Below are positions 1 through 64,000 of a stretch of DNA of 64,000 bases, in pieces (the first letter of the stretch is position 1; the number at the start of each line of letters is the position of its first letter). The stretch is from an uncultured Clostridia bacterium (GTDB lineage: Bacteria; Bacillota; Clostridia; TANB77; CAG-508). Under the pieces are notes generated by a model. That model was given only the letters and a program-made list of their open reading frames with translations, was not told where the DNA came from and ran no database searches. The stretch is taken from positions 27,060 through 91,059 of the forward strand of contig CAKOYQ010000004.1 of assembly GCA_934130935.1 (NCBI GenBank). Direction: 5' to 3'. A program made the position numbers and the translations under genes.

Positions 1-906
1 CTGAATTTTTTTGTCATCTAAAGTAATTGCATCACTTTGTTCTTTTCCACCTGTTATTAGTACCGTATAAACTGAAATAACATCTTTCCATTCTGTTCTA
101 TGTGAATTTATTTCATACTCGTCATGTTCATTTGTGTTTTGAATTTCCGTAATTTTATTTGTAAATTCTCTATTTGTTTCACTTATTACAGAACTCATTG
201 ATTTGATATTTACTCCGTTCTCATTTGAAAAAAATATTCCATATATTGAACTACATAGCATTGCAATTAGGCATATAATAATTATTATAATTATAGCTAT
301 CCAACCTCCTGCAAGAATTGTTGCAATTAAAGCCTGTGTCCATGATATAATTGTTTTTATTGCAGTAGATATTGCTTTTATTGTTGCTTTAGTAGTTCTA
401 ATTGTTGTTTTTGCTGCCATTTTTGCTATTTGATAACTTTTTTTAGCAACTTTTACACTTGTTTTTAATGATTGTTTAGTTACTTTTTCAGCTTGTTTTA
501 TTTTTCGTGGTGTATTTTTTATAGTTTTTTTAGTTTTATTTTCTATTTTGTATATTGCTTTTCGTGTATTAGTGATATTTTCTTTTGTTTTAATGATTTT
601 ATTGTTTTCTGCTTTTTTATTTATTCTATTTTGGGCAATTTGAATATTATTTTTCGTTTTTAATACTGATTTTTGACCGTATTTATTAAAGGCATCTATT
701 CCCCTATTAGTTATTATTTTTGACTTTTCTTCTATTTGATTTGTACCATAATCAATTTCGTTATTTTCTTCATTACTTGCATTTTTAATATTATTTGTTT
801 TAGAATTTATAGAAACTAGATTATTTTTTAATTTTTGTTTATATATTGTTGCACCATCAAATTTTTTTATTTTTAATTCATTTTTTGGTTTTGTTTTTAT
901 ATCTGG
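1..906 (-). CDS. Membrane protein of the conjugative element, 3'-partial (gene continues past window start); Lys-rich N-terminus, one TM segment, then a hydrophilic domain
   Basis: Minus-strand frame is open from nt 1 to a TTG start at 906-904, preceded by GGAGG (913-909). Translation is LPDIKTKPKNELKIKKF...IAIIIIIIICLIAML...EWKDVISVYTVLITGGKEQSDAITLDDKKIQ. It sits where Tn916/Tn1549-type elements carry the Orf14/15-like envelope proteins, downstream of VirB4. The plus-strand ORFs 203..433 and 472..663 are low-complexity shadows of this gene. Confidence 0.4.
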
Positions 907-925
907 CAATATTATACCTCCATTC

Positions 926-1663
926 TTAACTTAATCTTTTTGCAACAACAACTAATCTTGCATTTTGACTTGTATAATCACAAGTAGATAAAGTTATAAA
1001 TTTATCTTTATAATTGCAATCTATTTGAGTATCAAAAAAAGCAAGTTCTTTACATTTATTTTTAAATGTATTAAACTCACTTTCACTATTAAAATTTATA
1101 TAATTATAGTAATCAAATCCGTTATTTATTATTGCTTTAAAAACATATATTATTTCATAGTTTCTCTCATCATTTAGTGTATATATATTTATGTTTTTAT
1201 GATTATTGTAATACTCTTGTCTTTTATAATTTTCAAGTTCTCCAAACATTTTAGAATTTTTTATATGATGACCATATACTATTAAATTATCACTTGTATT
1301 TATATCGCATTGTTCGGATAAATAAGGTGTTCCATAATATGAATATTGTTTATAAAAATTTTTTCTCAAATAAAAGTTGGGATTATTCAGTGTTTGCATT
1401 ATAGGATAATTTATATTACTATTATTTATTCTGATCCAAGCAATTATGTCTTTGTTCTGTTCATATAAGTTTTTTATATTAATATTTGAGTGTTCTTCTT
1501 CAAAATCTTCTGTATTGTCCTTTTGATATGCAGTGTCAATTACTTGTTCTATGATTTTTTCTTCTTCTATATCTTCTTTAATATTTTTTGATACAATTAT
1601 ACTGCTAATAGCCATAATAACTATTAACAATATAAGAAATAATATTTTTATAATTTGTTTCAA
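926..1663 (-). CDS. srtB: Class B sortase (SrtB family)
   Basis: N-terminal signal/TM segment, conserved His (LIVYGHH) and the catalytic TLSTC motif followed by a conserved Arg (ARLVVV). Lies in the same element as an adhesin ending in VPNTG. Confidence 0.7.
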   Translation of the reverse strand: MKQIIKILFLILLIVIMAISSIIVSKNIKEDIEEEKIIEQVIDTAYQKDNTEDFEEEHSNINIKNLYEQNKDIIAWIRINNSNINYPIMQTLNNPNFYLRKNFYKQYSYYGTPYLSEQCDINTSDNLIVYGHHIKNSKMFGELENYKRQEYYNNHKNINIYTLNDERNYEIIYVFKAIINNGFDYYNYINFNSESEFNTFKNKCKELAFFDTQIDCNYKDKFITLSTCDYTSQNARLVVVAKRLS

Positions 1664-4015
1664 CTTATTTCCTCCATTTTGTTTTTATCATCAAAGCGTG
1701 TTGTCATTAAACGATAAAGCTTTGTATTTTTCGGAAATTTATTTCTAAAAGGAAGAAGTGAACTCCTTACTCTAATAACTCCCTCGCCACATGGTACATT
1801 TGTTATATGTGCTTGTTCCATTTCTGACATTTTTAATAATGTTGCTAATTGGTCTCTATCAGTTGCTGACTGATTTAGCATTATTATAAATTCACTATTT
1901 GATAGCATTAAACTTGCTTTTTCATTGCATAATAATTCTTGAACATTTTGGGTTATTCCAGTTGCACAACCTCCGTATTTTCTTATTCTTTTCCATAAAG
2001 TATATACAAATTCTGTTGTATATTTATATCTAAATAGTAGATATATTTCATCAATAAAAATATATGTTCGCTTTCCGTTTTTTCCTATTTCTTGTTATTC
2101 TATTTAATATACTATCTAGTATTACTAGCATACCTATCGGTGTAAGTTGTTCTCCTAAGTCCATAATATCATAACATATTAGTCTGTTTTGTGTTTGAAC
2201 ATTTGTAGGTTTTGCAAAAGTGTTTAAATTTCCTTTTGTAAATAATTCTAATGCTAACGCAATATCTTTTGCCTCTCTTTCATTTTGTTTTAGTAAAACA
2301 TCTCTAAAATCTTCTAAGGTTGGTGGTGTTCCTTTAAAATTTCCTTGCTCATAATACTTATAAACGATATTAGTACATCTATCAATGATAGCTTTTTGAT
2401 TAGGTGTAATATTTTTTATAATCTGTTCGCATAAAGATAAAATAAATTCTGCTTTAGCGACAATTGGTCTATGATTTTCTGAATAGTCTTTATTCAAATC
2501 AAGTGCATTGATATGATTATCACTTGAGGCAGAAATCTTTATAACTTCTCCACCTAATGTTTTTATAACTGGTGCATATTCATTTTCAGGATCTAGTATT
2601 ATGATATCTGCATCAGGATCTTTTAAAGCAATAGATGTAATTTCATGTTTTGCAATGAATGACTTTCCACTTCCAGATACTCCTAGAATAAATGAATTTC
2701 CGTTTTGTAAGTTTCTTCTATCAACTAATACCATATTTTTAGATATAACATTTTGTCCATAATATATTCCTTGTGCATCTTGTATTTCTTGTACTTTAAA
2801 TGGTATAAAAGCTGATAGACTCTCTGTGATTAAAGTTCTATTTGTTTTTATTCTCTTTGTGCCACTTGGCAATACAGTATTTAAGCCATCCATCTGTTGA
2901 TATTTTAATGTTGCTAATTGACAAAGATATTTTCCTGCTGTTGTTTTTAGGCTTTCCGTATCACTATCTAATTCCTCTTTAGAATTAGCAGTATGAACTA
3001 TTATTAAATTGCACAAAAACATTTTTTGATTCCTATTTGTTAAATCATTTAACATTTCTTTACTTGCCTCTCTTTGTGCTTCTAAATCATAAGGTATTAC
3101 TGCTGAAAAATTATTGTTTTCATTTTGTCTTCTTTGCCAGTCTGATATATTTTTTTCTACTCCTAATCTTCTTTTCTCCGCTTCTCTTATTGCTTTTTCA
3201 ATAGGCATTGGTTTTATATCAATACTTAACATCATATTTTTATTAAGTTCTGTCAATTCTGATGCAATATCATCTTTAAGATAAGTTGCATATTCTTTAA
3301 GATATAATACTCTGCCATATCTATCTCCCATTTTGAAATAGTCACTTTTAAATTCAAATGTATCTGGACAAATATAATCTTTAAAGTCATGTCCTTTTTT
3401 CATAAATTCTTTTATATCAAATTTAAAAATATCTTCTTCTCCAACTCTATAAAAGTCATAAAAAATTCTTATTCTTTCATTAATATCTAATTCCTCTAGT
3501 TTTGAGCCTAGTTTAGCAAAACAACTTTCTAGTTTTGCACTTGTTTTTGCAAAGTATGTTCTTGCTGATGCTATATCTGGTTTATCTATTGTAATTGTTA
3601 TTAGTTTTTCTTGTATAATTCCATTAGTTTCTATTGAACAACTAGCTAATATATCATTATATTCTTTTCTATATGGTGTTAAATCATCATTTCCTATATC
3701 TAGTTTCATTTTACTATCAAAATCAACTTTATTAAGTTTTCGATTTATTATAGTTAATTTATTGTCTGCACTCTCATCTAACATATTTAATATAGTCCCA
3801 TAGTTAATAAACATATTTTCTTGTTCTTCTTGTCCGGCTACTGCGTAATTAATATCTGTAAATTTAAAAGATTTTGAATACTTTTCTTTACCAACTTGGA
3901 AAATACCATCGTTAAATATTGCTTTAATCGGTAGTGCTTGTTGTACTGATTTTGGTATTTTTATTTTTTCTTCTTTGTTTTTTCTTTGAAAAATCTTTTT
4001 TAATAATCTTATCAC
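1660..4015 (-). pseudogene. VirB4/TcpF/Orf16-like conjugative transfer ATPase, split by a frameshift (ORFs 2051..4015 and 1660..1908)
   Basis: The 654-aa ORF has Walker A GVSGSGKSF and the VirB4-type ILDPENEY motif. The 82-aa ORF 1660..1908 (NSEFIIMLNQSATDRDQLATLL...IPFRNKFPKNTKLYRLMTT) matches the conserved VirB4/Orf16 C-terminus but is in another frame. Together they are about 785 aa, the expected size. Confidence 0.75.
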
Positions 4016-4370
4016 TTTTTACTCTCTCCTTTTTCAATTTTCTATTTTCATTTTTTATTAATTCGTCATATATATTTTCTGGCTTAAATAATAAAACACT
4101 TGGTGTTAATATTTCTGACTTTATCCAAGCAACTATAAATTCTTCTGCATACATTCCGTTATATTTTATAAATCCAAATAATGCAAAAGGTGCAGCACCT
4201 AAAATACATAACCACGATAATGTTTCAATTCCTAGAAAATTCCTTAAGATAAAATATAAAAATATTGCAATTCCAACGGCTAAAGATGAAAAAATGAACT
4301 GCCTCATAGACAGTCCAAAAAATATTGATTCATTAAAATCTCGTATTTCTTTATTAATTTTTATTTCCAT
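3924..4370 (-). CDS. TcpE-family small integral membrane conjugation protein
   Basis: 148 aa with two TM helices (FIFSSLAVGIAIFLYFIL, LCILGAAPFALFGFI). Sits immediately upstream of virB4, overlapping it as in Tn916 orf17/tcpE. Confidence 0.55.
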   Translation of the reverse strand: MEIKINKEIRDFNESIFFGLSMRQFIFSSLAVGIAIFLYFILRNFLGIETLSWLCILGAAPFALFGFIKYNGMYAEEFIVAWIKSEILTPSVLLFKPENIYDELIKNENRKLKKERVKSDKIIKKDFSKKKQRRKNKNTKISTTSTTD

Positions 4371-4410
4371 TTATTTAACACCACCTTTTTTATCAATCTT
4401 TTTTTCATTG

Positions 4411-4761
4411 CTAAACCTCTCTTTCAATATTTTCTTTGCTTTTGTTTTTTTCTTTTTCTTTTTCGTCTTTTATCATAGATTTTATAATATCAGCTTTTTT
4501 ATTTTCTTTTACCCATTCTTTTATATATTGTTTTTTGGGTCTTGTGCATAAATAACTATCTGAATAGCATAAAATATTATGTTCGGTTTGTTGTAGCATT
4601 TCTTTCAAAATATCAATTCTTGATATATTACCAAGCTTTTCTAGTGCTTTTGTTGTTGCATTATAATCTTCTTCTGTTAAATAACTATATGATTCTAAAA
4701 ATTCATCTTTAGTTAATTTAAAATAATCTTGTATTTTTTCTTCATCATTTATAAAATCCAT
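4411..4761 (-). CDS. Hypothetical protein (116 aa), conjugative element
   Basis: ORF with no recognisable motif, packed tightly between the TcpE-like and VirB6-like genes. Confidence 0.4.
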   Translation of the reverse strand: MDFINDEEKIQDYFKLTKDEFLESYSYLTEEDYNATTKALEKLGNISRIDILKEMLQQTEHNILCYSDSYLCTRPKKQYIKEWVKENKKADIIKSMIKDEKEKEKNKSKENIEREV

Positions 4762-4773
4762 ACATTTTCCTCC

Positions 4774-5615
4774 TTATAGTCCCATCATTTCTCTTACAAC
4801 TCTATCTGAAGCTTTTATTGTTCCAACTAGCACCAACATATTAAATGCTAATTCGCCAATATACATCCATACTTGAGTAACTGCTTGTGCTGAAGTATCT
4901 ATTGCTGGTGGGTTACTTGCAAATACTGAAAATATAATACAAGCAAGTATTATAATTGCTCCCTCTAAACAAACTGCCGTATAACTTTTTAAAAATCCTT
5001 TTCCTATATGACCTGTTGGCTCTCCTCCAAAAGTTGATAAAGGAATTGGAGATAATGCAGTATATAGATATAATTTAAAAAATCGTCCATATACAGTCAA
5101 AATCATTATATAAGCAAGTATAGTTACTACAATTCCTCCAATTAAGGTTACTGCCCATAATGGAATACTCTCAAAAAAGCCACAACTTTCTATTGTTGTA
5201 ATCAATTCTTGTGGCAAATGTGCTTCTACTGCATTTCCAAGTCCTGCCGTTTGCATTATTGTTTGTACTATTCCTTGTGCAATTTTAAAAATAGAAAGCA
5301 TTAATTCTAGTCCATAGGTTATAACTGCTTTGGCTAATGCAAAGCGTATAAATAATTTAAAAACTTGTTCTGGCTTTTTTACTTCTGCAAAACTTCCGAC
5401 AAGTTTTTATTATGCCAACTAGAAAAAAGATAACTAATAATGCTAACCCTATCGCTTGAATTGCACCATTTATATTGACAATAACATTCCATATATTACC
5501 GCCCTTTAAAAGTTTCAGGACTTTGAGAAATTAATTGCCATATTTCATTTAATTTATCGTTCCAAACGCTCAATGTATATTGGAGCATTCCAACAATCCA
5601 ATTATCTGACATCAT
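4774..5615 (-). pseudogene. VirB6/TrbL-like polytopic membrane protein, apparently interrupted by two frameshifts near 5350-5500
   Basis: ATG at 5615-5613 behind AGGAGG gives MMSDNWIVGMLQYTLSVWNDKLNEIWQLISQSPETFKG, then a stop. A second frame carries GGNIWNVIVNINGAIQAIGLALLVIFFLVGIIKTC. A third runs ...SFAEVKKPEQVFKLFIRFALAKAVITYGLEL into the 175-aa ORF 4774..5301, which has multiple TM helices. The total of about 280 aa is typical for TrbL/VirB6-like proteins. Confidence 0.55.
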
Positions 5616-5671
5616 TTTCCTCCTTAAAATCAAATTTAGGGCAAGTTTAGATACTTACCCTACAAACTTTA

Positions 5672-6097
5672 TTATCCACCTGTAATTATGGCTAAAATTT
5701 CCTTTGCAAATGTTATAATTACACCACCTGCTACTGTCAAAAAGCCGTTCGCTCTTTGACTAGCGTCATGGCTTTTTAGCGCTAATCCAACTTGGACAAT
5801 TCCCCATCCAAGCATTATCATTCCAATTGCTCTTATTATTCCAAACATAAATGTTGATAAATTATTTATAACTGCTAAAGGATCATCTGTTGCAAAAACT
5901 TGACTTGCTTGTAATATATTTAAAAGCACAACATATGCCATAATTAGTAGTCCTTTTGTCATTATTTTATAAATCACTTTTCCATTTTTATTTTTTAATT
6001 CATTTTTTTTATTTTCCATATTTTTTAATCCTTTCCTTTTAATAAAAAAAGCAAGGAAAATTAATTTAATCCTTGCTAATCCATTATTCATTTTCAC
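5672..6097 (-). CDS. Maff2-family / VirB2-like small secreted hydrophobic protein (real start is probably an internal Met)
   Basis: Signal-peptide-like LIMAYVVLLNILQASQVFA, then a roughly 70-aa hydrophobic mature region: GIIRAIGMIMLGWGIVQVGLALKSHDASQRANGFLTVAGGVIITFAKEIL. Sits between the coupling protein and the VirB6-like gene. Confidence 0.5.
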   Translation of the reverse strand: MKMNNGLARIKLIFLAFFIKRKGLKNMENKKNELKNKNGKVIYKIMTKGLLIMAYVVLLNILQASQVFATDDPLAVINNLSTFMFGIIRAIGMIMLGWGIVQVGLALKSHDASQRANGFLTVAGGVIITFAKEILAIITGG

Positions 6098-7948
6098 TTA
6101 AATATTCTTCAATATCTTCTTCTGATAATAATTCATAATTGTAATCTTTATTATCAAAATTTTGTATAACTAATACATTTTCAAGTTCTGATAATTCATC
6201 TTCTGTCAATTCTTTTATCTCTCCAGTTGCTCTTGTAACTTCTCCATGTTCATACATTTTTCCGTCTCCATCTGCAGTATATTTTACATTGGGGTGTTTC
6301 AATATATCATATTTAAAATCAATTACTGGTTTTTCCCCTCTAATCAATAGAATTGCTTTATCATTATCAAGCATTCTAACTTCATCAGCCATTAATAATT
6401 CTCTACCTGTCTGCTGATAGTTTGTAGAGTAACTACCACTATGTCCGGTACTTTTTCCATAAGTGTTCAAATCAATATTTTCTTTTCCGTAGGAGTTCTG
6501 AAACCATTTTATGTGTAGATTGTTCGTTGCCGTCCGAAGATACAGAAATTCGTCACAATTTCCGTACAATACTTTCCCACTGCTTTTCAAATAATGCCTT
6601 TAATTGAGAAATATTTTGTAAAATGATAGATACAAATACATTTCTTGAACGCATTACAGATAAAATCTTGTCAAAATCGTCTGGCAATGCAACATTAGCA
6701 AATTCGTCCATTAAAAAATGGATTGGAACTGGCAATGCACCTCTATAATTATTATCTGCTCTGTAAAAAGCATTTTGAAATATTTGAGTATATAAAATAC
6801 TTACCAAAAAGTTATATGATGTATGTGTGTCTGGTATAACTGCAAATACTGCGATTTTTTCTTCGCCAAGTCTATCTAATTCCATTTCATCTGTCATTGT
6901 TAAATTAGCTATTTCATCAAGATTAAATTTCTCTAATTTTGATGACAATGTTACTTGAATAGATTTTAATGTTCTACCAGCCCCAGAATGATAGTCTTTA
7001 TAATATTTTACTGCAATATGGTCTGGATTTCGATATTCTAGTTTTTTAAATAGTATATCCAACGGACTCTCATAATCTTCATCATCTTCTTTAGGTTTTC
7101 CTGCTCTTAACATTTCTCCAACTACTGCAAAATTTTGTTCTTCTTCTGGTGCTTCATATTTTAAATAAAATATAAGTGCTGAAAGTAACATTTGAGCTGC
7201 AATGTCCCAGAATGGATCTGAACTTGCTCCTGTCCCTTTTGGTGTTGTACTCTTAAAAAGATTCGCCACTAACTTTTGAACATCATTGTCATCTTGTATA
7301 TATTTAAACGGATTATAACAATGGCTTAATCTAGGGGTTACTAAATCAAGTATTCTTATTTTGTATCCCTCTTTTTCTAATAAACTTCCTGTATCTCGTA
7401 AAATTTCTCCGTTTTGGGTCTAATATAACATACGAGCAATTACATTGTAATATATTAGGTTTTACATAGAAACGAGTTTTACCAGCACCGCTACCACCAC
7501 AAACTAATGTGTTTAGATTTCTTCTATGTTTTTGAGCTTTTAGACCTATCTTTATATTCTGTGTTAATATTTTGTTATTATATTGAGGTTTCTGCATATA
7601 CTTCTTGTTTATTTGACTTGCAATGCCCCATATTGCTGACCCGTATTCTTCGCCTCGTCTATAATTTCTTTTACTAGATATATAAATTCCAATTCCTAAT
7701 AAATAACAGAGCAAAAAAATAAAGACAGTCTTTAAACTATCTTTGCAAATCTCAATATCAAATGGTGCATTCATTTTTGTTGGCAAATTATTTATTATTC
7801 CAATTAGTCCACTGCTTAAATAAGGTGCTACTAATAAAGCAAACCATATAACACCGATTCCTCCCAAAATATATAACACAATATTAGTTTTATCTTTCAT
7901 CTCTTTTTTCCTTTTTAAATAAAGATTTTTTCTTAATTGGGGCATCAA
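6084..7948 (-). pseudogene. VirD4/TraG-family type IV coupling protein, split into three ORFs (7346..7948, 6553..7269, 6084..6590)
   Basis: N-terminal TM helices plus Walker A VCGGSGAGKT and ILDPK in ORF 7346..7948. The VirD4 DPFW motif (SSDPFWDIAAQMLL) and LMDEFANV are in ORF 6553..7269. The C-terminal domain is in ORF 6084..6590. The pieces sum to about 606 aa and sit in different frames. Confidence 0.75.
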
Positions 7949-8084
7949 TTACTTTTTCTAATATTTCATCTATGAAATCATTATCTTTATTTTCTTCAAT
8001 AAGGCTTTTTCTTTTATCATTTAGAATATTTGCAAGTACCTTTTGTTCATAGGAGTCCATTTCCAAAATTCTTTTTTCGTTCAT
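7890..8084 (-). CDS. Hypothetical small protein (64 aa)
   Basis: ORF only; overlaps the start of the coupling-protein gene. Confidence 0.3.
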   Translation of the reverse strand: MNEKRILEMDSYEQKVLANILNDKRKSLIEENKDNDFIDEILEKVIDAPIKKKSLFKKEKRDER

Positions 8085-8090
8085 TGTTTT

Positions 8091-9011
8091 CTACCTTTCT
8101 TGAACAGATTTTTTCTTTTCATTTTCTTTATTTTTATTACTAATATCAAAATAATCAATAATTCTTGAATTAATCTTTTCATAATTGTTTCTTATTTTTT
8201 CAAGTTCTTGTCTAATTTCTTTTCCTTCAATTTTATTTGCTATTTCTTTTGGCAATTCACTAAATTTAAAATTATCTACACTTATTCCATATCTTTTGCA
8301 AAGCATATATGAAATACAATAACATCTAAAACTCTTTAATTCACTATCTTGAATATCTTTCATTTCAATACTAGCCATTTCTCTATATAGACTAGAAAAT
8401 AAAAGTTCTCTGTCCATTCCTCTACATACATATAAAACATTTTCGGTCTTATTGTATTCAGAACTAATACTTCCATCATTTAAAGTATTTACTGCCTTTC
8501 TAGGAACATCACACCCATTTAAAACAGCCTCTAATAATCTTCTATCTCCATAATTAATTGTAGTTTCAGGTATTTCACAATTTGTCTGACTGATATCAAA
8601 TACTTCTTTAGGATTATAAAATATTCTACCATTGCTTTTAACAGGCTCTAATATTTTTATTCCTGTTTCTTCATCTTTTATATATATATCTTTTTCATTC
8701 CACGCTCGTGCATCTTTAATTTGTGTTGCATTCGGCATTTTATCTAATATAACTAGACAATTCCCAACAGAATGTTTATAAAATCTACTTTGAACATCTA
8801 AATATTTTTGAAAATCATCTCCATTTTTAATTATATTTAATGATTTTTTATTCATTATTTCATATATTTCTTGTCTAGCTTTATTTTGTTCTTCTTTCCA
8901 ATTATTTTTATAACTATTATAATTATTTTGTTTTGTATTATTAGGTTTTTGTTTTATAGAATATTTATCATTTTGTGGAGATGTACCTAATATATCATCT
9001 ACTTCATTCAC
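8091..9011 (-). CDS. Hypothetical conjugative-element protein (306 aa)
   Basis: ORF with good coding character; N-terminus rich in N/K. Sits between the PcfB-like and coupling-protein genes, a slot usually held by anti-restriction or accessory transfer proteins. No family recognised. Confidence 0.45.
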   Translation of the reverse strand: MNEVDDILGTSPQNDKYSIKQKPNNTKQNNYNSYKNNWKEEQNKARQEIYEIMNKKSLNIIKNGDDFQKYLDVQSRFYKHSVGNCLVILDKMPNATQIKDARAWNEKDIYIKDEETGIKILEPVKSNGRIFYNPKEVFDISQTNCEIPETTINYGDRRLLEAVLNGCDVPRKAVNTLNDGSISSEYNKTENVLYVCRGMDRELLFSSLYREMASIEMKDIQDSELKSFRCYCISYMLCKRYGISVDNFKFSELPKEIANKIEGKEIRQELEKIRNNYEKINSRIIDYFDISNKNKENEKKKSVQER

Positions 9012-9012
9012 T

Positions 9013-9786
9013 TTATTTGCCCCTTTCCTTTGATTTTTTTACTTTTTCTTTATAATGTTTAGGCTCTTTATATCTCTTGCCTTTATGCTTATTTTTGTGT
9101 TTTTCTTTTGTGTTTTCTTTTTCTTTATAATGTTTTCCATTTGTTTGATTTTTCTCAAGCTGTCTTTTTATATAGTCCAGTTCTTTTAATACAGATGGCT
9201 TTTCAGTTTGCTTGTCTTTTTGCTTGGTATTTAAGGAATTCTCTAACTGATTCTTTTTTTCCGTCTTTTGTTTGTTATTACTGGGAATTTGCTTTTCCTC
9301 TTCCTTTGATGTTGGCATTATTTCATCAATAAAAATTTCATCTTCTGATTTCTCTGCTAATTTGGCTAATTTTTCTTCTTTGGCTTTTTCCATTTCTTCT
9401 TTGATAATTGTAACATCTTTAAAGTTAAATCTTTCTGCTATTCTGTTCATTTTCCCTGCATCTTCTTCTTTAATCATAATATCTACCATTCCATCAATTT
9501 TTGAATTGTTTTTATTAGCTAAAGCACAATATAAAATCCCATATTTTTTAGCCTCTTGAGAAAACTTTTTCAATTCATCTGCACTAATAGTAAAGATTTT
9601 TAAAGGTTTATTTGTTTTTAGCATATTGGTTAATCTTGTTTTTCCTCTTGTTGCTTGTTTTTCTTTTGACATAGCAATTAACATCATTGCAATATTTTTT
9701 GCAGCAGTTCCTGTAACTCTTAAAGACATTTCAACACCCTCTAAATAAATTTTAACAATTTCTTCAGCTGAGTCTGCAGTATTCAC
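9013..9786 (-). CDS. PcfB-like (DUF3801) conjugative element protein with a Lys/Glu-rich C-terminal tail
   Basis: N-terminal MNTADSAEEIVKIYLEGVEMSLRVTGTAAKNIAMMLIAM resembles the PcfB/DUF3801 proteins encoded next to relaxases in Firmicutes elements. The C-terminal 100 aa are low-complexity K/E-rich. Confidence 0.4.
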   Translation of the reverse strand: MNTADSAEEIVKIYLEGVEMSLRVTGTAAKNIAMMLIAMSKEKQATRGKTRLTNMLKTNKPLKIFTISADELKKFSQEAKKYGILYCALANKNNSKIDGMVDIMIKEEDAGKMNRIAERFNFKDVTIIKEEMEKAKEEKLAKLAEKSEDEIFIDEIMPTSKEEEKQIPSNNKQKTEKKNQLENSLNTKQKDKQTEKPSVLKELDYIKRQLEKNQTNGKHYKEKENTKEKHKNKHKGKRYKEPKHYKEKVKKSKERGK

Positions 9787-11135
9787 TTTTCTAGTTCTCC
9801 TTTCATTTTATTTTTTTCTTGACTTTGTTGCTGTTCCATTTCTTGCATTTCTTGTTTTATTTTTTGTGTTTGATTTTCAATTCTTTCAATACACACCACC
9901 TCCTGTTTTAAACATTTTATCTTGTTTGATATTTCTAAAATTTCATCACATAATGCTTGTCTAATTTCTGGAATATTTTCTTTTTGCCTTTTTCTACGAA
10001 GTTTATTTCTTTGTGCTATTTGATTTTTTAGTTCATCATTTACAAGATTTTTATATGAAAAAAGTTCCTTTGTAGTTTTTATCTTATTTCTACAAAGAAA
10101 CCTCATATCATCTGAAAATTCATCTAATTTTTTACTTTCTGCTCGTTGTTCTGGTGTTAGTCTATATCTTGTTTTTGTACTTTTGGGAAATACTTTTAAC
10201 ATATAGCAATAATAAAGATATAATTTATAAAGACTGCCTCTATCTATACTGAAAACTTTTGGTTTTGATTTTGAAGTATAGATTTTTGTCTCTCTATATT
10301 TCTCTGGAAATGGTATTCTAGTTGTTTCTGTATTCATAATTCTTTCAGTAATATTATTAATTGAATATTCTTCTCCAAAACTTCTTTCTATTCTGATATT
10401 TCTTTTATAAGGTGGTCTTACTAAACTTATTTTATTTGCACGAATTGTAATTGTATATCCCATTTTTTTCAAAATACTTTCAAAATTTTTATATGAATAT
10501 GCTTGTGCTATTGCAAAATCAACATCATCTTTTGTTGTAGTATAATAATCTGATTTTTGAATATAAGAATTATAATATTTTGTATAATCTATATTGTGTT
10601 TACCACATGGCTTTTCTTCTATGACGCTTAATCCATATTCTTTGCATAATTCATCTGAGATTTTTCTCATCATTGCATAATTTTCTCTATTGTTTATATA
10701 TTTTTTTCCGTCTACAAATGAAACAGAATTTACTACAAAATGATTATGAAAATGATTCGTATTAAGATGAGTTGATACTAATACCTCATATTTATCTCCC
10801 CATAATTCTTCAGCAAGTCTAACACCAATTTCGTGTGCTTGTTTAGCAGTTACCTCGCCTTCGACAAAAGATTGAAACCCATGATATGCAACAATGCCTT
10901 TCTCTTTTCCATAATATTTTTTTGTTTGTAACATATCTTGAACACTATCTGTTGTAGAACAATTAATTCCTGTAACATAGTATTGTTTTTCAGTTTTATA
11001 ATCTGCTGTTGCATATTCTATTGTATTATGGAGTGCTTTATACATTTCTTTATTTTCAGTTTTTTCTGAATTAGTTGTATAATTTATAACTTTGTCTATT
11101 CTATTTTGAATTTTCCATAAGCTCGTAGTTGCCAT
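9783..11135 (-). CDS. Relaxase / mobilization nuclease (MOBP-type, MobA/VirD2 superfamily)
   Basis: Histidine-triad motif HLNTNHFHNHFVVNSVS near the N-terminus, upstream Tyr-containing motifs, C-terminal coiled-coil. Directly follows the mobC-like gene and the oriT hairpins. Confidence 0.8.
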   Translation of the reverse strand: MATTSLWKIQNRIDKVINYTTNSEKTENKEMYKALHNTIEYATADYKTEKQYYVTGINCSTTDSVQDMLQTKKYYGKEKGIVAYHGFQSFVEGEVTAKQAHEIGVRLAEELWGDKYEVLVSTHLNTNHFHNHFVVNSVSFVDGKKYINNRENYAMMRKISDELCKEYGLSVIEEKPCGKHNIDYTKYYNSYIQKSDYYTTTKDDVDFAIAQAYSYKNFESILKKMGYTITIRANKISLVRPPYKRNIRIERSFGEEYSINNITERIMNTETTRIPFPEKYRETKIYTSKSKPKVFSIDRGSLYKLYLYYCYMLKVFPKSTKTRYRLTPEQRAESKKLDEFSDDMRFLCRNKIKTTKELFSYKNLVNDELKNQIAQRNKLRRKRQKENIPEIRQALCDEILEISNKIKCLKQEVVCIERIENQTQKIKQEMQEMEQQQSQEKNKMKGELEK

Positions 11136-11138
11136 ATT

Positions 11139-11459
11139 TTATAAATACCTTTCCTTAATATCTAATCTGAATTTTCTCCATTCAAGTATTTCATCATTCA
11201 GTATTCTTTCATCGATAAAGTCTTTATTATATAAAAGTCTTTCTAACTGAGATAGCACTCTTATAAAATCAGTCATCTTCTTTTTCATTGTTCTAGAAAA
11301 TTCTTGATCTGCTTTTTCTCTTATTTCACATCCCATAGCTGACATTCTTACAAATTCTGAAAAGTTTTTCCCAGCTAAATCTGCTCTCCTTTTTATAGTA
11401 TTTTTTTCTTTATCATTCATTCTAATATGAACAGTTATATATTTTGTATCATCTTTCAT
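11139..11459 (-). CDS. mobC: MobC-family relaxosome accessory protein (ribbon-helix-helix)
   Basis: 106 aa, KNTIKRRADLAGKNFSEFVRMSAMG is MobC-like. Immediately upstream of the relaxase gene. Confidence 0.6.
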   Translation of the reverse strand: MKDDTKYITVHIRMNDKEKNTIKRRADLAGKNFSEFVRMSAMGCEIREKADQEFSRTMKKKMTDFIRVLSQLERLLYNKDFIDERILNDEILEWRKFRLDIKERYL

Positions 11460-11489
11460 TTTTTTCTGTTCCTTTCTTTTATTTTTTTA

Positions 11490-11560
11490 TTTTTCAAGGG
11501 GATTGGGGCTTTCCCCATAAATAACAAATGTGTACCCACATTTGTCTTGCTTGTTAGGAC
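11490..11560. promoter_or_regulatory. Candidate oriT: two adjacent hairpins upstream of mobC/relaxase
   Basis: GGGGcttt-CCCC at 11505-11516 and a perfect 9-bp inverted repeat ACAAATGTG-tacc-CACATTTGT at 11524-11545, with an AT-rich palindrome ATAAATTTTAT just downstream. This matches the expected position of a MOBP oriT. Confidence 0.45.
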
Positions 11561-11690
11561 GATAAATTTTATAAATAAAATTTATATATTCTGTTAAAAT
11601 TCCTATTTATTTATAATTTTTGTTTATCTTTCCGAGCATAAACTTTTGCTTTTTATTCTTTTTAAACCTAAAAAATCACATAAATAATCG

Positions 11691-12593
11691 TTATAATCTT
11701 TGCCGTTTTTTTGGTGGTTTGATTATAACTTCATACTTATGTGATAGCACATTTTTTAATGCTTTACTTGCATTTATTCCAGCTTCATCATTATCTAAAC
11801 ACAGATATATTTTTTTAGTTTCTGGATGTTTATCTAAATATTTTTGAATTGCAATAGGCACTTTACTTTGTGAAATATCACTCGCTGGTTGATAAACTCC
11901 TGCTAATGATATTAATGTTTTTTCTTCATAATTTTGTCCATAGATTTTAAAAAGAGTAGCATATGATAAAGCATCTATTGCACCCTCAAATATATAAATA
12001 GTATCTGTTTTAATTTTACTTTCTAGTCTAAAAGAATAGGTTTTATCACTTCCTGTTGCATCAGCTTTAAATGTTTTTTCATTAGTGGACCTGCACCCTG
12101 CATACCTAATATTTTTTTGTTCATCATATCCAACAAATACTGCATTATGATAATATTTTTCTTCATATATTAAGTTTTTTTCTATGCATTTTTTTATAAT
12201 TTCTTCATCTATTCCTCTTGATTTTAAATATAAAAAAACATTATTAGAAGCGGAATTTTTTTCTGGTATAATTATATGTTTTTCTTTTGATTTTATAGTT
12301 TTATCTATTACAATAGGTTGCTTTAAATTCATTTGATCTAGTAGTAAATTTGCGGCATCTATAAAACGCATATTTTTCGTTTTCATTATAAAATCAATAG
12401 CATTTTTTCCTCCAAAACCTCTTGAACACCAATTCCATAACCCATTTGACATTCTTAAACTATCGTGCGATTTTGTTGTATATTCATTTGTACTTGCTCG
12501 TACTAATTCACTTGGCATATATGTTCTAAAATATGTTACCAAATCAATTGATTTTGCTTTTTCTAGTAGTTGTGGTTTTATATATTTTCCCAT
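11691..12593 (-). CDS. Toprim-domain primase-like protein (DUF3991 + Toprim)
   Basis: C-terminal IYIFEGAIDALSYATL and IYLCLDNDEAGINASKAL are Toprim acidic motifs. The N-terminus (HDSLRMSNGLWNWCSRGFGG) resembles the DUF3991 domain found next to relaxases on Firmicutes conjugative elements. Confidence 0.6.
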   Translation of the reverse strand: MGKYIKPQLLEKAKSIDLVTYFRTYMPSELVRASTNEYTTKSHDSLRMSNGLWNWCSRGFGGKNAIDFIMKTKNMRFIDAANLLLDQMNLKQPIVIDKTIKSKEKHIIIPEKNSASNNVFLYLKSRGIDEEIIKKCIEKNLIYEEKYYHNAVFVGYDEQKNIRYAGCRSTNEKTFKADATGSDKTYSFRLESKIKTDTIYIFEGAIDALSYATLFKIYGQNYEEKTLISLAGVYQPASDISQSKVPIAIQKYLDKHPETKKIYLCLDNDEAGINASKALKNVLSHKYEVIIKPPKKRQRL

Positions 12594-12600
12594 AACACAA

Positions 12601-12816
12601 TTACCTACTTTCTCGATTTTTGACTTTCTTCTCCTTTACTATTTCATCTTTATATTCTCTAAATTCTGTGCCTTTATAATCTTGATAGTCTAAAATATAT
12701 TCTTCATTTGAATATTTTTCTTTAGCAATATTTATTGCTTCATTTAATGAATTTGCCTTTATTTTTACAACTTTTTGCAATGTTTCTTCTATTTCAATTT
12801 CATATTCTTTCCCCAT
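12601..12816 (-). CDS. DpnD/PcfM-like small protein
   Basis: 71 aa, EYEIEIEETLQKVVKIKANSLNEAINIAKEKYSNEEYILDYQDY matches the DpnD/PcfM family pattern common on conjugative elements. Confidence 0.45.
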   Translation of the reverse strand: MGKEYEIEIEETLQKVVKIKANSLNEAINIAKEKYSNEEYILDYQDYKGTEFREYKDEIVKEKKVKNRESR

Positions 12817-13160
12817 ATTTTTATCTCACTTTCTCTCTTTTTTTTAGTAAATTCTTTATCTATATCTTCAACAATTTCTTGAACAATATCTCTCATATTA
12901 TCAAGGTTATTTGTTTCTATATTCATATATTTGTTATACATTTTTTCTAATACTTTTTCAGTACTTAATAGTGCTTTTATTTCTTTGAAACTTAATGTTG
13001 CACCCTCTAAAATAGATAATGTTTCTTCTTTAAAGTTTATTTCATAAGATTTGTCTATAATTTCTTCTTTAGTACAATTTTTTATTAAATCTTGTTTATA
13101 TATGCTAAATTCTTGTTCTATTTTAGCCATTAATATATCTTTTAATTGTTCATTATTCAT
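12789..13160 (-). CDS. Hypothetical protein (123 aa)
   Basis: ORF only. Confidence 0.4.
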   Translation of the reverse strand: MNNEQLKDILMAKIEQEFSIYKQDLIKNCTKEEIIDKSYEINFKEETLSILEGATLSFKEIKALLSTEKVLEKMYNKYMNIETNNLDNMRDIVQEIVEDIDKEFTKKKRESEIKIWGKNMKLK

Positions 13161-13323
13161 TTTGATATTCCTCCTTAAATTTTATTTTTTGCATATAAAA
13201 AGAGATATTAAGTTCTTGTTATTCTTAATATCTCTATATGATTTTATTAAATTATAATATTTGATTTGTTATTCATAAATATTTGTTCTTTGAATTATTA
13301 TTTTTTAATATAAAGAATTACTT

Positions 13324-14529
13324 TTATGTGTCTGTACTTTCAAAAGTTTTCACAACTGGAAGATTCTTTTTATTAATTGAATTTTTTTCTAAACGAATAG
13401 AGATTATGTCTCCTTTAGCATTTTCTAAAGTTTTTATTGAGTTTACCTTATTTCCTCTACTATAAAATTTAGTGTTATTATTAAATTCTACACTTGTTTC
13501 AAATGTTTCATCTGTTAAAGTATCTCCAATTATATCTCCATATTCTATTGTTACTTGTGCCATATCTTCATTAATAATATTAATATTTTCCATATTTATT
13601 GTGTTTTGGTATTTTATTTGTTCATCAGATGTTAATGTCATATTATACAATAGCTCGTTTTTTAATTCCTCTCCAGTAATATTTCTAAAAATTAAAATTT
13701 GTTTATTTACTGGATCTAAATAATCTCCTATATTTATATCAGCTATATTAATGTTTTTACAAGTTCTACCATTTAAATAATTAAACATACTTTTTTCTAT
13801 ATAAAATAATTTATTATTATCATTCAAAAAATAAATATAGTCATTATCTATTTTTGTTATCTTACCAGAAGAAAAGAAATTATCATTCATTATTTTTTGA
13901 GTCGCATTTTCTGCCTGTGAGTCTGTATTCAATGTTTCATTAGTAGAAATAGAAGTATCAGAATTGCTATTGATTTTGTTCGATTTTTCTATATAGTTAT
14001 TTACTCCTTCTATTCCTTCTTGATTATATAAATCTATAATTCCTACTGTTATAATATTAGATATTATTTTATTTTCATCAACATTATTAATATCTGCCTT
14101 AATTTTTTCAAAATATGAATCTTCATCTAAAAGCGTTATATCGTCAAGATAATAACAACCTGCAGTAATATATTCTTGTAAATCATCCATATTTATTTTG
14201 TTTATTAAATCGCTATCATTGCTATATAATTTTTTCATTTTTTGATAAGCATCTTCTCGAGTAACTAATTCTATATTTTTAAAATATTTCATATTTTTAA
14301 TTTTACTATATAAGTTGTCTACATTTTCTTGTGATGAGCCTTTATTTATATATATCTTAACAATGGAATATTCTTCAAAATCTTTTTTTAAAGTTTCATA
14401 TATTGTTTTGTCTTGGGTATCATTATCCTTATTTGATGTATTCCTTTTTATTAATACAAATGTTGCTAATGCTATCACTAAAATTATTATTATTATAATT
14501 ATAATACTTTTCTTTTTCACTTTTACCAC
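13324..14529 (-). CDS. Membrane-anchored hypothetical protein (401 aa) with an N-terminal TM helix and an extracellular domain
   Basis: KKKSIIIIIIIILVIALATFVLI signal-anchor, then a polar 370-aa domain. Confidence 0.5.
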   Translation of the reverse strand: MVKVKKKSIIIIIIIILVIALATFVLIKRNTSNKDNDTQDKTIYETLKKDFEEYSIVKIYINKGSSQENVDNLYSKIKNMKYFKNIELVTREDAYQKMKKLYSNDSDLINKINMDDLQEYITAGCYYLDDITLLDEDSYFEKIKADINNVDENKIISNIITVGIIDLYNQEGIEGVNNYIEKSNKINSNSDTSISTNETLNTDSQAENATQKIMNDNFFSSGKITKIDNDYIYFLNDNNKLFYIEKSMFNYLNGRTCKNINIADINIGDYLDPVNKQILIFRNITGEELKNELLYNMTLTSDEQIKYQNTINMENINIINEDMAQVTIEYGDIIGDTLTDETFETSVEFNNNTKFYSRGNKVNSIKTLENAKGDIISIRLEKNSINKKNLPVVKTFESTDT

Positions 14530-14657
14530 ACCTCTATAAATTTCTATTTTATTAAATTTATATCATAAAAATTAGATTTTTTCAATTAAATTAAAAGATA
14601 TAATTATTAATTTTTTCATCAACAATTATATCTTTATACCATTATTTTTATAGCTAA

Positions 14658-15323
14658 TTATATTGCATTTATATCTGTAAGATTTGTAAGCATTTCTCGC
14701 ATTCCAAGTCTAAATATTTCTTTTTGTTCAATAGAATCAAGTCGACTACTTAAACTTAAAAGTTTTTGTATAACTTTTAGTTCCTTATAATTTAAAATTT
14801 CAATTTTCCCATCTTCAACAAGATTTTCAACTTTAGGATTATCTTCTTTCAATTTTCTTACTTGATTAATAAGTTCCTTATATTCAGGTTTTTTCATTAA
14901 ATATGTTACTCTATATTCTTCAACATACTCTAAAAATTCATCTGAACACTCATTATAAAATGATTTTCCTTTCATTCTATTCTTTTCACTAAAAGTTTTT
15001 GTTTCCTTTTTTAGCATATCTGCATCACAAAAACCAAGTTTATAATATTTCCTACACCAGTAATCCATTTCTAGAAAAAGAGCATTTTCCAAATCTTTTA
15101 TCAAATCATTTATTTGTTTTATTTTTGTGTCATCTTCTAACTTTAATTCATTAATAAAGATTTTCAACTTTTCTCTCTTTTCAGATACCTCAAATTTTTC
15201 TGTTTCCTTTGTAAATTTTTCACTAAAACATAGTTCATAGTCTTCACTCCTTATATCATATAATTCGTTAAAAACACCATCCTTAAAATTATTTATCATT
15301 TTTATTTCCTCCTTTGTTGTCAT
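14658..15323 (-). CDS. Hypothetical protein (221 aa)
   Basis: ORF only, cytoplasmic and Glu/Lys-rich. The AAATGTGTGATTT motif lies in its promoter region. Confidence 0.5.
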   Translation of the reverse strand: MTTKEEIKMINNFKDGVFNELYDIRSEDYELCFSEKFTKETEKFEVSEKREKLKIFINELKLEDDTKIKQINDLIKDLENALFLEMDYWCRKYYKLGFCDADMLKKETKTFSEKNRMKGKSFYNECSDEFLEYVEEYRVTYLMKKPEYKELINQVRKLKEDNPKVENLVEDGKIEILNYKELKVIQKLLSLSSRLDSIEQKEIFRLGMREMLTNLTDINAI

Positions 15324-15359
15324 AATATAGTATTTGCTTTCAAAATAAAAATGTGTGAT

Positions 15360-18300
15360 TTACCTAATTGGGTCTTTATCATAGTCTTGACTTTTTAAAT
15401 TATCATCTTCCGACTTTTCATCATCTTCCATTATAATACTTTCTTTTTCATCTAGTTTTAATAATGCATTTACTCTATCTAATCTAGTTGATTTTTCTTT
15501 TAATTCATTTTCTTTATCAAATGGAATTTTTACATCAATTTTTGCATTTTCAAATTGCTTTTTAGTATTTTCTAATTCATCTTTATTTTCTTCAAGTTCT
15601 TTTCCAATATTAGATAAAGCATTATCAATTCTAGTTATATTTCCATAAATGTCATTTCCTAATGAAATTTTGTATTCAGATTTTCCTTTTAAAAACAACT
15701 CAAATTCTTGTCTTGCAACATTTATTTGTAATTCTAGTTTCATTCCTCTATATTCTCCTATTTCTTCTAATTCTGAATTTTCTTTTGTTTTACAAATTTC
15801 TAATATTGTTTTTCCTGCCATTTCTTTTTTATTGTATTGTTTGCCTTTTAATGTCATAGGAGAAAATTTTTCTTCATTTGCTATATTTGTATTATTTTTT
15901 ACTAAATTTAAATCTTTTTCGATGCCTAAAATCTTATTTTCTAATTCTTTTATTCTATTTGGATAATATTTTACTATCATATCTTCAAGTCTATATATTT
16001 CACTTAAATAACTTTGCTTTAATAATTTTAATTTTGCAACATCTGTATCTAATTGAGTTTTTTCTATAATCAAAGGATTTCCTGCTGCTAAAGCTTTTAT
16101 TTCAGCATAGCTTAATGCTTTTTCATCAACATCTTCCGCACTTCTGACAGGTGTTCTTGATGTCATTATTTGAGATATAAATTTCTGCTTTGTTTCCACT
16201 AACTGAAACAAGTATGCATCAAAAGTTTTTTCTGTTACATAAGTGTAGATATATACAACATCATTTTCATTTCCTTGTCTAGGTCCGTCTACCGATTTCT
16301 TTGAGTTAAATCTGAAGGTCGCCACGGACAGTCTAAATGATGAAGTGCAATTATTTTATTTTGGCAGTTTGTTCCTGCTCCCATTTTCGCAGTAGATCCC
16401 ATTAAAACTCTTATATTTCCAGCTCTTACTTTTGAAAATAATTCCTGTTTTTGAGTATCATTATTTGCATCATGTATAAATGCAATTTCGTTTTCTGGTA
16501 TTCCTTTTTCAATTAGCTTTCGTTTTAAATCTGTATATACATCTGTAAATTTCCATTCTTTTAGTTTCCATTTTCCGTCTACAAGTTCCATCTCATAAGG
16601 ATTATCCATTGTGCCTGTGTTTTTGGGTGTTGACAAATCACAAAATACTAATTGAGTTGATTTTTTTTCTGCAGTTTCTTTCCAAATTTTATAAATATTT
16701 TCTGCACACGCATTAACTTTACTATTTTCAAAGTCTGGTAACATATCATTTATTAATCTCTGGTCTAATGCTAATTTTCTTCCCTCATTAGTAATTTTAA
16801 GCATATTGTCATCTTTAGGGTTTACATCTCCCCTTTTTATATCTTCTGCTCTTTCTCCTAATTTTTCTACCATTTCTTCTTGAATTGAACTCGGTTTTAC
16901 AACTATCGTTTCAAACTTTGCTTCTGGGATAGGCAAATTCAAAGTATCTGATGTTTGTATATCAGCTACTTCTTTGAATAATGCCATAAGTTCTGGCAAA
17001 TTATAAAATTTTGCGAATCTTGTTTTTGTCCTATAACCTGTTCCGCGCGGGATTAAGTTCTAGTGCAGATACAGTCTTTCCAAATGTACTCGCCCAGCTA
17101 TCAAATTGTAATAGTCCACTTTTTTCTAATGTGTTATATTGCAAATAGCGTTGCATTGTATATAATTCTACCATTGAATTTGAAACAGGTGTACCAGTAG
17201 CAAACACAACACCTTTTCCACCTGTCAATTCATCTAAATATCTACATTTCATAAACAAATCAGAACTTTTTTGTGCTTCAGTTTGGGCTATTCCTCCAAC
17301 ATTACGCATTTTCGTGTATAAATATAGATTTTTAAAACCGATGCGCTTCATCAACAAATAATTTATCTGTTCCTAGTTGTTCAAATGTAACAACAGAATC
17401 TTTTCTTGAATTATCATTTAATTTTTTTAATTTTTCTTCAACTTTTTTCTTACTTTTCTCAAGTTGTTTTATAGAATAATACTCAGCACCATTTTTCTTT
17501 AAATCATCTATGCTCAATGTTAAAGCATCTATTTGTTGATTTAAAAAGTATGCTTGTCTTTCTTGTGATAATTGTATCTTTTCAAATTGAGAATGTCCCA
17601 TTATTATTGCATCATATTGTCCAGTTGATATCTTACTGCAAAATTTTTTTCTATTATTCATTGCAAAATCTTTTTTACTTGTTACTAATATATTGGCAGA
17701 TGGGTATAGTTGTAAAAATTCACTTGCAAATTGTTCAATAATGTGGTTTGGAACAACAAAAAGAGACTTATTCCAAAGTCCCAGTCTTTTTCCTTCCATT
17801 GCTGCAGCAACCATTTCAAATGTTTTTCCAGCTCCGTACTTCGTGAGCTAACAAAGTATTTCCTCCATAAAGTTGTCTTGCAATAGCATTTATTTGATGT
17901 TTTCTTAATGTTATTTCTGGATTCATTCCAACAAAAGTTATATATTGGCCATCATATTCTCTTGGTCTTATACAATTAAATTTATCATTATAAATTCTAA
18001 CCAAATGTTCTCTTCTTTGTTGGTCTTTCCAAATCCATTCTTCAAATTTTGTTTTTATTATTTCTTGTTTTCCCTGTGCTATTGCCGTTTCTTTTGCATT
18101 TAATTTTCTTTCTTCTTTACCATCTGAATTTATTACATTATCAAATATTTGCACATCTTTTAAATTTAATGTTTTTTCAATAATTTGGTAGGCATTAATT
18201 CTTCTTGTACCATAAGTTGTATTTACTCTGCTATTTTTCCAATCTATATTTTTTCCAGTAATATTCCAATCTGATGTATAATCGGAATAATTTACATTTA

Positions 18301-21300
18301 TGTCATTTCTATATTGCTGTGGTGTTTCTAATAATTCATACATAAATTGCTCTATATATTTTGTAGGAATCCATGTGCTACCTAGTCTTACACTTATTTC
18401 ACTAGCTGACAAATCTTTAATTTTTACACTTTCTAATCCTTTTACATTTACTTCATATTCTGAATTATTTTGAGCAAATTCTTTAGCAATTTTTAGTTTT
18501 TCTCTAACATTGCCACTCAAATATTCATCGGCTGTTACATATTTATCTAGCATAGGATCTTTATAAATACTACCCTCTAATTCTTTAATAAGTTGTTTTT
18601 CTGTTTTTCCTGTTAAATTGCACATATATTCTAGGTCAACACTTGCTTTTTCTGATATAGACGAAATTAAAGCGTCTATACTATTATCTGCTTTTGATAT
18701 TTTTATATGAGGTTGTATAGTTCTTTTTGAAAACATATCTGCTTTTCTAATAAAGTTTTTGTTTTCATCAATAATTTCTAATGAACAAAGTAAATAATAA
18801 CTATCATCATCTGAAAAAGCAATTTCGTTTCCTCTGCTGTTTATTAATCCATATTTTTTTGAAAAATTATCATATAGTCTATTTAGTTTCTGTTGCTCTG
18901 ATGTTATTTCAAAGTCTGGTGCATCATCTATTTGTAAATCTATTATTTTTCTAACACAATCACGAATTTCTATCATACCTTTTATTCTGTTAAGTGTTGT
19001 AATAGGTTTGTCTTGTAGATACATTAAGCTATTTTCTCTATAATAAACTTTATTATCTACTTCAGTATATGAAAAGTTTCTGACATCTGGTGTTGCTGGT
19101 ATTGATACTTCTTCATTGTCGCTTATTTCATCTATTTGAATATTATCTATTTCTGCATTTATACTCTCGATTGCATTATCTAATTGTGTTTCAAGTGTTT
19201 CACTATATATTGGACTACAAGTAGATTCTGGTCCAAATCTTCCAGATGTCATTTCCATTCTTCCTAAAATCATTTCTGGATGCTTAACAAAATAACTGTT
19301 CATTTCTATTCCATCTTGATTTTTGTCTAAATGTACCCATTCATCTTCAATATCAGTAATCTTATCTCTTTTCTTTAAAAATATAATATCAGATGTTACT
19401 ATTGTTCCTGCATTGGCTTTAAATGTATTGTTTGGTAGTCTAATTGCTCCAATTAATTCCGCTCTTTGACATATATATTTTCTTATTTTATCATTTTGTT
19501 TATCCATTGTACCTTTTGATGTTATAAAAGCAATTACTCCATTGGGTCTAACTTTATCTAATGTTTTTGCAAAAAAGTAATCGTGAATCAAAAAATTATT
19601 TCTATCATATCTCCTATCTGTAAGTTTGAAATCTCCAAACGGTACATTTCCTAGAGCTACATCAAAAAATGAGTCCGGCAGTTCTACTTCTTCATATCCT
19701 TTTACTGCTATTGTATTTTTTTGATATAATTGTCTTGCTATGTTTCCTGATATAGTGTCCAATTCTACTCCGTACATTTTACATTCTTTTAGTGTTTTTG
19801 GTATTCTACCAAAAAAGTTTCCTACTCCGGCAACTTGGTTCTAATATATTGCCCCTTTCAAGTCCCATTTGTTCTAATGCTTTATATATTGAACTTATTA
19901 CAATAGGCGGAGTATAAAAAGCAGTTAATGTAGATTGTCTAGCCTCTGTATATTCCTTTTCAGTTAGTAGCTTTTTTAGTTCATTATATTCTTCAGTCCA
20001 GTCATTATTTTGTGAATCAAAAACTTCTGCTAATCCTCCCCAACCAACATATTCTGCAAGTATTTTTTGTTCTTCTTTTGTAGCAAATCTATTTTCTTCA
20101 TCACACTTTTTTAATATTTTGATAGCTTCAATGTTTTTTTGAAATTTTTGCTTTTTAGTACCTACACCTAAATCAATATCTTCAATATGATAATTATTTC
20201 TTTCATCTAAAGGTATTTCTGGATGTAAATCAAAATATTCAATTCTGTTTCTTCTTTTCTGTTTTATATTAGCTTTTAGTGTTTTTTCTTCGTTATCTTT
20301 TATTGGTATATTTTCCTGTTTTACTTCTTCGCTATCATTTTTTGTATTTTCCTTTTCGATATCTAGTAGTCTTTTTCCAGTTCTTAATTTATCATTTGCA
20401 GGATTTTCTTTGATTTTTTTATCAAATTCTTTTCTAGACATCTCTTTTATAAACAAAGGAAATTTTGTGTCTGCCAATTTTACAATAGTATCACTAATTG
20501 ATGTTATTTCATATTCATCAATTCCAATGTAAACAATGTTTCCCACTTTAAATTCATAATATGGTAATCTTTTTTCAAGTTCATTTAATAACTCTTTAGC
20601 CTCTGGCAACATTTCATCATCTGACTCAAATTCTTCAATTGTTGTTTTGAAGAAATCGATATAATTTTTTATATTTATTTCATCTTCAATATCTGCTCTA
20701 ATTAATTCAATATTATCTTGTTCTGTATTACCTGTAGGAGAATTATCTAGATATGAATAAAGATCATAATCTTTTATAAAAGAATGTATTTTATCTGCTA
20801 ATTCATAATCTTCATCATTTAGCGCATCTTCTTTGGGATTATGATGTATTCCGTTTGCATCTAGCCAGTCATTGTATTCATCCTTTTCCTGTTCGCTCAA
20901 ATATCTATCTGTAGAAATTAATTCACTAATTCTTTTAGCAACTTGCGTCCATTTCAATAGATATTTTTTATTTGTTTTTGATTCTTCAAATGCTATTCCT
21001 TTGCTATCGTGATTTTGATATAAATTGCCTATTTCAATTGAATGACCACCTACTCCATACTCACTTTTTAGAAAATCAGCATTTTTTATATTTGTTTCTC
21101 CTTTTAAAAATTGCTGATATATTCTAAATTTACCATCTTGAAATCCACTGCCTCCTTGTAAATCATTATCAATAACTTCTTGAGGTACAAAAAAAGCAGG
21201 TGTATTTTCAACATCTGCTATATTCTGTTTTTGTTCATTTTCAGCTGGTATTTCAAAAACATCATTTATTTTATTTGTTTGAGCATAAGATATACAATAT

Positions 21301-22796
21301 TCAACAAAATTATTCCATTGCAAAAAGCATTTTTCTGTTCTGTTAAGGTAATTTCCTTTCCATAGATAAATACCATTATTATACAGCTTATATCCTACTC
21401 TATCATCATTTATAGTAAATTCATTATATTCTTTTCCAAAAGTTTCAAGTAAAAATTCTCTTGTTTTTTGATTATCTTCGACATTATTATTTAAAAATTC
21501 TACTATTTTTTCTTCATTCAATTTGACTTTTGGGGCATTCTTTATAATACTAATAATAGTATAATCATCACTAAATGATAATATATTGTCATTTTCATCA
21601 GTCCATTCTCCTAATTGAAAATCAATTCGTTCATTATTTGTTCTTCTGCTATCATCTTGTAGTTGTTCATTAGCCCTGTCCATTTCATTTGGTCTTTCAT
21701 CTTCAATTCTTCGTTTGTTCCATCTTGTATCGCCATTTTCTCCATTATCTTTTTTATCATTTTCGTTGCTTGGTCTTGTATTTGTGATAGGTGTAAAACT
21801 AATTCGTTGTTCATCACTAATATTGTGTATTCTGCTTTCTTCTGTGTTTTTAGATAATGTAGTCTCATTTTTGCGTATTTCCCATCTGGAATTTTTTCTC
21901 TCTCCATCACTAGATTTGGTATATTGTAATCTCCCATTTTCGTGTATGTTATTTTCTCCATAATCAATTCCTCCCTCAATTTTTTCTTTATCATTAGTAT
22001 AGTTTGAATTTTGATTTTTAACAAATGTGTGATTTTTGTTTTTTTCTTCAATTTGTAAATTTCTTATTGTTTTTGCAATTTCTCTTAATCCCATTTCTGC
22101 AATATCACTTACTGCTTGACCTAAAATTGTTATTAAATTTTCACTATTAAAATATTTTATATATTCAAATTCTTTTATATCAATTTTTTCTCTTGCATTA
22201 ATACCGCATCTTGTCATCATCATATAGGAAACACTCGCCCAAATACAAGGAACAAACAAACTATATAGTTCATCATCTGTATATTGTTCAAATTGAGTTT
22301 CTTTAATATATTTTTTTATAGATGACATATAATCTTGAATATTATCAGTTACCATATTATAAGCATTAAGAGTAATTGATGTAGAAAGTTCTGAATTTTC
22401 ACTTTCTGCTCCAAATGTAGTATCTAAAGTTTCTATAATGTCTTGTTTGTATTTTTCTTCAACACTCCATAATTTGTATGGTGTTCCCTTATAATTATGA
22501 GTATCAGATACATCAAAAACCAATTTAAAAGGATATTTACTATTTTCATCATTATCAAATATAAATATTCCATTTGCATTCTTGTTTACCCATCTTCTTA
22601 CTTTATTATTCCATGTTGCGATATCAGCACAAGCTGTTGCATCAGGTCTTTGTGCATAAATTAAAATTTGATCTGCAAAATCGTATTTAAAATTCCAACT
22701 ACTACTATCTAAAAATGAGAGCCAGTTTTCTTCTGTTTTAGTTATTTCATATAAGGTTTCTTTATACAATTTTCTTGTTTCTGTTATTCTTCCCAT
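15360..22796 (-). pseudogene. Giant polyvalent methyltransferase/SNF2-helicase protein (~2,480 aa if contiguous), broken into six ORFs by five or more frameshifts
   Basis: N6-adenine methyltransferase motifs: TAFYTPP, then motif I LEPS/AGVGNFFG split by a frameshift at ~19815, then motif IV GNVPFGDF. SNF2 helicase motifs: Walker A (LLAHEVG-GKT broken at 17814/17816), DEAH (LFVDEAHRF) and motif VI (LHHLDCPWRPSDLTQRNR), followed by a C-terminal coiled-coil. The ORFs are 19806..22796, 17816..19777, 17332..17814, 17031..17357, 16289..16999 and 15360..16325. Confidence 0.8.
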
Positions 22797-22819
22797 TTAA
22801 AACCTCCCTTCTTTATTAT

Positions 22820-23047
22820 TTAATTCATATCAATAAAAAAATTCCATAATCCTTTTGTTTCTATTGCATCTTGTATAATCCATATTGTTTCTATGTCTTT
22901 TAATGTTACGTTTGGTATATCTTCATTTTGATTTATCTTTTTCAATTCAGATACTTTCATATTCAAAACATCTTTTTCGTTTGCCATACCTATACTTTTT
23001 AATTTTTTTATTAAATTCTTTTTATTTTTAGAGCTATTTTCCGACAT
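22820..23047 (-). CDS. Hypothetical small protein (75 aa)
   Basis: ORF immediately upstream of the giant gene. Confidence 0.35.
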   Translation of the reverse strand: MSENSSKNKKNLIKKLKSIGMANEKDVLNMKVSELKKINQNEDIPNVTLKDIETIWIIQDAIETKGLWNFFIDMN

Positions 23048-23109
23048 TATGCACCTCTTTCACAAAAAATAACCTTACTTTAAGGTTTTACTTAAAATAA
23101 GGTTTTCTA

Positions 23110-23139
23110 TTGACTTTTTTATTAAATTTGTATTATAAT
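23110..23139 (+). promoter_or_regulatory. Near-consensus sigma-A promoter (TTGACT, 18-nt spacer, TATAAT) on the plus strand
   Basis: TTGACT at 23110-23115 and TATAAT at 23134-23139. It would drive a ~95-nt transcript ending at the intrinsic terminator at 23196-23241. Confidence 0.4.
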
Positions 23140-23145
23140 AGATAT

Positions 23146-23241
23146 AGGAAATGACAATTCCGTAAGATACGGTTTTGCCACGAAAGAGTTTTTTTATAAA
23201 CCATTCGTCTCAGCAAAAGCAGAATGGTTTATTTTTTATTT
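23146..23241 (+). ncRNA. Candidate small RNA convergent with the 37-aa peptide gene (antitoxin-RNA candidate)
   Basis: Bounded by the consensus promoter and a strong rho-independent terminator. Contains CGGTTTTGCCACG (23170-23182), which is repeated inverted at 23388-23400 inside the 5' UTR region of the peptide gene. Confidence 0.3.
23196..23241 (+). terminator. Rho-independent terminator (11-bp stem ATAAACCATTC/GAATGGTTTAT followed by a T-run)
   Basis: Perfect stem with a 15-nt loop, then TTTTTTATTTAT. Confidence 0.5.
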
Positions 23242-23349
23242 ATGTAGTTGCTTATCAACCCAGTTCTTATAAAGAACTGCAATTAAGGCAACGTTTAATG
23301 TTAAAGATAACATTAGCAATATTACAAAAAATAGTATTACTTTAACCAT
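23236..23349 (-). CDS. 37-aa hydrophobic peptide with a charged C-terminus (type I toxin-like), not in the supplied ORF track
   Basis: ATG at 23349-23347 is preceded by the strong SD AAAGGTGGTGA. Translation is MVKVILFFVILLMLSLTLNVALIAVLYKNWVDKQLHK, with a TAA stop at 23238-23236. It has a single TM helix and a basic/aromatic tail. Confidence 0.45.
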   Translation of the reverse strand: MVKVILFFVILLMLSLTLNVALIAVLYKNWVDKQLHK

Positions 23350-23475
23350 AAACATCACCACCTTTCCTACGATGTAATCGCAAAATTGGTGGCAAAACCG
23401 TTCCACTAATCATCAATTTCCTATGCAAATCATTCTACAATATTTTTTTAATTCTGTCTATAATATTTTTGATTT

Positions 23476-26400
23476 TTATTTATTTTTCTTTTTTCTACTT
23501 TTTTTCTTATAATCATAAATAAATGCTCCAGCAAGTGATATAGCAGATAATCCTCCAATTAAGGCAAATATTTCTGTATGTCTATTATCTCCTGTGTTTG
23601 GCACTTCAATTATATCATTTTCAAAATCAATACTATATATTGAATCATTTTCTTCTATTAAATTTCCATCTGCAAATACTCCATTGTCATTTATTTCAAT
23701 ATTTACTATTTTATTTGATAATTCATATCCCACTGGTGCTTTTATTTCTTTTATATAGTATTTTCCATATCGTAATTGATCAAATACAACATATCCATCA
23801 TTTTTATTTGATTTTACTTCTTTTATCAAATTATTACATTCTTCATCTTCATAGATTCCAAATACAAATTTTTCTTTTATTAATTCTTTGGTTTTACTAT
23901 CTATTTTATTTAGTTTGATATTTTTTAATATCGGCATATCTTTCATTTCAATTTTTTGAGTTTCTTTATCAGTTGTAACTACAAATTCAATTTTTTCAGT
24001 TGTTTCATATCCATAAGGTGCTGTTTTTTCAATCAATTCATATTTTTTGTTTTCTTCTAATCCTGTTACTTTGTGTGGCTCTTTTTCAGATACCCATTCA
24101 TCTATAATATTCCCATTTTCGTCAACTACCTGTAATTCTGCTCCCTCAATTTCATCTCCAGTTACTAAATCTGTTTTTGTTATTTCAACACTTTTATCTA
24201 TTAAAACAATTTCTTGTGTTTCTTTTCCGTAAGTTACTTCAAATTCAACATCTGTTGCAATAACAAATTCATCTGGAGCATATTCTTCGTGTAATATATA
24301 TTTTTCTCCTTCAGTTAGTCCTTTTATATTATGATTTTCCTTACCAGAAACCCATTCATCTATTACAGAACCGTCTTTATCAAACACTTTGATTTTTGCA
24401 CCATCAACTTCATTTCCTCCAATATCTTTTTTGGACATTGTAACTATTTTATCAATCATTTCTACCTTTTGAATTTCCTTTGTATTTTCAACTTTAAATT
24501 CTACCGAAGTTGCTTTTGTATATCCATCTGGTGCAATTTCTTCGTTTAATTTATATGTTTTTCCTACAATTAGTCCTTCAATTTTATGATTGTCTTTGCT
24601 TGATGTCCAAGTATCTATAATTTTTCCATTTTCATCTGTAACTGATAATTTTGCTCCTTCAAGTTCATCATCTCCAGTTATTGATTTTTTTGAAAATTCA
24701 AATATTGTTGTATCATTTGAGATATTTTCTTTATCTTCATATACTTTTCTTATTAAATCTTCTTGTTCAAATTTTATTTCATATTTTGTATCATTTAAAA
24801 CAAGTCCATCTAATGTTTTAGTTTCTTCAAGTTCATAAGTTCCCATTGGTAAATTTTCAACTTTTAGATTTCCATTTTTATTCAAATTATAAGTTCCTAT
24901 TTCTTGACCTTTTGAATAAATCTTACTTCCATCAGCATTATCAATAATATTTTCCTTTGCAATTAGTTTAAATTCTATACCAGACAAATCACTTGTGTCT
25001 ATTATTGATGTATCTATATTTTCTCTTAATGCTATTGTTTTGTCTATCATTAATGTTCCTGTTGGTTGTTCATTTTTTATTGTTACTTCTTTTATGAAAT
25101 CTTCATCTTGATCTTTATCATAATCTCTTATTCCTTTTATATCAAAAGTTACTGGTGTTTCTAATTGTAAAAATCCTTTTGGTGTGTTTATTTCATAAAT
25201 AGCATAACTTCCTACTGGTAGTTGTAAAGGTGTAATAACAGTACCTTTATCATCATTATTAGTAGTATAGCTCTTTTCTGGAATAATCATATTATCTGCA
25301 TTTGTTGTAAAAGAATTATAAGTTGTACTACCAATTTTTTGTGATACAGATTCTCCCTTTTTCCAAATAATTTTTCCTGTTGCTCTGTCATAAATATCTT
25401 TTGTTGCCTTTATTTCAAAAGTAGTGCTTGATAAAGTAACAATTTTATCTGTTTTTAAGTCTTTTTTTATTAATTTTATATAAGCCTCTAATTGCTCATT
25501 ATTTACTACTATATGTTTTGTCTTTTTTGCAACATCTTGTATTTCAGTTTCATCATCAGTAATTGAAAAATAAAAATCACTAGCACTTTCATAATCTTTA
25601 GGTGTATTTGATTCTTTTACAATGTATTTTCCATATGGTAGATTTTTTTGAGTATAGGCATTTCCATCTTTATCAGTTATTAAGACATCATAAGTTGGAG
25701 CAATTTTTTGTGCTTGTGCGACTCTTTTAGCATCTACTTTTACTTTATTTCCATTTTCATCTATACCATTCCAGATTTCCTCATAGCTATAACCTGCATC
25801 AAGTGCCTTTTCTACTGCACTATTTAGTTTAATTGTAAATTCAGCACCTGCTAATCCAGGAGTTTCTCCAGAATTTTCTTTTATTCCAGATTTAAAGATA
25901 TGAACTCCCATCTTTTTTACAAGTTCATTACTTGTTGTTGTATTTGTAATTACTTTAGTGTATTGATCTTTATATTCTAAATTTATTGAATATTCTGTTT
26001 TGTCTAGTAAATATCCTTTTGGTGCTACATCTTCTTTTACTAAATATTTTCCAAGTGGTAATTCTTCAATAGGAGTAGTTTTTCCATTTTTGTCCATTGT
26101 TCTAGTTGCTACTAAATCTCCTTTTGAATAATATTTTTTAGTTTTTGCCACATTATATATATCTTCGTCTGCATATACCTTATATACTGCATTTTCAAGA
26201 GTTGCATCTCCTTGAGCCATGCTTCCTGTTTCACTATCTTTTTTAACTATTTCAATAGTTCCTGTTGGTTCTGTATTTATAACACCCTCTATTTTTAATT
26301 CAACAACTGGTGTTGTAGAATTTACATATTTTATATCGGCATTAAATATAGTTTCATTTAATAAATATCCTTTTGGCGCTTTAGTTTCATAAACAATATA

Positions 26401-27771
26401 TTTTCCAATAGGCAAATCACTTATCGTTGCTATTCCATTACTATTAGATGTAATTTTTGCAACAGAATCTCCTTTTGAATAATATTTTTTAGTTTTAGCA
26501 ACATTATAAATATCTTCATCTGCTTTGACTTCAAATTCAGCTCCTGCAATTTTATCATTATTTGTACTCAATTTATATATTTTAATTTGACCTGTTGGCT
26601 CATTGTTTCTAAATGTAACATTTGCAGTTTGACCTGCAACAACATCTACTTTCTGTATGGATGTATCTAATAAATAACCTGTTGCTACTGATTTCTCTTT
26701 AATGTAGTATGTCATTGGTTTTAATTTATCATATAGTATTCTTCCATCAGTTCCTGTTGTTGCTGTTTTTATCAAATCTGTGCATTCTGCATTTCTGTAT
26801 AATTCAAAAACACAATCAGAAACCGCATTGCCCATATTATTTGTTTTTAATAATGCTATTTTTCCACTTTGTACTTCTACTGAAATGTTAAAATTTGATG
26901 GATCTACATAGTTTGAGAACATTAAGTTTTGTACCGCACCATTATTAAATTGAAAATATACATAGTTTCCCATTGTAGAACTATCATACTTTCTTCCATT
27001 AGGCATTAATTCATAAATTCCATAATTTTTTGAAACAAAATTAGCATTTGTTTCATTTGTATCTGCTGATACACTTATATTCAAATCATTACTTCCCTGT
27101 GTGTGTGAAAAAGTAATACCATTTATATTATGACTAAAACTTTCATAATGAGCTAAAACACCATTTGAGTCATTTAATGTTGTACTTTCTCCAATGTTTA
27201 CTTTAACATTCATTCCATTTATTGATGTATTTCTATGATATTGATTATAAGCTGACTCTGTTTCATTTAGCCAATTTGCATAAAGTCCACTTGACATATA
27301 ATTTGACTTCCACGAATCTCTTGAAGGACATTTCATATTTCCGTCGATATTGTTTTTAATATATTCCCATACAAATTGTTGAGTGCAACAAGCATCTTTT
27401 TTTGCACTAGCATTAGTTGGAAGTCCCATTCCATGTTTTGATGTATAACCAAAATAAATATATTCTGCTATTTTTTCGTATTCACTTCTTTGTGCTTTAT
27501 ATTGTGTTACAAAATCTCCATTAAATGAATAAGAGCTACCATTAGGAGATTTCATTCCGTATTGGGTACAAAACAACAAATATGTTGTGCCATCATAATT
27601 TGAATAATGTAATTCATGACCATATTCTGTTAAACTTCCAGATATAACTCCAAATTGAGCGTTACTATTCATATCAGTAATAAATGCAGCAAATGCATTT
27701 ATTGGAATTGATGAAAGTAAAATTAATACCAACATCAATATTGAAACTAACTTTTTTGTTTTATCTTTCAT
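23476..27771 (-). CDS. Sortase-anchored surface adhesin with tandem Cna-B/SpaA-type isopeptide domains; possible N-terminal thioester-like domain
   Basis: N-terminal signal peptide MKDKTKKLVSILMLVLILLSSIPINAFA. There are at least ten Ig-like repeats with the Cna-B signature (..GxY.L.E..AP.GY.., e.g. GKYIVYETKAPKGYLL), including four near-identical ~90-aa repeats (ENGKIIDTWTSSKDNHKIEGL..). The C-terminus carries the sorting signal VPNTG, a hydrophobic helix and a KKKSRKKKNK tail. The N-terminal region contains FCTQ and CCTQQFVW motifs. Confidence 0.8.
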   Translation of the reverse strand: MKDKTKKLVSILMLVLILLSSIPINAFAAFITDMNSNAQFGVISGSLTEYGHELHYSNYDGTTYLLFCTQYGMKSPNGSSYSFNGDFVTQYKAQRSEYEKIAEYIYFGYTSKHGMGLPTNASAKKDACCTQQFVWEYIKNNIDGNMKCPSRDSWKSNYMSSGLYANWLNETESAYNQYHRNTSINGMNVKVNIGESTTLNDSNGVLAHYESFSHNINGITFSHTQGSNDLNISVSADTNETNANFVSKNYGIYELMPNGRKYDSSTMGNYVYFQFNNGAVQNLMFSNYVDPSNFNISVEVQSGKIALLKTNNMGNAVSDCVFELYRNAECTDLIKTATTGTDGRILYDKLKPMTYYIKEKSVATGYLLDTSIQKVDVVAGQTANVTFRNNEPTGQIKIYKLSTNNDKIAGAEFEVKADEDIYNVAKTKKYYSKGDSVAKITSNSNGIATISDLPIGKYIVYETKAPKGYLLNETIFNADIKYVNSTTPVVELKIEGVINTEPTGTIEIVKKDSETGSMAQGDATLENAVYKVYADEDIYNVAKTKKYYSKGDLVATRTMDKNGKTTPIEELPLGKYLVKEDVAPKGYLLDKTEYSINLEYKDQYTKVITNTTTSNELVKKMGVHIFKSGIKENSGETPGLAGAEFTIKLNSAVEKALDAGYSYEEIWNGIDENGNKVKVDAKRVAQAQKIAPTYDVLITDKDGNAYTQKNLPYGKYIVKESNTPKDYESASDFYFSITDDETEIQDVAKKTKHIVVNNEQLEAYIKLIKKDLKTDKIVTLSSTTFEIKATKDIYDRATGKIIWKKGESVSQKIGSTTYNSFTTNADNMIIPEKSYTTNNDDKGTVITPLQLPVGSYAIYEINTPKGFLQLETPVTFDIKGIRDYDKDQDEDFIKEVTIKNEQPTGTLMIDKTIALRENIDTSIIDTSDLSGIEFKLIAKENIIDNADGSKIYSKGQEIGTYNLNKNGNLKVENLPMGTYELEETKTLDGLVLNDTKYEIKFEQEDLIRKVYEDKENISNDTTIFEFSKKSITGDDELEGAKLSVTDENGKIIDTWTSSKDNHKIEGLIVGKTYKLNEEIAPDGYTKATSVEFKVENTKEIQKVEMIDKIVTMSKKDIGGNEVDGAKIKVFDKDGSVIDEWVSGKENHNIKGLTEGEKYILHEEYAPDEFVIATDVEFEVTYGKETQEIVLIDKSVEITKTDLVTGDEIEGAELQVVDENGNIIDEWVSEKEPHKVTGLEENKKYELIEKTAPYGYETTEKIEFVVTTDKETQKIEMKDMPILKNIKLNKIDSKTKELIKEKFVFGIYEDEECNNLIKEVKSNKNDGYVVFDQLRYGKYYIKEIKAPVGYELSNKIVNIEINDNGVFADGNLIEENDSIYSIDFENDIIEVPNTGDNRHTEIFALIGGLSAISLAGAFIYDYKKKSRKKKNK

Positions 27772-27835
27772 ATTTTTATTCCTTTCTTTCCATCAAAAAA
27801 AGAAGCTTATAAGCCTCTTTAAATTGAATTTATTT

Positions 27836-28499
27836 TTAATCTTGTATTGCCCAAAAATAATATTTTCCACAAGCACATTGGTTGACTTTATAATGTGAAG
27901 ATAACCAATTTTTAGTATATTCTTCATAAGCATTAAATGCATCATTCCAAGTATCATAATACCCATGTTCATTTGTTCCATCTCCTGCAATATGTTTTGA
28001 ACCACCCTCAAAGCACCATTCAGACTTTATTTGCGTTTTTTCTTCTTGCTTTGTCTCCATTTTTGTTTCTGTTTTTGTTTTTTCAGTTTTACTTGTGTTT
28101 TTTTGTTCTGTTTTACTGTCTTTTGATGTAGTTGCAGGTGTTTCTGACTTTTTGCTTATTTGAGAACTTTTGGTATTCTGTTTGCTCGTTGTGCTTTTAT
28201 TTGAATCTGCTTTACTTGAAATTGTAAATTCGTTTTTTGGCTTTTCAGTATCATCTTCTGCTTGAGGAGCAATATCATTATTTTGCATATTACTCTCTGC
28301 AATATTTTCTTCTACGGGTATTTCAACAATAGTCTGTGTTTCTTCATTTTCAATTTCTGTTTTTTTGCTTTCATCTATGACATCATTTTCCGCAATAGTC
28401 TGTTCATCTTTATTGTGACTAAAACACACCTTTAAGCCTATACCGAAAATAATTGCAAATATTGTAATAGCTATGCTTATTATTTTTATTTTTTTCATA
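27836..28499 (-). CDS. Secreted/membrane-anchored hypothetical protein with a low-complexity T/K/E-rich linker and a Cys/Trp-containing C-terminal domain; likely start is the internal Met at 28499
   Basis: MKKIKIISIAITIFAIIFGIGL signal peptide behind a GGAG RBS. The upstream part of the track ORF (to 28549) overlaps a TTGCTA-N17-TAAAAT promoter and is probably not translated. Confidence 0.5.
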
Positions 28500-28704
28500 C
28501 CTACCAACTCCTTTACCCTAATTTTAAAGTGATTTTTTATTTCTAGCAAATGTGTGATTTTATATATAATTTTTATAAATATATAATATATTACTTTTCA
28601 GTTAGTATATAGCTAGTATTAAGGGGGTAGATTGTAAGGAGGGGGAAAATAAAAAAAGCATATACAACTTTTTTATTTGTGCATATACAAAATTCTTATT
28701 TTTA

Positions 28705-29658
28705 TTATCTATCATACTTTTTTAATTCTTTTTCTTTTTGCCATTTTAATTGATAATTTTCTAAAAGTTTTACAATTATCTTTTGCATTTCGGTTGGTGT
28801 ATATTCTTTTGGAAAATACCCTTTTACTTTATCTACACTAAATTTGATGTTTTCTTTTTGATTTGGCTTTTCTTCTGATAGTATTCTATCTATATCGTCA
28901 TCTGTTAAATTTCCATCTGCACTTAATTTTTTTAATTCTCTTGCTTGTGGATGTGATGGAAATACCTCATTATATTCCATTACTTCAAAGACATATTCCT
29001 GCTCTGATTTTGTTAAATATGATATTTCAACTGCTGGTCTCAATTTCATTTTTTCATCATCAACTAATTGCAATAGTTCTGGTATCAGTTCGGTTAGTCT
29101 AATGTATCTTCTGATTTGGTCTTGGCTTTCTCCCATTTCTTCTCCTAAAATTTCTCTTGAAGTTTTTCCTTCTAACTTCTGTGCCGTTGGCACAGAAGTT
29201 GACAAGTCATTTCTTCTTCCTTGTCTTTTCATTGCCTCTAACTTCATTTTATAGGCAAAAGCTTTTTCACTTGGCAATATTCTTTCCCTCTGTTTATTAC
29301 TATCTACCATATAAATAATAGCATCTTCATCTGACATATCTCTAACTATTGCAGGTATTTCTTTTATTCCTGCAAGTTCACAAGCCCTTTTTCTTCTGTG
29401 ACCTGAAATCATTTCATAAGTTCCATCTTCTTTAGGTCTTACTATAACTGGGTGTATTACACCATTTTCTTTAATGTTTTCGACAAAATCTTCCATTTCT
29501 TCATTTTCTTTTACTTGATAAGGATGATTTGGAAAATTAGAAATAGAAGAAACTGCTATTTTTTCTACTTTTTCTAACTTCTCGGCATCTCTTTCTTCTT
29601 GTGTTGTAAAGAAATCATCTATCTTGGGAAAGTGCATTTTTTCTTCTTTCTCTTTCAT
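28705..29658 (-). CDS. parB: ParB/Spo0J-family partition protein
   Basis: ParB N-terminal box MISGHRRKRACELAGIKEIPAIV with an HTH; overlaps parA as in par operons. Confidence 0.8.
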   Translation of the reverse strand: MKEKEEKMHFPKIDDFFTTQEERDAEKLEKVEKIAVSSISNFPNHPYQVKENEEMEDFVENIKENGVIHPVIVRPKEDGTYEMISGHRRKRACELAGIKEIPAIVRDMSDEDAIIYMVDSNKQRERILPSEKAFAYKMKLEAMKRQGRRNDLSTSVPTAQKLEGKTSREILGEEMGESQDQIRRYIRLTELIPELLQLVDDEKMKLRPAVEISYLTKSEQEYVFEVMEYNEVFPSHPQARELKKLSADGNLTDDDIDRILSEEKPNQKENIKFSVDKVKGYFPKEYTPTEMQKIIVKLLENYQLKWQKEKELKKYDR

Positions 29659-30442
29659 TATCTTTCAAAACCTCCTTCGCAAATAATGAATAAGCCTCTG
29701 TGACCTTACTATTTTTGTCATAGGCTATTATACTTTTTCCTTTTGATGTAGTTTCTGCTGCTTTAATAGCAAATGGAATATTAGTATCATAGATTTTCAC
29801 AACATTACCAAAATTATTTATGAGTTCTTCCTTTATAGCACTCGGCAATTTTGTTCTACTATCAACCATAGTCATTAGAATACCACCAACTTTTAACTCT
29901 TTATTTAGCTGTCTTTTTACTTTTGCAACAATATTTAATAAATTTCCCATTCCTCTTGCTGATAAATACTGACTTTGTACTGGTATAATTACTTCATTGC
30001 TACAAGCTAAAGCATTTGTAGTTATCATATTTAATGACGGCATACAATCAATAATTATAAAGTCATATTTATCTTTCAAGTCCTTTAAGCAACCATCTAG
30101 TGCATATTCCCTTTTCATTGCATTCATAAGTTCAGACTCAACCATTGCTAATCCTAAATTTGACGGTATTAAATCGATATTTTCTTTATGATGTAATATT
30201 GATTCTTCTGCATTTATATTTTCATCTTTAATATATCGGTCTATTAGTGTTCCTAATGTTACTGGTATATTGTCTTCATCATAAAATCCCATACAAGTTG
30301 TAAGATTTGCTTGTGGATCTGCGTCTACTACTAAAACTTTTTTGCCATTATTAGCTAGAGATACTCCTAGACTAAAAGTTGTTGTTGTTTTTCCTACTCC
30401 ACCTTTTTGATTTGCTATGCTAATTACTTTGCATTTTGACAT
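29615..30442 (-). CDS. parA: ParA/Soj-family partition ATPase
   Basis: Deviant Walker A KVISIANQKGGVGKTTT. Confidence 0.85.
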   Translation of the reverse strand: MSKCKVISIANQKGGVGKTTTTFSLGVSLANNGKKVLVVDADPQANLTTCMGFYDEDNIPVTLGTLIDRYIKDENINAEESILHHKENIDLIPSNLGLAMVESELMNAMKREYALDGCLKDLKDKYDFIIIDCMPSLNMITTNALACSNEVIIPVQSQYLSARGMGNLLNIVAKVKRQLNKELKVGGILMTMVDSRTKLPSAIKEELINNFGNVVKIYDTNIPFAIKAAETTSKGKSIIAYDKNSKVTEAYSLFAKEVLKDNERERRKNALSQDR

Positions 30443-30553
30443 TTTTTTAACCTCCTTTCTTTTAAATTTGCTTTTAAATCTATTGAAATAAAAGCTATGT
30501 ATAAGTGCTATAAAAAATAAGCGAATTGATAATTAAAATCAACCCGCCTATTT

Positions 30554-30709
30554 TTAACAATATTTTCTTTTTAACTTAAACAATATCTTATCAAGATAAT
30601 CTACAATATTACCTTTTAATAATTGTTTGTTTCTGTATTCATTTAATGTATTTACTATTATATTGTATTCTTTTTCATTTACTTCTATTTGATATTTCTT
30701 TTTAAACAT
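30554..30709 (-). CDS. Small basic protein (51 aa), not in the ORF track
   Basis: ATG at 30709 behind GGGAG. Translation is MFKKKYQIEVNEKEYNIIVNTLNEYRNKQLLKGNIVDYLDKILFKLKRKYC. The TCACAAATGTGTGA palindrome lies 60 nt upstream. Confidence 0.3.
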   Translation of the reverse strand: MFKKKYQIEVNEKEYNIIVNTLNEYRNKQLLKGNIVDYLDKILFKLKRKYC

Positions 30710-30785
30710 TATAATCAACTCCCATCATAATTTTGTTGTAACTACAATAACATATTGACTATAATTTCACAAATGTGTGATTTGT

Positions 30786-31358
30786 TTATTCTGATATTTC
30801 TGCAAATTTTTGTATATCTTCTTTTGTTTCAATATATTTTTTTAATGTATCGTTCATCATTTCAAATAATTCGTCAAAATTCATTTCTTCCAAATTTATT
30901 TCATCTATCAAATTCAATAGTATATTGGCAACCCTTTCTATTGGAAAATCTACAAATTTAGTGTTCATATTATAAAGAATTTTAGTAAAATTTAAAAGTA
31001 CTGGAATATCATCTTCTAGTATTGCTTGAATATCCTCATTTGTTATCAAATACATAATAAGTGCAATATCAACATTTATAGCTGTATTAATTTCCTCATT
31101 AAGAATTTCTAATACATTATTAATCGATGTCTTTGCAATGATTTTATCTAATTCTATTTGAAGTCTTAAATTTGTTTCTTCTCTCATTTCTGATAAGATT
31201 TCAAATATATCTTCTAATTTTAGCTTATTCAAAAAGCAATTATAATATATTTGTTTTATAACTACTCTTGCAGTTTCTTTTTTTAGATCAACTAAATAAT
31301 CCGTAATCTCATTTAATCTCTTACTAATATTGTTTAAATTAATTTTTTCATTCTCCAT
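30786..31358 (-). CDS. Acidic hypothetical protein (190 aa), last gene of the element-associated block
   Basis: ORF only; Glu/Asp/Ile-rich and probably helical. Confidence 0.5.
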   Translation of the reverse strand: MENEKINLNNISKRLNEITDYLVDLKKETARVVIKQIYYNCFLNKLKLEDIFEILSEMREETNLRLQIELDKIIAKTSINNVLEILNEEINTAINVDIALIMYLITNEDIQAILEDDIPVLLNFTKILYNMNTKFVDFPIERVANILLNLIDEINLEEMNFDELFEMMNDTLKKYIETKEDIQKFAEISE

Positions 31359-31489
31359 AAATTCAATTCCTTTCTAACTATTATATCTATTTTTATAAGT
31401 TGTTCTTATTTCAAATAATCTGTGGCTTACTTGAAATATGCAAAAAAAGAACTAGAGCATATTTCTAGTTTTCTAAATGCCTATATATA

Positions 31490-31543
31490 AAAAAGTTCCG
31501 GGTATCAAAGTTTTGTGCATAAAGAGATAGGAATAAATAGTAG
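31490..31543. repeat. Intergenic repeat A, copy 1 (~54 nt; degenerate palindrome TTTTGTGCATAAAG)
   Basis: AAAAAGTTCCGGGTATCAAAGTTTTGTGCATAAAGAGATAGGAATAAATAGTAG is about 90% identical to the copy at 45006-45062, and its 3' 42 nt match the copy at 43764-43806. Confidence 0.7.
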
Positions 31544-31876
31544 TATTCGCATTTAAGTCCTACCCAGTAGTTTTAAGGCTTTGCAGCAATTTGCACTTAT
31601 ATCATTACTATTTTTATCTTATTATATACTTTGCATCTAGCGTCTTATATTATTTACTTATATAATTTAATGTTCAATTAGTTTTCTTGTTCAAATTTCA
31701 AATTTGTAGCTTAGCTTTTTTTCAATTTTAAATTATATTTTGAAATTTTGTTAAAAATCCTCAAAATGCCTATTTCTCTATATTTACCGTATTTTTGCAA
31801 CAACAAACTATATGTCTTTAAAATAAAAACTCTTTAAAATCGATTCTCGTGCGTTGTTTTTTTGACTATTTTTTGC

Positions 31877-31910
31877 ATATTTTATAGTATGCTGATATTT
31901 CTGGAATTTT
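31877..31910. repeat. Intergenic repeat B, copy 1 (34 nt)
   Basis: ATATTTTATAGTATGCTGATATTTCTGGAATTTT, 33/34 identical to 43907-43940. Confidence 0.7.
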
Positions 31911-32460
31911 TGCATTTTTTATTAGTTAGACCTATATTATCTATATTTTCACTATACTATTAGACATATAAACTTTATTGCTTAATTATTAAAATGTCTT
32001 AAAAACGATTTTCATGCGTCTGTATTTATAATTTATTTTAAGTTACATATAATAGTTCTAATAGATACTTTAAATGGTATATAAATTTAATTTTTAATAA
32101 TTTTGTGTTTGAAAAAATTAAATCTTAAAAAAATGTTTGGTTTTAGATTTTATATATTTTTATATAAAACTTTGCACAAAATCAAAATCGAATAATTTAT
32201 ATAAATTTATAAATCTTTAAATAAAATTTTAATTACAAAAATTCTAAAATTATTTTAAATTCTAAATTTACTTTCTATTATTATTTTTTATTTCATTAAA
32301 TTTGTTTTTATCATAATTTTAAAATTATTAATAATCTTTTTTAAATTATTTTTAAAACTTTATCTAATTAATTTTATTTTATTCATTATAAGTAGTTTTA
32401 ATTTTATGCTCCCCTACTCCCTCTTGACTTTCTATGTATTTTTCTAAAACAAGTTTCAGT

Positions 32461-32781
32461 TTAAATTTTTCCTTGGATTAGATTAAATTCTTTTATTATT
32501 TTTATTATACTATAATAATCATCTGGTTCAACTTTTTTTGAAATAATCCCCATTGAATTACCTGTTTCAATATTATTTTGATTATCGTCTATAAAAATGC
32601 ATTCATTTGGAATTAAGTTATATCTTTCTAATAAGACATTATATATTGCTTTATATGGTTTTATTTTATGTTCTTGATAAGATAGTACATATCCATCTAC
32701 CAAATCAAATAACCCACTCTTATTAACAAATTCAAACAATTTTTTCGTAATAGCTTTTGTATCAACTTGTCTCCATACCAC
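32461..32781 (-). pseudogene. HAD-superfamily hydrolase, C-terminal half only (N-terminal catalytic DxD part absent)
   Basis: IFIDDNQNNIETGNSMGII is the HAD motif III/IV region. The 106-aa size and missing N-terminal motif suggest a gene remnant. Confidence 0.4.
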
Positions 32782-32792
32782 TTATTTTGTTA

Positions 32793-33164
32793 TTATTTAC
32801 CCATTTTCTCAATAAAATTTCTCATTTTGTTTATCATATCATTAATGTCTTCATATTCAATAAAATGACTTGTGATAAATTTCAAAGATGAACTTACTTT
32901 TATTCCTTTTTCATAGATACACAATATAGGTGTTCTAGCATAATCTGCCCAACCTAATTCTATACCTTGTCCAGTAGCTGGTAATGATACTTCTGCAATT
33001 ACTAAATCGTAATTGGAAATAATATCTTTTGTGTTTATTATTTTATCTTTTTCCTCATGTGGCAAAAAAAATGTATTCGATTGAGTTAAGTCAGAATTTT
33101 TGATTGGATTATAAATTTTGCTTATATAATCATATTTACTTGAATGTGAAATGTATATTTTCAT
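32793..33164 (-). CDS. Nucleoside 2-deoxyribosyltransferase-like protein
   Basis: LPATGQGIELGWADYARTPILCIY matches the NDT-family active-site region; 123 aa. Confidence 0.55.
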   Translation of the reverse strand: MKIYISHSSKYDYISKIYNPIKNSDLTQSNTFFLPHEEKDKIINTKDIISNYDLVIAEVSLPATGQGIELGWADYARTPILCIYEKGIKVSSSLKFITSHFIEYEDINDMINKMRNFIEKMGK

Positions 33165-33241
33165 TTTTTCCTCCTAATTTTATACTACTTTAACTCATTA
33201 TATACTGTAATTTGCATCTTGTATTTATCATAATAGCATAA

Positions 33242-33277
33242 AAGCAGATAATTATCAATCAATTATCTGCTTTTTTT
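33242..33277 (+). terminator. Intrinsic-terminator-like hairpin (12-bp stem AAGCAGATAATT/AATTATCTGCTT followed by T7)
   Basis: Perfect stem with a 7-nt loop and TTTTTTT. It faces the plus strand and may insulate the fab operon from antisense read-through. Confidence 0.4.
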
Positions 33278-33416
33278 ATAATTAAATATGTTTTCATATT
33301 TGTATCTATTTTTAATAATACATATTATGCTAACACAATAAAAAAGGATTAGCTTTTCTTGGAGAACAATTACATAGTGTTATAATCACACCTCAATTAC
33401 TTTCATACATATTCTT

Positions 33417-33474
33417 AAAATAGAGCTATTAGGATTTGAACCTAATTATATTCCTAAATATATAGCTCTTTTAT
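33417..33474 (-). terminator. Candidate terminator hairpin downstream of fabI
   Basis: AGAGCTAT...ATAGCTCT outer stem with an inner TTAGG-TTCAAAT-CCTAA stem-loop, followed on the minus strand by ATTTTAAG. Confidence 0.3.
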
Positions 33475-33622
33475 AAAATTTCAAAATTTAAAATCTAAAA
33501 TTTCTAAAATAATTTTTTAAAAATTTATTTCAAAAATTTTTGTTATATAATTTTTAAAACGTTACACAAAATATTTTACTACCTATTAACATTCATCATT
33601 CTCTCCTTACTACACTTTTTTA

Positions 33623-34417
33623 TTAAACTCCCATAATATTATAGCCGCTATCAGCATATATAATTTGTCCCGTTATCGCATCCGACATATTGCTTAATAA
33701 AAATGTAGCTACATTTCCCACTTGCTCTGTAGTTACATTTTTATGTAAAGGTGCTTTTTCTTCTACAATAGTCAATATAGAATTAAAATCTTTTATGCCT
33801 TTTGCCGATAATGTTTTTATTGGACCTGCTGATATCGCATTTACTCTTATTCCGTCCTTTCCTAAATTTTCTGCTAAATATCTAACACTTGCTTCAAGTG
33901 CAGCTTTTGCTACTCCCATAATATTATAACCTTCTAAAACTTTAGTAGAGCCGTGATATGTTAAAGTGACTAAAGTTGCATTTTCATTTAGCATATCTAG
34001 TTCTCTAGCCATCCTTGCAACTAATACGAAAGAATAACTACTAACGTCAACTGCGTGAGAATATCCTTCTTTACTTGTAAGGATAAAATCATTTCTTAGA
34101 TCTTCAGTATTCGCATGTGCAATTGCATGTACAATTCCATCTAATTTGCCATTTTCTACTTTTATTTTTGTAAATACATCTTTAACTAATTCATCTTCTG
34201 ATGCACCATTTAACACATAAGCTTTACTACCCTTAAATTCACTAATTAGATCTTCTATTTTTTCTTTATTATCTTCACCCATATAAGTAAAAATTAATTT
34301 TGCTCCATTTTCATAAGTTGATTTTGCGATTCCATAAGCAATACTCCACTTGTTTCTAATTCCCATTATTAATATTTTTTTATCTTTTAATAACATTTTA
34401 TACCTCCTTAAACTCAC
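33623..34417 (-). CDS. fabI: Enoyl-[acyl-carrier-protein] reductase (NADH), FabI
   Basis: N-terminal dinucleotide-binding GKKILIMG...SIAYGIA and an SDR fold of 264 aa; last gene of the fab/acc operon. Confidence 0.8.
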   Translation of the reverse strand: MSLRRYKMLLKDKKILIMGIRNKWSIAYGIAKSTYENGAKLIFTYMGEDNKEKIEDLISEFKGSKAYVLNGASEDELVKDVFTKIKVENGKLDGIVHAIAHANTEDLRNDFILTSKEGYSHAVDVSSYSFVLVARMARELDMLNENATLVTLTYHGSTKVLEGYNIMGVAKAALEASVRYLAENLGKDGIRVNAISAGPIKTLSAKGIKDFNSILTIVEEKAPLHKNVTTEQVGNVATFLLSNMSDAITGQIIYADSGYNIMGV

Positions 34418-35210
34418 CCATATTTCTAAATTTCATATATCTATTTTCTACAATTTGATTTCCATTTAGATATTTCATTTGTTCTATTTCTTTTTGTATT
34501 TCTTTTTTTAAACTATTTACAACTTTTTTAAAATTTTCTTCATTATATTCTTTTGGTTCTTTTATAATTATATCTATTACTTTAAGTTCAAATAAGTCCT
34601 TTGCTGTTAATTTCATTTTTTCTGCAGCTTCTTTAAACTTAGATGCATCTTTCCATAAAATACTACTATAGCCTTCTGGTGAAAGAATTGAATAAATGGC
34701 ATTTTCTAACATAAATACCTTATTTGCAACTCCAATTGCTAAAGCTCCTCCACTTGAACCTTCTCCAACTACAATTGATATAATTGGTACTTTGAGCTTT
34801 GCCATTTCAAACATAGATTTAGCAATAGCTTCTCCCTGTCCTTTTTCTTCTGCTTCTATTCCTGGATATGCTCCTTTGGTATCAATAAAAGTAATTACTG
34901 GTCTCTTAAATTTTTCAGCTTGTTTCATAAACCTTATTGCTTTTCTATAACTTTCAGGATTTGGCATTCCAAAATTTCTTTCTATATTTTCTTTTGTTGT
35001 CCTTCCTTTTTGTTCTGCTATAATTGTAAAATTTTGTTTTCCTATTTTGGCTAATCCGCATACTATAGCTTTATCATCTTTAGAGTTTCTATCTCCATGT
35101 AATTCTATAAAATCATCAAATATCTCCTCTATATAGTCAAGTGAAGTCTTCCTTTTGGGATTTCTTGCTATTTCTACTTTTTCCCAAGCTGATAATTTCG
35201 TATTTGCCAT
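34398..35210 (-). CDS. accA: Acetyl-CoA carboxylase carboxyltransferase subunit alpha
   Basis: RPVITFIDTKGAYPGIEAEEKGQGEAIAKSM and VVGEGSSGGALAIG motifs. Confidence 0.9.
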   Translation of the reverse strand: MANTKLSAWEKVEIARNPKRKTSLDYIEEIFDDFIELHGDRNSKDDKAIVCGLAKIGKQNFTIIAEQKGRTTKENIERNFGMPNPESYRKAIRFMKQAEKFKRPVITFIDTKGAYPGIEAEEKGQGEAIAKSMFEMAKLKVPIISIVVGEGSSGGALAIGVANKVFMLENAIYSILSPEGYSSILWKDASKFKEAAEKMKLTAKDLFELKVIDIIIKEPKEYNEENFKKVVNSLKKEIQKEIEQMKYLNGNQIVENRYMKFRNMGEFKEV

Positions 35211-36059
35211 TAAATTTCGCCTCCTTTATGAAACATAATTAATTTATAAATAGTATCTTTTAAATCTTTTCTTTCAACTATCTTATCTATAAAACCATGT
35301 TCTAACAAAAATTCAGCTGTTTGAAAACCATCTGGTAACTTTTCACCTATTGTTTGTTTTATTACCCTTTGACCTGCAAATCCTATCATTGCATGTGGTT
35401 CTGCTAAAACAATGTCTCCCAAACTTGCAAATGAAGCTGTAACTCCTCCATATGTTGGATCTGTTAAAACAGATATATATAATAATCCTGCTTCATCTAA
35501 TTTGGTAAGTGCAGCTGTAGTTTTTGCCATTTGCATTAAAGATATAATTCCTTCTTGCATTCTAGCTCCACCTGAAACAGAAAATATAATAAGTGGTAAT
35601 CTTTTTTCTACTGCTTGCTCAATGGCATATGTTATTTTTTCGCCTACAACACTTCCCATACTTCCCATTAAGAAACCACTATCCATAATACATATAACAA
35701 CATCTTCTCCTTTAATTTTACCAGTTCCGGCATGCTACTGCTTCAGCTAGTCCTGTCTTTTCTCTTAAAGTCTTAAGTTTTTTAGGGTAATCTTCTAATT
35801 CTAGTGGATTCGTTGTTTCTATATTTAAATCAAACTTTTTATATGTATTTTTATCTATTATTAATTCTAACCTTCTATCTATATGCATTCTAAAGTAATG
35901 TCCACAATTTGGGCAAATATTTAGATTATTTCTAATGGTTTCTTTATATAGTATTTCTTTACATTTTTCACATTTTACCCATTTTCCTACTGGTATATCT
36001 ATATTAGAATTTTTATTATTTGTTGGTATTTGCCTTTTCTTTATTTTATCTACAATCAT
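35210..36059 (-). pseudogene. accD: Acetyl-CoA carboxylase carboxyltransferase subunit beta (accD), interrupted by a 1-nt frameshift at ~35730-35745 in this sequence
   Basis: N-terminal Zn ribbon CEKCKEILYK...CPNCGHYF in ORF 35718..36059. The conserved ..TGLAEAV then continues as [32 protein letters not shown] in another frame (ORF 35210..35686). Confidence 0.85.
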
Positions 36060-37411
36060 TTAGTGGTCTCCTTTTTTATTATTTCTTTTTCTATAAATGA
36101 GGTATCAAAATTTCCTCTAATAAAGTTGGGATTTTTAATTATTTCAAATAAAAAATCTTGATTTGTTTGTATTCCTTCTACAACCAGTTCTTCTATTACT
36201 CTTTTCATTTTACTAATTGCTTCATTTCTATTTACTCCAAAAGTAATAAGCTTTGCAATCATGGAATCATAATTTGATGGAATTGTATATCCTTCATAAA
36301 TTGCACTATCTATTCGTACTCCATTTCCTCCTGGAAAATGTAAACCTTTTATTAGTCCTGGACATGTCATAAATTTTTTACTTGGATTTTCAGCATTCAA
36401 TCTACATTCCATAGAATGCCCTTTGAATTCTACATCTTTTTGTTTTATTTTTAGTTCCTCTCCTGTTGCAATTTTTATTTGAGTTTTTACTAAATCTATT
36501 CCTGTTCTCATTTCAGTAATTGGATGTTCTACCTGAATTCTTGTATTCATTTCCATAAAATAAAAATTGTTGTCTTTATCTACTAAAAATTCTACTGTTC
36601 CAAGACTTGTATATCCAGCTGTTTTAGCTGCTTTTATAGCTGCATTCCCCATTTTATTTCTTGTTTTTTCATCAATAGCAGTAGATGGTGTTTCTTCTAT
36701 TACTTTTTGATGATTTCTTTGAATAGTGCAATCTCTTTCTCCTAAATGAATTACATTTCCATGTTCATCTTCTACTATTTGAATTTCGACATGTCTTGGA
36801 TTTTCAATAAATTTTTCTATATATATTTCATCATCATTAAATGAATTCTTCGCCTCTTGTTTTACTACTTCATATTCTTTTTTCAATTCTTCTGCAGTAT
36901 TTGCAACTCTGATACCTTTGCCACCGCCTCCTGCTGCAGCCTTTAACATAACAGGATAGCCTATTTTTTCTGCTATTTCTAATGCATCTTTTAATCCTTT
37001 TACACTTCCATCTGAACCAGGTATAACAGGTACCCCTGCTTTTTTCATCATCTCTTTTGCATTTGATTTATTTCCTAATAAATCAATAACTTTTGACTTT
37101 GGTCCAATAAATTTTATATTTGATTCTTCGCATATTTGAGCAAATTTTGAATTTTCAGATAAAAAACCAAAACCTGGATGAATGCTATCAGCTTTTGTTA
37201 TATATGCTGCTTGTATAATATTTTTTATATTTAAGTAGCTTTTATTAGCTTGAGCTGGTCCAATACAAATAGCCTCATCCGCCAAGCGAGTATGCAAAGC
37301 ATCTTTATCTATTTCAGAATAAACTGCAACTGTCTTTATATTCATTTCTTTACATGCTCTTATAATACGAACTGCAATTTCACCACGATTTGCAATTAAT
37401 ATTTTATTCAT
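36056..37411 (-). CDS. accC: Biotin carboxylase
   Basis: MNKILIANRGEIAVRIIRAC, an ATP-grasp domain, 451 aa. Confidence 0.9.
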   Translation of the reverse strand: MNKILIANRGEIAVRIIRACKEMNIKTVAVYSEIDKDALHTRLADEAICIGPAQANKSYLNIKNIIQAAYITKADSIHPGFGFLSENSKFAQICEESNIKFIGPKSKVIDLLGNKSNAKEMMKKAGVPVIPGSDGSVKGLKDALEIAEKIGYPVMLKAAAGGGGKGIRVANTAEELKKEYEVVKQEAKNSFNDDEIYIEKFIENPRHVEIQIVEDEHGNVIHLGERDCTIQRNHQKVIEETPSTAIDEKTRNKMGNAAIKAAKTAGYTSLGTVEFLVDKDNNFYFMEMNTRIQVEHPITEMRTGIDLVKTQIKIATGEELKIKQKDVEFKGHSMECRLNAENPSKKFMTCPGLIKGLHFPGGNGVRIDSAIYEGYTIPSNYDSMIAKLITFGVNRNEAISKMKRVIEELVVEGIQTNQDFLFEIIKNPNFIRGNFDTSFIEKEIIKKETTK

Positions 37412-37450
37412 TCATTTCTACCTCTTTCAACTTTTAATTTTAAATAGAAC

Positions 37451-37873
37451 CTAAACTAAAGCAAATGTCAATTCACCTTTAGCAACAATCTTTTCATCAA
37501 TTGTTGCTATTGCTTCTCCTACTCCAATTGGCCCTTTTCTTTTTATAATTTTCACTTCTAATTTTAATCTATCTCCTGGTACAACTTTTCTTTTAAATTT
37601 CATTTTATCAATTCCTCCGAATAAAGCATTTTTTCCTTTATTCTCATCCATTGAAAGAATTGCAACCGCTCCTGTTTGTGCTAAGCTTTCTGCAATTAAT
37701 ACTCCTGGCATAATCGGATTACCTGGAAAATGACCTTTAAAATACCATTCTTGCTCATTTACATTTTTATATGCTATTGCTGATTCTCCTGGTACATATT
37801 CTTCTACTTCATCAATCATTAAAAATGGATCTCTTTGTGGAATAATATTTTTGATTTCTTCTTTATTTAGCAT
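37451..37873 (-). CDS. fabZ: 3-hydroxyacyl-ACP dehydratase
   Basis: PFLMIDEV...GHFPGNPIMPGVLIAE hot-dog fold motifs. Confidence 0.9.
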   Translation of the reverse strand: MLNKEEIKNIIPQRDPFLMIDEVEEYVPGESAIAYKNVNEQEWYFKGHFPGNPIMPGVLIAESLAQTGAVAILSMDENKGKNALFGGIDKMKFKRKVVPGDRLKLEVKIIKRKGPIGVGEAIATIDEKIVAKGELTFALV

Positions 37874-38310
37874 TAATTTTCACCTTCTATTCTAAATAAT
37901 GGTGTTCCATATTCTACTGCTTCACCATCTTTTACTAAAATTTCTGTAACTTTGCCTGTATATTCTGACTCAATTTCATTCATTAATTTCATAGCTTCGA
38001 TAATGCAAAGTACATCACCTTTTTTTACTTCTTTTCCTATTTCAATATAAGGTTCTGCTACAGGAGAAGGTTTCAAATAGAAAGTTCCAACCATTGGTGA
38101 TTTTATTATATTTCCTTTTTCTTCTTTTTGGACTTCTATAGTAGTGTTTGGTATCATTATTGGAGTATCCTGAACAGCTTGAACTACAGTTTCTTGTATC
38201 TTATCTTTTTTCATACTAATTTTAGTTCCATCTGGAAACTCAATATCAACTTCTGTTAATTTTGAATTTCCCATCTCTTCTATTAATTGTTTTATTTTTT
38301 CATATTCCAT
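37873..38310 (-). CDS. accB: Biotin carboxyl carrier protein
   Basis: Biotinylation motif EAMKLMNEI in a C-terminal lipoyl-like domain. Confidence 0.85.
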   Translation of the reverse strand: MEYEKIKQLIEEMGNSKLTEVDIEFPDGTKISMKKDKIQETVVQAVQDTPIMIPNTTIEVQKEEKGNIIKSPMVGTFYLKPSPVAEPYIEIGKEVKKGDVLCIIEAMKLMNEIESEYTGKVTEILVKDGEAVEYGTPLFRIEGEN

Positions 38311-39552
38311 CTATTTTTCCTCCCATTTTTTTATGATAATACTAGAGTTGTGTCCTCCAAATCCAAGTGAATTTGACATAACAATATTTAATTTAGTTTT
38401 TCTTGGTTCATTTGGAACAATGTCTAAATCACATTCTTCATCTTTTTCTTTATAATTTATTGTTGGTGGCACTATACCATTTTCCATTGCTTTTACACAA
38501 AAAATTGCTTCTACTGCTCCTGCTGCTCCTAAAAGGTGTCCTATGTTTCCTTTTGTAGAACTTACCATTATTTTTTTACTTGCTTCACCCAATGCTGTTT
38601 TTATAGCCATTGTTTCTGTTAAATCATTTAAATGTGTTGATGTTCCATGTGCATTTATATAATCTATATCTTCTGGTTTTATTTTGGCATCTTTTATCGC
38701 TCTTACCATTGCATTTGCTCCACCTTCTCCATCAGGGCATGGAGATGTTATATGGTAAGCATCTGAAGTTGAACCAAATCCAATAACTTCTGCATATATT
38801 TTAGCGTTTCTTTTTTTTGCATGTTCTAATTCTTCTAATACTAATATTCCACTTCCTTCTCCCATAACAAATCCACTTCTCTTTTTGTCAAATGGAATAC
38901 TTGCTCTATTTTTATCTGTAAATGTACATAGTGCCTTCATATTTTCAAAACCTGCTATCCCAACAGGACATATAGAAGCCTCTGTGCCTCCTGCAACAAC
39001 AACATCTTCATATCCATGTTTTATTGTTTTATACCCTTCTCCTATTGAATGTGTTGAAGAACTACAAGCTGTAACAATTGCAATAGATTCACCTTTAAAT
39101 CCAAATTCTATTGAAATATTTCCAGCTGGCATATTAGTTATTGCCATTGGTATAAACATAGGCGATACCCTATTATTTCCTTTTTCGTAATTAACTTCAC
39201 ATTGATTTTGAATTGTTGTCAATCCACCAATTCCTGTACTAACAAAAATACCTACTCTTTTAAAATCTGTATTTTTTGAAGTTATTCCACTATTTTTTAC
39301 TGCTTCTCTTGCTGCTATTAGTGCAAATTGAGAAGATCTGTCTAATCTTTTTGCATGTTTTGGTTCAAAATAATCTAAAGGATTATAATTTTTCACTTCC
39401 GCACATAAACTCGTTTTAAAATTACTACTATCAAATAGTGAAATTTTATCAATTCCACATTCTTTATTTTCTATTCCTTTCCATGTTTCATTTACATTAT
39501 TTCCTATTGGAGTAATTGTTCCTAATCCCGTTATAACTACTCTTCTTTCCAT
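38311..39552 (-). CDS. fabF: 3-oxoacyl-ACP synthase II
   Basis: KAS fold with active-site Cys (VTACSSSTHSIGE) and His-His residues (NAHGTST, GHLLGAAG). Confidence 0.9.
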   Translation of the reverse strand: MERRVVITGLGTITPIGNNVNETWKGIENKECGIDKISLFDSSNFKTSLCAEVKNYNPLDYFEPKHAKRLDRSSQFALIAAREAVKNSGITSKNTDFKRVGIFVSTGIGGLTTIQNQCEVNYEKGNNRVSPMFIPMAITNMPAGNISIEFGFKGESIAIVTACSSSTHSIGEGYKTIKHGYEDVVVAGGTEASICPVGIAGFENMKALCTFTDKNRASIPFDKKRSGFVMGEGSGILVLEELEHAKKRNAKIYAEVIGFGSTSDAYHITSPCPDGEGGANAMVRAIKDAKIKPEDIDYINAHGTSTHLNDLTETMAIKTALGEASKKIMVSSTKGNIGHLLGAAGAVEAIFCVKAMENGIVPPTINYKEKDEECDLDIVPNEPRKTKLNIVMSNSLGFGGHNSSIIIKKWEEK

Positions 39553-39565
39553 TTGTCATCTCTCC

Positions 39566-40315
39566 TTACATTAACATTCCACCATCAATATGAATTACTT
39601 GACCTGTAATATATGAACTATCACTAGATGCTAAAAACTTAACAACATTTGCAACATCTTGTGGTGTTCCTATTCTTTTTAGAGGAATTTTTTTTGCAAT
39701 TTCTTCTTTAATATCTTCTTTTAATACAGCTGTCATTTGTGTTTCAATAAATCCCGGTGCTACCGCATTAACAGTAATATTTCTTGAAGCAACTTCTTTT
39801 GCTAAACTTTTTGTAAATCCTATAATTCCTGCTTTTGATGCTGCATAATTTGTTTGACCTGCGTTTCCTGATATTCCTACAACTGATGAGATATTTATTA
39901 TTCGACCATTTCTTGCTTTCATCATATAACTAATTACATTTTTAGTCACATTAAATGTGCCTACTAAATTAGTATCTATAACCTGTTTAAAATCTTCTTC
40001 TCTCATTCGCATTAGCAATGTGTCCCTTGTAATTCCTGCATTATTTACTAATACATCTATGTTTCCAAATTCTTCTATAATTTGTTTTACAAATTTCTCA
40101 CAATCCTCAAATTTAGTTACATCCCCTTGAACTGCAAAACACTTTACATTATTTGCTTCTATTTCTCTTTTAGTATTTTTTAAGTCATCATTTTCAGTTC
40201 TATAATTGATTGCAATATCATATCCCTCTTTTGCAAATGTTAAGGCTATTTGCTTTCCAATTCCTCTTGTTCCACCTGTAATTAATGCTAGTTTATTCAT
40301 TTTTTTATCCTCCAT
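39566..40315 (-). CDS. fabG: 3-oxoacyl-ACP reductase
   Basis: SDR motifs TGGTRGIGK and NNAG, and catalytic YAASKAG. Confidence 0.9.
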   Translation of the reverse strand: MEDKKMNKLALITGGTRGIGKQIALTFAKEGYDIAINYRTENDDLKNTKREIEANNVKCFAVQGDVTKFEDCEKFVKQIIEEFGNIDVLVNNAGITRDTLLMRMREEDFKQVIDTNLVGTFNVTKNVISYMMKARNGRIINISSVVGISGNAGQTNYAASKAGIIGFTKSLAKEVASRNITVNAVAPGFIETQMTAVLKEDIKEEIAKKIPLKRIGTPQDVANVVKFLASSDSSYITGQVIHIDGGMLM

Positions 40316-41241
40316 ATTCCTTTAACACTGCTTGCAAACTACAAACATTATTAATATTTAATATTCTTATTTCTTTATTTGTCGGTACTCTTTTTACAAA
40401 TCCTGATAATGTTTTTCCGAGGGCCTATTTCTATAAATGTATCTATTCCATTATTTAGCATATTTTCAATTGTTTTTGAAAATTTAACTGGATTTATAAT
40501 GTGACGGGCCAAAATATCTTTTACATCGTCTGTCTCTTTATAAATTTCGCCATCTATATTTTTAATCACTTTTGTTTCAAACTTATGAACAGTAATATTT
40601 TCAAGGTCTTTTCTAAAAACATTTGAACTTTCTATCAATTTTTCAGTATGAAATGGCCCTGCTGTTTTTAAAACTCTTACCTTTTTTGCACCCATTTCTT
40701 TTGCAATTTTTTCTGCTTCAGTAATTGCTTCTTTTTCTCCAGAAATTACAACTTGACCTACTGAATTATAATTTGCTGGAACTACAAAACCAGATTTTAC
40801 TTTTTTGCAAACATCTTCTACTTCATTATCATTTAAGCCAATAATTGCCGCCATCTGCCATTCTCCACTAGGAAGCAAATTTTGCATATATTCTCCTCGC
40901 TTTTGGACAATTTTTATTCCTTCTTCAAACATAAGTGCTTTACTATTGATTAGTGCTGTATATTCACCTAAACTCAATCCTGCTGACATATTAGCTGTTA
41001 TATTATTATCTTTTAAAATTTCTAATATTGCTAAACTCTCTGTAAGTATCGCAAGTTGTGTATATTTTGTTTCATTTAATATATCTTCTGGTCCTTCAAA
41101 TGATATTTTTGCAATGTCTATTCCTGTTATATTTTTAACTTGATTATATATTTTTCTTGCAGCTTCATATTCTTCATATATATCTTTTCCCATTCCAATA
41201 CTTTGAGAGCCTTGACCAGGAAATAAAAATCCAATATTCAT
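40305..41241 (-). pseudogene. fabD: Malonyl CoA-ACP transacylase (fabD) with an apparent 1-nt frameshift near its 3' end (~40420)
   Basis: Motif GQGSQ. The track ORF ends ..FIEIGPRKNIIRICKKSTDK at 40375, but the adjacent frame continues with the expected FabD C-terminus GKTLSGFVKRVPTNKEIRILNINNVCSLQAVLKEYGG, stopping at 40307-40305 and overlapping the fabG start. Confidence 0.8.
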
Positions 41242-41245
41242 TTTT

Positions 41246-41824
41246 TTAAATAACTCCTCTCTTTTCTATTTCTTTTTCAAATTGATTACAAAATTCTGCT
41301 ATAAATCTCTTAGTATCTACATCTACTCCAAATTCTTTTTTTATGGATGTTGCTATATTTTTTATATCCTTTGTAAATTTTTCCTTTTTAGTGTTAATTC
41401 CAATTCCAACTACTAAGTATTTAATTTTTTCATTAATAAGTTTAGTTTGAGTTAAAATTCCACCTATTTTTTTATTATTAAATGTAATATCATTTGGCTC
41501 TTTAATATTTAAATTAATTCCATATTTATTCTTAAAAATATCAACAATTATATTTGCAATTTTTATTGTAAGTCCATCTAATCTTTGAATATTACAATTT
41601 GTTTTTATAAAAAATGAAAATGCTATATTATTTGCCTCATCTGTATGCCAGACTCTTCCATGTGTTCCTATTCCTTTATCCTGAATATCTGCAAATACTA
41701 AAGTACCATCTGGAGTATTTTTGTTTTCTATTAATCTCCAAATTTCATTTTGTGTTGAATCTATTTTGCTATAAAAAATACTATTTCTTCCTAAAAATTT
41801 AGTCTTTAAGTTTTCTAATTGCAT
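41246..41824 (-). CDS. birA: Biotin--[acetyl-CoA-carboxylase] ligase, group I (no HTH)
   Basis: BPL catalytic motifs KGIGTHGRVWHT and KEPNDITFNNKKIGGIL; 192 aa. Confidence 0.7.
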   Translation of the reverse strand: MQLENLKTKFLGRNSIFYSKIDSTQNEIWRLIENKNTPDGTLVFADIQDKGIGTHGRVWHTDEANNIAFSFFIKTNCNIQRLDGLTIKIANIIVDIFKNKYGINLNIKEPNDITFNNKKIGGILTQTKLINEKIKYLVVGIGINTKKEKFTKDIKNIATSIKKEFGVDVDTKRFIAEFCNQFEKEIEKRGVI

Positions 41825-43517
41825 CTAAATTCTCCTGTCTTTTTATCTTATTTGTTGTTGTTCTAATAAGTGGCTCTTCTGTTAGCATTATTCCCCTTAT
41901 TGCTTTATAAGATGGCATTGTTTGGTTGACTTCTTTAATTTTCTTTGACAAGACTTTATATATGTCTTCATCTTTTTCAACTTTGTAAACATCTTTTATA
42001 ACATCTCTATCAAATACTATCTTTACATTTATTTTTATATTGTTCTCATCATTTGATTGTATTCTTCCAAAAATAAACGACTCTTTTATTCCTTCTATTT
42101 TATTTACTAAATTTTCCATTTCTTCTGGAAATATGTTTTTGCCATTTTTTAATACTATTACACTTTTCTTTCTACCACATATAAATATATATCCTTCTTC
42201 ATCTATTTTAGCTAAATCTCCTGTATAGAACCATCCATCTTGTAATGATTTTACATTTACTTTTTCATTTTCATAATATCCTAGCATTACACTTGGTCCT
42301 TTAACTACTAGTTCTCCAATTCTATCATCATTTACATCTACAAGTTTTGCTTCTACACTTGGAACTGTTTTTCCGATTGATCCTAACTTATAATTTTTAT
42401 TTGTTCCAACTGCCACGACAGGCGAAGTTTCAGTCAATCCATATCCTTGTACTAAATTTAATCCTAATAATCTATATCTTTCTTCTATTGTCTTATCTAA
42501 AGCTGCGGCTCCACTTATCAATAATTTTATTTTTCCACCTAGCATATCATGTATTTCTTTAAATACCTCTTTCTTTTTTTGCATAGAGAAATTTTTATAT
42601 TTTTCTTCATTTTCTAATATTTCCTCAAGTTTCCCTTGTTTTTCTAATTTCTTTCTAATCATCATAAATATTCTTTCATATATACCTGGTACACATGCCA
42701 TGACTGTTACATGATATTCATTTAGGTTTTCTACTATATGTCTTAAACCATCACAAAATACAGTCTCTGCTCCTTTATATAATGAAAATAAAAATCCTAC
42801 TGTACATTCAAATACATGGTGTATTGGCAAAACAGACAGAAAAACATCTTCTTGCGTTACATCTAACACACTTCCAATATCCATTAAATTTGTGCAAATA
42901 TTTTCGTGAGAAAGTGCTACAACTTTAGATTTAGATGTTGTTCCTGATGTAAATAACATAATACTCATCTCTTTTGGATTGATCTGTGCATTTAAAAATT
43001 CTTTATTTCCTTCTTCTATCAGTTTCTTACCTTTTCGTATTAATTCTTTTTGTGAATATATACCTTCAAAATTCTCATCATTGTCCATAGAAATTAAATG
43101 TTTTAATTTGTTTTTCTCACTATATCTAATATTTTGAATTATATCTGAATATTTTTTTGTATAAAATATCGCTTCTATATCAGATCTTTCTATCAATAGT
43201 TCTAGCTCATTTGCTGGTAGTGATTTATCTAACGGAACAACAATTCCTGTTCCACATACAATTGATAAATATGCTATTTCCCATTCATATCTATTTTCTC
43301 CAATAACTGCAATTCTTTTTCCCTTTAGACCTAAATTTATTAATGCTGTTCCTAAATTATTTATCATATCTCGTACTTCGCTATGTGAGTAAGTTTTATA
43401 TTTTCCATTTTCTACTTTAATTTTATATGCTGGCCTTTTTGCATATAATTTTCCTGTTTTGTTTAACATGTCTTTTAAATCTTTAATTTCTAAATAATCA
43501 TATATTTTTTTATTCAT
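41799..43517 (-). CDS. AMP-dependent acyl-CoA synthetase (long-chain fatty-acid--CoA ligase-like)
   Basis: AMP-binding motif LFTSGTTSKSKVV and GYGLTE; 572 aa; first gene of the block. Confidence 0.75.
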   Translation of the reverse strand: MNKKIYDYLEIKDLKDMLNKTGKLYAKRPAYKIKVENGKYKTYSHSEVRDMINNLGTALINLGLKGKRIAVIGENRYEWEIAYLSIVCGTGIVVPLDKSLPANELELLIERSDIEAIFYTKKYSDIIQNIRYSEKNKLKHLISMDNDENFEGIYSQKELIRKGKKLIEEGNKEFLNAQINPKEMSIMLFTSGTTSKSKVVALSHENICTNLMDIGSVLDVTQEDVFLSVLPIHHVFECTVGFLFSLYKGAETVFCDGLRHIVENLNEYHVTVMACVPGIYERIFMMIRKKLEKQGKLEEILENEEKYKNFSMQKKKEVFKEIHDMLGGKIKLLISGAAALDKTIEERYRLLGLNLVQGYGLTETSPVVAVGTNKNYKLGSIGKTVPSVEAKLVDVNDDRIGELVVKGPSVMLGYYENEKVNVKSLQDGWFYTGDLAKIDEEGYIFICGRKKSVIVLKNGKNIFPEEMENLVNKIEGIKESFIFGRIQSNDENNIKINVKIVFDRDVIKDVYKVEKDEDIYKVLSKKIKEVNQTMPSYKAIRGIMLTEEPLIRTTTNKIKRQENLDAIRKLKD

Positions 43518-43763
43518 TTTTTCTCCAATTTTTTAAATTTTTTATTATTTTTATATCACAATAATAAGTTAATGTCTTTATACTGGTAAGTCAGTACAAT
43601 TTATTTTCAGTGCCTTAAGAAATATATTTTTCTATTCTATCCAAAAAAAAAGCTAATTTTTAAAATTAACTTTTTGTTAGATATTATTTCAATAACTACA
43701 TTTTTTATATTGAATAATATATGTATTCTATTAGACATAAAAGAGGTTACATTTAGTTTGTAT

Positions 43764-43806
43764 TATCAAAGTTTTGCGCAAAAAGAGATAGGAGTAAAAT
43801 AGTAGA
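43764..43806. repeat. Intergenic repeat A, copy 2 (partial; contains the TTTTGCGCAAAA palindrome)
   Basis: TATCAAAGTTTTGCGCAAAAAGAGATAGGAGTAAAATAGTAG. Confidence 0.7.
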
Positions 43807-43906
43807 CCCCCCTTCCAGAGTCCTACTCACAAGCTCTTGTAACTACTTTTAAATAATTTTTCTATTTAAAATTTAATTTCATTACTTAATAATTTTTATT
43901 TCACAA

Positions 43907-43940
43907 TATATTTTATAGCATGCTGATATTTCTGGAATTT
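43907..43940. repeat. Intergenic repeat B, copy 2
   Basis: ATATTTTATAGCATGCTGATATTTCTGGAATTTT; same order and orientation relative to repeat A as in copy 1. Confidence 0.7.
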
Positions 43941-43954
43941 TCTTTGTATGCTTT

Positions 43955-44909
43955 TTATTCATTATTTAAAAAATTCATCACTAAATCTATAATTACATCC
44001 TTTTCTTTTGGATTTGATTCTGCAATTAATAAAGTAAGAGCTGTTAATGTATTGTTGTCAATTACTTGATTTCCATTTTTATATAATATTCCATAAAAAT
44101 TTAGAAAATATATAAATAAAGTTGCTGCAATTCTTTTGTTTCCATCGGCAAATACATGATTTTTTACTATTAAATATAAGAAATTTGCTCCTTTTTCTTC
44201 TATACTCTTGTAAATATCTTGTCCGTGCAAAGCTTTGATAAATGTTACCAATAATCGATTCTAATCCTTTATCTCTTTCAACTGCAAAAAGCGAACTTTC
44301 TTCATTAAATCTTAATTTATTAATTATATCTATACATTCTTGGTATCCAATTTTTCTATCATCTGTATTTCCTTCAATTTTCTTTAAAGTTCTATGATCA
44401 TAATCATCTAATAAGTCTAATGCTTTTGAATATCCTCCAATTACCTTCAATATTTCTTTTGCATCATTTCCTTCTAGTCTTTCATCAATGCGGTTTGCAA
44501 TATCTATAAGTTTTATAGTTTTTTCTAAGTACTCTAGTCTTTTTTGATTTACAGCATAACCTTTTAACATGTAGTCTTTTAGTATGTTTGTTGCCCATTT
44601 TCTGAACAAAATACCTTGTTTGCTATTTACTCTATATCCAATAGAAATAATCATATCTAAATTGTAATATTGTACATTATATCTTTTGCCATCTTCAGCA
44701 GTATGCTCAAAAAATGAGCATACTGAGCTTTCTACTAATTCTTCATCTTTATAAATATTTTGAATATGACGAGTGATTGTTCTTCTATCTTTCCCAAATA
44801 ATTCTGCCATTTGTTTTTGTGTAAGCCACACAGTTTCATCTTTTAAGTTTACTTCTAATTTTACTCCTTGGTTTTCAAATAAAATAATTTCATTCTTTTT
44901 TTCGTCCAT
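43955..44909 (-). pseudogene. RhuM-family virulence protein fused to a Fic/Doc domain, frameshifted (ORFs 44079..44909 and 43955..44251 overlap in different frames)
   Basis: RhuM N-terminal domain LKDETVWLTQKQMAELFGKDRRTITRHI...YNLDMIISIGYRVNSKQGILFRKWAT. Fic motif HVFADGNKRIAA in the second ORF. Confidence 0.7.
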
Positions 44910-45005
44910 AAGAACACATCCTTTATTATATAAAATTTAATTCTTATTTTATAATAAGAACAAACATTTGTCTATAGTTTTAAACAAAATTATTAGCTAT
45001 TTTAG

Positions 45006-45062
45006 AAAAAAGTTCCGGGTATCAAAGTTTTGCGCAAAAAGAGATAGGAGTAAAATAATAGA
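45006..45062. repeat. Intergenic repeat A, copy 3
   Basis: AAAAAGTTCCGGGTATCAAAGTTTTGCGCAAAAAGAGATAGGAGTAAAATAATAG, about 100 nt upstream of the RhuM/Fic start on the minus strand. Confidence 0.7.
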
Positions 45063-45166
45063 ACACCTTTTTATATATTTTTAACATCATCTAAAGACAT
45101 TTTTCCTATCTTTAATGGTGTCCAAATTTCATGTGATACTGCTATTTCATTTTTGATTATCTTTTA

Positions 45167-46495
45167 TCATAAATTCTCTAATGCTTTTTTTATTGCATAT
45201 ATAAATTTTCTTTCCATTTCAGTCTTATTTTTTTCGCTAATATTGCTAAATGTATGGTTTTTAATACATCTTAAAAAATCATCATAATATCCATTAAAGT
45301 ATAAATCTTTCTTTAATATTTGAATAATTTCTTTTTTATTAAAAAATTCGAATAATTCACTATATTTAACAATATTATAGCGCTTTTTATATATTTCTTT
45401 TTCAAATTTTTCTATTTCTTTTTTTAAGAAATTAAAATTGTAATCTGGTACAAATATTAGTCCATATATTTCGTTTTCGTCAATATTATTATCAGTCTTA
45501 ATATCTTTAATATATTTTCCAAGTTGTGTAGTTTCTTCATTTTTATCAATTCCATTTAGACCAGATTGTATTTTATTTTCAATAATAATTGCTTTATCCT
45601 TACTTATAGCAAAGAGATCCATTCTTCCATGTTTTAATTTCTTTTCTTTTTTTAATTCGAATTTATCTTCTATGTTCAGTTTTTCTTTTATAAATTCATC
45701 GATTAAATTATTACTATTAAGCCAATAATAAAATAAATTTGTATAAATTTGTTCTTCATCTTCTTTTTCTATTAATTGCAAATAATTCATATTTATATTT
45801 TCAACTTTAAAATTATTTATTTTTTCTTTATCTATTCTTGGAGTTTCCATCATTTCAAATAATTTTCCCCTATTATTATTTATAAATTCTTTTATCTTAT
45901 CATAATCATGAAATATCTCGTATTCTGAACCTTTTTTTCTTTTTTCATCTTTAATAAAATATCCTTTTAAACTTGAACTTGGAAGACTTTTTTCTACTTT
46001 TATTATATATTTATCTTCATTATTGTCTTTTTCATTATTTGATATATAAATTTTTACATTATCTTTTGGTTTTAAAACTTTTTTGGCTTTAAATGTTACG
46101 TATATTGCCTCGTCATTTTGTGCATTATATTTGAATATTTGTTCAAGTGTTGCACCTCCATATGTCACATTCTTAAGCTTTTTTAATTGTTCTTTATGTA
46201 TTTCTTCTGTTCCTCGATTTCCTCCTTTATGAATTTGACCATTTTCATCAATTTCAATTACAGCCAAAATTTCTACTCTGTTATTTGACAAAGAACTAGT
46301 TAAAATGATTGTATCAATCCTATCATCTTTTTCTTTTGCCATCCCTCCATATGGCAAAATATAAATATAATTATCACCATTATCATCTTTAAAATAATTT
46401 ATTATTTCATGTCCAATATTGCTAACAGTATAACTTCCTGTACACATTTTATTAATTAAAATTATATCCCTTTTTATTTTTTTATTATCTTCCAT
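45167..46495 (-). CDS. Two-domain protein: unknown N-terminal domain plus C-terminal PD-(D/E)XK nuclease-like domain
   Basis: HGRMDLFAISKDKAIIIENKIQSG...TTQLGKYIKD fits the D..(E/D)xK core seen in PDDEXK-type nucleases. Its start is separated by only 2 nt from the stop of the DUF2779 gene, so they probably form an operon. Confidence 0.5.
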   Translation of the reverse strand: MEDNKKIKRDIILINKMCTGSYTVSNIGHEIINYFKDDNGDNYIYILPYGGMAKEKDDRIDTIILTSSLSNNRVEILAVIEIDENGQIHKGGNRGTEEIHKEQLKKLKNVTYGGATLEQIFKYNAQNDEAIYVTFKAKKVLKPKDNVKIYISNNEKDNNEDKYIIKVEKSLPSSSLKGYFIKDEKRKKGSEYEIFHDYDKIKEFINNNRGKLFEMMETPRIDKEKINNFKVENINMNYLQLIEKEDEEQIYTNLFYYWLNSNNLIDEFIKEKLNIEDKFELKKEKKLKHGRMDLFAISKDKAIIIENKIQSGLNGIDKNEETTQLGKYIKDIKTDNNIDENEIYGLIFVPDYNFNFLKKEIEKFEKEIYKKRYNIVKYSELFEFFNKKEIIQILKKDLYFNGYYDDFLRCIKNHTFSNISEKNKTEMERKFIYAIKKALENL

Positions 46496-46497
46496 TT

Positions 46498-48012
46498 TTA
46501 TTTTTCTCCTATTATTTCTTTAAACCTCTCCCATAACTTTACCATTGCCAATGTATCAAGTTCACAATAAACCAGTAATCCATGTCTTATTTCTTTTTGT
46601 TCTTTTTTAGACTTATTTTTCAAATTCAAGAAAGCCTCTGATGCCTCTTCACCATTATGTACAACTGGCAAATTATGATAATCTAATTCAGGATCATCTG
46701 GATAAAGTGCTGGTAAAACAGCTTTAATCGATGCTGAACCATGCATTTCTTTTGTATAATATTTTCTTTGTTTAAATGGTTCAAGAAAATCTACAATATT
46801 ACTATTTATTCTATCCATTTCATCTTTTAAATCTGGATACATCCTTGCTATTTCATTATTTCGAGCAGGTTCAAAAGATTTATTATAAATAATTACGCTT
46901 CCATTTTCAGGCATATCTTTTATCATACTTTCTGCAAAATGCCTGATATAATCTGGGTCATCAATTTCGGCTAAAAACTCTTTATGTTCTATTGGTGCTC
47001 CTTTTTCTTTTATAATATGTAATGAGTATTGAAAAGGTAGTTGTTGATATGGCCTTGTTCCTTCAATTTCTGGTATTGCTAATTGATATGTCTCATAATC
47101 TATAAAATATAATGGATATTTAAGAGAATCCATTAATTCTTTTATTGCTTCTTTTTCTATTTTGGGTTTTAAATTATTTAATTCAAAATCAATTTGTTCT
47201 AAAAATTTAGGATTTAAATCTTCATTTTGTAGGTCTTTAAAAGATATTTTTCCTTCATAATATTTTTCGAATTTTTTCGAATTATGCATTCCTCCACCAA
47301 TATCAAAAACATTTGGTCTTGGTAAATTTCTTGTACAATATTCCCAAAATTCGCATTTATAAGGCTTAAGACATTTCATTCCTATGTCTTCTTTAGGTTC
47401 ATTATTCTTGTCATGTTCATTCATATATTTATTTGTTATTTCAATATTTTTTCTTATCTCATCTTGTTTTGATTTTGCTATATCTGTTATATCTTCTATG
47501 TTAAATAATTTTTCTATTTCTAATTTTTTTCCTCTTATATATTGATTATTTATATATACAATACAAACTTTTTTAACATTTAGTCCAAGATTAGATAAAA
47601 CAAAATATTGATATGAAGCATCATCTAAATAGATATCCTGTACTTCTGTTGAACTTTTTACTTCATATATTTCCATACCGTCTAAATTGTTTTTTAATAT
47701 GTCTACACTACAAAAATTATTGTCATAGTTAAATGATGCTTCTGTTATTATATTAGGCTTATTTTTCAATAATTTTCTTGTTTCTGCAACCATAATATTT
47801 AAATCTTTGTTGAATTCAATGTTTGTATAGTCTCCGAATAGATTTCTTGCAAGTTCTCCTACTTCTGTTCCATTTTTCAAAACTGAATCTCTTGAAGTTG
47901 GAATTGCAACTTCTGATTTATACTTGTCCATCCATAATATTTTGTTACATTGAATAGATTTACAATATTTTGATTTTGATAAATGAATTTTATTCATAAC
48001 ATTTCCTTTCAC
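46498..48012 (-). CDS. DUF2779-family protein (Cas4/RecB-like PD-(D/E)XK nuclease N-domain with a Cys cluster, plus a C-terminal domain)
   Basis: N-terminus LSKSKYCKSIQCNKILWMD, a D/EVK core (GMEIYEVKSS), Cys cluster KCLKPYKCEFWEYC, and C-terminal FIDYETYQLAIPEIEGTRPYQQLPFQYSLHII, which is typical of DUF2779. Confidence 0.55.
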   Translation of the reverse strand: MKGNVMNKIHLSKSKYCKSIQCNKILWMDKYKSEVAIPTSRDSVLKNGTEVGELARNLFGDYTNIEFNKDLNIMVAETRKLLKNKPNIITEASFNYDNNFCSVDILKNNLDGMEIYEVKSSTEVQDIYLDDASYQYFVLSNLGLNVKKVCIVYINNQYIRGKKLEIEKLFNIEDITDIAKSKQDEIRKNIEITNKYMNEHDKNNEPKEDIGMKCLKPYKCEFWEYCTRNLPRPNVFDIGGGMHNSKKFEKYYEGKISFKDLQNEDLNPKFLEQIDFELNNLKPKIEKEAIKELMDSLKYPLYFIDYETYQLAIPEIEGTRPYQQLPFQYSLHIIKEKGAPIEHKEFLAEIDDPDYIRHFAESMIKDMPENGSVIIYNKSFEPARNNEIARMYPDLKDEMDRINSNIVDFLEPFKQRKYYTKEMHGSASIKAVLPALYPDDPELDYHNLPVVHNGEEASEAFLNLKNKSKKEQKEIRHGLLVYCELDTLAMVKLWERFKEIIGEK

Positions 48013-48108
48013 GTTTTTTATAAGTTAAAGAGTTTTAAGACTTTTAAATAAATAATACCATAATTAAAAAAAACTTACAATATTTTTTATAATCCATATA
48101 TTTAATTT

Positions 48109-49719
48109 CTAAAAACCTATTCTTGTTATAGACTTTTCTTTTTTTATTGGCATTGTGTTAATTGCTTTTTCTATGTCTCCCTTAAGTATTGAGTTTATAG
48201 CTTTACTCCTAGTTTGTACAATTCTATCAGCTTGTTCGAATTTTACTTTTTCAAATAGGTTTCTAACATATCTTCCATTTCCAAAATTCTCCTCGTTTTT
48301 TGCTTTTTTAAAATTATCACTTAAAATTTCTTTACAGTTGTTTGTTAGTCGGTATTTTTCCTTTTTGCATAATCCATTGAATATTTCTAACAATTCTACC
48401 TCATTATAATCTGGAAAGTTAATTGTAAATTGTATCCTACTTTCAAAACCAGGATTGAGTTTTAGAAGATTTTTCATTTCTTCAGTATAACCTGCAAGTA
48501 TAATACATATTTCGTTTCTGTGGTCTTCCATTTCCTTTATTAATGTTGCAATTGCCTCATCTTCAAAACTTCCCCTTCTATCTGCAACTAAGCTATAAGC
48601 TTCATCAATAAATAAAACACCACCAATAGCTTTTTCCACAGTTTTATGTACTTTTTGAGCAGTCCACCCAACATATTTATCAACTAAATCTCTACCATGT
48701 ATTTCTACAAAGTCTCCACTACCACTTAGTATGTTTTCTTCTTCAAATATCTTTCCTATAGCCCTCGCAATACTTGTCTTTCCAGTTCCTGGATTTCCTG
48801 TAAAGCACATATGTAATGATGGCATTTGTCCTCTCTTTTTGTTTATTTTCACATAATTCAAAATTTTATTGATTTGTTTTTTTACTTCATCAAGTCCGAT
48901 TAAATTATTTAATTCCTCTTTGGCATTTATTTTTTGCTTTTTAGTTTTTCTTATATTTGTATTATTATTATCTGAATAAAATGCTTTATTTTTGTTTAAC
49001 ATTTGTTTATCTATAAAATTAATATTTTTACTTTTACATTCTATTATTAATTTTGTAATCATATTTTTTAAAATCCAAAAAGGAACATCAGCATATGATC
49101 TTAAATCCTGCTTTTTATAAGTTAGTTTTTGCTCATCAAATTTTTTTTTGCAATACATAATTTTGTCATCTAAAGAAATTTTATCTATTGTTATTCTAAA
49201 TGATGCTAATTCCCCAAGTTCGCCATCTGCCTCGCCTTCACAATAATTAGTATCTTCAAATATAAAAATTCTATTTTTATGCTGATTCATAATTCTTCTT
49301 AAATTATCAAATTCGTCATCATAATTAATTCTTAATTTTTTCTCATTAATAACAATTATAGAGTCTTCAATTCCAGAAATCCTGTCAAATAGGCAATCTC
49401 TTCTATTATTTATAATTTTATCAAGATAGCATATTTTATTATTTTCTATGATGTTGTATTTTATAAAAATTTTGGCACAAACTTTTAGTAAATCATTTAA
49501 TAGATTATAAGACGAGTTATTCCTTACAATTATATTATAATTTCCAAAATCTAATTCATTGTTTTGCTTTAGTTTTATGTAAAGTATAATATCTTTTAAA
49601 ATTTCTTTGTTTTGTAAAACTCCACATAAATTGTCTAATTCATTTAATATCTTTTCATCTTCTTCATCTAATAGATATTTTTTTATCATTATTACTCCCC
49701 CTATTTTTTTATTCATCAA
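48109..49719 (-). CDS. AAA+ ATPase of the SpoVK/CbbX subfamily with an unknown ~280-aa N-terminal domain
   Basis: Walker A FTGNPGTGKTSIARAIGKIF, Walker B VLFIDEAYSL and the arginine-finger region of CbbX-type ATPases. Confidence 0.8.
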   Translation of the reverse strand: MMNKKIGGVIMIKKYLLDEEDEKILNELDNLCGVLQNKEILKDIILYIKLKQNNELDFGNYNIIVRNNSSYNLLNDLLKVCAKIFIKYNIIENNKICYLDKIINNRRDCLFDRISGIEDSIIVINEKKLRINYDDEFDNLRRIMNQHKNRIFIFEDTNYCEGEADGELGELASFRITIDKISLDDKIMYCKKKFDEQKLTYKKQDLRSYADVPFWILKNMITKLIIECKSKNINFIDKQMLNKNKAFYSDNNNTNIRKTKKQKINAKEELNNLIGLDEVKKQINKILNYVKINKKRGQMPSLHMCFTGNPGTGKTSIARAIGKIFEEENILSGSGDFVEIHGRDLVDKYVGWTAQKVHKTVEKAIGGVLFIDEAYSLVADRRGSFEDEAIATLIKEMEDHRNEICIILAGYTEEMKNLLKLNPGFESRIQFTINFPDYNEVELLEIFNGLCKKEKYRLTNNCKEILSDNFKKAKNEENFGNGRYVRNLFEKVKFEQADRIVQTRSKAINSILKGDIEKAINTMPIKKEKSITRIGF

Positions 49720-49792
49720 AAAAACACTCTAAAGTTAATATATCAAACTTTAGGGTGTTTTCCAATATCGCTGGTCACGTATTGTAAATTAA

Positions 49793-50788
49793 TTATATTT
49801 TATATTTTTCTATTGCATTTTGAACAACTTCTCTCATTTCATTTCTTAGAGTTTCTGGCCTAACAACTTCGACCATGTCAATATTTCTCATAGCCCACAT
49901 TTTAAATCCCATTGGATTCGAATCTACTATTAATTTAAAATCCTTATCATTCCCTAGTATTCTCTCAATAGTAACATTTTTTCCGAAAATATCAAATATT
50001 GCATTTAAAAGCATTTTATTACAAATTGCTTCAATTTCTTCTTTTTTACCACCAAACATTTCAACTGTAGACTCTGCAAAATCTTTAATCTGAGATTTTG
50101 TCTTTTTAATATTTATTTTTTCGTTTAGTTCTTTTACATTTTTCATTCTATCTAGTCTATAATGATAAAATTTATTTTGACCATCTTTTATTCCTATAAA
50201 ATAAAATTCTTGTTTATTGTATATTATTGCAAATGGTGAGACTGTTGGCGTGCTTACTATTTGTTTTTCTAATTTATTTGTTATTTCATATTTCCAGTAT
50301 TCAAATTTAAGTTTATGGTTATTATAAATACTATTAGAAATATCTTCTATGTTTTTTATTACTTCCGAATTTTCTGTTTTGCTATTTACAGAATATATTT
50401 GATAATCTTTTAATTTTTCATTTTCATATACTGTTTGCAAGTTTTTACATTTTTTTATAATTTCTTTTGCAACATTAGGCACAATATAATTTGCATAACT
50501 AAAATTATCAATTATAGCTCTAACTTCTCCAGGTTCAAAGTCTGTTTCAGGGTCTCTGTTAATGTAATACCCTTTTCCATTGTCTTCTCTAGTACTTATA
50601 TCATAATTTAATTTATATTTTAATAAATTAATATTTCTTCTTATTGTTCTTGTATCTATTTTAACATCATATATTTCTTTAATCTTCCTTTGTATTTCTG
50701 CGGCAGAAAGCATGTGGTCTTCGTCACTATATTTTTTTAATACATTTAATATGTATAATATGTTTCCGTTTTTTTCGTATAAATCCAT
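49793..50788 (-). CDS. WYL-domain transcriptional regulator (wHTH, WYL and C-terminal WCX-like region)
   Basis: N-terminal HTH NILYILNVLKKYSDEDHMLSAAEIQRKI..TRTIRRNINLL. WYL core FAIIYNKQEFYFIGIKDGQNKFYHYRLDRMKNVKEL. Confidence 0.7.
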   Translation of the reverse strand: MDLYEKNGNILYILNVLKKYSDEDHMLSAAEIQRKIKEIYDVKIDTRTIRRNINLLKYKLNYDISTREDNGKGYYINRDPETDFEPGEVRAIIDNFSYANYIVPNVAKEIIKKCKNLQTVYENEKLKDYQIYSVNSKTENSEVIKNIEDISNSIYNNHKLKFEYWKYEITNKLEKQIVSTPTVSPFAIIYNKQEFYFIGIKDGQNKFYHYRLDRMKNVKELNEKINIKKTKSQIKDFAESTVEMFGGKKEEIEAICNKMLLNAIFDIFGKNVTIERILGNDKDFKLIVDSNPMGFKMWAMRNIDMVEVVRPETLRNEMREVVQNAIEKYKI

Positions 50789-50852
50789 AACACTATCCCT
50801 CTTTTTATATATACAACATTCAACTTACTTTTTCTTGATAAATAACTAATTT

Positions 50853-51926
50853 TTAAAATTTCAAAATTCTTTCTATATTATTAATTAATTTTTTTAATTC
50901 TCCAAATGTCAAATCATCGATGTTGTAATTTAATAATGTATATTCATTATTTGCATCACTACCTCTAGCTAATTTTTTTAAATGTAAATCTTCTAATTTT
51001 TTTTCTATATTATTTATTAAAGCATTTCTTTCTTTTACATCATATAATGTATTAACTCTCAATTTTAATGTATTTGCTCTATTGTCATCATCATAATATA
51101 AATTTATTTTTAGGAAAAAATTATTTCCTAATGATGATTTTAATTCTAATGGAATATTTCTCCAAACTGTTGTATTGTAGCCTGTTGAACTTATGCCATA
51201 ACTATCACTATTTTCAAAATTATTAACAAATTTTATATAACGAATTTGTTTAATTTCTTTTCTTGTTAATAAATTACCATCTTTTGTTAATTTTATTTTT
51301 TGTTCTTCTATGTTTTTTAAACATAGTTCCATTTCATTTAAATATTTATAATAATCATATAAGTATTGGTATTTTTCTAAGTTTGCAAATGTATTTAATA
51401 AACCCAACATATCACAACGTTTGAAAACTTTATTTACCATTTTTGTTATTTCATATGTATCTTTCTTTAATTCCTCAAACATTTTATAATAACAAGTTAT
51501 TATATTTTTTTCCTTTAAATCTGAAATATTAATATCTGATAACATTCCATTTTCAGATAATTCCATTAATCCATTTTTATATCTAATAATTTGGTTATCA
51601 TGTATACCAGTATTTATTTTATCTTCAATAATTATTACATATTTATTTTCAATTACAACAAGTATATCAATAGCAACATAATCCTCTTTGTTAAATTTTC
51701 TTTTGAATTGTTTATAAATATTTACTTTTAAAGTGTCTTTTTTTAATACTGCTTTCAGGTCTTCGTTTTCAGATGGTTCTACTATTTGTCCGATAAATTT
51801 TTTTGCAAAATTAATTATTTCTTTATTTTCAGAATTCTCTGGAATATTAATCCAATTTATTAGCCAACATATAAAAGCATCATGTGATATTTCTTTTGTA
51901 ATAAACTTAAAAATATTATTTTCCAT
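50853..51926 (-). CDS. PD-(D/E)XK nuclease-family protein (N-terminal nuclease-like domain plus C-terminal unknown domain)
   Basis: EISHDAFICWLINW and AIDILVVIENKYVIIIEDKINTGIHDNQIIRY match the PDDEXK pattern. The arrangement is similar to the 45167..46495 protein. Confidence 0.5.
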   Translation of the reverse strand: MENNIFKFITKEISHDAFICWLINWINIPENSENKEIINFAKKFIGQIVEPSENEDLKAVLKKDTLKVNIYKQFKRKFNKEDYVAIDILVVIENKYVIIIEDKINTGIHDNQIIRYKNGLMELSENGMLSDINISDLKEKNIITCYYKMFEELKKDTYEITKMVNKVFKRCDMLGLLNTFANLEKYQYLYDYYKYLNEMELCLKNIEEQKIKLTKDGNLLTRKEIKQIRYIKFVNNFENSDSYGISSTGYNTTVWRNIPLELKSSLGNNFFLKINLYYDDDNRANTLKLRVNTLYDVKERNALINNIEKKLEDLHLKKLARGSDANNEYTLLNYNIDDLTFGELKKLINNIERILKF

Positions 51927-51984
51927 TTTCTATTTTTCCTTTCAGTCCATTCTTCTAACTAAAAAATTCATTTTGTCTATACTT

Positions 51985-52401
51985 TTAAACAATTTTTATC
52001 CAATATCTTAAATAATTATATCCATCATCATTATTTATATAAACACTTTCAAAAATTCCACCATTTTTTTCTATTACTTTTTTTGATGCAAAATTAAAGT
52101 CTTTGCAAGTAATTAAAATATTATTAATATCTGTATTTCTAAATTTTTCTAATGCTAATCCTAGCATTTTACTTGCATGTCCTTTTCCCCTTTGACTTGG
52201 TCTAATACCATAACCTATTAAACCTCCAAAACTCATTAAGATTGGTACTTTTTTCCACCTTATTCCTATTGCACCTACTATTTCATCTTTATTATCCACA
52301 GCTAAATATAATGTATGTGGTGAATAACTTTTAGGCAGATTTTCTTCATACATTTCAATAATTTTTTTCTCATCAGTTACTTCTATTTCTCTTAATTTCA
52401 T
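51985..52401 (-). CDS. GNAT-family N-acetyltransferase
   Basis: Acetyl-CoA binding motif RGKGHASKMLGLALE. Confidence 0.7.
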   Translation of the reverse strand: MKLREIEVTDEKKIIEMYEENLPKSYSPHTLYLAVDNKDEIVGAIGIRWKKVPILMSFGGLIGYGIRPSQRGKGHASKMLGLALEKFRNTDINNILITCKDFNFASKKVIEKNGGIFESVYINNDDGYNYLRYWIKIV

Positions 52402-52417
52402 ATAATATTAATCTCCT

Positions 52418-53249
52418 CTACAAATCCTTAAAAGCTATTTTTATTTCTCCTATTCCACCATCAATATCTAAATAATTATCGCCAATTCCATACACTTTAT
52501 CTGTTTCAAATTCTTGCCCATCAAGTGTAACATTGCCTACTCCTTTACTTACATTTATTGCATAATTGTCTTTACTATCTATTAAGCCAATATCAATGTT
52601 TCCAACACCTGAATTTATTTTATTTCTTCCGATTAATTTACCACTAAAATTAAATTCTCCCATACCAAGATTTGCTTTTAAACCATTCATTTCGCAAGAG
52701 TTTAATTCAGTTTTTCCGAGCTCCTCCATCTATTTTTGCTTCTGCTGTCACTATAACATTTTCGATATGCACATCTCCTGCACCTAATTCGAGAAATAAT
52801 CTTTGTGTATTCAATTTTTCTATGTTAACTCTTCCTGCTCCAGTATTTATTTTAGTTTCATCAATTTGCATCATATTCTCTGGAATATATATTACTAAAT
52901 TGCTTGACATATTATTGCCTAGCCAGTTTTGTTTTTCCTCTTTTATTTTTACACTACCATTATTTTCCTCAAAAACTATTTTTGAATTATTAGTTTCAAC
53001 TCTAAAATTTTCTCCTGTTTTTATATCCAAATTTGTACATGCTAAATCAATTTTTAGTGTTGATACTTCTTTTACTTCACTTGATATTACCATCATATCT
53101 TCTGTTATAATATTTTTATTTGTACGAATTAATCTTAATGCACTTAATAATGCATAACCACCATTTAGTATTGCTGAAATTATTGTAAAAATTAAGAATA
53201 GTGCAAAAGCTGTTGCCATATATTTTATTATTTTTTGTGCTGTTGTCAT
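52418..53249 (-). CDS. DUF4097-type beta-strand repeat protein (putative envelope stress-associated adhesin); possible frameshift at ~52707-52729
   Basis: ORFs 52707..53249 and 52418..52729 overlap by 23 nt in different frames and together total about 283 aa. They share a Gly-rich beta-repeat pattern. Confidence 0.5.
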
Positions 53250-53929
53250 TTTATTTCAACACCTCCAAATATAGCTGTTCCATTTATATAAATTGTATGG
53301 CTGTTTTCATCTACCTTTGTGTTTGCTTTATTTTCAATTCCTCCAAATATAGGCATTGACTTAATTTTGATTTTCACATTTGATGGAACATAAATGTCTA
53401 TTCCTCCAAATGTACTACTTGCATTAATAACAACATCTGATTCTATAATAGCATTTCTTAAATCACATTTAACTCCTCCAAATACCGCTGTTAAATCTGC
53501 CCCTGTAAAATTTTCCCCATCAAATTTTACGTCTTGACCAGCAAATGTTGCACAATATGAATTTTCTCCATTTCTTTTTTCATTTAATTTTTTTATTTCA
53601 CTACTTACTTTTCCACCTAAAGTATCTTTAAATATTATTGATAAACCAATTACAACTAAAATTACTGGAAAAGCTAATTTCCATATTAAATCAAAATCTA
53701 AAATATTTTGGCATCCTAAAAATAATCCTACACCAATTAATAATCCTATTACATTTCCTGTCTTTTCATTATCTTTAAATAAACCTATAAAACAAGGTAT
53801 GATGATAAAAAATGTCCACCATCCATCAAAAAATATATTTATATTCGTTATTCCAAGTGCATTCCCTCCAATTATTAATCCTATAATTACTAGAACTACT
53901 CCCCATAATACATTTCCAAACTTTCTCAT
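53246..53929 (-). CDS. LiaF-like / DUF2154 membrane protein (cell-wall-active antibiotic response family)
   Basis: Four N-terminal TM helices and C-terminal beta-helix repeats (FGGIDIYVPSN, FGGIENKAN, FGGVEIK). Confidence 0.55.
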   Translation of the reverse strand: MRKFGNVLWGVVLVIIGLIIGGNALGITNINIFFDGWWTFFIIIPCFIGLFKDNEKTGNVIGLLIGVGLFLGCQNILDFDLIWKLAFPVILVVIGLSIIFKDTLGGKVSSEIKKLNEKRNGENSYCATFAGQDVKFDGENFTGADLTAVFGGVKCDLRNAIIESDVVINASSTFGGIDIYVPSNVKIKIKSMPIFGGIENKANTKVDENSHTIYINGTAIFGGVEIK

Positions 53930-54099
53930 TTAATTTTCCTCCTTTTTTATCATATAGTATTGTATCATTTAATACATTATTTGTATATACTTTTTTTAGA
54001 ACTAAAAAAATAAATAGAACAGTAATATTTTCCAATTATATGAAAATAGTGAATTAGAAAAATATTTTCCAATTCACTATTTTTTACATGTTCTAAAAA

Positions 54100-54876
54100 T
54101 TACCCTAAAGCAACATCTAAAATCATCATAATTGTAAATCCTATTGCCACACCTATTGTTCCAATATTTGAATGTTCTCCAACTTGTGATTCTGGTATCA
54201 ACTCTTCAACCACTACATAAATCATTGCACCAGCAGCAAAGGCTAGCACATATGGCAAAATTGGAATTACTGTACTTGTTAATAATATTGTAATTATAGC
54301 ACCTATTGGCTCAACTATTCCAGATAAAGTTCCATATAAAAAAGCTTTTCCTTTTGACATTCCTTCGGCTTTTAAAGGCATTGAAATTATTGCACCTTCT
54401 GGGAAGTTTTGGATTGCAATACCTATTGCCAAAGCAAAAGCTCCTGCTAATGTTATTCCAGTATTTTCCATCAAGGTTCCTGCAAAAGAAACGCCAACTG
54501 CCATTCCTTCTGGAATGTTATGGAGTGTTACAGCAAATACCATCATTGTTGTTTTCTTTAATTTGATTTTTATGCCTTCTGGTTTTGTACTTTCTAAATG
54601 TAAATGAGGTATCAAACTGTCTAAAACAAGCAAAAATACAATTCCAAGCATAAATCCTATTGCAGCAGGAAGCCAAGGTAGTATTCCTTGCTCTTGTGCC
54701 ATATCTATTGATGGTATTAGTAATGACCATACAGATGCTGCAATCATTACACCTGCAGCAAATCCTAATAATATTTTTTCTACTTTTTTATTTAATTTAT
54801 TTTTCATCAAAAATACTGTTGCACTCCCTAATGTTGTTCCTAAAAATGGTATCAGTAATCCTTTAAAAACATTCAT
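54100..54876 (-). CDS. zupT: ZIP-family divalent metal transporter (ZupT-like)
   Basis: HNIPEGMAVGVSFA and QNFPEG motifs; eight TM segments. Confidence 0.75.
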   Translation of the reverse strand: MNVFKGLLIPFLGTTLGSATVFLMKNKLNKKVEKILLGFAAGVMIAASVWSLLIPSIDMAQEQGILPWLPAAIGFMLGIVFLLVLDSLIPHLHLESTKPEGIKIKLKKTTMMVFAVTLHNIPEGMAVGVSFAGTLMENTGITLAGAFALAIGIAIQNFPEGAIISMPLKAEGMSKGKAFLYGTLSGIVEPIGAIITILLTSTVIPILPYVLAFAAGAMIYVVVEELIPESQVGEHSNIGTIGVAIGFTIMMILDVALG

Positions 54877-54928
54877 TATTGTAATTACACCTCCAATGTT
54901 CTATTTTCAACATTTGCAAGTTTTATAT

Positions 54929-57229
54929 TTATTCATTTCCCTTTAAACTTGTTACCATATCAATTTTCTTTATCTTTGTAGCAAGCAATTTTGAAACTAA
55001 ATATGATATTAAAAATGTTCCTATTGCTGCTATTACATATGTTTCAATATTTATATGTGCTCCAAAATCATAACTTTCTTCTATTGCTGTTTTAAATATC
55101 CAATCTGTTAAATAAAAGCCTGTTGGAAGTCCTAATATTATAGATATTACTGCAATAATATTATTTTGCTTTATAAATATCTTTTTAATTTGTTTATTTT
55201 TAAATCCTAAGACCTTTAATGTTGCGAATTGATATTGCTTTTCTGTATAAGATAATATACCTAAATTATAGATTATTACAACTCCAAGAATTACAGCTAT
55301 AACAATAATAAGTGTAATCATTGTTTTCATTGTCTCAAGCATACTGTCCATTCCTTCTTTTAATTGCTCTATATTTGATATTACTTCAACATTTGTAATT
55401 TCTTTTGTATTACTTAAATCTTCGTTTGTATACAATGAATCTGGTTTATATTCAATACCTAAACTTTCTAAGTATTTTCTTGTTGCTGTTACATTTTGAT
55501 TTTGTGGATCTTTATTAAATCCAACTATTTTAGATGTATGATAAGTATTATCTCCTGAAACATGCCATATTATTTCATCACCTATTTTATATCCATTTGT
55601 TTCTGCTAATTTATATGTAACATATATTCCATCATCATTATCTAATTTTATAAATTTATCTTTATTATCAACAAATCTGACATAATCTTTACTGTCTGTT
55701 ACAAAAATATTATTAGATTCTCTATTTCCGTCTTTGTCTTTTATTTCTATATACAAGCTTTCAGATGTGTTATCCCCATATTCGTTAGTTAGCTCTTTAA
55801 TTTCATCATTACTAATATCTGATTTTATACTTAGTTTATAATCAAAATTGAATATTCTATTAAATTGTAAATCAATAAAATAATTCATGCTATTTAACAT
55901 TCCTAAACTACAAACAATTAACATTGCACATGCTGTAACACCTACGATCCCTGTAACTGTTCTTGCTTTATTTCTGAACATATCTCTTATATTCCATTTT
56001 GTATTGAAGCTCATTTTTTTGAATATTCCAACTGTTGTTATATTTAAAGAATTATTTTTTACTTTTGGAATTTCATTTCTTAAAGTTTCTGCTGTTTTTT
56101 CTTTTAATATTTTTCTTGTTGCTAAATATGTAACAAATGATACACATAATGTAACAAGAAGTGCAACAATATATGAATCATTTTTAATTATTGGTACTCC
56201 ATTTGGTATTTCAAAAAAGCTCATTTCGATTCCAATAAATACATTTCCAATAAAATATCTACCACCTAATAATCCAAACATTGATGCAACTAATGAAATC
56301 CAAAATCCATAACTTATATAATGTAATATGATTTTGTTTTTCTTAAACCCTAATGCTTTTAATGTTCCTATTTGTACTCTCTGCTTTTTTACTACTCTTG
56401 TCATTGTTGTAACAACTGAGAGTAATGCTATAAATAAGAATAATCCAGAAAATACTCCTATATATGTTTCTCCCTCTTCGATTTCTCCTTTATATTGTGT
56501 ATAAGATGGCGTATCTTCTATGTTCATTAATACTACATTTTCTATTTTTTCTTCTATGTCATTTTTTACTTCATTTATTTTATCTTTGTTATCTATATCT
56601 ACCATTATATAATTATATTTTAAATAGTCAATGTTTTTAATATATTTTTCTAATTCTTTAGTTGATGCATATGCAAATCCAAATGTTTTGTGGTCTGGGT
56701 ATAATTGTGACTCATCTTTTACATCATAAAGATGGTCTGGAACATTTATAAATCCAACAACCTCCTCTTCAAAAACATATCCATCATATTTAATCTTTAA
56801 TGTATCTCCAATTTTTAAATTGTTCTCTTGTGCAAAAAAATTATCCAACCAAACACCTTTTGTATTTGCATCAAATTCTTTTCCCTCTATTATATAAAAT
56901 TTTGATATCTCATTTGATTCTATAAAATTCATTGATAATGTAATATCATTATTATCATCTAAAACTGTACTTACATTTAATTTACCTTCTGCATTTTTTA
57001 CATTATCAATTTGTTTTATTGTTTCTATATTTTCTTTTGATAATGATCCCATTACATTTAAATCTTGTAAATTGTTTTGTGTATAGAAATTATTTGCTGT
57101 TTGTTTCATTCCTTCCATATAACTTTCTATTCCACTATAAACCATAACTCCAATAAAAACCATTAAAAATATTGTAATAAATTGTGATAAATTTTGTTTG
57201 ATATCACGAATCATTTTCTTTCTTAGCAT
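54929..57229 (-). CDS. ABC transporter permease with two FtsX domains (MacB-like efflux or peptide exporter)
   Basis: 766 aa with two 4-TM FtsX modules separated by large extracytoplasmic domains. Confidence 0.8.
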   Translation of the reverse strand: MLRKKMIRDIKQNLSQFITIFLMVFIGVMVYSGIESYMEGMKQTANNFYTQNNLQDLNVMGSLSKENIETIKQIDNVKNAEGKLNVSTVLDDNNDITLSMNFIESNEISKFYIIEGKEFDANTKGVWLDNFFAQENNLKIGDTLKIKYDGYVFEEEVVGFINVPDHLYDVKDESQLYPDHKTFGFAYASTKELEKYIKNIDYLKYNYIMVDIDNKDKINEVKNDIEEKIENVVLMNIEDTPSYTQYKGEIEEGETYIGVFSGLFLFIALLSVVTTMTRVVKKQRVQIGTLKALGFKKNKIILHYISYGFWISLVASMFGLLGGRYFIGNVFIGIEMSFFEIPNGVPIIKNDSYIVALLVTLCVSFVTYLATRKILKEKTAETLRNEIPKVKNNSLNITTVGIFKKMSFNTKWNIRDMFRNKARTVTGIVGVTACAMLIVCSLGMLNSMNYFIDLQFNRIFNFDYKLSIKSDISNDEIKELTNEYGDNTSESLYIEIKDKDGNRESNNIFVTDSKDYVRFVDNKDKFIKLDNDDGIYVTYKLAETNGYKIGDEIIWHVSGDNTYHTSKIVGFNKDPQNQNVTATRKYLESLGIEYKPDSLYTNEDLSNTKEITNVEVISNIEQLKEGMDSMLETMKTMITLIIVIAVILGVVIIYNLGILSYTEKQYQFATLKVLGFKNKQIKKIFIKQNNIIAVISIILGLPTGFYLTDWIFKTAIEESYDFGAHINIETYVIAAIGTFLISYLVSKLLATKIKKIDMVTSLKGNE

Positions 57230-57230
57230 A

Positions 57231-57941
57231 TTACCATTTCACCTCATCAATCTTTTTAGGATTTTCATTTGGTGTTACACTCTCTATTTTTCCATTCTTT
57301 ACTCTTATTACTGTATCTGCAATTTCTGCAAATAAACTATTATGTGTTACAATGATTACAGTATTTGCACCTTTGTTTCCATCACATTGTTTTTTTAGTA
57401 AATTTAAGACTTCTACACCAGTTTTAGAATCTAGGGCTCCAGTTGGCTCATCACATAATAATAATTTTGGATTTTTAGCAATAGCTCTTGCTATTGAAAC
57501 TCTTTGTTGTTCCCCACCTGATAACTGATTAGGAAATTTATTCATATGATCTTCTAATCCTACAGCTTTAAGTGCTTCTTTACTATCATTTCCATTTTTT
57601 ACAACATCTTTGATTAATTCCACATTTTCTAATACTGTTAATGTTGGTAATATATTATAAAATTGAAAAATGAATCCTATATTTTCTGCTCTATATTCAC
57701 TTAATTCATTTTCATTATATTTTGAAATATCCTCTCCATCTATTTCGATACTACCTTTTGTTAAAGTATCCATTCCTCCAATTAAATTTAATAATGTTGA
57801 TTTTCCTGCACCAGATGGTCCAAGTATTACGACAAATTCTCCCTTGTTTATTGATAAATCAATATTATCTAATGCTTTAAATTCTTTTTCTCCTGTGTTG
57901 TAAATTTTACTTACATTTTTTAGTTCTACTATCTTTTCCAT
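57231..57941 (-). CDS. ABC transporter ATP-binding protein (MacB/LolD-type)
   Basis: Walker A GPSGAGKST, signature LSGGEQQRVSIARA, Walker B LLLCDEPTGALD. Confidence 0.9.
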   Translation of the reverse strand: MEKIVELKNVSKIYNTGEKEFKALDNIDLSINKGEFVVILGPSGAGKSTLLNLIGGMDTLTKGSIEIDGEDISKYNENELSEYRAENIGFIFQFYNILPTLTVLENVELIKDVVKNGNDSKEALKAVGLEDHMNKFPNQLSGGEQQRVSIARAIAKNPKLLLCDEPTGALDSKTGVEVLNLLKKQCDGNKGANTVIIVTHNSLFAEIADTVIRVKNGKIESVTPNENPKKIDEVKW

Positions 57942-58075
57942 ATTTCCTCCTTCTTTATATGAAATTTATTTCACATTTTATCAAATTATATCTTTCTATT
58001 CATATAAAGTCAATATAATATGAATATTTTTTCATATTTTGTTACAAGATAATGGTTTAGTAAAAATTAACACGA

Positions 58076-58257
58076 AAAGACTTTAAATATAAGCTTTGAA
58101 TGAAATGACGAATGTGCATGGAGAAATTTTAGAAATTCTTATGTAGTTTTATGGTAAGAGTTCACGATAGTGGAAAGGACCCATAAAACAAGTTAGAATT
58201 TCTTAAATTTCGTAATAAGCCGAGGAATGTAATGAAAAGCTTATATTTAAAGTCTTT
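58076..58257. repeat. Perfect 22-bp inverted repeats (AAAGACTTTAAATATAAGCTTT) flanking a 138-bp core in the divergent ABC/TetR promoter region
   Basis: 58076-58097 is the exact reverse complement of 58236-58257. Confidence 0.6.
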
Positions 58258-58298
58258 TTATATTAATTTAAAGCAATACATTATGCTGTAACATATTA

Positions 58299-58327
58299 TT
58301 GACAATCACTTTTTTCGAATGTATAAT
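58299..58327 (+). promoter_or_regulatory. Consensus sigma-A promoter of the TetR gene (TTGACA, 17-nt spacer, TATAAT)
   Basis: TTGACA at 58299-58304 and TATAAT at 58322-58327. An AGGAGG RBS at 58339-58344 precedes the ATG at 58355. Confidence 0.6.
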
Positions 58328-58354
58328 ATTCTTACACTAGGAGGCATTAATTTT

Positions 58355-58963
58355 ATGAATGAATATGAAATAAGAAAACCTATACAAAAGAGATCTATAG
58401 AAAAAAAAGAAAAAATTATCCAATCAGGTTTTGAATTAATTTGTAAAAAAGGATATTATAATACAAATACTGCTGAAATAGCTAAAAATGCTAGTGTCTC
58501 AACAGGAATTGTATACCAATATTTTAAAGATAAACATGATATTTTTATAGAAGCATTAAAAAAATATGCTGACAATATCTTTTACCCAATGCTTAATATT
58601 CCTTTAAAAGAATTTGATAAAAATGATTTAGATAAAATTGTTCGAAACATGATAGAAAATTTTATTCAAAATCATAAGCTTTCTCAGTCTGCCCATGAAG
58701 AAATTATGGCAATGGCTCATTCAGATAAAGATGTAGCTTTTTATTTTCATAAAAGAGAAATTGAAATGACAGAGAAAATCTATGATTTATTAGTTGAAAA
58801 TGGCTTTAATAAAAAAAATTTAATGGAAAAATCTCATATCGCTATTGGTTTAATTGACAATTTGTGCCATGAAATAGTTTATCATAAACATAGTAATCTT
58901 GATTATAACGTAATGATTAACATCTGTATTTATACTATTGTAAACATGTTAAGAAAAGATTAG
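58355..58963 (+). CDS. TetR/AcrR-family transcriptional regulator
   Basis: HTH GYYNTNTAEIAKNASVSTGIVYQYFKDKHDIF. The track start at 58319 overlaps the -10 box, so the ATG at 58355 is preferred. Confidence 0.8.
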   Translation: MNEYEIRKPIQKRSIEKKEKIIQSGFELICKKGYYNTNTAEIAKNASVSTGIVYQYFKDKHDIFIEALKKYADNIFYPMLNIPLKEFDKNDLDKIVRNMIENFIQNHKLSQSAHEEIMAMAHSDKDVAFYFHKREIEMTEKIYDLLVENGFNKKNLMEKSHIAIGLIDNLCHEIVYHKHSNLDYNVMINICIYTIVNMLRKD

Positions 58964-58992
58964 CTCATTAAATAGCTAATCTTTTATATTAC

Positions 58993-59841
58993 TTAAACTT
59001 CTCTATCATCATCATCGTCATCTAAAGAATTTCCAGATAATTGTCTAATAGTTAAATCATATTCTTTTGAAACCTCTTCTCTCGTTCCATGTCGTAAGTC
59101 ATTAATATCATAACTAGTATTATCTAAATTTTCTTCTACATTTTTTGTTTTATTATATATCTGTAAAGAAATTGGATGTCCATATGTTCCTAATTCAGGA
59201 AAACTAAGTCTTAAATGTTCAAATAGTTTTTCTACATTAGGATACAAATCTGCATATTTTTCAACCACTTCTGATTTTATTACACCTCGGCCAGTTTCTA
59301 TTTCTCTTTGCTTAATATTTCTTAAAGAAAGCTCTAAAGTTGGATTTAATATTACAAGCTCTGGCTTAATGTTATTTCTTATAGCTTGTTCTACTTTTTT
59401 TCCAAATGCTGGTGCAGTAATAGATCCTTCATATACTATAGTATCTTTTGGAATCGCATGTGCTTCATATAGTGATTGAATAAAAAATGATTTTCCAGCT
59501 CCATATGGTCCAGCGACATATATGCACCTATTAATATTTTTATTTTTTATTGCTCTCATATAAAATTCATTTGTCAAACAGGCTGCACTATTAGTTATAG
59601 CTAAATTATATTTCCCCCTGTTTTCCTGACTTCTAGCATAAATATCAAAAATCATTTTCATCAAATCCGAATTTATATAACTACCATCACGTGATGAAAC
59701 AAGTTCTTTGTATTTCTCCAACAATTCATCTGTCCTAGTTGTAGTTATTTTAATAATTTCATCTTGTACCTTTTGCAATTCGGGACTATCAAATTTCTTT
59801 CTCAATATTGTTTTTTCATCTATATTTCCCATATCTCTCAT
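58993..59841 (-). CDS. Zeta-toxin-like P-loop kinase family protein with a poly-Asp C-terminal tail
   Basis: Walker A YVAGPYGAGKSF with zeta-toxin/AAA_33-like spacing; 282 aa; ends ...SLDDDDDDREV. Confidence 0.45.
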   Translation of the reverse strand: MRDMGNIDEKTILRKKFDSPELQKVQDEIIKITTTRTDELLEKYKELVSSRDGSYINSDLMKMIFDIYARSQENRGKYNLAITNSAACLTNEFYMRAIKNKNINRCIYVAGPYGAGKSFFIQSLYEAHAIPKDTIVYEGSITAPAFGKKVEQAIRNNIKPELVILNPTLELSLRNIKQREIETGRGVIKSEVVEKYADLYPNVEKLFEHLRLSFPELGTYGHPISLQIYNKTKNVEENLDNTSYDINDLRHGTREEVSKEYDLTIRQLSGNSLDDDDDDREV

Positions 59842-59852
59842 TCCTTCTATAA

Positions 59853-59981
59853 TTAATAATTTGACATCTTTTTAATTCTTTCCTCTAATTTGGGATTTTT
59901 GGCAGCCTCCATGGAAATTACTTTTCCCAGTTTAACTAAATTTTTTATATACAATTCTTCTTTTTTCTTTTCTTCATTCAT
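59853..59981 (-). CDS. Small ORF (42 aa) immediately upstream of the zeta-like gene; weak antitoxin candidate
   Basis: MNEEKKKEELYIKNLVKLGKVISMEAAKNPKLEERIKKMSNY. It stops 12 nt before the zeta-like start, and no clear SD is present. Confidence 0.2.
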   Translation of the reverse strand: MNEEKKKEELYIKNLVKLGKVISMEAAKNPKLEERIKKMSNY

Positions 59982-60185
59982 ATTAATTTTTTATGACATA
60001 TTTTACAAATCAAATATCTCATATACTCCTTCCATTAAATATTTCTTTATTAGTATATCATATGTTTAATATAATTTATATAGATTTTTTCAAATTTTTT
60101 ATTTTTATAATTACTCTTTCTTTTTTTTATCAAAAGTGATATTATACAAAGTATAATACATAGCAATAATGGAGAGTGAAAACAA

Positions 60186-61181
60186 ATGATATCAAGAGAA
60201 AAAAATCCAGAATATCTAAACTCATTTTTAGATTATTCAATAACTATCTTAAATAAATCACCAAATTCAGTAAAAGAATATAATTATGATTTAACTAATT
60301 TTTTAAAATTCATGGTAGTACGCTTTAAATTAACAAATGAAACTGATTTGTCTAAAGTAGATATCTTATCATTTAAAGAAAATGATTTAAAAAAAGTAAC
60401 ACTTGATGACATTCATGCTTATATATCGCATTTAGCAATAGATAACAGAAGTAAAGCGACAACAAGAGCCAGAAAAGTTTCAACAATAAGAATATTTTTT
60501 AAATACCTATCACAAAAAGCTAATATTTTAAATATAAATCCTGCTCAAAACTTGGAAACACCAAAACTTGAAAAAAGAATGCCAAAGTATTTATCTTTAG
60601 AAGATAGTAAAAAATTATTAAGTGTAGCAGAAAATGAAGATAATAGAAATTATAAAAGAGATTATGCTATTACAACATTATTTTTAAATTGTGGTATGAG
60701 ATTATCTGAATTAGTTGGAATTAATATAAATGATATAGATTTTAGTGAATGTAAAATGACTGTAATTGGAAAAGGAAATAAAGAACGTACAGTTTATCTG
60801 AATAAATCTTGTATGATTGCATTAAATGATTATTTATCTTCTCGCCCACCATCAAACATGATTAAGCATGATAGTAAAAATTCAGAAAAAGCCCTTTTTC
60901 TTAGTGAGCAAAAACAACGTATTAGTAATAGAACTGTCCAAAATATAATAAGTAAAGAATTAAAACAAGCCGGTCTGGATACAAAAAATCTGTCTGTTCA
61001 TAAATTAAGACATACTGCTGCTACATTAATGTACCAATATGGAAATGTTGATATAAGAGCTTTACAGGAACTTTTAGGTCATCAAAGTATTTCTACAACT
61101 GAAATCTATACACATGTCAATAATGAACAAGTGCGTAATGCTGTAGAATCAAATCCTTTAGCAGACCCTAAAGATTTGTAA
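60186..61181 (+). CDS. xerC: Tyrosine site-specific recombinase, XerC/XerD family
   Basis: Catalytic R..H..R..Y residues: LHKLRHTAATLM and LLGHQSISTTEIYTHV. Confidence 0.75.
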   Translation: MISREKNPEYLNSFLDYSITILNKSPNSVKEYNYDLTNFLKFMVVRFKLTNETDLSKVDILSFKENDLKKVTLDDIHAYISHLAIDNRSKATTRARKVSTIRIFFKYLSQKANILNINPAQNLETPKLEKRMPKYLSLEDSKKLLSVAENEDNRNYKRDYAITTLFLNCGMRLSELVGININDIDFSECKMTVIGKGNKERTVYLNKSCMIALNDYLSSRPPSNMIKHDSKNSEKALFLSEQKQRISNRTVQNIISKELKQAGLDTKNLSVHKLRHTAATLMYQYGNVDIRALQELLGHQSISTTEIYTHVNNEQVRNAVESNPLADPKDL

Positions 61182-61221
61182 TACATGTTAATATTTAAGC
61201 AAAAATGAAAGGATTGAAAAT

Positions 61222-61740
61222 ATGAAAAATAATAAACAAGAAATTTTATTTAAAAATGTAACAAAATATGATTCTAAAAACTATAATCAATTTATCCAAT
61301 TTCACAATAAAAAATATGCTTTTTCTAATAATTCTTACATCATTATTATGACAATATTATTAATTTATTGTGTGATTTTAAATATAAGACAAAAAAACAT
61401 ACCTCTTATATTTCTTTTTATAGGGTTACTTATAGGTCTCCTACTTTGGAAAATTTATTTTCCTATGACGAGATATCAAAAAACTCAAAAACAACTTAAT
61501 AATATAAAAGATGCTCATTATACATTTTCTTTTTATAATTTATATTTTAAAATTGATAAAAAGATTATATATTATTTTAAATTATATAAAGTTTTTGAAA
61601 CAAAAGATTATTTTTATTTATACATAAATCCTGATTATGCTATGTTAGTTAGTAAAAACGGATTCAAAATTGGTACTGCAGAAGATTTTAGCAATTTTAT
61701 AAAGAAAAAATGTTTATTAAAATATAGAAAGCAAGCATAA
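61222..61740 (+). CDS. Hypothetical membrane protein (172 aa, two TM helices)
   Basis: ORF following the xer gene, with an RBS-like GGATTGAAAATATG. Confidence 0.4.
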   Translation: MKNNKQEILFKNVTKYDSKNYNQFIQFHNKKYAFSNNSYIIIMTILLIYCVILNIRQKNIPLIFLFIGLLIGLLLWKIYFPMTRYQKTQKQLNNIKDAHYTFSFYNLYFKIDKKIIYYFKLYKVFETKDYFYLYINPDYAMLVSKNGFKIGTAEDFSNFIKKKCLLKYRKQA

Positions 61741-61785
61741 ATTTTAGGAGAGGATTAATTTCCTCTCCTTTATAGATTTTTATAT

Positions 61786-62364
61786 TCATAACAATATAGG
61801 TTGAATTTGTTCACCATCTAAAGCATATTCTATTGTTTTTATCAAATATGATGGATCAAAGACTACAGAACGTGGTTTAGTAATCGGATTATCTTGTCTA
61901 AACGGAACAAAATAATAATGTTTTCTATTAAGTAATTTTCCTATGTTTTCTCCTGCACCTGAAAGTCCATTATTGGTTGATATAGCTATAACTACAGGTT
62001 TTTCTTTTCTTAAATGTGATTTTACTGCCATAGTTGCAGAATTATCTATGATATCATTTGCAAGTTTTGCCATGGTATTACCTGTTGCAGGCGCTACCAC
62101 TAATATATCTAACATATCTTTTGGACCAAGTGGTTCTACTTCTTGAATGGTGTGTAAAATTTTGGTCCCAGTAATATCTTCAATTTCATTTATAAAATCT
62201 CTAGCTTTTCCAAATTTAGTATCCATGGTATAACTGTTTTCTGACATTATAGGAACTACTTTAGCTCCTAATTTCACAATCTTCTTAAGCTCATCTATGG
62301 TTTTTCTAAATGTACAAAATGAGCCTGTCATTACAAATCCTATTCTTTTCTCTTCTAAATTCAC
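61786..62364 (-). CDS. dpaB: Dipicolinate synthase subunit B (SpoVFB; flavoprotein family)
   Basis: Full-length similarity in pattern to SpoVFB: RIGFVMTGSFCTF, EPLGPKDMLDILVVAPATGNTMAKLAN, PVVIAISTNNGLSGAGENIGKLLNRKHYYFVPFRQDNP. Confidence 0.75.
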   Translation of the reverse strand: MNLEEKRIGFVMTGSFCTFRKTIDELKKIVKLGAKVVPIMSENSYTMDTKFGKARDFINEIEDITGTKILHTIQEVEPLGPKDMLDILVVAPATGNTMAKLANDIIDNSATMAVKSHLRKEKPVVIAISTNNGLSGAGENIGKLLNRKHYYFVPFRQDNPITKPRSVVFDPSYLIKTIEYALDGEQIQPILL

Positions 62365-62468
62365 AATTTAAATTCCTCCTTTCATACTATTTCTATATAA
62401 TATGAATTTTAGGAGAATTTTGTCGAAGTGAAATTTGAGATAATTGTAATTTTTAAAATCCTATCCTA

Positions 62469-64000
62469 TTAAAATAATGATTTTATTTTACTTATTAGAT
62501 AATGGCTTCCACCTAAATCTCTACCATTTTCTACCATACTTATTATTAATAATTGATTATTATTCTCATCTGTTGTAAAACAATCAAACCAGCCAAGTAC
62601 GTCTGCTTCTGCATCTTTTGAATCTTTCAATTCTGCTGTTCCTGTTTTTCCTGCAATAGTTCTTCCAGCAACCTTCATATCCTTTGCAGTTCCTTGCTCT
62701 ACTACTTGTATTAAATCATCTTTTATCGTATTTGCAGCTTCTTTAGAGAATGCATTTTCTACTAAATATTCTGTTTTATTGCCATCTTTTGCTTCTAAAT
62801 ATGGTTTAATCATATTTCCGTCATTTGCAAAAGCAGAATATATAGAAGCCATATGTATAGGATTTACAAGAATCTCGCCCTGTCCATATCCACTATCTGC
62901 TAGTACTTTCTCATTTTGAATATCATCACTATTTGAATATTGGGATTTAGATGTTGTTAAAGTAAAATCTATATTTTCTCCAAATTTTATTTTTTTCAAT
63001 CCACTTGTAAAATTGTTTTTTCCAATTTGTAAAGCTGCTTGTGCAAAATAAATATTATCAGAATATATTAGAGCATTTCTCAAGTTTTTAGGCCCATTAT
63101 ATGCTGTAAGTGTTGTTATGTCATATTCACCCCAACCATCTTTTTTCCAACTTAATCCATTATAAGAAAATGTATCTTCTACTTTTAATGAATTAGTTGT
63201 TAGTCCTACTGCGCCAGTTATAGGCTTAAATGTTGAACCTGGGCAATAACTTTGAAGATATCTTGTAAGCATTGGTTTCTTTTCATTATCTTTAATTTCA
63301 TTCCATTTTTCTGTGTTCATTCCTAGTGCAAAATCATTTGGATTATATGATGGTGTACTAACAAGTGCTAATAATGCACCTGTCTTAGGATGCATTACAA
63401 CAAAACATCCTTCATTATCTTTAAGTTCATTATATAATTTTGTTTGAATGTTTGAGTCTATTGTTAATTTGATATCTTCACCATTTTGCACATCAATTTT
63501 AGCAATATCTGTTTTTCTTGTTCCCTTTGAATCTTCTATATATATTTCTACTCCATCTTTTCCTTTTAATCTATCTTCAAAAATTCTTTCTAGTCCTGCT
63601 TTTCCTATAACACTTGTGCTTGTATAACCTTTTCCTCTATTTTCTTGTAGTTCTTCTGCAGTAATATTTTGTACATAACCAACTAAATGTGCTGCTGCTT
63701 CTCCTAAAGGATATGTTCTTCCTTTATCTGTTGTTATTTTTACACCTGATATTTGAAGTAATTGCTCTTTTAGATTATTATCATCTTTTGAAACTTTTTT
63801 TATTGGAACAAAAGAATCATCTTTTACCCATGAGGCTGATAAACTTTTGTTAATCGAATCTACTGTCACTCCTAGTAAATTAGCCATTTTTTCTATATTT
63901 TCATTTTTATTTTCTCCAAGCTTTCCTGGCACAATTCCAACTGAAGATACTGACCCTTTTCCTGCTAATAACTGTCCATCTTTATCAGTAATTAAACCTC
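62469..64000 (-). CDS. Class B penicillin-binding protein, transpeptidase domain; 5'-partial (reading frame stays open to the window end)
   Basis: SxxK motif GSTFKPITG, SxN motif YSDNIYFAQ, and KTG motif GKTGTAE. The frame upstream of the track start remains open through nt 64000. Confidence 0.7.
   Translation of the reverse strand, partial: GLITDKDGQLLAGKGSVSSVGIVPGKLGENKNENIEKMANLLGVTVDSINKSLSASWVKDDSFVPIKKVSKDDNNLKEQLLQISGVKITTDKGRTYPLGEAAAHLVGYVQNITAEELQENRGKGYTSTSVIGKAGLERIFEDRLKGKDGVEIYIEDSKGTRKTDIAKIDVQNGEDIKLTIDSNIQTKLYNELKDNEGCFVVMHPKTGALLALVSTPSYNPNDFALGMNTEKWNEIKDNEKKPMLTRYLQSYCPGSTFKPITGAVGLTTNSLKVEDTFSYNGLSWKKDGWGEYDITTLTAYNGPKNLRNALIYSDNIYFAQAALQIGKNNFTSGLKKIKFGENIDFTLTTSKSQYSNSDDIQNEKVLADSGYGQGEILVNPIHMASIYSAFANDGNMIKPYLEAKDGNKTEYLVENAFSKEAANTIKDDLIQVVEQGTAKDMKVAGRTIAGKTGTAELKDSKDAEADVLGWFDCFTTDENNNQLLIISMVENGRDLGGSHYLISKIKSLF

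Follow-up and report, generated by a model that had tools for sequence, protein, structure and literature searches.

A candidate type I toxin–antitoxin-like cassette with a conserved predicted mRNA fold-back in uncultured gut Firmicutes

The segment from 23110 to 23460 of the window (the whole 64,000-nt stretch of DNA analysed here) is probably one compact, self-contained type I toxin–antitoxin-like (T1TA) cassette of about 350 bases that represents a new family. It holds an ORF for a 37-aa peptide, two promoters and a set of helices marked by conservation, covariation and strand specificity, and it lies in a slot shared with ParDE in related elements (Table 1). The type I TA reading is supported in silico, and both the transcripts and the toxicity are predicted. 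Judged by sequence, the family is previously undescribed and is neither Fst nor Hok.

Table 1. Features of the module and its surroundings, in window coordinates.
Feature	Coordinates	Strand	Details
37-aa peptide ORF, including stop codon	23236..23349	-	encodes MVKVILFFVILLMLSLTLNVALIAVLYKNWVDKQLHK
Promoter of peptide (presumed toxin) mRNA, TAGACA-N17-TAGAAT	23432..23460	-	10/12 consensus positions
sRNA promoter, TTGACT-N18-TATAAT	23110..23139	+	11/12 consensus positions
Candidate antitoxin sRNA, ~93 nt	23146..23238	+	predicted; promoter, terminator, covariance model
Hairpin after stop codon, predicted intrinsic sRNA terminator	23196..23232	.	ATAAACCATTC/GAATGGTTTAT; T-run 23233–23238
Terminator-like hairpin and T-run, likely 3′ end of peptide mRNA	23071..23104	-	outside conserved module
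SD-sequestering hairpin	23355..23395	-	anti-SD UUGCCACC (23395..23388) pairs GGUGGUGA (23362..23355)
5′ arm of mRNA	23389..23424	-	AUAGGAAAUUGAUGAUUAGUGGAACGGUUUUGCCAC; pairs with 3′ arm, tac-side role of hok tac/fbi
3′ arm in peptide mRNA 3′ UTR	23144..23184	-	GUGGCAAAACCGUAUCUUACGGAAUUGUCAUUUCCUAU; pairs with 5′ arm; exact complement of sRNA 5′ region

The original prediction had placed a 37-aa ORF on the reverse strand of this segment. We found it exactly there, preceded by AGGTGGTG, and it is intact in 83/83 loci of the family. Nucleotide variation among these loci falls mostly on third codon positions (1.17/0.64/2.33 for the three positions). A second possible ATG at 23355 would give a product of 39 aa; the M at the 37-aa start is invariant across the loci examined. 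An AlphaFold model of the 39-residue form from the upstream ATG folds residues 2–37 into one helix with a pLDDT of 95, in agreement with the single helix proposed earlier. The peptide ends in the tail YKNWVDKQLHK, and its C-terminal half (LSLTLNVAL..VLYKNWVDKQLHK) is near-invariant. Features typical of the class are found in the product: it is small (<60 aa) and hydrophobic, with a TM helix, a polar/charged C-terminus and signs of purifying selection, and we presume it to be a membrane toxin. Gene callers mostly skip this ORF or mis-extend it.

Database comparisons set the peptide apart from described families. The resemblance to Fst/Hok toxins noted earlier does not extend to family identity, as a Pfam search of the peptide at E ≤ 1 returned neither an Fst-family nor a Hok_Gef match. 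Searches of NCBIfam and PHROGs likewise gave no family match, and no homology to any proven toxin was found in these three collections. Nothing matching the peptide motifs was retrieved in a literature search, and the module had no match in phage and plasmid collections, either as DNA or by tblastn. An Rfam search with an E-value threshold of 10 yielded chance matches only; the ‘rpsL sRNA’ match (24 bits vs. a gathering score of 37) corresponds merely to a hairpin internal to the ORF.

The peptide is encoded by 52 protein clusters and at 311 loci in species-representative MAGs of uncultured gut Firmicutes; of these 311 loci, the best 80 were available for sequence analysis. The loci occur in unrelated chromosomal and mobile contexts with a patchy distribution, some MAGs carry two copies of the module, and one locus (L086) has a tandem copy. 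The two promoters form the boundaries of the module, beyond which the flanking DNA is unrelated among loci. In the window, the module is surrounded by genes for a relaxase, ParA/ParB, a methylase and an adhesin. The same slot holds the module alone in the window and in L005, L006 and L100, the module plus ParDE, a type II TA system, in L102 and L103, and ParDE alone in L107, and it is empty in L104–106. That ParDE uses this slot in relatives lends indirect support to the presumed toxicity of the peptide. Conservation of the ORF at the same position in related elements, on which the original prediction had been made to depend, is therefore seen in the close relatives that carry the module in this slot. 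IMG/VR files this family of conjugative elements as viral.

We considered whether the product could instead be a regulated small membrane protein, perhaps one that modulates a membrane complex or joins it as an accessory subunit, whose level is tuned by antisense RNA and mRNA structure. The near-invariant C-terminal half could point to a specific partner rather than to generic membrane damage, and the lack of homology to known toxins would fit as well. Yet no conserved neighbour gene able to encode such a partner was found around the family loci, and the multi-copy, tandem and patchy occurrence of the module, its sharing of a slot with ParDE or position next to it in related elements, and the combination of a triple translational lock with strong antisense and weak sense promoters (see below) all speak against this explanation, which we regard as unlikely.

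The near-consensus promoter announced earlier on the plus strand was present as described. It is the top promoter-like site within the 2.5 kb scanned, and the pattern TTGAC[TA]-N17/18-TATAAT is kept in 75/77 related loci. The peptide mRNA has a predicted start at ~23424. In 74 related loci, ATAGGAAAT is preceded, at a distance of 7 nt, by equivalent non-consensus promoters composed of TTGCTT, TAGACA or TTGATT, a spacer of N17, and TATACT or TAGAAT. As scored against the consensus, the two promoters are asymmetric: that of the sRNA is near-consensus and that of the peptide is weaker.

The module contains an inverted repeat. The sequence CGGTTTTGCCAC has its sole two matches in the 64 kb at 23170–23181 (+) and 23389–23400 (−), with 0.04 expected by chance. 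A 13-nt inverted repeat had been reported before; it is present, but its size was understated, as the real form is two-part (16 nt at 94% identity plus arms containing ATAGGAAAT) and amounts to a fold-back of ~32 bp. The duplex between the ~36-nt 5′ arm and the ~40-nt 3′ arm has a predicted energy of −40.4 kcal/mol. The fold-back is part of the MFE structure of the long mRNA in 68/68 loci, and folding of the long peptide mRNA gave a z of −9.6. Across the alignment, 94.9% of the fold-back cells are paired vs. 39–52% in slid controls. Both-sided changes were counted in 34 cells at 7 pairs, a level reached by 0/500 shuffles, although the sequences are closely related (~81% column identity) and such covariation counts rest on few independent events. 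In a divergent subfamily, the arm sequences are different but still form duplexes of −32 to −47 kcal/mol, vs. −11 to −14 for shuffled ones. The covariation analysis of related loci suggested in the original prediction thus supports the fold-back, and with it the SD hairpin and the sRNA terminator described below.

Taken by itself, co-variation of the arms could also stem from gene conversion between the two repeats. Such homogenisation is one element of a reading in which the repeat acts at the DNA level, as an operator pair for a host regulator or as MITE-like ends, and in which no RNA fold-back is formed. The module is found at many unrelated sites, and each arm begins 4–7 nt downstream of a −10 box and so spans the region where transcription would start; the one-base deletion shared by both arms of L086 would also be expected from homogenisation. 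The direction of the arm differences argues otherwise. On the mRNA strand, the changes are A→G or C→U, and the fold-back accordingly contains 298 G·U cells vs. 18 A·C cells, which indicates pairing at the RNA level and on the peptide strand. The arm duplex of the opposite strand is always weaker, and in 15/15 divergent loci the mRNA-strand duplexes are stronger by 4–16 kcal/mol, which fits RNA pairing and not DNA symmetry. Neither a transposase nor a regulator gene goes with the module. Moreover, conservation runs ~35 nt past each arm and includes the promoters, hence the arms are not element termini, and we rejected the MITE or terminal-inverted-repeat reading on this ground and on the strand asymmetry. 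A DNA-level role for the repeat is altogether highly improbable. The fold-back of the mRNA, put forward earlier by likeness to the fbi element of hok, is backed by both covariation and this strand-specific G·U signature.

The 5′ UTR of the peptide mRNA carries a further predicted structure, in which an upstream anti-SD pairs with the SD. This hairpin, capped by an inner hairpin (23385..23365), was predicted by RNAalifold and is supported by covariation. The SD core is paired in 53/56 distinct 5′ UTR variants, and compensatory anti-SD:SD combinations include CCUUC:GGAGG, CCCUC:GGGGG, CACCC:GGGUGG and UUACCACC:GGUGGUAA. Together with the 5′–3′ interaction, the SD/anti-SD pairing is predicted to give the kind of toxin mRNA fold, blocking translation, that is characteristic of the class. 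In partition function calculations for 68 loci, the unpaired probability of the SD was ~0.25 for the short mRNA, for the long mRNA and for the long mRNA with the 3′ arm blocked, and no activation step that opens the SD was visible in the predicted accessibility of these loci. Since the SD has the same accessibility in all three states, we rejected the idea that the fold-back is an ON switch that strips UUGCC from the anti-SD and frees the SD. An action of the sRNA as an anti-SD mimic that pairs the SD in trans was also discarded: the two share only GGUUUUGCC, and the sRNA shows no conservation of the CCACC part. No trans pairing site between sRNA and mRNA rose above shuffles (z +0.8).

The candidate antitoxin is a small RNA predicted to consist of a single-stranded 5′ tail, a stem-loop (SL1, 23160–23172), a linker with UUUUGCC and the terminator hairpin. 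It has an MFE of −19.7 with a z of −2.8, SL1 is conserved as judged by pair counts, and a covariance model (R1) recognised a single site in the window with 66.7 bits (E 3e-9). This model, built on the RNAalifold consensus, was used for detection; misalignment of the terminator variants limited it to 3 pairs, and the covariation counts for the terminator come from a separate alignment (A3). There, both-sided changes were seen at 6 of 8 stem pairs, in 15–22 sequences, and the family includes at least three stem sequences that are unrelated to one another, i.e., the hairpin is conserved with compensatory replacement of the whole stem. On the sRNA strand it is followed by TTTTTTATTT. The terminator had been called strong in the original prediction; the hairpin is indeed present, conserved and covarying, but its 11-bp stem is A/U-rich with a large loop, and a simple terminator scan did not flag it. 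The sRNA had likewise been proposed to be antisense to the peptide mRNA. It is complementary to the 3′ UTR, but not to the coding 3′ region, and the overlap with the ORF is confined to the stop codon. The inverted repeat does provide the pairing target that was suggested for it, as the sRNA matches the 3′ strand of the fold-back with perfect complementarity and would for this reason compete with the mRNA’s own 5′ end. The complementarity of the sRNA extends from the stop codon across the 3′ arm, and the 5′ third of the sRNA is hence a Watson-Crick ‘improved copy’ of the mRNA 5′ end, with G-C or A-U at positions that are G·U in the mRNA arm. The predicted duplex of sRNA and 3′ arm is ~20 kcal/mol more stable than that of the two mRNA arms in 69/69 loci.

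This competition requires an mRNA that extends into the 3′ arm. On the peptide strand of the window the post-stop hairpin is followed by AUAAAAAAACUC, with no U tract, so that the mRNA should read through to the terminator-like hairpin at 23104..23071. The latter, which likely ends the adhesin transcript in this element as well, is common to the window and L005, and L006 is 99.4% identical to the window over the stretch that contains it. Most family members have 4–5 U after the post-stop hairpin on the mRNA strand, and there the mRNA may terminate short of the 3′ arm. Further downstream, a terminator for the long mRNA was seen in 15/72 loci vs. 9/72 in the control, which is not above background, and no conserved one stood out. 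It could thus be argued that the peptide mRNA normally ends at the hairpin, which would terminate transcription in both directions like that of par on pAD1, that the two RNAs overlap only at the terminator and stop codon, and that the 5′ arm is, say, a 5′ stabiliser or a self-antiterminator. The absence of a conserved terminator downstream agrees with this, as do ‘type A’ members, whose hairpin has, on the mRNA strand, an A-run and UUUU(C) as its flanks, and the complementarity of the 5′ arm to the ascending arm of the hairpin in 53/69 loci (−17.3 kcal/mol, z −4.9). On the other hand, AUAAAAAAACUC makes termination at the hairpin unlikely in the window, a short mRNA leaves the strand-specific complementarity of the 5′ and 3′ arms unexplained, and antiterminator pairing, if real, would favour read-through to the 3′ arm. 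We consider a normal end at the hairpin rather unlikely.

In the scheme that we propose for a long mRNA, the weak promoter would yield a message for the 37-aa single-helix membrane peptide, the presumed toxin. Three locks would act on it: the anti-SD (UUGCCACC) paired to the SD (GGUGGUGA), the start-codon region paired to codons ~16–20, and the ~32-bp fold-back of the first ~36 nt with a 3′ UTR segment, which the mRNA would reach because the post-stop hairpin lacks a U tract on the peptide strand. The fold-back would maintain a stable, translationally inert pool of mRNA. From the convergent promoter of consensus strength the ~93-nt sRNA would be produced; by competing with the 5′ arm for the 3′ arm, it would open the panhandle and form a ~90-bp duplex, a substrate for RNase III and for decay by RNase J or Y. 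Upon loss of the element and of the short-lived sRNA, leftover mRNA would be activated and the peptide would damage the membrane; such killing after loss would stabilise the conjugative element. The transcripts with their ends, the RNases that act, the opening of the SD and the toxicity are the parts of this scheme that we infer. As a tentative and still doubtful extension, the sRNA may mimic the 5′ end of the toxin mRNA and win the 3′ UTR strand from the 5′ arm, so that the panhandle lock would be ‘unzipped’ under antitoxin control, with the 5′ arm kept weaker via G·U pairs and, in most members, serving as a self-antiterminator through the shared terminator. To our knowledge, no type I TA family has been reported to be regulated in this way.

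The module combines traits of several known systems. Both hok/sok (plasmid R1) and AapA1/IsoA1 (Helicobacter pylori) have a full-length mRNA that 5′–3′ pairing (tac/fbi) keeps closed, with an anti-SD (ucb) located upstream that sequesters the SD (PMC9841398). With hok/sok the module shares a small membrane peptide on a mobile element, and a 5′–3′ fold-back and upstream anti-SD that would render the mRNA inert and stable, an analogy of mechanism and not homology. Whereas Sok and IsoA bind, by base pairing, the 5′ leader of an mRNA that has been processed at its 3′ end, the sRNA of the module is antisense to the 3′ UTR, as the complement of the fbi-like strand. The module further differs from hok/sok in its Firmicutes hosts, in the missing Hok_Gef match and in the lack of a mok-like overlapping upstream frame, none being conserved in the family.

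Its layout is that of Gram-positive systems with convergent 3′ overlap, such as bsrG/SR4 and txpA/RatA of Bacillus subtilis and the Clostridioides difficile T1TAs (e.g., CD0956.2/RCd10). In these, the convergent antisense RNA overlaps the 3′ end of the toxin mRNA and the duplexes are degraded by RNase III; the SD of bsrG lies within a double-stranded region that is extended on SR4 binding, and the bsrG, txpA and C. difficile convergent loci reside in prophages or mobile elements (PMC3834814, PMC6563280, PMC8594479). In the TxpA/RatA and BsrG families, the overlap with the antisense RNA includes the ORF (T1TAdb), but in the module it reaches the stop codon only, and no peptide or RNA similarity to TxpA/RatA, BsrG/SR4 or other 3′-overlapping families was found in Pfam, NCBIfam, PHROGs and Rfam. 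We know of no description of a 5′–3′ fold-back that competes with the antitoxin for bsrG/SR4, txpA/RatA or the C. difficile T1TAs.

With par (fst/RNA II) of Enterococcus faecalis pAD1 the module has in common the convergent genes with one shared hairpin as terminator, repeats that give the two RNAs related 5′ ends, a single-helix peptide of ~33–37 aa and a 5′ structure that limits translation (see also PMC8594479). The repeats of par are direct, so that the two RNA 5′ regions are complementary and interact outside the overlap; those of the module are inverted, so that the two 5′ regions are alike and would compete for the mRNA 3′ UTR. No trans pairing site outside the overlap was found in the module, and the Rfam model of par RNA II had no match in it.

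In this family of conjugative elements, the cassette serves as a marker for a TA hot spot. As it joins hok-like 5′–3′ locking to the Gram-positive 3′-antisense layout, the family could be used directly to study how an antisense RNA and a fold-back compete for one site, and its alignment offers natural compensatory variants for three helices. Possible uses of the cassette include a stabilisation part and a scaffold for RNA devices. We are aware of no type I TA family described for the uncultured low-GC gut Firmicutes; if the present reading is true, this large group would gain a well-defined one.

The elements of the module in the window, a minus-strand 37-aa peptide gene and a convergent predicted sRNA gene, are listed below together with those of the host element and of related loci (L-numbers). 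The ORF with its SD, the near-consensus plus-strand promoter and the hairpin followed by a T-run were all found where the original prediction had placed them. The plus-strand promoter was the top promoter-like site in the 2.5 kb scanned; promoter-like sites in this region showed no excess over shuffles. The proposed 13-nt inverted repeats are present, with the 12-mer CGGTTTTGCCAC found at only two places in the 64 kb, as an inverted pair (expected 0.04), but the repeat finder showed the true repeat to be larger, comprising 16 nt at 94% (23169-23184 vs. 23386-23401) and a pair of ATAGGAAAT motifs, one beside each -10 box.

Features of the module, its host element and related loci (window positions unless a locus is named)
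Feature	Position	Strand	Remark
Peptide ORF MVKVILFFVILLMLSLTLNVALIAVLYKNWVDKQLHK	23349..23236	-	AGGTGGTG directly upstream
Peptide promoter TAGACA-N17-TAGAAT	23460..23432	-	weaker; upstream of peptide gene
sRNA promoter TTGACT-N18-TATAAT	23110-23139	+	11/12 consensus positions
Predicted sRNA	23146 to ~23238	+	promoter and terminator
Hairpin ATAAACCATTC/GAATGGTTTAT	23196-23232		followed by T-run
Terminator-like hairpin	23104..23071	-	next terminator after the 23196-23232 hairpin on the peptide strand
GUUUAUGGUUAAAG paired with CUUUAACAUUAAAC	23340-23353, 23293-23306		start-codon region with codons ~16-20
MobA/VirD2-type relaxase	9783-11135		
Thioester/SpaA-repeat adhesin	23476-27771		1431 aa
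ParA and ParB	28705-30442		
Large protein containing methylase			window element
Slot with module alone	window, L005, L006, L100		
Slot with module, then ParDE pair	L102 (840-2000), L103		
Slot with 80-aa and 107-aa ParE_toxin pair	L107:1161-2000		ParDE-like type II
Slot empty	L104-L106 (L105:1900-2000)		terminator hairpin only
ACGAAAATTTGTTT stretch	L003:5870-5900, L003:2720-2750, L004:5870-5900, L001:5870-5890		

A protein search with the ORF lengthened upstream to reach the 40-aa minimum returned 52 protein clusters, nearly all metagenomic; many clustered homologues are mis-called, their in-frame upstream extensions being the conserved 5′ UTR. Scanning one genome per species gave 311 family loci, of which the best 80 were examined. 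All of these 80 were gut MAGs (human, mouse, rabbit, ruminant and chicken samples) labeled as uncultured Clostridium, Clostridia or Firmicutes CAG bins, with a few Bacilli, Anaeroplasma, Tenericutes and Treponema, and in several cases one MAG contributed two loci. The genomic contexts are unrelated (downstream of mfd; near rpmB/serS/nth; upstream of valS; inside other mobile elements), while L003 holds two module copies and L086 a second copy in tandem. In the alignments, the conserved block runs from the -35 box of the peptide promoter to the -35 box of the sRNA promoter and the flanks are unrelated; the unit was therefore delimited as 23110-23460. By this conservation, the ORF belongs to a conserved module and is not a product of chance. 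In four chromosomal copies (L019, L025, L033 and L045 in the family alignment A3) the peptide promoter and the 5′ arm of the mRNA are replaced by unrelated sequence, with ORF, hairpin and intact sRNA gene kept; these look like decaying or silenced putative toxin genes with a kept candidate antitoxin. Chromosomal copies in L001, L003 and L004 share a conserved stretch, ACGAAAATTTGTTT, ~10-25 nt upstream of the peptide-promoter -35 box, which could be a UP element or regulator site; it does not occur in the window, where the adhesin gene 3′ end occupies that place.

The ORF was intact in 83/83 loci (58 distinct nucleotide sequences, 35 proteins), and the minor-allele frequencies summed over codon positions 1, 2 and 3 were 1.17, 0.64 and 2.33. 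On comparative grounds, the peptide ORF is coding. Substitutions in its N-terminal half are conservative (I, L, V, F), and it is near-invariant from L14 on. The 37-aa ORF has an invariant start ATG; two members carry GTG in place of the upstream ATG (23355), and only the downstream ATG is present in a divergent subfamily sharing the motif …(I/L)N(V/L)ALL..(I/L)Y..W.NK. AlphaFold with the family alignment predicted a single continuous helix over residues 2-37 (pLDDT 95.4). When 1.84 billion representatives were searched in full with an HMM, only 26 clusters came up, including the divergent subfamily (e.g., MLEIITLFFIAFMLSITLNLALLCILYIQWVNKQIK).

The plus-strand promoter, TTGAC(T/A)-N17/18-TATAAT, is kept in 75/77 loci, 4 nt ahead of ATAGGAAAT. 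The peptide promoter, which lies 7 nt ahead of the same motif, is weaker throughout (TTGCTT, TAGACA or TTGATT, N17, TATACT or TAGAAT). Type I toxin–antitoxin systems usually pair a strong antisense promoter with a weak sense one. The predicted window sRNA (-19.7 kcal/mol, z -2.8) folds into a free 5′ tail, the small stem-loop SL1 (CCGUA-AGA-UACGG), a linker and the terminator. Among family members the stem of the terminator is swapped wholesale (CUCACAUCU/AGAUGUGAG, AAACCAUUC/GAAUGGUUU, GACACAUUGC/GCAAUGUGUC, CUACACAU/AUGUGUAG), with both-sided changes in 15-22 sequences at 6/8 pairs, and SL1 shows compensatory variants (CCAC/GUGG, CCGUA/UACGG, UUGCA/UGCAA, CGCA/UGCG). An sRNA covariance model gave exactly one significant site in the window, at 23146-23240 (66.7 bits).

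In the window, the first 36 nt of the peptide mRNA (5′ arm) pair with 23184..23144 in its 3′ UTR (3′ arm) at -40 kcal/mol, and the 281-nt mRNA has a predicted fold of -94.4 kcal/mol (z -9.6). The fbi-like 5′–3′ fold-back of the original prediction gained support from the covariation analysis of homologous loci that had been proposed with it, and from strand-specific pairing. In the family alignment, the 32-pair fold-back had 94.9% of cells paired vs. 39-52% with the partner slid, and double-sided changes affected 34 cells in 7 pairs; none of 500 shuffles equalled the observed values for pairing, doubly changed cells or covariation score. At a mean column identity of 81% covariation throughout the module represents few independent events, since the family is young or strongly constrained. 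The fold-back was in the MFE of 68/68 long mRNAs folded. Fifteen divergent loci have markedly different arms but retain the pairing (e.g., AUAGAAAGUAAG with CUUACUUUCUAU; UUAAUUGCC with GGCAAUUGC; L086, with one base deleted in each arm), the duplexes reaching -32 to -47 kcal/mol vs. -11 to -14 for shuffles. As an inverted DNA repeat alone gives equal complementarity on both strands, we tested strand specificity. Cells were paired at 94.9% on the peptide strand vs. 82.8% on the opposite one, non-Watson-Crick cells comprised 298 G·U (19 pair types) vs. 18 A·C (5 types), and the peptide-strand duplex was 4-16 kcal/mol stronger in 15/15 divergent loci. This bias argues that arm pairing is under RNA-level selection in the peptide mRNA.

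The fold-back requires that the mRNA runs through the sRNA gene. Such read-through is expected in the window because the hairpin is followed on the peptide strand by AUAAAAAAACUC; in most members the hairpin could end part of the peptide transcripts. The 5′ arm is complementary to the ascending hairpin arm in 53/69 loci (-17.3 kcal/mol, z -4.9), this pairing being weak in the window variant. Some loci, such as L029 (1618-1660) but not the window, have a ‘type A’ hairpin; there the descending arm of the shared terminator (AGAUGUGAGUUUU) has almost the same sequence as the 5′ arm (CAGAUGUGGUUUU), which could therefore pair with the ascending arm. The 5′ arm may thus be a self-antiterminator.

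RNAalifold on 73 distinct modules returned an anti-SD helix (UUGCCACC with GGUGGUGA), a hairpin inside it, the pairing between start-codon region and ORF, two more hairpins within the ORF, and the terminator. Folding of 56 distinct 5′ UTR variants showed the SD core paired in 53 of them, with covarying anti-SD/SD partners: CCACC/GGUGG in the main family, CCUUC/GGAGG in L089, CCCUC/GGGGG in L094, CACCC/GGGUGG with an insertion on both sides in L040, and UUACCACC/GGUGGUAA in L069. The inner hairpin keeps its position despite unrelated sequences. Both segments of the start-codon pairing are almost invariant, synonymous sites included, which suggests a second translational lock; such a lock would explain the extreme nucleotide conservation in mid-ORF.

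As the sRNA is exactly complementary to the 3′ arm, its 5′ third nearly duplicates the 5′ arm of the mRNA. The mRNA arm departs from it by A→G and C→U changes, with pairing kept only via wobble. For the same 40 nt, the duplex of sRNA and 3′ arm exceeded that of 5′ arm and 3′ arm in stability by ~20 kcal/mol in 69/69 loci (-67.9 vs. -39.7 kcal/mol in the window), and the two pairings are mutually exclusive. Freeing of the SD by the fold-back was rejected, as partition-function folding gave an SD accessibility of ~0.25 in all three mRNA states. In the best-supported reading, fold-back and anti-SD would keep the peptide mRNA stable and inert, as is full-length hok mRNA (PMC9841398), and the sRNA would open the fold-back and form a long duplex on which RNase III and further RNases could act. 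Such duplex decay has been demonstrated for bsrG/SR4 and txpA/RatA, and it is the proposed route in C. difficile systems (PMC3834814, PMC6563280).

The module had no match in Rfam (even at E <= 10), in Pfam, NCBIfam and PHROGs, or in plasmid and phage collections, and a literature search on the peptide motifs found none. Its layout is the Gram-positive one of T1TAdb (PMC8594479), in which a 3′-side antisense RNA is accompanied by 5′–3′ interactions, terminator stem-loops and SD/anti-SD elements. The module is not Fst/par, since its repeats are inverted, whereas those of Fst/par are direct, and no trans pairing site was found for the sRNA. It is not Hok/Sok because of the 3′-side antisense RNA and the lack of a mok frame, and it is unrelated in sequence to the TxpA, BsrG and C. 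difficile toxins. With no match and a difference from each named family, we file it as a new type I toxin–antitoxin-like family, with a predicted hok-like fold-back and a 3′ antisense RNA targeting the fold-back 3′ strand.

The genes of the host element share one strand, and housekeeping genes begin at ~36 kb. The 1431-aa surface protein has ten SpaA/prealbumin-fold repeats and, at its C terminus, the sorting signal VPNTG; an N-terminal thioester domain match stays below the Pfam cut-off (E 0.0028). This protein is likely a covalent-binding adhesin of the conjugative element. A 996-aa ORF (19806..22796) has no Pfam match and ends abruptly (…EPSCRSRKLFW); a 653-aa ORF with an Eco57I-type methylase domain starts 28 nt after it (region 17816-22796). 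The two may be one split ‘polyvalent’ protein, but the 996-aa product is called in L101-L103 as well, and the split may therefore be genuine. Among the relatives, L006 (Firmicutes bacterium CAG:321) shares 99.4% identity with the window across 3.1 kb, L005 is rearranged, and L100 (IMG/VR contig UViG_3300045988_168928, 63 kb) shows 97.6% identity over 6.1 kb (window 20239-26355). IMG/VR labels L100 ‘viral’; the element has a relaxase, ParA/ParB, an LPxTG-type adhesin and no phage genes, and may be a conjugative or mobilisable element classed as a virus.

More distant relatives were found with the 75-aa gene just downstream (22820-23047) as query, the slot being defined as the interval between the adhesin gene and this gene (window 23048-23475). 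The original prediction had hinged in part on conservation of the ORF at the same position in related elements, and L005, L006, L100, L102 and L103 carry the module there. The empty-slot hairpin (L105:1950-1985, AAAAGGTGGCAAAACTGCCACCTTTTTG) has on its lower strand GTTTTGCCACC, an 11-mer identical to a stretch of the module 5′ UTR (GGTTTTGCCACC), which could be chance or a trace of cassette insertion. Compared across these relatives, the slot is, in this family of conjugative elements, a hot spot for toxin–antitoxin modules. Independent gain and loss of the module, in a slot shared with a type II system, is what would be expected of an addiction or stabilisation module.

What the first reader, a model, noticed from the sequence alone, without database searches (positions are those of the whole stretch)
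31490..45062. Three-copy ~55-nt intergenic element (repeat A) with internal TTTTGCGCAAAA palindrome, each copy 100-250 nt upstream of a minus-strand gene
The three copies lie at 31490-31543, 43764-43806 (partial) and 45006-45062. Copies 1 and 3 are about 90% identical over 54 nt, and copy 2 shares the 3' 42 nt.

Read on the minus strand, each copy contains TTGATA-N15-(TAAAAT or TATATA) promoter-like hexamers. These are immediately preceded by the 12-nt perfect palindrome TTTTGCGCAAAA, which is degenerate in copy 1.

The copies sit upstream of three genes:
- the last gene of the conjugative-element block (30786..31358),
- the acyl-CoA synthetase at the head of the fab/acc operon,
- the RhuM/Fic gene.

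They therefore bracket both the fab region and the defense island. They may be a shared regulator-controlled promoter cassette, a small mobile or REP-like element, or a recombination scar.
Basis: seen in the sequence. Interest (0 to 1): 0.55.

Follow-up and report, generated by a model that had tools for sequence, protein, structure and literature searches.

The report
Half-sites of a chromosomal dif-like site
The three repeats are not promoters but copies of one half of the recombination site at the chromosome's replication terminus, left as junction marks where a conjugative element and other mobile DNA inserted, in a group of uncultured gut bacteria where this site had not been described.

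Summary
The three copies are real (a 38-mer is exact in two copies; 0 expected by chance).

They are not a dispersed repeat. Each of 39 genomes of uncultured low-GC gut Bacillota carries the core at a single locus.

The full site is ATTGCACAAAA-TCAAAG-TTTTGTGCAA: 10-bp inverted arms around a 6-bp spacer. It sits exactly where GC skew and gene strand flip (22/22 left flanks, 21/21 right flanks), which marks the replication terminus. Xer-family recombinase genes often lie beside it.

The window's copies keep the spacer, the right arm and a flanking hairpin, but carry foreign left arms.

- **Copy 1** is the right junction of a widespread conjugative element. In eight other contexts the element side is identical up to TCAAA and the host side varies.
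- **Sister strains** show the empty palindromic site, or 5-6 kb filamentous-phage-like elements without an integrase. These are flanked by arm-plus-spacer duplications.
- **Copies 2 and 3** bound a 1,256-bp RhuM module and a strain-variable island.

Best reading: a non-canonical dif-like Xer site plus hybrid sites left by Xer-exploiting elements.

The promoter idea is not supported. A REP-like dispersed element is ruled out. "Recombination scar" is close. Xer dependence is inferred, not shown.

The parts
31490..31504 (+). Copy 1, left arm (class c: AAAAAGTTCCGGGTA). This is the right-hand terminal sequence of the conjugative element and replaces the native left arm ATTGCACAAAA.
   Evidence: It is identical in 8 other contexts of the same element (L044-L051), while the sequence to its right varies. 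The native arm is seen at the same position in sister strains L052, L055 and L056.
31505..31510 (+). Copy 1, 6-bp central spacer TCAAAG (inferred crossover region).
   Evidence: Element/host identity breaks at or just after this hexamer. The spacer is duplicated at both ends of the inserted elements in L057 and L061.
31511..31521 (+). Copy 1, right arm TTTTGTGCATA of the chromosomal dif-like site (consensus TTTTGTGCAAA; one mismatch).
   Evidence: It is the inverted repeat of the left arm in the full site ATTGCACAAAA-TCAAAG-TTTTGTGCAA(A), found in 29 related loci.
31522..31566 (-). Copy 1 extension: AAGAGATAGGAA, then a variable inner hairpin, then GTCCTACCC. On the minus strand this reads as a hairpin followed by a T-run, so it is terminator-like.
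   Evidence: A complementary partner lies 22-25 nt downstream more often than in shuffles (6.8 versus 6.26 of 11 pairs). Minus-strand folds are more stable than plus-strand folds in 42 of 53 copies, and the excess over shuffles is -3.3 versus -1.8 kcal/mol, p=0.001.
31567..32300 (+). Noncoding 'tail' that follows the site in most related genomes. It contains two B repeats (31833-31854 and 31998-32019) and a lone left-arm-like 16-mer at 32171-32186.
   Evidence: No ORF of at least 50 aa lies in 31359-32460. Conserved blocks are shared with many loci. 90 of 92 B copies lie 121-734 nt downstream of a core in the same orientation. There is no Rfam hit.
43746..43765 (+). Copy 2, left arm (class b: GTTACATTTAGTTTGTATTA).
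   Evidence: The same arm adjoins the core in L001, L004, L010, L012, L030, L034 and L052. Homology with L001 starts here.
43766..43850 (+). Copy 2: spacer TCAAAG (43766-43771), right arm TTTTGCGCAAA (43772-43782), and an extension with a minus-strand terminator-like hairpin (43804-43823). This is also the left end of the 1,256-bp RhuM module.
   Evidence: A terminator-like hit lies on the minus strand at 43823-43804. Type-2 strains that are 99.98% identical lose homology at 43789/43790.
44079..44909 (-). RhuM-family gene, the cargo of the module bounded by copies 2 and 3.
   Evidence: Pfam Virulence_RhuM, 1.3e-23. Homologues lie next to core copies in L002, L004, L019, L021, L030, L031 and L044-L051.
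45007..45021 (+). Copy 3, left arm (class c, the same 15-mer as in copy 1).
   Evidence: AAGTTCCGGGTATCAAA is exact at 31493-31509 and 45010-45026.
45022..45066 (+). Copy 3: spacer TCAAAG (45022-45027), right arm (45028-45038), and a truncated extension that ends at about 45066.
1..31504 (-). Conjugative element: relaxase, VirB4-like ATPase, coupling-protein fragments, PrgI, sortase, SpaA adhesin, ParB, ParA and a 190-aa protein. It runs off the left end of the window, and its right end is copy 1.
   Evidence: Pfam results. The same element occurs in many metagenome contigs. No integrase was found in the roughly 35 kb seen.
60186..61181 (+). Xer-family tyrosine recombinase, the candidate enzyme for the site. 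Its orthologues lie directly beside the full site in L037 and L039.
   Evidence: Pfam Phage_integrase plus SAM-like domain. NCBIfam XerC, XerD and XerA models all score below their cut-offs. It is 82% identical to L037_4508 and 50% to L039_5591. The best PDB matches are XerD 1a0p and XerA 5hxy.

Best explanation
The conserved core of 'repeat A' is the spacer plus right arm of the chromosome's dif-like site, together with the flanking minus-strand hairpin. A dif site is the Xer-type dimer-resolution site at the replication terminus.

In this clade the intact site is ATTGCACAAAA-TCAAAG-TTTTGTGCAA(A): 10-bp inverted arms around an asymmetric 6-bp spacer.

Mobile DNA that carries a mimic of the site recombines with it in the spacer. 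This leaves hybrid sites that keep the spacer and one native arm.

In the window:
- **Copy 1** is the native right half, now joined to the end of a conjugative element instead of the native left arm.
- **Copies 2 and 3** are older hybrid sites of the same kind. They bound a 1,256-bp RhuM module and the start of a strain-variable defence island.

**Shown:** the site architecture, one locus per genome, position at the skew and strand switch, the empty and occupied alleles, and the junction positions.

**Inferred:** that a Xer-family recombinase (such as the one at 60186-61181) catalyses the exchange, that the site resolves chromosome dimers, and that the flanking hairpin terminates minus-strand transcripts before the site.
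For: 1. **One locus per genome.** The core was found in 39 assemblies, one locus each, with 1-4 same-orientation copies per locus.
2. **Full palindromic site.** It occurs in 29 loci, with spacer TCAAAG in 27 site occurrences on the core's strand. It is always the leftmost copy of an array.
3. **Terminus position.** At these sites GC skew is positive on the left in 22/22 (mean +0.21) and negative on the right in 21/21 (mean -0.25). Coding strand is 94% plus on the left and 95% minus on the right. Non-palindromic copies show no switch.
4. **Conjugative-element junction.** In 8 different contexts the element side is identical up to ...GTTCCGGGTATCAAA, and the following core differs between hosts.
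5. **Sister strains sharing the window's tail, HAD and 123-aa genes**:
   - L055 and L056 have the empty site ATTGCACAAAA-TGATAC-TTTTGTGCAAA next to an acyltransferase gene and rho, which are convergent with the window's genes.
   - L052 has the empty site with spacer TCAAAG and other left neighbours (an ABC transporter and an ECF sigma factor).
   - L057 has a 5.1-kb element with a rolling-circle Rep (5e-32) and a Zot-like ATPase (5e-11), and no recombinase family among the precomputed Pfam hits. It is flanked by host arm-TCAAAG-GATTTGGCAGA and element arm-TCAAAG-native right arm.
   - L061 has a 5.9-kb element flanked in the same way, with spacer TGATAC at both ends, matching that strain type's spacer.
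6. **Recombinase genes.** Xer-family genes lie within about 1.5 kb of the site in L022, L029, L037 and L039.
7. **Copy 2 is a strain breakpoint.** Four contigs that are 99.98% identical diverge at 43789/43790.
Against: - No recombination assay exists, and Xer dependence is inference only.
- The site does not resemble canonical Bacillus or E. coli dif. No canonical site was seen near it, but whole genomes could not be searched.
- The left end of the conjugative element was not found. The only divergence point seen, 2.15 kb left of the window, has no dif-like sequence. An integrase further left cannot be excluded.
- The type-2 strain breakpoint lies 13 nt right of the arm, not in the spacer.
- The near-invariant AAAAAGAGATAGGAG and the B-repeat tail next to the site are not explained by a plain dif model.
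- 'One locus per genome' rests on fragmented MAGs and on an exact-pattern search.
Confidence: 0.7

Rival explanations
1. The palindromic site is the attB of a dedicated family of integrases carried by the mobile elements. It is not the host's dimer-resolution site, and the copies are ordinary attL/attR remnants.
For: - Hybrid junctions and arm-plus-spacer duplications are what any tyrosine-integrase att site would give.
- The left end of the conjugative element, where an integrase could sit, was not seen.
- A Phage_integrase gene lies in the variable region of L056.
Against: - The site sits exactly at the skew and strand switch in all 22 testable genomes and is conserved across 39 species in an intergenic position.
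- The 5-6 kb Rep/Zot elements have no recombinase family among the precomputed Pfam hits.
- No integrase was found in about 35 kb of the conjugative element.
Confidence: 0.12
2. It is an integron-like cassette platform. The palindromic site acts like attI, the half-site copies act like attC, and single modules (RhuM, GNAT, Fic and others) are captured one after another by an adjacent integrase.
For: - Same-orientation arrays of 2-4 copies, with 1-6 genes between them, all on one strand.
- A tyrosine recombinase is sometimes divergent from the first site (L037).
- The RhuM module recurs with different arms.
Against: - The core is GTTTTGY, not GTTRRRY, and there is no R''/L''/L'/R' attC hairpin.
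- The recombinase scores 122 bits on the integron-integrase model against a cut-off of 265.
- Inserts include a conjugative element of more than 30 kb and phage-like genomes.
- The first site sits at the terminus, and no recombinase gene lies beside it in most genomes.
Confidence: 0.08
3. The repeat is a regulatory cassette for the downstream minus-strand genes: a promoter plus an operator palindrome bound by a shared regulator.
For: - All three copies lie 97-247 nt upstream of minus-strand genes.
- TTGATA-N15-TAAAAT/TATATA is present in copies 1 and 3.
Against: - Copy 2 lacks the second hexamer, and the hexamer spacing is 15 nt.
- The hexamers lie in the non-conserved arm.
- Promoter-like sites are no more frequent than in shuffles.
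- The TTTTGCGCAAAA palindrome is imperfect in most genomes.
- At the full site the minus-strand side faces the 3' end of a convergent gene, so there is nothing to promote.
Confidence: 0.04
4. The repeat is the end of a structured noncoding RNA gene (the roughly 1-kb tail), and the copies are gene fragments duplicated by integration, as happens at tRNA and tmRNA genes.
For: - A conserved noncoding tail with blocks shared across species.
- A hairpin with variable sequence but kept pairing next to the core.
Against: - No Rfam hit, even at E-value 10.
- The B block shows no folding signal.
- The tail is missing at the L036 site.
- Insertion junctions fall in the spacer of a palindrome whose other arm lies outside the tail.
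Confidence: 0.05

Closest known systems
Single-recombinase dif/Xer systems: XerL/dif of Legionellales (found through LME-1 integration; PMC9765430), XerH/difH, XerS/difSL and archaeal XerA/dif (review PMC5357621)
   Same: - A short site with two inverted arms around a 6-bp or longer central region.
- One site per chromosome, at the terminus.
- The recombinase gene is often next to the site.
- As in Legionella, the site was revealed by mobile elements that mimic it.
   Different: - The sequence is unrelated to difH, difSL or canonical dif.
- The arms are a perfect 10-bp inverted repeat.
- The recombinase gene is adjacent in only about 4 of 22 genomes.
- A conserved hairpin and a B-repeat tail adjoin one side.
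- No functional data exist, and whether one or two Xer proteins act is unknown.
IMEX elements (integrative mobile elements exploiting Xer): CTX-phi, VGJ-phi and TLC-phi of Vibrio, and the gonococcal genetic island flanked by difA/difB (PMC5357621, PMC4246890)
   Same: - Filamentous-phage-like genomes without an integrase (rolling-circle Rep plus Zot-like ATPase) are inserted exactly at the site, with one good arm plus spacer duplicated.
- A type IV secretion island with ParA and ParB sits at the same site, as with the gonococcal island.
- Tandem accumulation leaves degenerate hybrid sites.
   Different: - The host is an uncultured gut Bacillota clade rather than Proteobacteria.
- Two insertion polarities are seen: elements supplying the left arm and elements supplying the right arm.
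- Some modules are very small (1.3 kb, one gene).
- Xer dependence is untested.
pdif (XerC/D-like) modules of Acinetobacter plasmids (PMC5790767, PMC7399989)
   Same: Small gene modules bounded by Xer-type sites that recur in different contexts.
   Different: In Acinetobacter the sites are complete 28-bp sites in alternating orientation on plasmids. Here they are same-orientation half-sites next to the chromosomal terminus.
Integron attI/attC cassette arrays
   Same: Same-orientation arrays of gene modules separated by a recombination-site repeat, next to a tyrosine recombinase in some genomes.
   Different: - No attC architecture and no GTTRRRY core.
- The recombinase is not an IntI.
- Inserts include whole phage-like genomes and a conjugative element.

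Membership tests
dif site (Xer chromosome-dimer-resolution site) | Two inverted recombinase-binding arms of about 10-11 bp around a 6-8 (up to 11) bp central region | tested here: met
   ATTGCACAAAA-TCAAAG-TTTTGTGCAA(A) occurs in 29 loci. The inner 10 bp of the arms are perfect inverted repeats.
dif site (Xer chromosome-dimer-resolution site) | Single site per chromosome | tested here: met
   39 assemblies each have one locus, and each locus has one full palindromic copy. Caveat: these are fragmented MAGs searched with an exact pattern.
dif site (Xer chromosome-dimer-resolution site) | Located at the replication terminus (GC-skew shift point) | tested here: met
   The skew sign change holds in 22/22 left flanks and 21/21 right flanks. 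Coding strand is 94% plus on the left and 95% minus on the right. The flanks are only 8 kb or less; whole-genome skew was not available.
dif site (Xer chromosome-dimer-resolution site) | Sequence match to the canonical dif consensus (Bacillus or E. coli type) | tested here: not met
   No match with 7 or fewer mismatches at or near the sites. The site is non-canonical, as are difH, difSL and Legionella dif.
dif site (Xer chromosome-dimer-resolution site) | A Xer-family recombinase encoded by the host | tested here: met
   Window 60186-61181 has Phage_integrase plus a SAM-like domain. Its best NCBIfam hits are XerC, XerD and XerA, all below cut-off, and its best PDB hits are XerD and XerA. Orthologues are adjacent to the site in L037 and L039.
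dif site (Xer chromosome-dimer-resolution site) | Recombination at the site by Xer, and a segregation defect when the site is lost | not testable with these tools
   This needs biochemistry or genetics.
IMEX (integrative mobile element exploiting Xer) | Integrated exactly at dif with the crossover in the central region, leaving arm-plus-spacer duplications | tested here: met
   The L057 and L061 junctions and the empty alleles L052, L055 and L056. The conjugative-element junction in 8 contexts.
IMEX (integrative mobile element exploiting Xer) | No integrase of its own | tested here: inconclusive
   Met for the 5.1-kb and 5.9-kb phage-like elements, which have no recombinase family among the precomputed Pfam hits. 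For the conjugative element, none was found in about 35 kb, but the left end is unseen.
IMEX (integrative mobile element exploiting Xer) | Integration depends on the host Xer recombinase | not testable with these tools
   Inference only.
Integron (attI/attC cassette array) | attC hairpin with R''/L''/L'/R' boxes and a GTTRRRY core, plus an IntI integrase | tested here: not met
   The core is GTTTTGY. The recombinase scores 122 bits on TIGR02249 against a cut-off of 265.
REP/MITE-type dispersed repeat | Many copies dispersed around the genome | tested here: not met
   One locus per genome in 39 genomes. There are no other copies in the 64-kb window.
Sigma-70 promoter cassette | -35 and -10 hexamers 16-18 nt apart, conserved in all copies | tested here: not met
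   The spacing is 15 nt in copies 1 and 3, and copy 2 has no -10 hexamer. The scans find no excess over shuffles.
Known structured RNA family (Rfam) | Match to a covariance model | tested here: not met
   0 hits at gathering score in the window. At E-value 10 or below in 31300-32500 there was only a chance miRNA hit.

The most novel reading that the evidence does not exclude
This clade of uncultured low-GC gut Bacillota uses a previously undescribed dif/Xer system, probably with a single recombinase, whose site is perfectly palindromic. The site doubles as an open capture platform at the terminus. Small modules travel as units bounded by half-sites, each carrying the right arm, a terminator hairpin and often the B-repeat tail. 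Alongside them insert integrase-less inovirus-like phages and a very widespread conjugative element. Defence genes, RhuM/Fic genes and perhaps even a fatty-acid-synthesis operon are shuffled between strains through the dimer-resolution machinery.
Probability: 0.3. Interest if true: 0.75.

Novelty: new variant of a known kind. Interest (0 to 1): 0.62.

Why it matters
**What it offers**
- It would define the chromosome terminus and the dimer-resolution site for a group of abundant but uncultured human-gut bacteria.
- It would extend Xer-exploiting mobile elements, so far characterised mainly in Proteobacteria, to gut Bacillota.
- It would explain how one very widespread conjugative element (found in more than 2,000 blocks of the metagenome index), filamentous-phage-like elements and defence or RhuM modules enter these genomes without integrases of their own.

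**Practical use**
- The 26-28-bp site is a ready marker for locating the terminus in MAGs and for finding integrated elements.
- It is also a candidate landing pad for genetic tools.

**Prior reports**
No paper in the searched library contains the site sequence. A search for Xer-exploiting elements in Firmicutes returned no relevant paper.

Tried and rejected
- **Known RNA families.** Rfam at gathering score and at E-value 10 or below gave nothing. tRNA and tmRNA scan gave nothing, so this is not a tRNA-type att site.
- **Guide-RNA or bridge-RNA-like scaffold** (variable 5' segment plus conserved scaffold). Considered because the left flanks fall into classes. Dropped once those flanks proved to be the ends of inserted elements.
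- **RNAalifold consensus of the hairpin region.** It gave no structure on either strand because the subfamilies are too heterogeneous. I replaced it with per-sequence partner and strand tests.
- **B block as a structured RNA or terminator.** No folding signal.
- **BLAST of the tail against plasmid and phage collections.** No match.
- **Second junction of the conjugative element.** No core-like or arm-like sequence within 10 kb beyond the VirB4-like gene. The L040/L041 divergence point has no dif-like sequence.
- **The lone left-arm 16-mer at 32171-32186 as an attR.** Rejected, because it is constant in all sister strains whether or not they carry an insert.
- **Canonical Bacillus or E. coli dif near the sites.** Absent.
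- **The fab operon as a module bounded by repeat copies.** Its left boundary at 33474 is not at a repeat copy, so this is left open.


Full report
**1. Observation**

The three copies exist as described.
- The repeat finder groups 31486-31537, 43747-43798 and 45003-45054 into one family. Copies 1 and 3 are 92% identical.
- A 38-mer is exact in copies 2 and 3, with none expected by chance.
- The window is 22-31% G+C, and nearly all genes from 1 to 58 kb are on the minus strand.
- The copies lie 132, 247 and 97 nt upstream of minus-strand genes: a 190-aa protein, an AMP-binding acyl-CoA synthetase, and a RhuM-family protein.
- There is no tRNA and no Rfam family in the window.

**2. The repeat is a conserved single-locus sequence, not a dispersed one**

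An exact-pattern scan of one genome per species found the 24-nt core (GTTTTGYGCAWAAAGAGATAGGAR) in 39 assemblies. All are uncultured low-GC gut Bacillota, named 'uncultured Clostridia bacterium', 'Clostridium sp.' or 'Candidatus Faecimonas'. Each has one locus.

Within a locus there are 1-4 copies, always in the same orientation.

Sequence to the right of ...ATCAAAG is conserved. The 15-25 nt to its left fall into a few unrelated classes that recur between species:
- Class a: ATTGCACAAAA.
- Class b: GTTACATTTAGTTTGTATTA, as in window copy 2.
- Class c: AAAAAGTTCCGGGTA, as in window copies 1 and 3.
- Further classes d to g.

**3. The full site**

With the class-a arm the sequence reads ATTGCACAAAA-TCAAAG-TTTTGTGCAA(A). 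That is 10-bp perfect inverted arms around an asymmetric 6-bp spacer, the geometry of a tyrosine-recombinase core site.
- It occurs in 29 loci. The spacer is TCAAAG in 27 site occurrences on the core's strand, with rarer variants TGATAC, TAAAAG and CCAAAG.
- It is always the first copy of an array.

**4. Position**

At the full site the left flank has positive GC skew in 22 of 22 loci (mean +0.21). The right flank has negative skew in 21 of 21 (mean -0.25). Coding strand is 94% plus on the left and 95% minus on the right.

At copies with other arms, both flanks look like the right side.

Left neighbours are core genes such as yabP-yabQ-divIC-rho.

A convergent skew and strand switch marks the replication terminus, which is where dif sites lie (PMC3025954, PMC5357621). 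No canonical Bacillus or E. coli type dif lies near these sites.

**5. Recombinase**

A cluster of 310-332-aa proteins recurs near the site. It lies within about 1.5 kb in L022, L029, L037 and L039, and nearby in L008, L009 and L034.
- The proteins have Phage_integrase plus SAM-like domains.
- Their best NCBIfam models are XerC, XerD and XerA, all below cut-off.
- Their best solved relatives are XerD (1a0p) and XerA (5hxy).

The window's member (60186-61181) is 82% identical to the L037 gene and 50% identical to the L039 gene. Those two genes sit directly beside the site.

**6. Junction evidence**

*(a) The conjugative element.* It fills window 1-31504 and encodes a relaxase, a VirB4-like ATPase, split coupling-protein ORFs, PrgI, a sortase, a SpaA adhesin, ParB and ParA. 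Its 190-aa protein is listed in 2,119 blocks of the metagenome index. In eight different contexts the element side is identical up to ...cctatatataaaaaagttccgggtaTCAAA. The following core differs from host to host. Copy 1 is therefore the element's right junction, and the exchange point is at the spacer.

*(b) Sister strains.* These contigs encode the identical 123-aa protein and have the same tail as the window. They differ on the other side of the site:
- **L055 and L056** have the empty site ATTGCACAAAA-TGATAC-TTTTGTGCAAA next to an acyltransferase gene and rho.
- **L052** has the empty site with spacer TCAAAG and other left neighbours (an ABC transporter and an ECF sigma factor).
- **L057** has a 5.1-kb insert with a rolling-circle Rep (phrog_3419, 5e-32) and a Zot-like ATPase (phrog_197, 5e-11), and no recombinase family among the precomputed Pfam hits. 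Its junctions are host flank-ATTGCGCAAAA-TCAAAG-GATTTGGCAGA and element-ATTGCACAAAA-TCAAAG-native right arm.
- **L061** has a 5.9-kb insert of small ORFs with only weak Zot and morphogenesis matches. Its junctions have the same form, with spacer TGATAC at both ends. This matches the spacer of the empty-site contigs of its strain type (L055, L056).

These are the footprints of elements that mimic the site and recombine in its spacer, as the Vibrio filamentous phages do at dif (PMC5357621, PMC4246890). A type IV secretion island with ParA and ParB at the same site recalls the gonococcal genetic island.

*(c) Copies 2 and 3.* They are 1,256 bp apart and bound a RhuM gene. The same module, with a class-c arm, recurs in L019 and next to core copies in other loci. 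Four contigs that are 99.98% identical to window 34799-43789 lose homology at 43789/43790, inside copy 2. They continue into alr and other core genes instead of RhuM and the defence island.

**7. The conserved flank**

Directly right of the arm comes AAAAAGAGATAGGAG, then a variable inner hairpin, then a partner such as GTCCTACCC or CTCCTATCTC.
- The partner is more complementary than in shuffles: 6.8 versus 6.26 of 11 pairs, with a shuffle maximum of 6.53.
- The 54-nt segment folds better on the minus strand in 42 of 53 copies.
- After a composition control, the excess stability is -3.3 kcal/mol on the minus strand and -1.8 on the plus strand, p=0.001.

On the minus strand the hairpins are followed by T-runs, and the simple scan calls one terminator-like site in copy 2. 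I read this as a terminator that stops minus-strand transcripts before the site. This step is inferred.

**8. What remains unexplained**

- A 0.7-1.1-kb noncoding tail follows most sites. It carries 1-3 tandem B repeats with the invariant sequence CTTAAAATCGATTCTCGTGCGT. Of 92 B copies, 90 are in the same orientation as the core and lie 121-734 nt downstream of it. They show no folding signal, and the tail is absent at the L036 site.
- The near-invariance of the 15-mer next to the arm.
- The left end of the conjugative element.
- The position of the type-2 breakpoint, 13 nt right of the arm.

**9. Verdict**

The repeat is one half of a non-canonical dif-like site. The copies are hybrid sites left by integrations. 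Compared with known systems, this is a new variant of the dif/Xer-plus-IMEX theme in a clade where it had not been described. The site sequence appears in no searched paper, and a literature search for such elements in Firmicutes returned no relevant paper.

Membership in 'dif' is supported for architecture, uniqueness, terminus position and the presence of a Xer-family enzyme. It is not met for canonical sequence, and it is untestable here for function.

Noticed in passing
window 31567-32300 (B repeats at 31833-31854 and 31998-32019): A noncoding 'tail' follows the site, with tandem B repeats about 165 nt apart and an invariant 22-mer CTTAAAATCGATTCTCGTGCGT. In related loci, 90 of 92 B copies share the core's orientation and lie 121-734 nt downstream of a core. 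There is no RNA-folding signal and the function is unknown.
   Followed up: partly
window 33475-43745: The 10.3-kb fab/acc operon, headed by the acyl-CoA synthetase, is present or absent between the 123-aa gene and the class-b arm in otherwise near-identical contexts. It is absent in L001, L052 and L056. The fatty-acid-synthesis cluster therefore behaves as accessory DNA in this species group.
   Followed up: partly
window 1-31504; L040-L051: The conjugative element is extremely widespread: its 190-aa protein is listed in 2,119 blocks of the metagenome index. Its coupling protein (T4SS-DNA_transf) is split into three ORFs (6084-6590, 6553-7269 and 7346-7948), which may be decay or frameshifts. 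No integrase was found in about 35 kb.
   Followed up: partly
L057 9671-14793; L061 10039-15983: Sister strains carry 5.1-kb and 5.9-kb elements inserted exactly at the site. The L057 element encodes a rolling-circle Rep and a Zot-like ATPase. The L061 element has only weak Zot and morphogenesis matches. Both carry many small ORFs, so they look like filamentous phages.
   Followed up: yes
window 32171-32186: A lone copy of the left arm plus most of the spacer (TTTGCACAAAATCAAA) is followed by unrelated sequence. It is constant in all sister strains, so it is not a current junction. It may be an old relic.
   Followed up: yes
window 32461-32781: The HAD-hydrolase ORF is only 106 aa here and in L053, L054 and L057-L060. 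It is 209 aa in L052, L055, L056 and L061, so the window's copy appears truncated.
   Followed up: no
window 43790 onward; L063, L064, L067, L070: Strains that are 99.98% identical up to 43789 continue into an HTH gene, alr, methyltransferase genes, an EF-G-like gene and a radical-SAM gene. The window instead has RhuM and the defence island (a 442-aa protein, DUF2779, an AAA ATPase and WYL). None of the type-2 genes are in the window, so the variable segment is more than 20 kb.
   Followed up: partly
window 58000-62400: GC skew flattens and gene strands mix here. The region holds a TetR regulator, a zeta-toxin-like protein, the Xer-family recombinase, a YcxB-like protein and a flavoprotein. 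Positions 60116-62406 are syntenic with the region directly beside the full site in L037, but in the opposite orientation relative to the repeats.
   Followed up: partly
window 23700-26550: Several direct-repeat families (D1, D2, D4) lie inside the 1,431-aa SpaA-type adhesin gene. They correspond to its repeated prealbumin-like domains (10 Pfam SpaA stretches).
   Followed up: no
L029, L034, L036, L037, L039: A small protein of about 110 aa with no known family (cluster c6) repeatedly accompanies the Xer-like genes next to the site. In L034 and L039 it lies between two Xer-like paralogues.
   Followed up: no

Follow-up and report, generated by a model that had tools for sequence, protein, structure and literature searches.

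The window, i.e. the whole stretch of 64,000 nucleotides analysed here, contains a cassette of five co-directional minus-strand open reading frames, designated A to E in their order from position 51926 down to 45167 (Table 1). All five were found where a preliminary description of this DNA had placed them, the RhuM/Fic and GNAT genes that it named as neighbours were confirmed, and its domain calls (PD-(D/E)XK, WYL, AAA+ and DUF2779) were upheld by Pfam as PDDEXK_4, WYL, AAA with AAA_lid_6, and DUF2779. The gaps, given there as 65, 74, 97 and 2 nt, are short and that between D and E is indeed 2 nt, but the others measured 64 nt (A-B), 73 or 103 nt (B-C) and 96 or 111 nt (C-D), the larger values following gene starts as placed by gene callers (C from its ATG, D as 499 aa). 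An alternative TTG start would make C a protein of 536 aa (48109-49719). Contrary to what had been proposed, the ATPase C, with 96-111 nt between C and D, is not translationally coupled to the nucleases; such coupling is confined to D and E, which lie 2 nt apart.

Table 1. Coordinates of the cassette genes and of neighboring features in the window.
Feature	Position	Strand	Description
51-nt direct repeat, copy 1	43764..43814		Downstream of RhuM/Fic
RhuM/Fic gene	43955..44909	-	Frameshifted near 44236; a module of its own between the two 51-nt repeat copies
51-nt direct repeat, copy 2	45020..45070		Between E and RhuM
Gene E, 442 aa	45167..46495	-	Predicted PUA-like reader and PD-(D/E)XK fusion; starts 2 nt after the end of D
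Gene D, 504 aa	46498..48012	-	Putative DUF2779 dual nuclease; anchor gene
Gene C, 526 aa from ATG 49689	48109..49689	-	AAA+ ATPase; anchor gene
Gene B, 331 aa	49793..50788	-	WYL-domain protein; one of three conserved anchor genes
Gene A, 357 aa	50853..51926	-	N-terminal PDDEXK_4 nuclease domain, C-terminal half uncharacterised
21-nt repeat TTTGTCTATACTTTTAAACAA	51972..51992		About 46 nt upstream of gene A
Tyrosine integrase	60186..61181	+	Pfam Phage_integrase 2e-42; adjoins flavoprotein gene

The product of gene A matches PF14281 (PDDEXK_4) over residues 4-205 with 33.2 bits against a cutoff of 22.3 (6.4e-8), has a weak PADLOC match to PDC-S26 and belongs to a rare family of 28 clusters. E has no Pfam match, and its designation as a C-terminal PD-(D/E)XK protein stands in substance on a confident structure model, in which a PUA-like domain of the YTH/ASCH/McrB-N type precedes a PD-(D/E)XK nuclease with intact catalytic residues. 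This domain layout is that of Type IV enzymes such as MspJI, AspBHI, YenY4I and VcaM4I, which join a PUA-superfamily reader to a nuclease, and the YTH-like N-domain of T. gammatolerans McrB is also among the systems closest to E; the model makes E a candidate modification-dependent (Type IV) restriction endonuclease. A related architecture of A and E was not borne out: A has its nuclease domain at the N-terminus, E at the C-terminus, and the two show no similarity by BLASTP.

B is presumed to be a ligand-responsive transcription regulator. It matches Pfam WYL with 35.4 bits against a cutoff of 21.8 (1.1e-8) and PADLOC WYL models at 4.6e-20 and 5.4e-16, while its C-terminal match to WCX is sub-threshold (0.006, below the Pfam cutoff) and solved WYL proteins are only distant (E about 0.4). 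WYL-regulated defence loci include BrxR with BREX/BrxU and CapW with CBASS, and WYL regulators of DNA-damage responses, namely PafBC and DriD, are also established. B resembles all of these in being a WYL protein encoded beside nucleases, and in related loci a GmrSD-type enzyme lies directly upstream of the WYL gene as BrxU accompanies BrxR, but the genes of neither BREX nor CBASS are present with B.

The C-terminal half of C, with its Walker A (GNPGTGKT) and Walker B (LFIDEA) motifs both intact, is predicted to be an active AAA+ module of the CbbX/SpoVK/EccA class. A sequence search of PDB retrieved CbbX (2e-59) and EccA1 (5e-49) over residues 254-514 only, and this module is 35% identical to CbbX, with Foldseek TM of 0.73-0.76. 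C is below the cutoff of every NCBIfam equivalog; with 254 bits where the SpoVK cutoff is 423, it is no orthologue of SpoVK, and it differs from CbbX, SpoVK and EccA in having no Rubisco, sporulation or ESX context. PADLOC matches of the core to IetA and TRIP13 are weak, and C lacks both the IetS protease partner of the former and the HORMA partner expected of the latter. The N-terminal domain had been called unknown; in the structure model (pLDDT 82) the whole length of C aligns by Foldseek to Cdc48/p97/Rix7, thus resembling tandem AAA+ proteins such as double-ring Cdc48/p97-type unfoldases, and the first 250 or so residues are probably a degenerate second AAA+ module without a Walker A motif. 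Support for this assignment at the sequence level was not found by hhalign, no sequence relatives of the module were detected outside a narrow clade, and among 1.84 billion proteins it occurs in only 55 representative clusters. The IMG/VR viral-contig scan gave no close relative of C or D, and phage and plasmid collections no full-length match to C.

D matches PF11074 (DUF2779) with 149 bits (8e-44) and has no PADLOC match. Eleven orthologues share the invariant residues C17/C22, C214, C220, C226, D104, E117, K119, D305, E307, Y482 and D486. In a two-domain reading taken from earlier work on DUF2779 (PMC13621843, PMC3985635), the N-terminal part of D would be a Cas4-like PD-(D/E)XK nuclease carrying a cluster of four Cys, and the C-terminal part a 3'-5' exonuclease of the DEDD type. 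The D...ExK triad, all four cysteines and the acidic residues of DEDD(y) are kept as in Cas4 and AddB-type Fe-S nucleases and in the DEDDh exonuclease MrfB, in accordance with the family description, which reports that the C-terminal domain resembles MrfB (PMC13621843). However, D is not linked to CRISPR-Cas, has no MrfA-type helicase partner and, differently from these nucleases, is partnered here with WYL and AAA+ genes. In JCVI-syn3.0 a protein with DUF2779 is quasi-essential (PMC13621843); this suggests a housekeeping function on DNA in one lineage or more and so speaks against defence.

The RhuM/Fic gene gave Pfam matches to Virulence_RhuM on a 276-aa open reading frame and to Fic on an overlapping one of 98 aa, as well as PADLOC matches to PDC-S23 (1e-82) and PDC-S05; tblastn with the longer orthologue from locus L039 (312 aa, reaching the contig end) revealed frame changes. 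The two copies of the 51-nt repeat, 92% identical where none were expected by chance, had been thought to bracket the island, but both lie on one side of the cassette and bracket only RhuM/Fic. Where 0.01 matches were expected, the window has two of the 21-nt repeat, the other one at 44967-44987, some 58 nt upstream from RhuM; it is the sole candidate for an operator repeat, and 846 kb of related loci show no conservation of it. The tyrosine integrase is the probable edge of the island. Its orthologue is the immediate neighbor of the AAA+ gene in L036 and is three genes removed from it in L039, and island L166 has an integrase of 66% identity some 4.7 kb upstream of DUF2779; from this synteny we infer that the integrase may be linked to the cassette. 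Since the integrase lies beside the AAA+ gene in related species, the island, whose limits had been drawn between fab and envelope-stress genes, is probably larger and may include the latter. Positions 1 to about 31 kb of the window hold a related conjugative element, and the fab operon separates its conjugation genes from the cassette.

The genes for WYL, AAA+ and DUF2779 proteins recur together in about 30 related gut Clostridia genomes. Full-length orthologues of C were found in 28 species-level genomes (61-86% identity), and of 21 loci for which 6 kb of flank or more was available, the same strand upstream carries an orthologue of B (420-677 bits) in 16 and a DUF2779 gene in nine; L062, L166 and L170 are further examples, and C is usually the last gene of a co-directional block. 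In E. eligens a WYL protein with 26% identity to B over its full length is followed by one hypothetical gene and an AAA+ gene, and directly upstream of it lies an HTH-ImmA pair, a pairing familiar from element induction switches. The order in the window (WYL-AAA-DUF2779) is atypical, the usual order elsewhere being DUF2779-slot-WYL-slot-AAA. The conserved neighborhood whose presence the preliminary description had left to be checked therefore exists, but not as one fixed unit of five genes, as A and E are exchangeable cargo. Their slots are filled elsewhere by two GmrSD-type Type IV restriction enzymes (PADLOC HEC-05 at 2e-183, and HEC-06), an HD phosphohydrolase (HD/HD_assoc) and other nucleases, E and A-type PDDEXK_4 proteins among the slot genes, while an EcoRI-type methylase and GmrSD_N/HNH genes occur downstream of the AAA+ gene. 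A occupies the variable slot directly upstream of WYL in the window, and each of the three further contexts that were inspected has its homologue in this place, with AAA+ downstream. Outside L166 and L169-171 (61% and 32% identity) no homologue of A was found, and the 28 loci of species representatives that were collected around C (L020-L047) all lack it. Relatives of E stand solo in 76 of 79 other loci, with more such cases in L012-L015, and in L017 a D-E pair (E 72% identical) is cargo of an integrative conjugative element (ICE) without B and C.

Outside the Clostridia, plasmids of Negativicutes and of Alpha- and Betaproteobacteria repeatedly carry an ATPase-DUF2779-WYL trio. In Rhodoferax and Diaphorobacter an AAA+ ATPase with two Walker A motifs, DUF2779 and WYL follow in order, with DUF2779-WYL gaps of 1-5 nt; the trio is present in Sphingobium and Azospirillum, and Selenomonas pSRC1 has an AAA_lid_6 ATPase, DUF2779 and WYL/WCX inside 10 kb. 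Aliarcobacter p63 carries DnaB_C, PDDEXK, DUF2779 and WYL, and on other plasmids DUF2779 is found among SbcCD-like, NACHT, dGTPase, PLD, helicase and type I R-M genes. In the flanks retrieved, of about 5-9 kb, WYL accompanies DUF2779 at 7 of 17 plasmid loci, whereas only 4 of the 79 loci collected around relatives of E have it (Fisher p = 3.5e-4). Because hhalign matches the proteobacterial ATPases to C only at the generic AAA+ level (98% over 136 columns, 27% identity, none to its N-terminal half), this is a domain-level association and not orthology.

The reading that we tentatively favor, with somewhat less than even confidence, is that an integrase-associated island has its nuclease-rich section in this cassette, where the trio B, C and D is accompanied by the exchangeable cargo A and E, and that it serves in defence. 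In its favor are the intact catalytic residues, the conservation of the trio in the clade, its recurrence across phyla, the defence-type genes in the slots and the mobility of the D-E pair. No system matching the trio was found in PADLOC v2 or the searchable literature, and the impression that the whole combination corresponds to no named system likewise holds for PADLOC v2. Classic-clade AAA+ ATPases usually have proteins as substrates, and no partner or substrate is evident for C, which counts against this reading, as do the unusual gene order of the window and the merely domain-level likeness of the cross-phylum trio. Altogether, what the preliminary description had observed is partly confirmed and what it made of it partly supported; none of the observations that it had named as refuting was made.

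A serious rival, which we regard as possible but rather unlikely, is that WYL, AAA+ and DUF2779 belong to the core by which an integrative element is maintained, acting in induction control, DNA processing or replication support, and that defence resides only in slot genes such as A, E and GmrSD, as in the hot-spots of P4-like satellites and SXT. It is serious because in related genomes the trio, which flanks variable cargo, is often interrupted by replication genes of the element (DnaB_C helicase, a DNA polymerase III alpha-like gene, c8, DUF3846 and a TubZ-like protein), and these fit backbone genes flanking hot-spots better than one operon. It could also account for the related integrase that marks the edge of the island in L036, L039 and L166 as in the window, the Mob_Pre relaxase, TnpV and serine recombinase that adjoin the block in L062-64, the HTH-ImmA pair of E. 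eligens and the co-directional genes with AAA+ typically last before flanks that are unrelated between genomes. In the P2/P4 hot-spots and SXT ICE hot-spot 5 anchors likewise frame changing, restriction-rich positions, as DUF2779, WYL and AAA+ with the integrase do here, but those belong to another element family, and the present anchors are themselves a nuclease, an ATPase and a regulator that co-occur outside their element family too. Against this rival, the trio is tightly spaced on proteobacterial plasmids without adjoining integrase or replication genes, its neighbors being a PLD nuclease, helicase, macro-domain protein and metallophosphoesterase; in the window the replication genes are missing, but all three genes of the trio are there and have kept their catalytic residues. 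That the IMG/VR viral-contig scan gave no close relative of C or D, and the phage and plasmid collections no full-length match to C, argues in the same direction.

It is less probable still that the trio is a module for DNA-damage repair, in which a WYL protein of the DriD/PafBC type, such as are established regulators of damage responses, senses ssDNA and induces DUF2779 as an end-processing nuclease together with an ATP-driven remodeller. A Y-family polymerase gene (IMS/ImpB) upstream of WYL in L022 and L024 and the metallophosphoesterase and SbcCD-like genes recurrent near DUF2779 are in accordance with such a role, as are the reported resemblance of the DUF2779 C-terminal domain to the mitomycin-repair exonuclease MrfB and the quasi-essential gene of JCVI-syn3.0. 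The distribution is nevertheless patchy and tied to mobile elements and plasmids, with no conserved chromosomal locus, the genes immediately next to the module encode Type IV restriction enzymes, dGTPase, NACHT and type I R-M proteins, and an N-terminal domain of C limited to 55 representative clusters is unlike a general repair factor.

The view of the preliminary description, that the five genes form one obligate, co-evolved defence system, is very improbable: co-directional genes with short gaps, an identical arrangement in all contigs read of the window's species and plausible catalytic or regulatory residues in every protein agree with it, but it is largely refuted by the comparative data, as the full set is found only in that species, A is missing from the 28 C-anchored loci, the E family is mostly solo, unrelated nucleases occupy the slots elsewhere, and D and E travel on an ICE without B and C. 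Equally hard to credit is that these are anti-defence or establishment genes which, like a leading region, protect or process the DNA of a conjugative element as it enters. In its favor, genes typical of plasmid/ICE establishment regions (DUF3846, ADP-ribosylglycohydrolase, macro-domain, ThiF and ImpB) are present at related loci, D-E lies downstream of T4SS genes on the L017 ICE and the window holds a related conjugative element. Against it, the slots contain genuine enzymes of the restriction type (GmrSD/HEC-05/06) and not inhibitors, the fab operon lies between the cassette and the conjugation genes of the window, and no match to a known anti-defence family was found.

For a defence island we infer, at every step, the following mechanism. 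By analogy with BrxR, CapW, DriD and PafBC, B would repress the block and release it on a nucleic-acid-derived ligand. The N-terminal domain of E would read a modified base and E would cut modified invading DNA as Type IV enzymes do, and D could then resect the resulting ends in both directions, 5'-3' by its Cas4-like and 3'-5' by its DEDD domain. An AAA+ hexamer of C may contribute ATP-driven remodelling, for example by removing end-bound or nuclease-inhibiting proteins, which is the least certain step. For the cassette, defence is the most likely function, a backbone role in a mobile element or DNA repair being its live competitors; the island family occurs in uncultured, low-GC gut Clostridia.

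The five co-directional minus-strand open reading frames claimed in the preliminary description, here genes A to E, are present in the window, which has a GC content of ~25%, and the block they form is more than 99% identical on at least 23 human-gut metagenome contigs. The A-B, B-C, C-D and D-E gaps are 64, 73 (or 103), 96 (or 111) and 2 nt. The proposal that the ATPase, gene C, is translationally coupled to two nucleases is not borne out by the 96-111 nt between C and D; such coupling is possible for D and E alone. Nor do A and E have a related architecture, since BLASTP found no similarity between them, which rules them out as paralogues, and their domain orders are opposite. No named system was recognised in PADLOC-DB v2.0.0, either for the cassette or as a match to the set A-E. 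What stands of the original five-gene proposal is the association of AAA+, DUF2779 and WYL genes, absent from the catalogue searched and strengthened by its conservation across phyla; the five-gene unit itself does not, A and E being interchangeable. Our preferred reading, held with slightly less than even confidence, is that the trio of WYL, AAA+ and DUF2779 genes is a defence system, its function being deduced.

Features of the cassette, its surroundings and the neighbouring conjugative element (window positions)
Feature	Position	Strand	Product	Match or remark
Five-gene cassette	45167-51926	minus		A to E
Gene A	50853-51926	minus	357 aa	PDDEXK_4 (PF14281), residues 4-205, 33.2 bits, cutoff 22.3
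Gene B	49793-50788	minus	331 aa	WYL (PF13280), 35.4 bits, cutoff 21.8; WCX 17.3 bits, under cutoff 23.9 (Pfam)
Gene C	48109-49719	minus	536 aa from TTG, 526 aa from ATG at 49689	AAA + AAA_lid_6
Gene D	46498-48012	minus	504 aa	DUF2779 (PF11074), 149.4 bits, cutoff 23.3
Gene E	45167-46495	minus	442 aa	Pfam: none
51-nt direct repeat	43764-43814 and 45020-45070			92% identical copies; brackets RhuM/Fic alone
RhuM/Fic gene	43955-44909			frameshift near 44236
21-nt repeat, copy 1	44967-44987			~58 nt upstream of RhuM
21-nt repeat, copy 2	51972-51992			~46 nt upstream of gene A
GNAT gene	51985-52401		138 or 179 aa	call differs by strain
Zeta-toxin-like gene	58993-59841			weak match
Tyrosine integrase	60186-61181
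Flavoprotein gene	61786-62364
Conjugative element	1-~31000	minus		first ~31 kb of window
CHAP-like	1-909			match to CHAP gene of L017
Sortase	926-1663
VirB4-like ATPase	2051-4015
TrbL_2
T4 coupling protein	5672-7269			three ORFs, likely pseudogene
DUF3801
Relaxase	9783-11135
NikA-like
Toprim/DUF3991 primase
DpnD-PcfM
SpaA-repeat adhesin	23476-27771		1431 aa
ParB/ParA	28705-30442

A genome scan with C recovered full-length orthologues of 61-86% identity in 28 species-level MAGs. Their labels are uncultured Clostridia or Clostridium sp., except for one MAG each labelled Bacillota, Anaeroplasmataceae and Oscillospiraceae. ORF clustering showed a conserved neighbourhood. Among the 21 loci that extend 6 kb or more upstream of the C orthologue, a WYL orthologue (420-677 bits) lies upstream of C on the same strand in 16 and a DUF2779 orthologue in nine. 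The usual order in this clade is DUF2779, slot 1, WYL, slot 2, AAA+, where the slots hold exchangeable cargo and the flanks past the AAA+ gene differ per genome, and the order A-WYL-AAA-DUF2779-E of the window is a rearranged version of it. Slot 1 carries E (L011, L037), GmrSD-family Type IV enzymes (L031, PADLOC HEC-05, 2e-183; L044, GmrSD_N + GmrSD_C, HEC-06) or A-type PDDEXK_4 proteins (L020, L166, L169-171), and in other loci it contains unknown proteins or is empty. The island L166 has in this place a small D..ExK protein, an HD/HD_assoc protein and an A homologue, and after its AAA+ gene an EcoRI-type methylase and a GmrSD_N/HNH gene. Two slot proteins, c36 and a 364-aa protein of locus L062, matched no family in Pfam or PADLOC.

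Slot 2 is empty in the window; elsewhere it holds macro-domain/ADP-ribosylglycohydrolase genes or a replication set consisting of DUF3846, a 270-aa DnaB_C-only helicase, an unknown 291-aa protein and a PHP/DNA polymerase III alpha-like protein. This set recurs between WYL and AAA+ in several loci (L027, L034, L038, L046, L062 and others). Its polymerase III alpha-like protein, 1113-1339 aa long, has a novel C-terminal domain of ~350 aa, which is also found in separate ORFs and fragments 130-648 aa long; they may represent degraded copies, or else a modular cassette with which the element replicates. TubZ-like genes, ImpB, ThiF, a Mob_Pre relaxase and a serine recombinase lie near the clade loci, which are mobile-element territory. 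That replication genes interrupt the trio speaks for another reading, namely that the trio is the backbone of an integrative element which frames defence hot-spots. We consider this rather unlikely, and compact proteobacterial operons situated among PLD, helicase and macro-domain genes favour defence instead.

Beyond the clade, DUF2779 was matched in 33 PLSDB plasmids, of which 17 loci were inspected. In Rhodoferax and Diaphorobacter an AAA+ ATPase with two Walker A motifs (698-726 aa) is followed by DUF2779 and WYL, the last two 1-5 nt apart; in Sphingobium the ATPase and a PD-(D/E)XK gene are divergent from WYL-DUF2779; and in Azospirillum DUF2779, a tandem ATPase and WYL are found within 6 kb. 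Selenomonas pSRC1 has the order NERD/UvrD helicase, AAA/AAA_lid_6 ATPase, metallophosphoesterase, hypothetical protein, DUF2779 and, further on, WYL/WCX, and its ATPase is 38% identical to C over residues 186-502. Aliarcobacter butzleri p63 carries DnaB_C, PDDEXK, DUF2779 (1-nt gap) and WYL, and Arcobacter p82 PDDEXK_4 (6e-31) and DUF2779 with type I R-M and Fic genes alongside. All five plasmid loci carrying the AAA+ ATPase also have WYL, and a WYL gene lies near DUF2779 in seven of the 17 plasmid loci; in control loci anchored on E the figure is four of 79 (Fisher p = 3.5e-4). The relationship of the proteobacterial ATPases to C does not go beyond the generic AAA+ level. What recurs across phyla is a combination of domains and not an operon of orthologous genes. 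In other Arcobacter plasmids DUF2779 lies amid SbcCD-like, NACHT, helicase and dGTPase genes. Loci L155, L157, L159 and L160, from Arcobacter/Aliarcobacter plasmids, share a conserved island with SbcD/SbcC-like proteins, a large ATPase (NACHT + DUF4145 in pM830MA) that overlaps the DUF2779 start, a helicase-like protein and a dGTPase, and this resembles a candidate defence cluster of another kind, also with DUF2779. The chromid of E. eligens ATCC 27750 (209-215 kb; L164/L165) has one co-directional block of HTH (XRE), ImmA/IrrE protease, WYL, a hypothetical protein and a SpoVK-like AAA+; the WYL protein there is a full-length homologue of the B family (1e-31), and the core of the ATPase shares 44-47% identity with C. 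An anti-repressor-type switch is there joined to the WYL-AAA pair, in a cultured and tractable gut species.

Gene C is not a genuine SpoVK orthologue, which would have undermined the defence proposal: it scores 254.3 bits against SpoVK TIGR02881, over residues 267-507 alone, with an equivalog cutoff of 422.95. Its scores against CbbX TIGR02880 (205.9 bits, cutoff 459.25) and EccA (183 bits) likewise fall well below the NCBIfam cutoffs of the three families (423-467 bits), coverage being limited to residues ~260-516, and with the unrelated gene context this excludes C as a true orthologue of any of them. SpoVK is a single AAA+ module of sporulation context, whereas C has an extra N-terminal ~250 aa and, in all loci, WYL and nuclease neighbours. 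CbbX is a red-type Rubisco activase, and there are no Rubisco genes near C. IetAS (Gao_Iet) pairs its ATPase with the subtilisin-like protease IetS, while no protease gene stands beside C; the IetA models match only the AAA core (35.6 and 26 bits), NCBIfam IteA gives 17.9 bits against a cutoff of 510, and all PADLOC matches of C are weak and confined to the generic AAA core (IetA, TRIP13). In its C-terminal half the protein forms a canonical AAA+ module like that of CbbX (PDB CbbX, 2e-59; Foldseek TM 0.73-0.76). In the predicted model the N-terminal ~250 residues show the same order of secondary-structure elements as an AAA+ module but have no Walker A, and Foldseek aligns the whole chain to the double-ring Cdc48, p97, Rix7 and Drg1. 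The N-terminal half may thus be a degenerate D1 AAA+ module, an assignment that is tentative because hhalign found no match to the protein's own C-terminal half or to other tandem ATPases. The N-domain is rare, with 55 representative clusters among 1.84 billion proteins.

Publications describe DUF2779 as a fusion of a Cas4-like nuclease with a DEDDh-type exonuclease (PMC13621843, PMC3985635), and the features of D agree with this. Invariant in 11 orthologues are a Cas4-type triad (D104...E117-x-K119), cysteines C17/C22, C214, C220 and C226, and the DEDD residues D305, E307, Y482 and D486. D had no match in PADLOC v2, and in a full-text search of the open-access literature none of the seven papers that mention DUF2779/PF11074 presents a defence system based on it. 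An MrfB-like domain and the quasi-essentiality of one DUF2779 member in the minimal cell JCVI-syn3.0 would suit a DNA-repair role of the trio, which we regard as improbable.

Gene E had no match in Pfam, NCBIfam, PHROGs or PADLOC and did not reach the PDDEXK_4 threshold. In the family alignment D293, E306, N307 and K308 are invariant, and in the N-domain so is the NIGHE motif, accompanied by the near-invariant aromatics Y43, Y45, Y112 and F135. The predicted model places a PUA-like (YTH/ASCH/McrB-N type) reader N-terminally and a PD-(D/E)XK nuclease C-terminally, which is the architecture of modification-dependent restriction enzymes (PMC6765204). Foldseek with this model recovers the nuclease half only, and sequence profiles gave no support to the reader domain. 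A profile scan detected no methyltransferase among the cassette genes, RhuM/Fic, GNAT or the genes at 57.2-63.9 kb, nor was any present among the remaining neighbours named from precomputed Pfam matches. E relatives of 25-35% identity are solo in unrelated contexts in 80 metagenome loci, where DUF2779 is adjacent in L112 only and nearby in L137 only; closer relatives are likewise solo in loci L012-15, and the plasmid collection contained no match to E. This solo distribution is the behaviour of stand-alone restriction enzymes. The best reading of E is that of a Type IV-like enzyme which stands alone, with predicted modification dependence; it probably adds a new member to the PUA-reader/PD-(D/E)XK restriction enzymes.

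Homologues of A are directly upstream of WYL in every case, i.e. in three independent contexts and in the window, and A itself has a weak PDC-S26 match in PADLOC. Gene B, with its WYL domain above the Pfam threshold, is predicted to fit the WYL-domain transcription regulators of the BrxR/CapW/PafBC type; the generic WYL models of PADLOC match it at 4.6e-20 and 5.4e-16, PDLC01457 spanning residues 25-254. A 21-nt repeat, TTTGTCTATA[G/C]TTTTAAACAA, occurs twice in the window, where 0.01 matches are expected. As a WYL operator, for which it was the only candidate, it was rejected: conservation was lacking across 846 kb of related loci, where one match with 3 mismatches occurred, as many as for shuffled motifs. 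A promoter/terminator scan was uninformative in DNA of this composition (77 sites, 74.5 expected).

The island carrying the cassette probably spans ~43.8-61.2 kb, because the integrase sits by AAA+/DUF2779 genes in related loci: its orthologue, with the same flavoprotein gene next to it, is the immediate neighbour of the AAA+ gene in L036 and lies at a distance of three genes in L039, and a 66%-identical integrase is ~4.7 kb upstream of the DUF2779 gene in L166. The edges we infer, since neither att repeats nor an empty site was found. Between the integrase end and the RhuM end there were only chance-level matches of up to 18 nt, all six flavoprotein contexts read in the same species carry the island up to gene A, and as for an integration target, the window contains no tRNA and no Rfam match. 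The LiaF, ABC-transporter, ZIP and GNAT genes, taken initially for chromosomal flanks, may belong to the island instead. The 51-nt "repeat A", supposed to bracket it, is ruled out as a boundary, both copies lying on one side of the cassette around RhuM/Fic only. With these flanks RhuM/Fic appears as if a separate module, inserted or duplicated; it is frameshifted relative to an orthologue in L039 that is longer (312 aa up to the end of the contig). RhuM was the sole strong PADLOC match among the genes scanned (PDC-S23, 1e-82, and PDC-S05). The weak zeta-toxin-like gene and the integrase adjoin the flavoprotein gene and a YcxB-like gene. Strains differ in the length of the GNAT gene as called (L002, L004 and L145 compared with L001), in an indel of ~110 nt near 52336-52349 beside the cassette and, in strain L150, in an FtsH-like gene that has been inserted between ZIP and LiaF. 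The exact flavoprotein sequence occurs in 484 collection blocks and the exact E sequence in 36, a gap which may reflect strains without the cassette, or contig fragmentation together with the greater length of E. A phage origin was rejected: viral-contig scans gave nothing for C and D, and of C the phage and plasmid collections matched the AAA core only.

The D-E pair, with E 72% identical, is also carried without B or C as cargo of a conjugative element (L017-19), between T4SS genes and an SNF2/methyltransferase block. The VirB4, sortase and CHAP genes of the L017 element match window positions 1-4015, and the window itself begins with a conjugative element, whose T4SS genes have matches in L017.

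From these results the cassette is rated as a regulator-controlled nuclease/ATPase island. The mechanism proposed for the preferred reading is drawn at every step from domain biochemistry. A further-reaching reading is less likely than not: WYL, a tandem-type AAA+ and DUF2779 would form a self-contained, undescribed anti-phage/anti-plasmid system, with domain-level conservation that extends from gut Clostridia and Negativicutes to Alpha- and Betaproteobacteria. A Cdc48-like remodeller would act there together with a two-directional exonuclease, and the system would recruit interchangeable sensor nucleases, one of them (E) a new PUA-like-reader/PD-(D/E)XK Type IV family. Were the trio a defence system, a protein remodeller of the classic clade would be paired in it with a Cas4/DEDD exonuclease, a combination absent from PADLOC v2. 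If E is a modification-dependent restriction enzyme, it would add a family for which the protein collection searched has 70 or more clusters at 90% identity, and whose members could serve as epigenetic reagents. DUF2779 is a widespread uncharacterised nuclease family, and the reproducible partnership with WYL and AAA+ on mobile elements is the first concrete testable handle on its role. The island family is a hot-spot that can be mined for more defence genes in poorly studied gut Clostridia.
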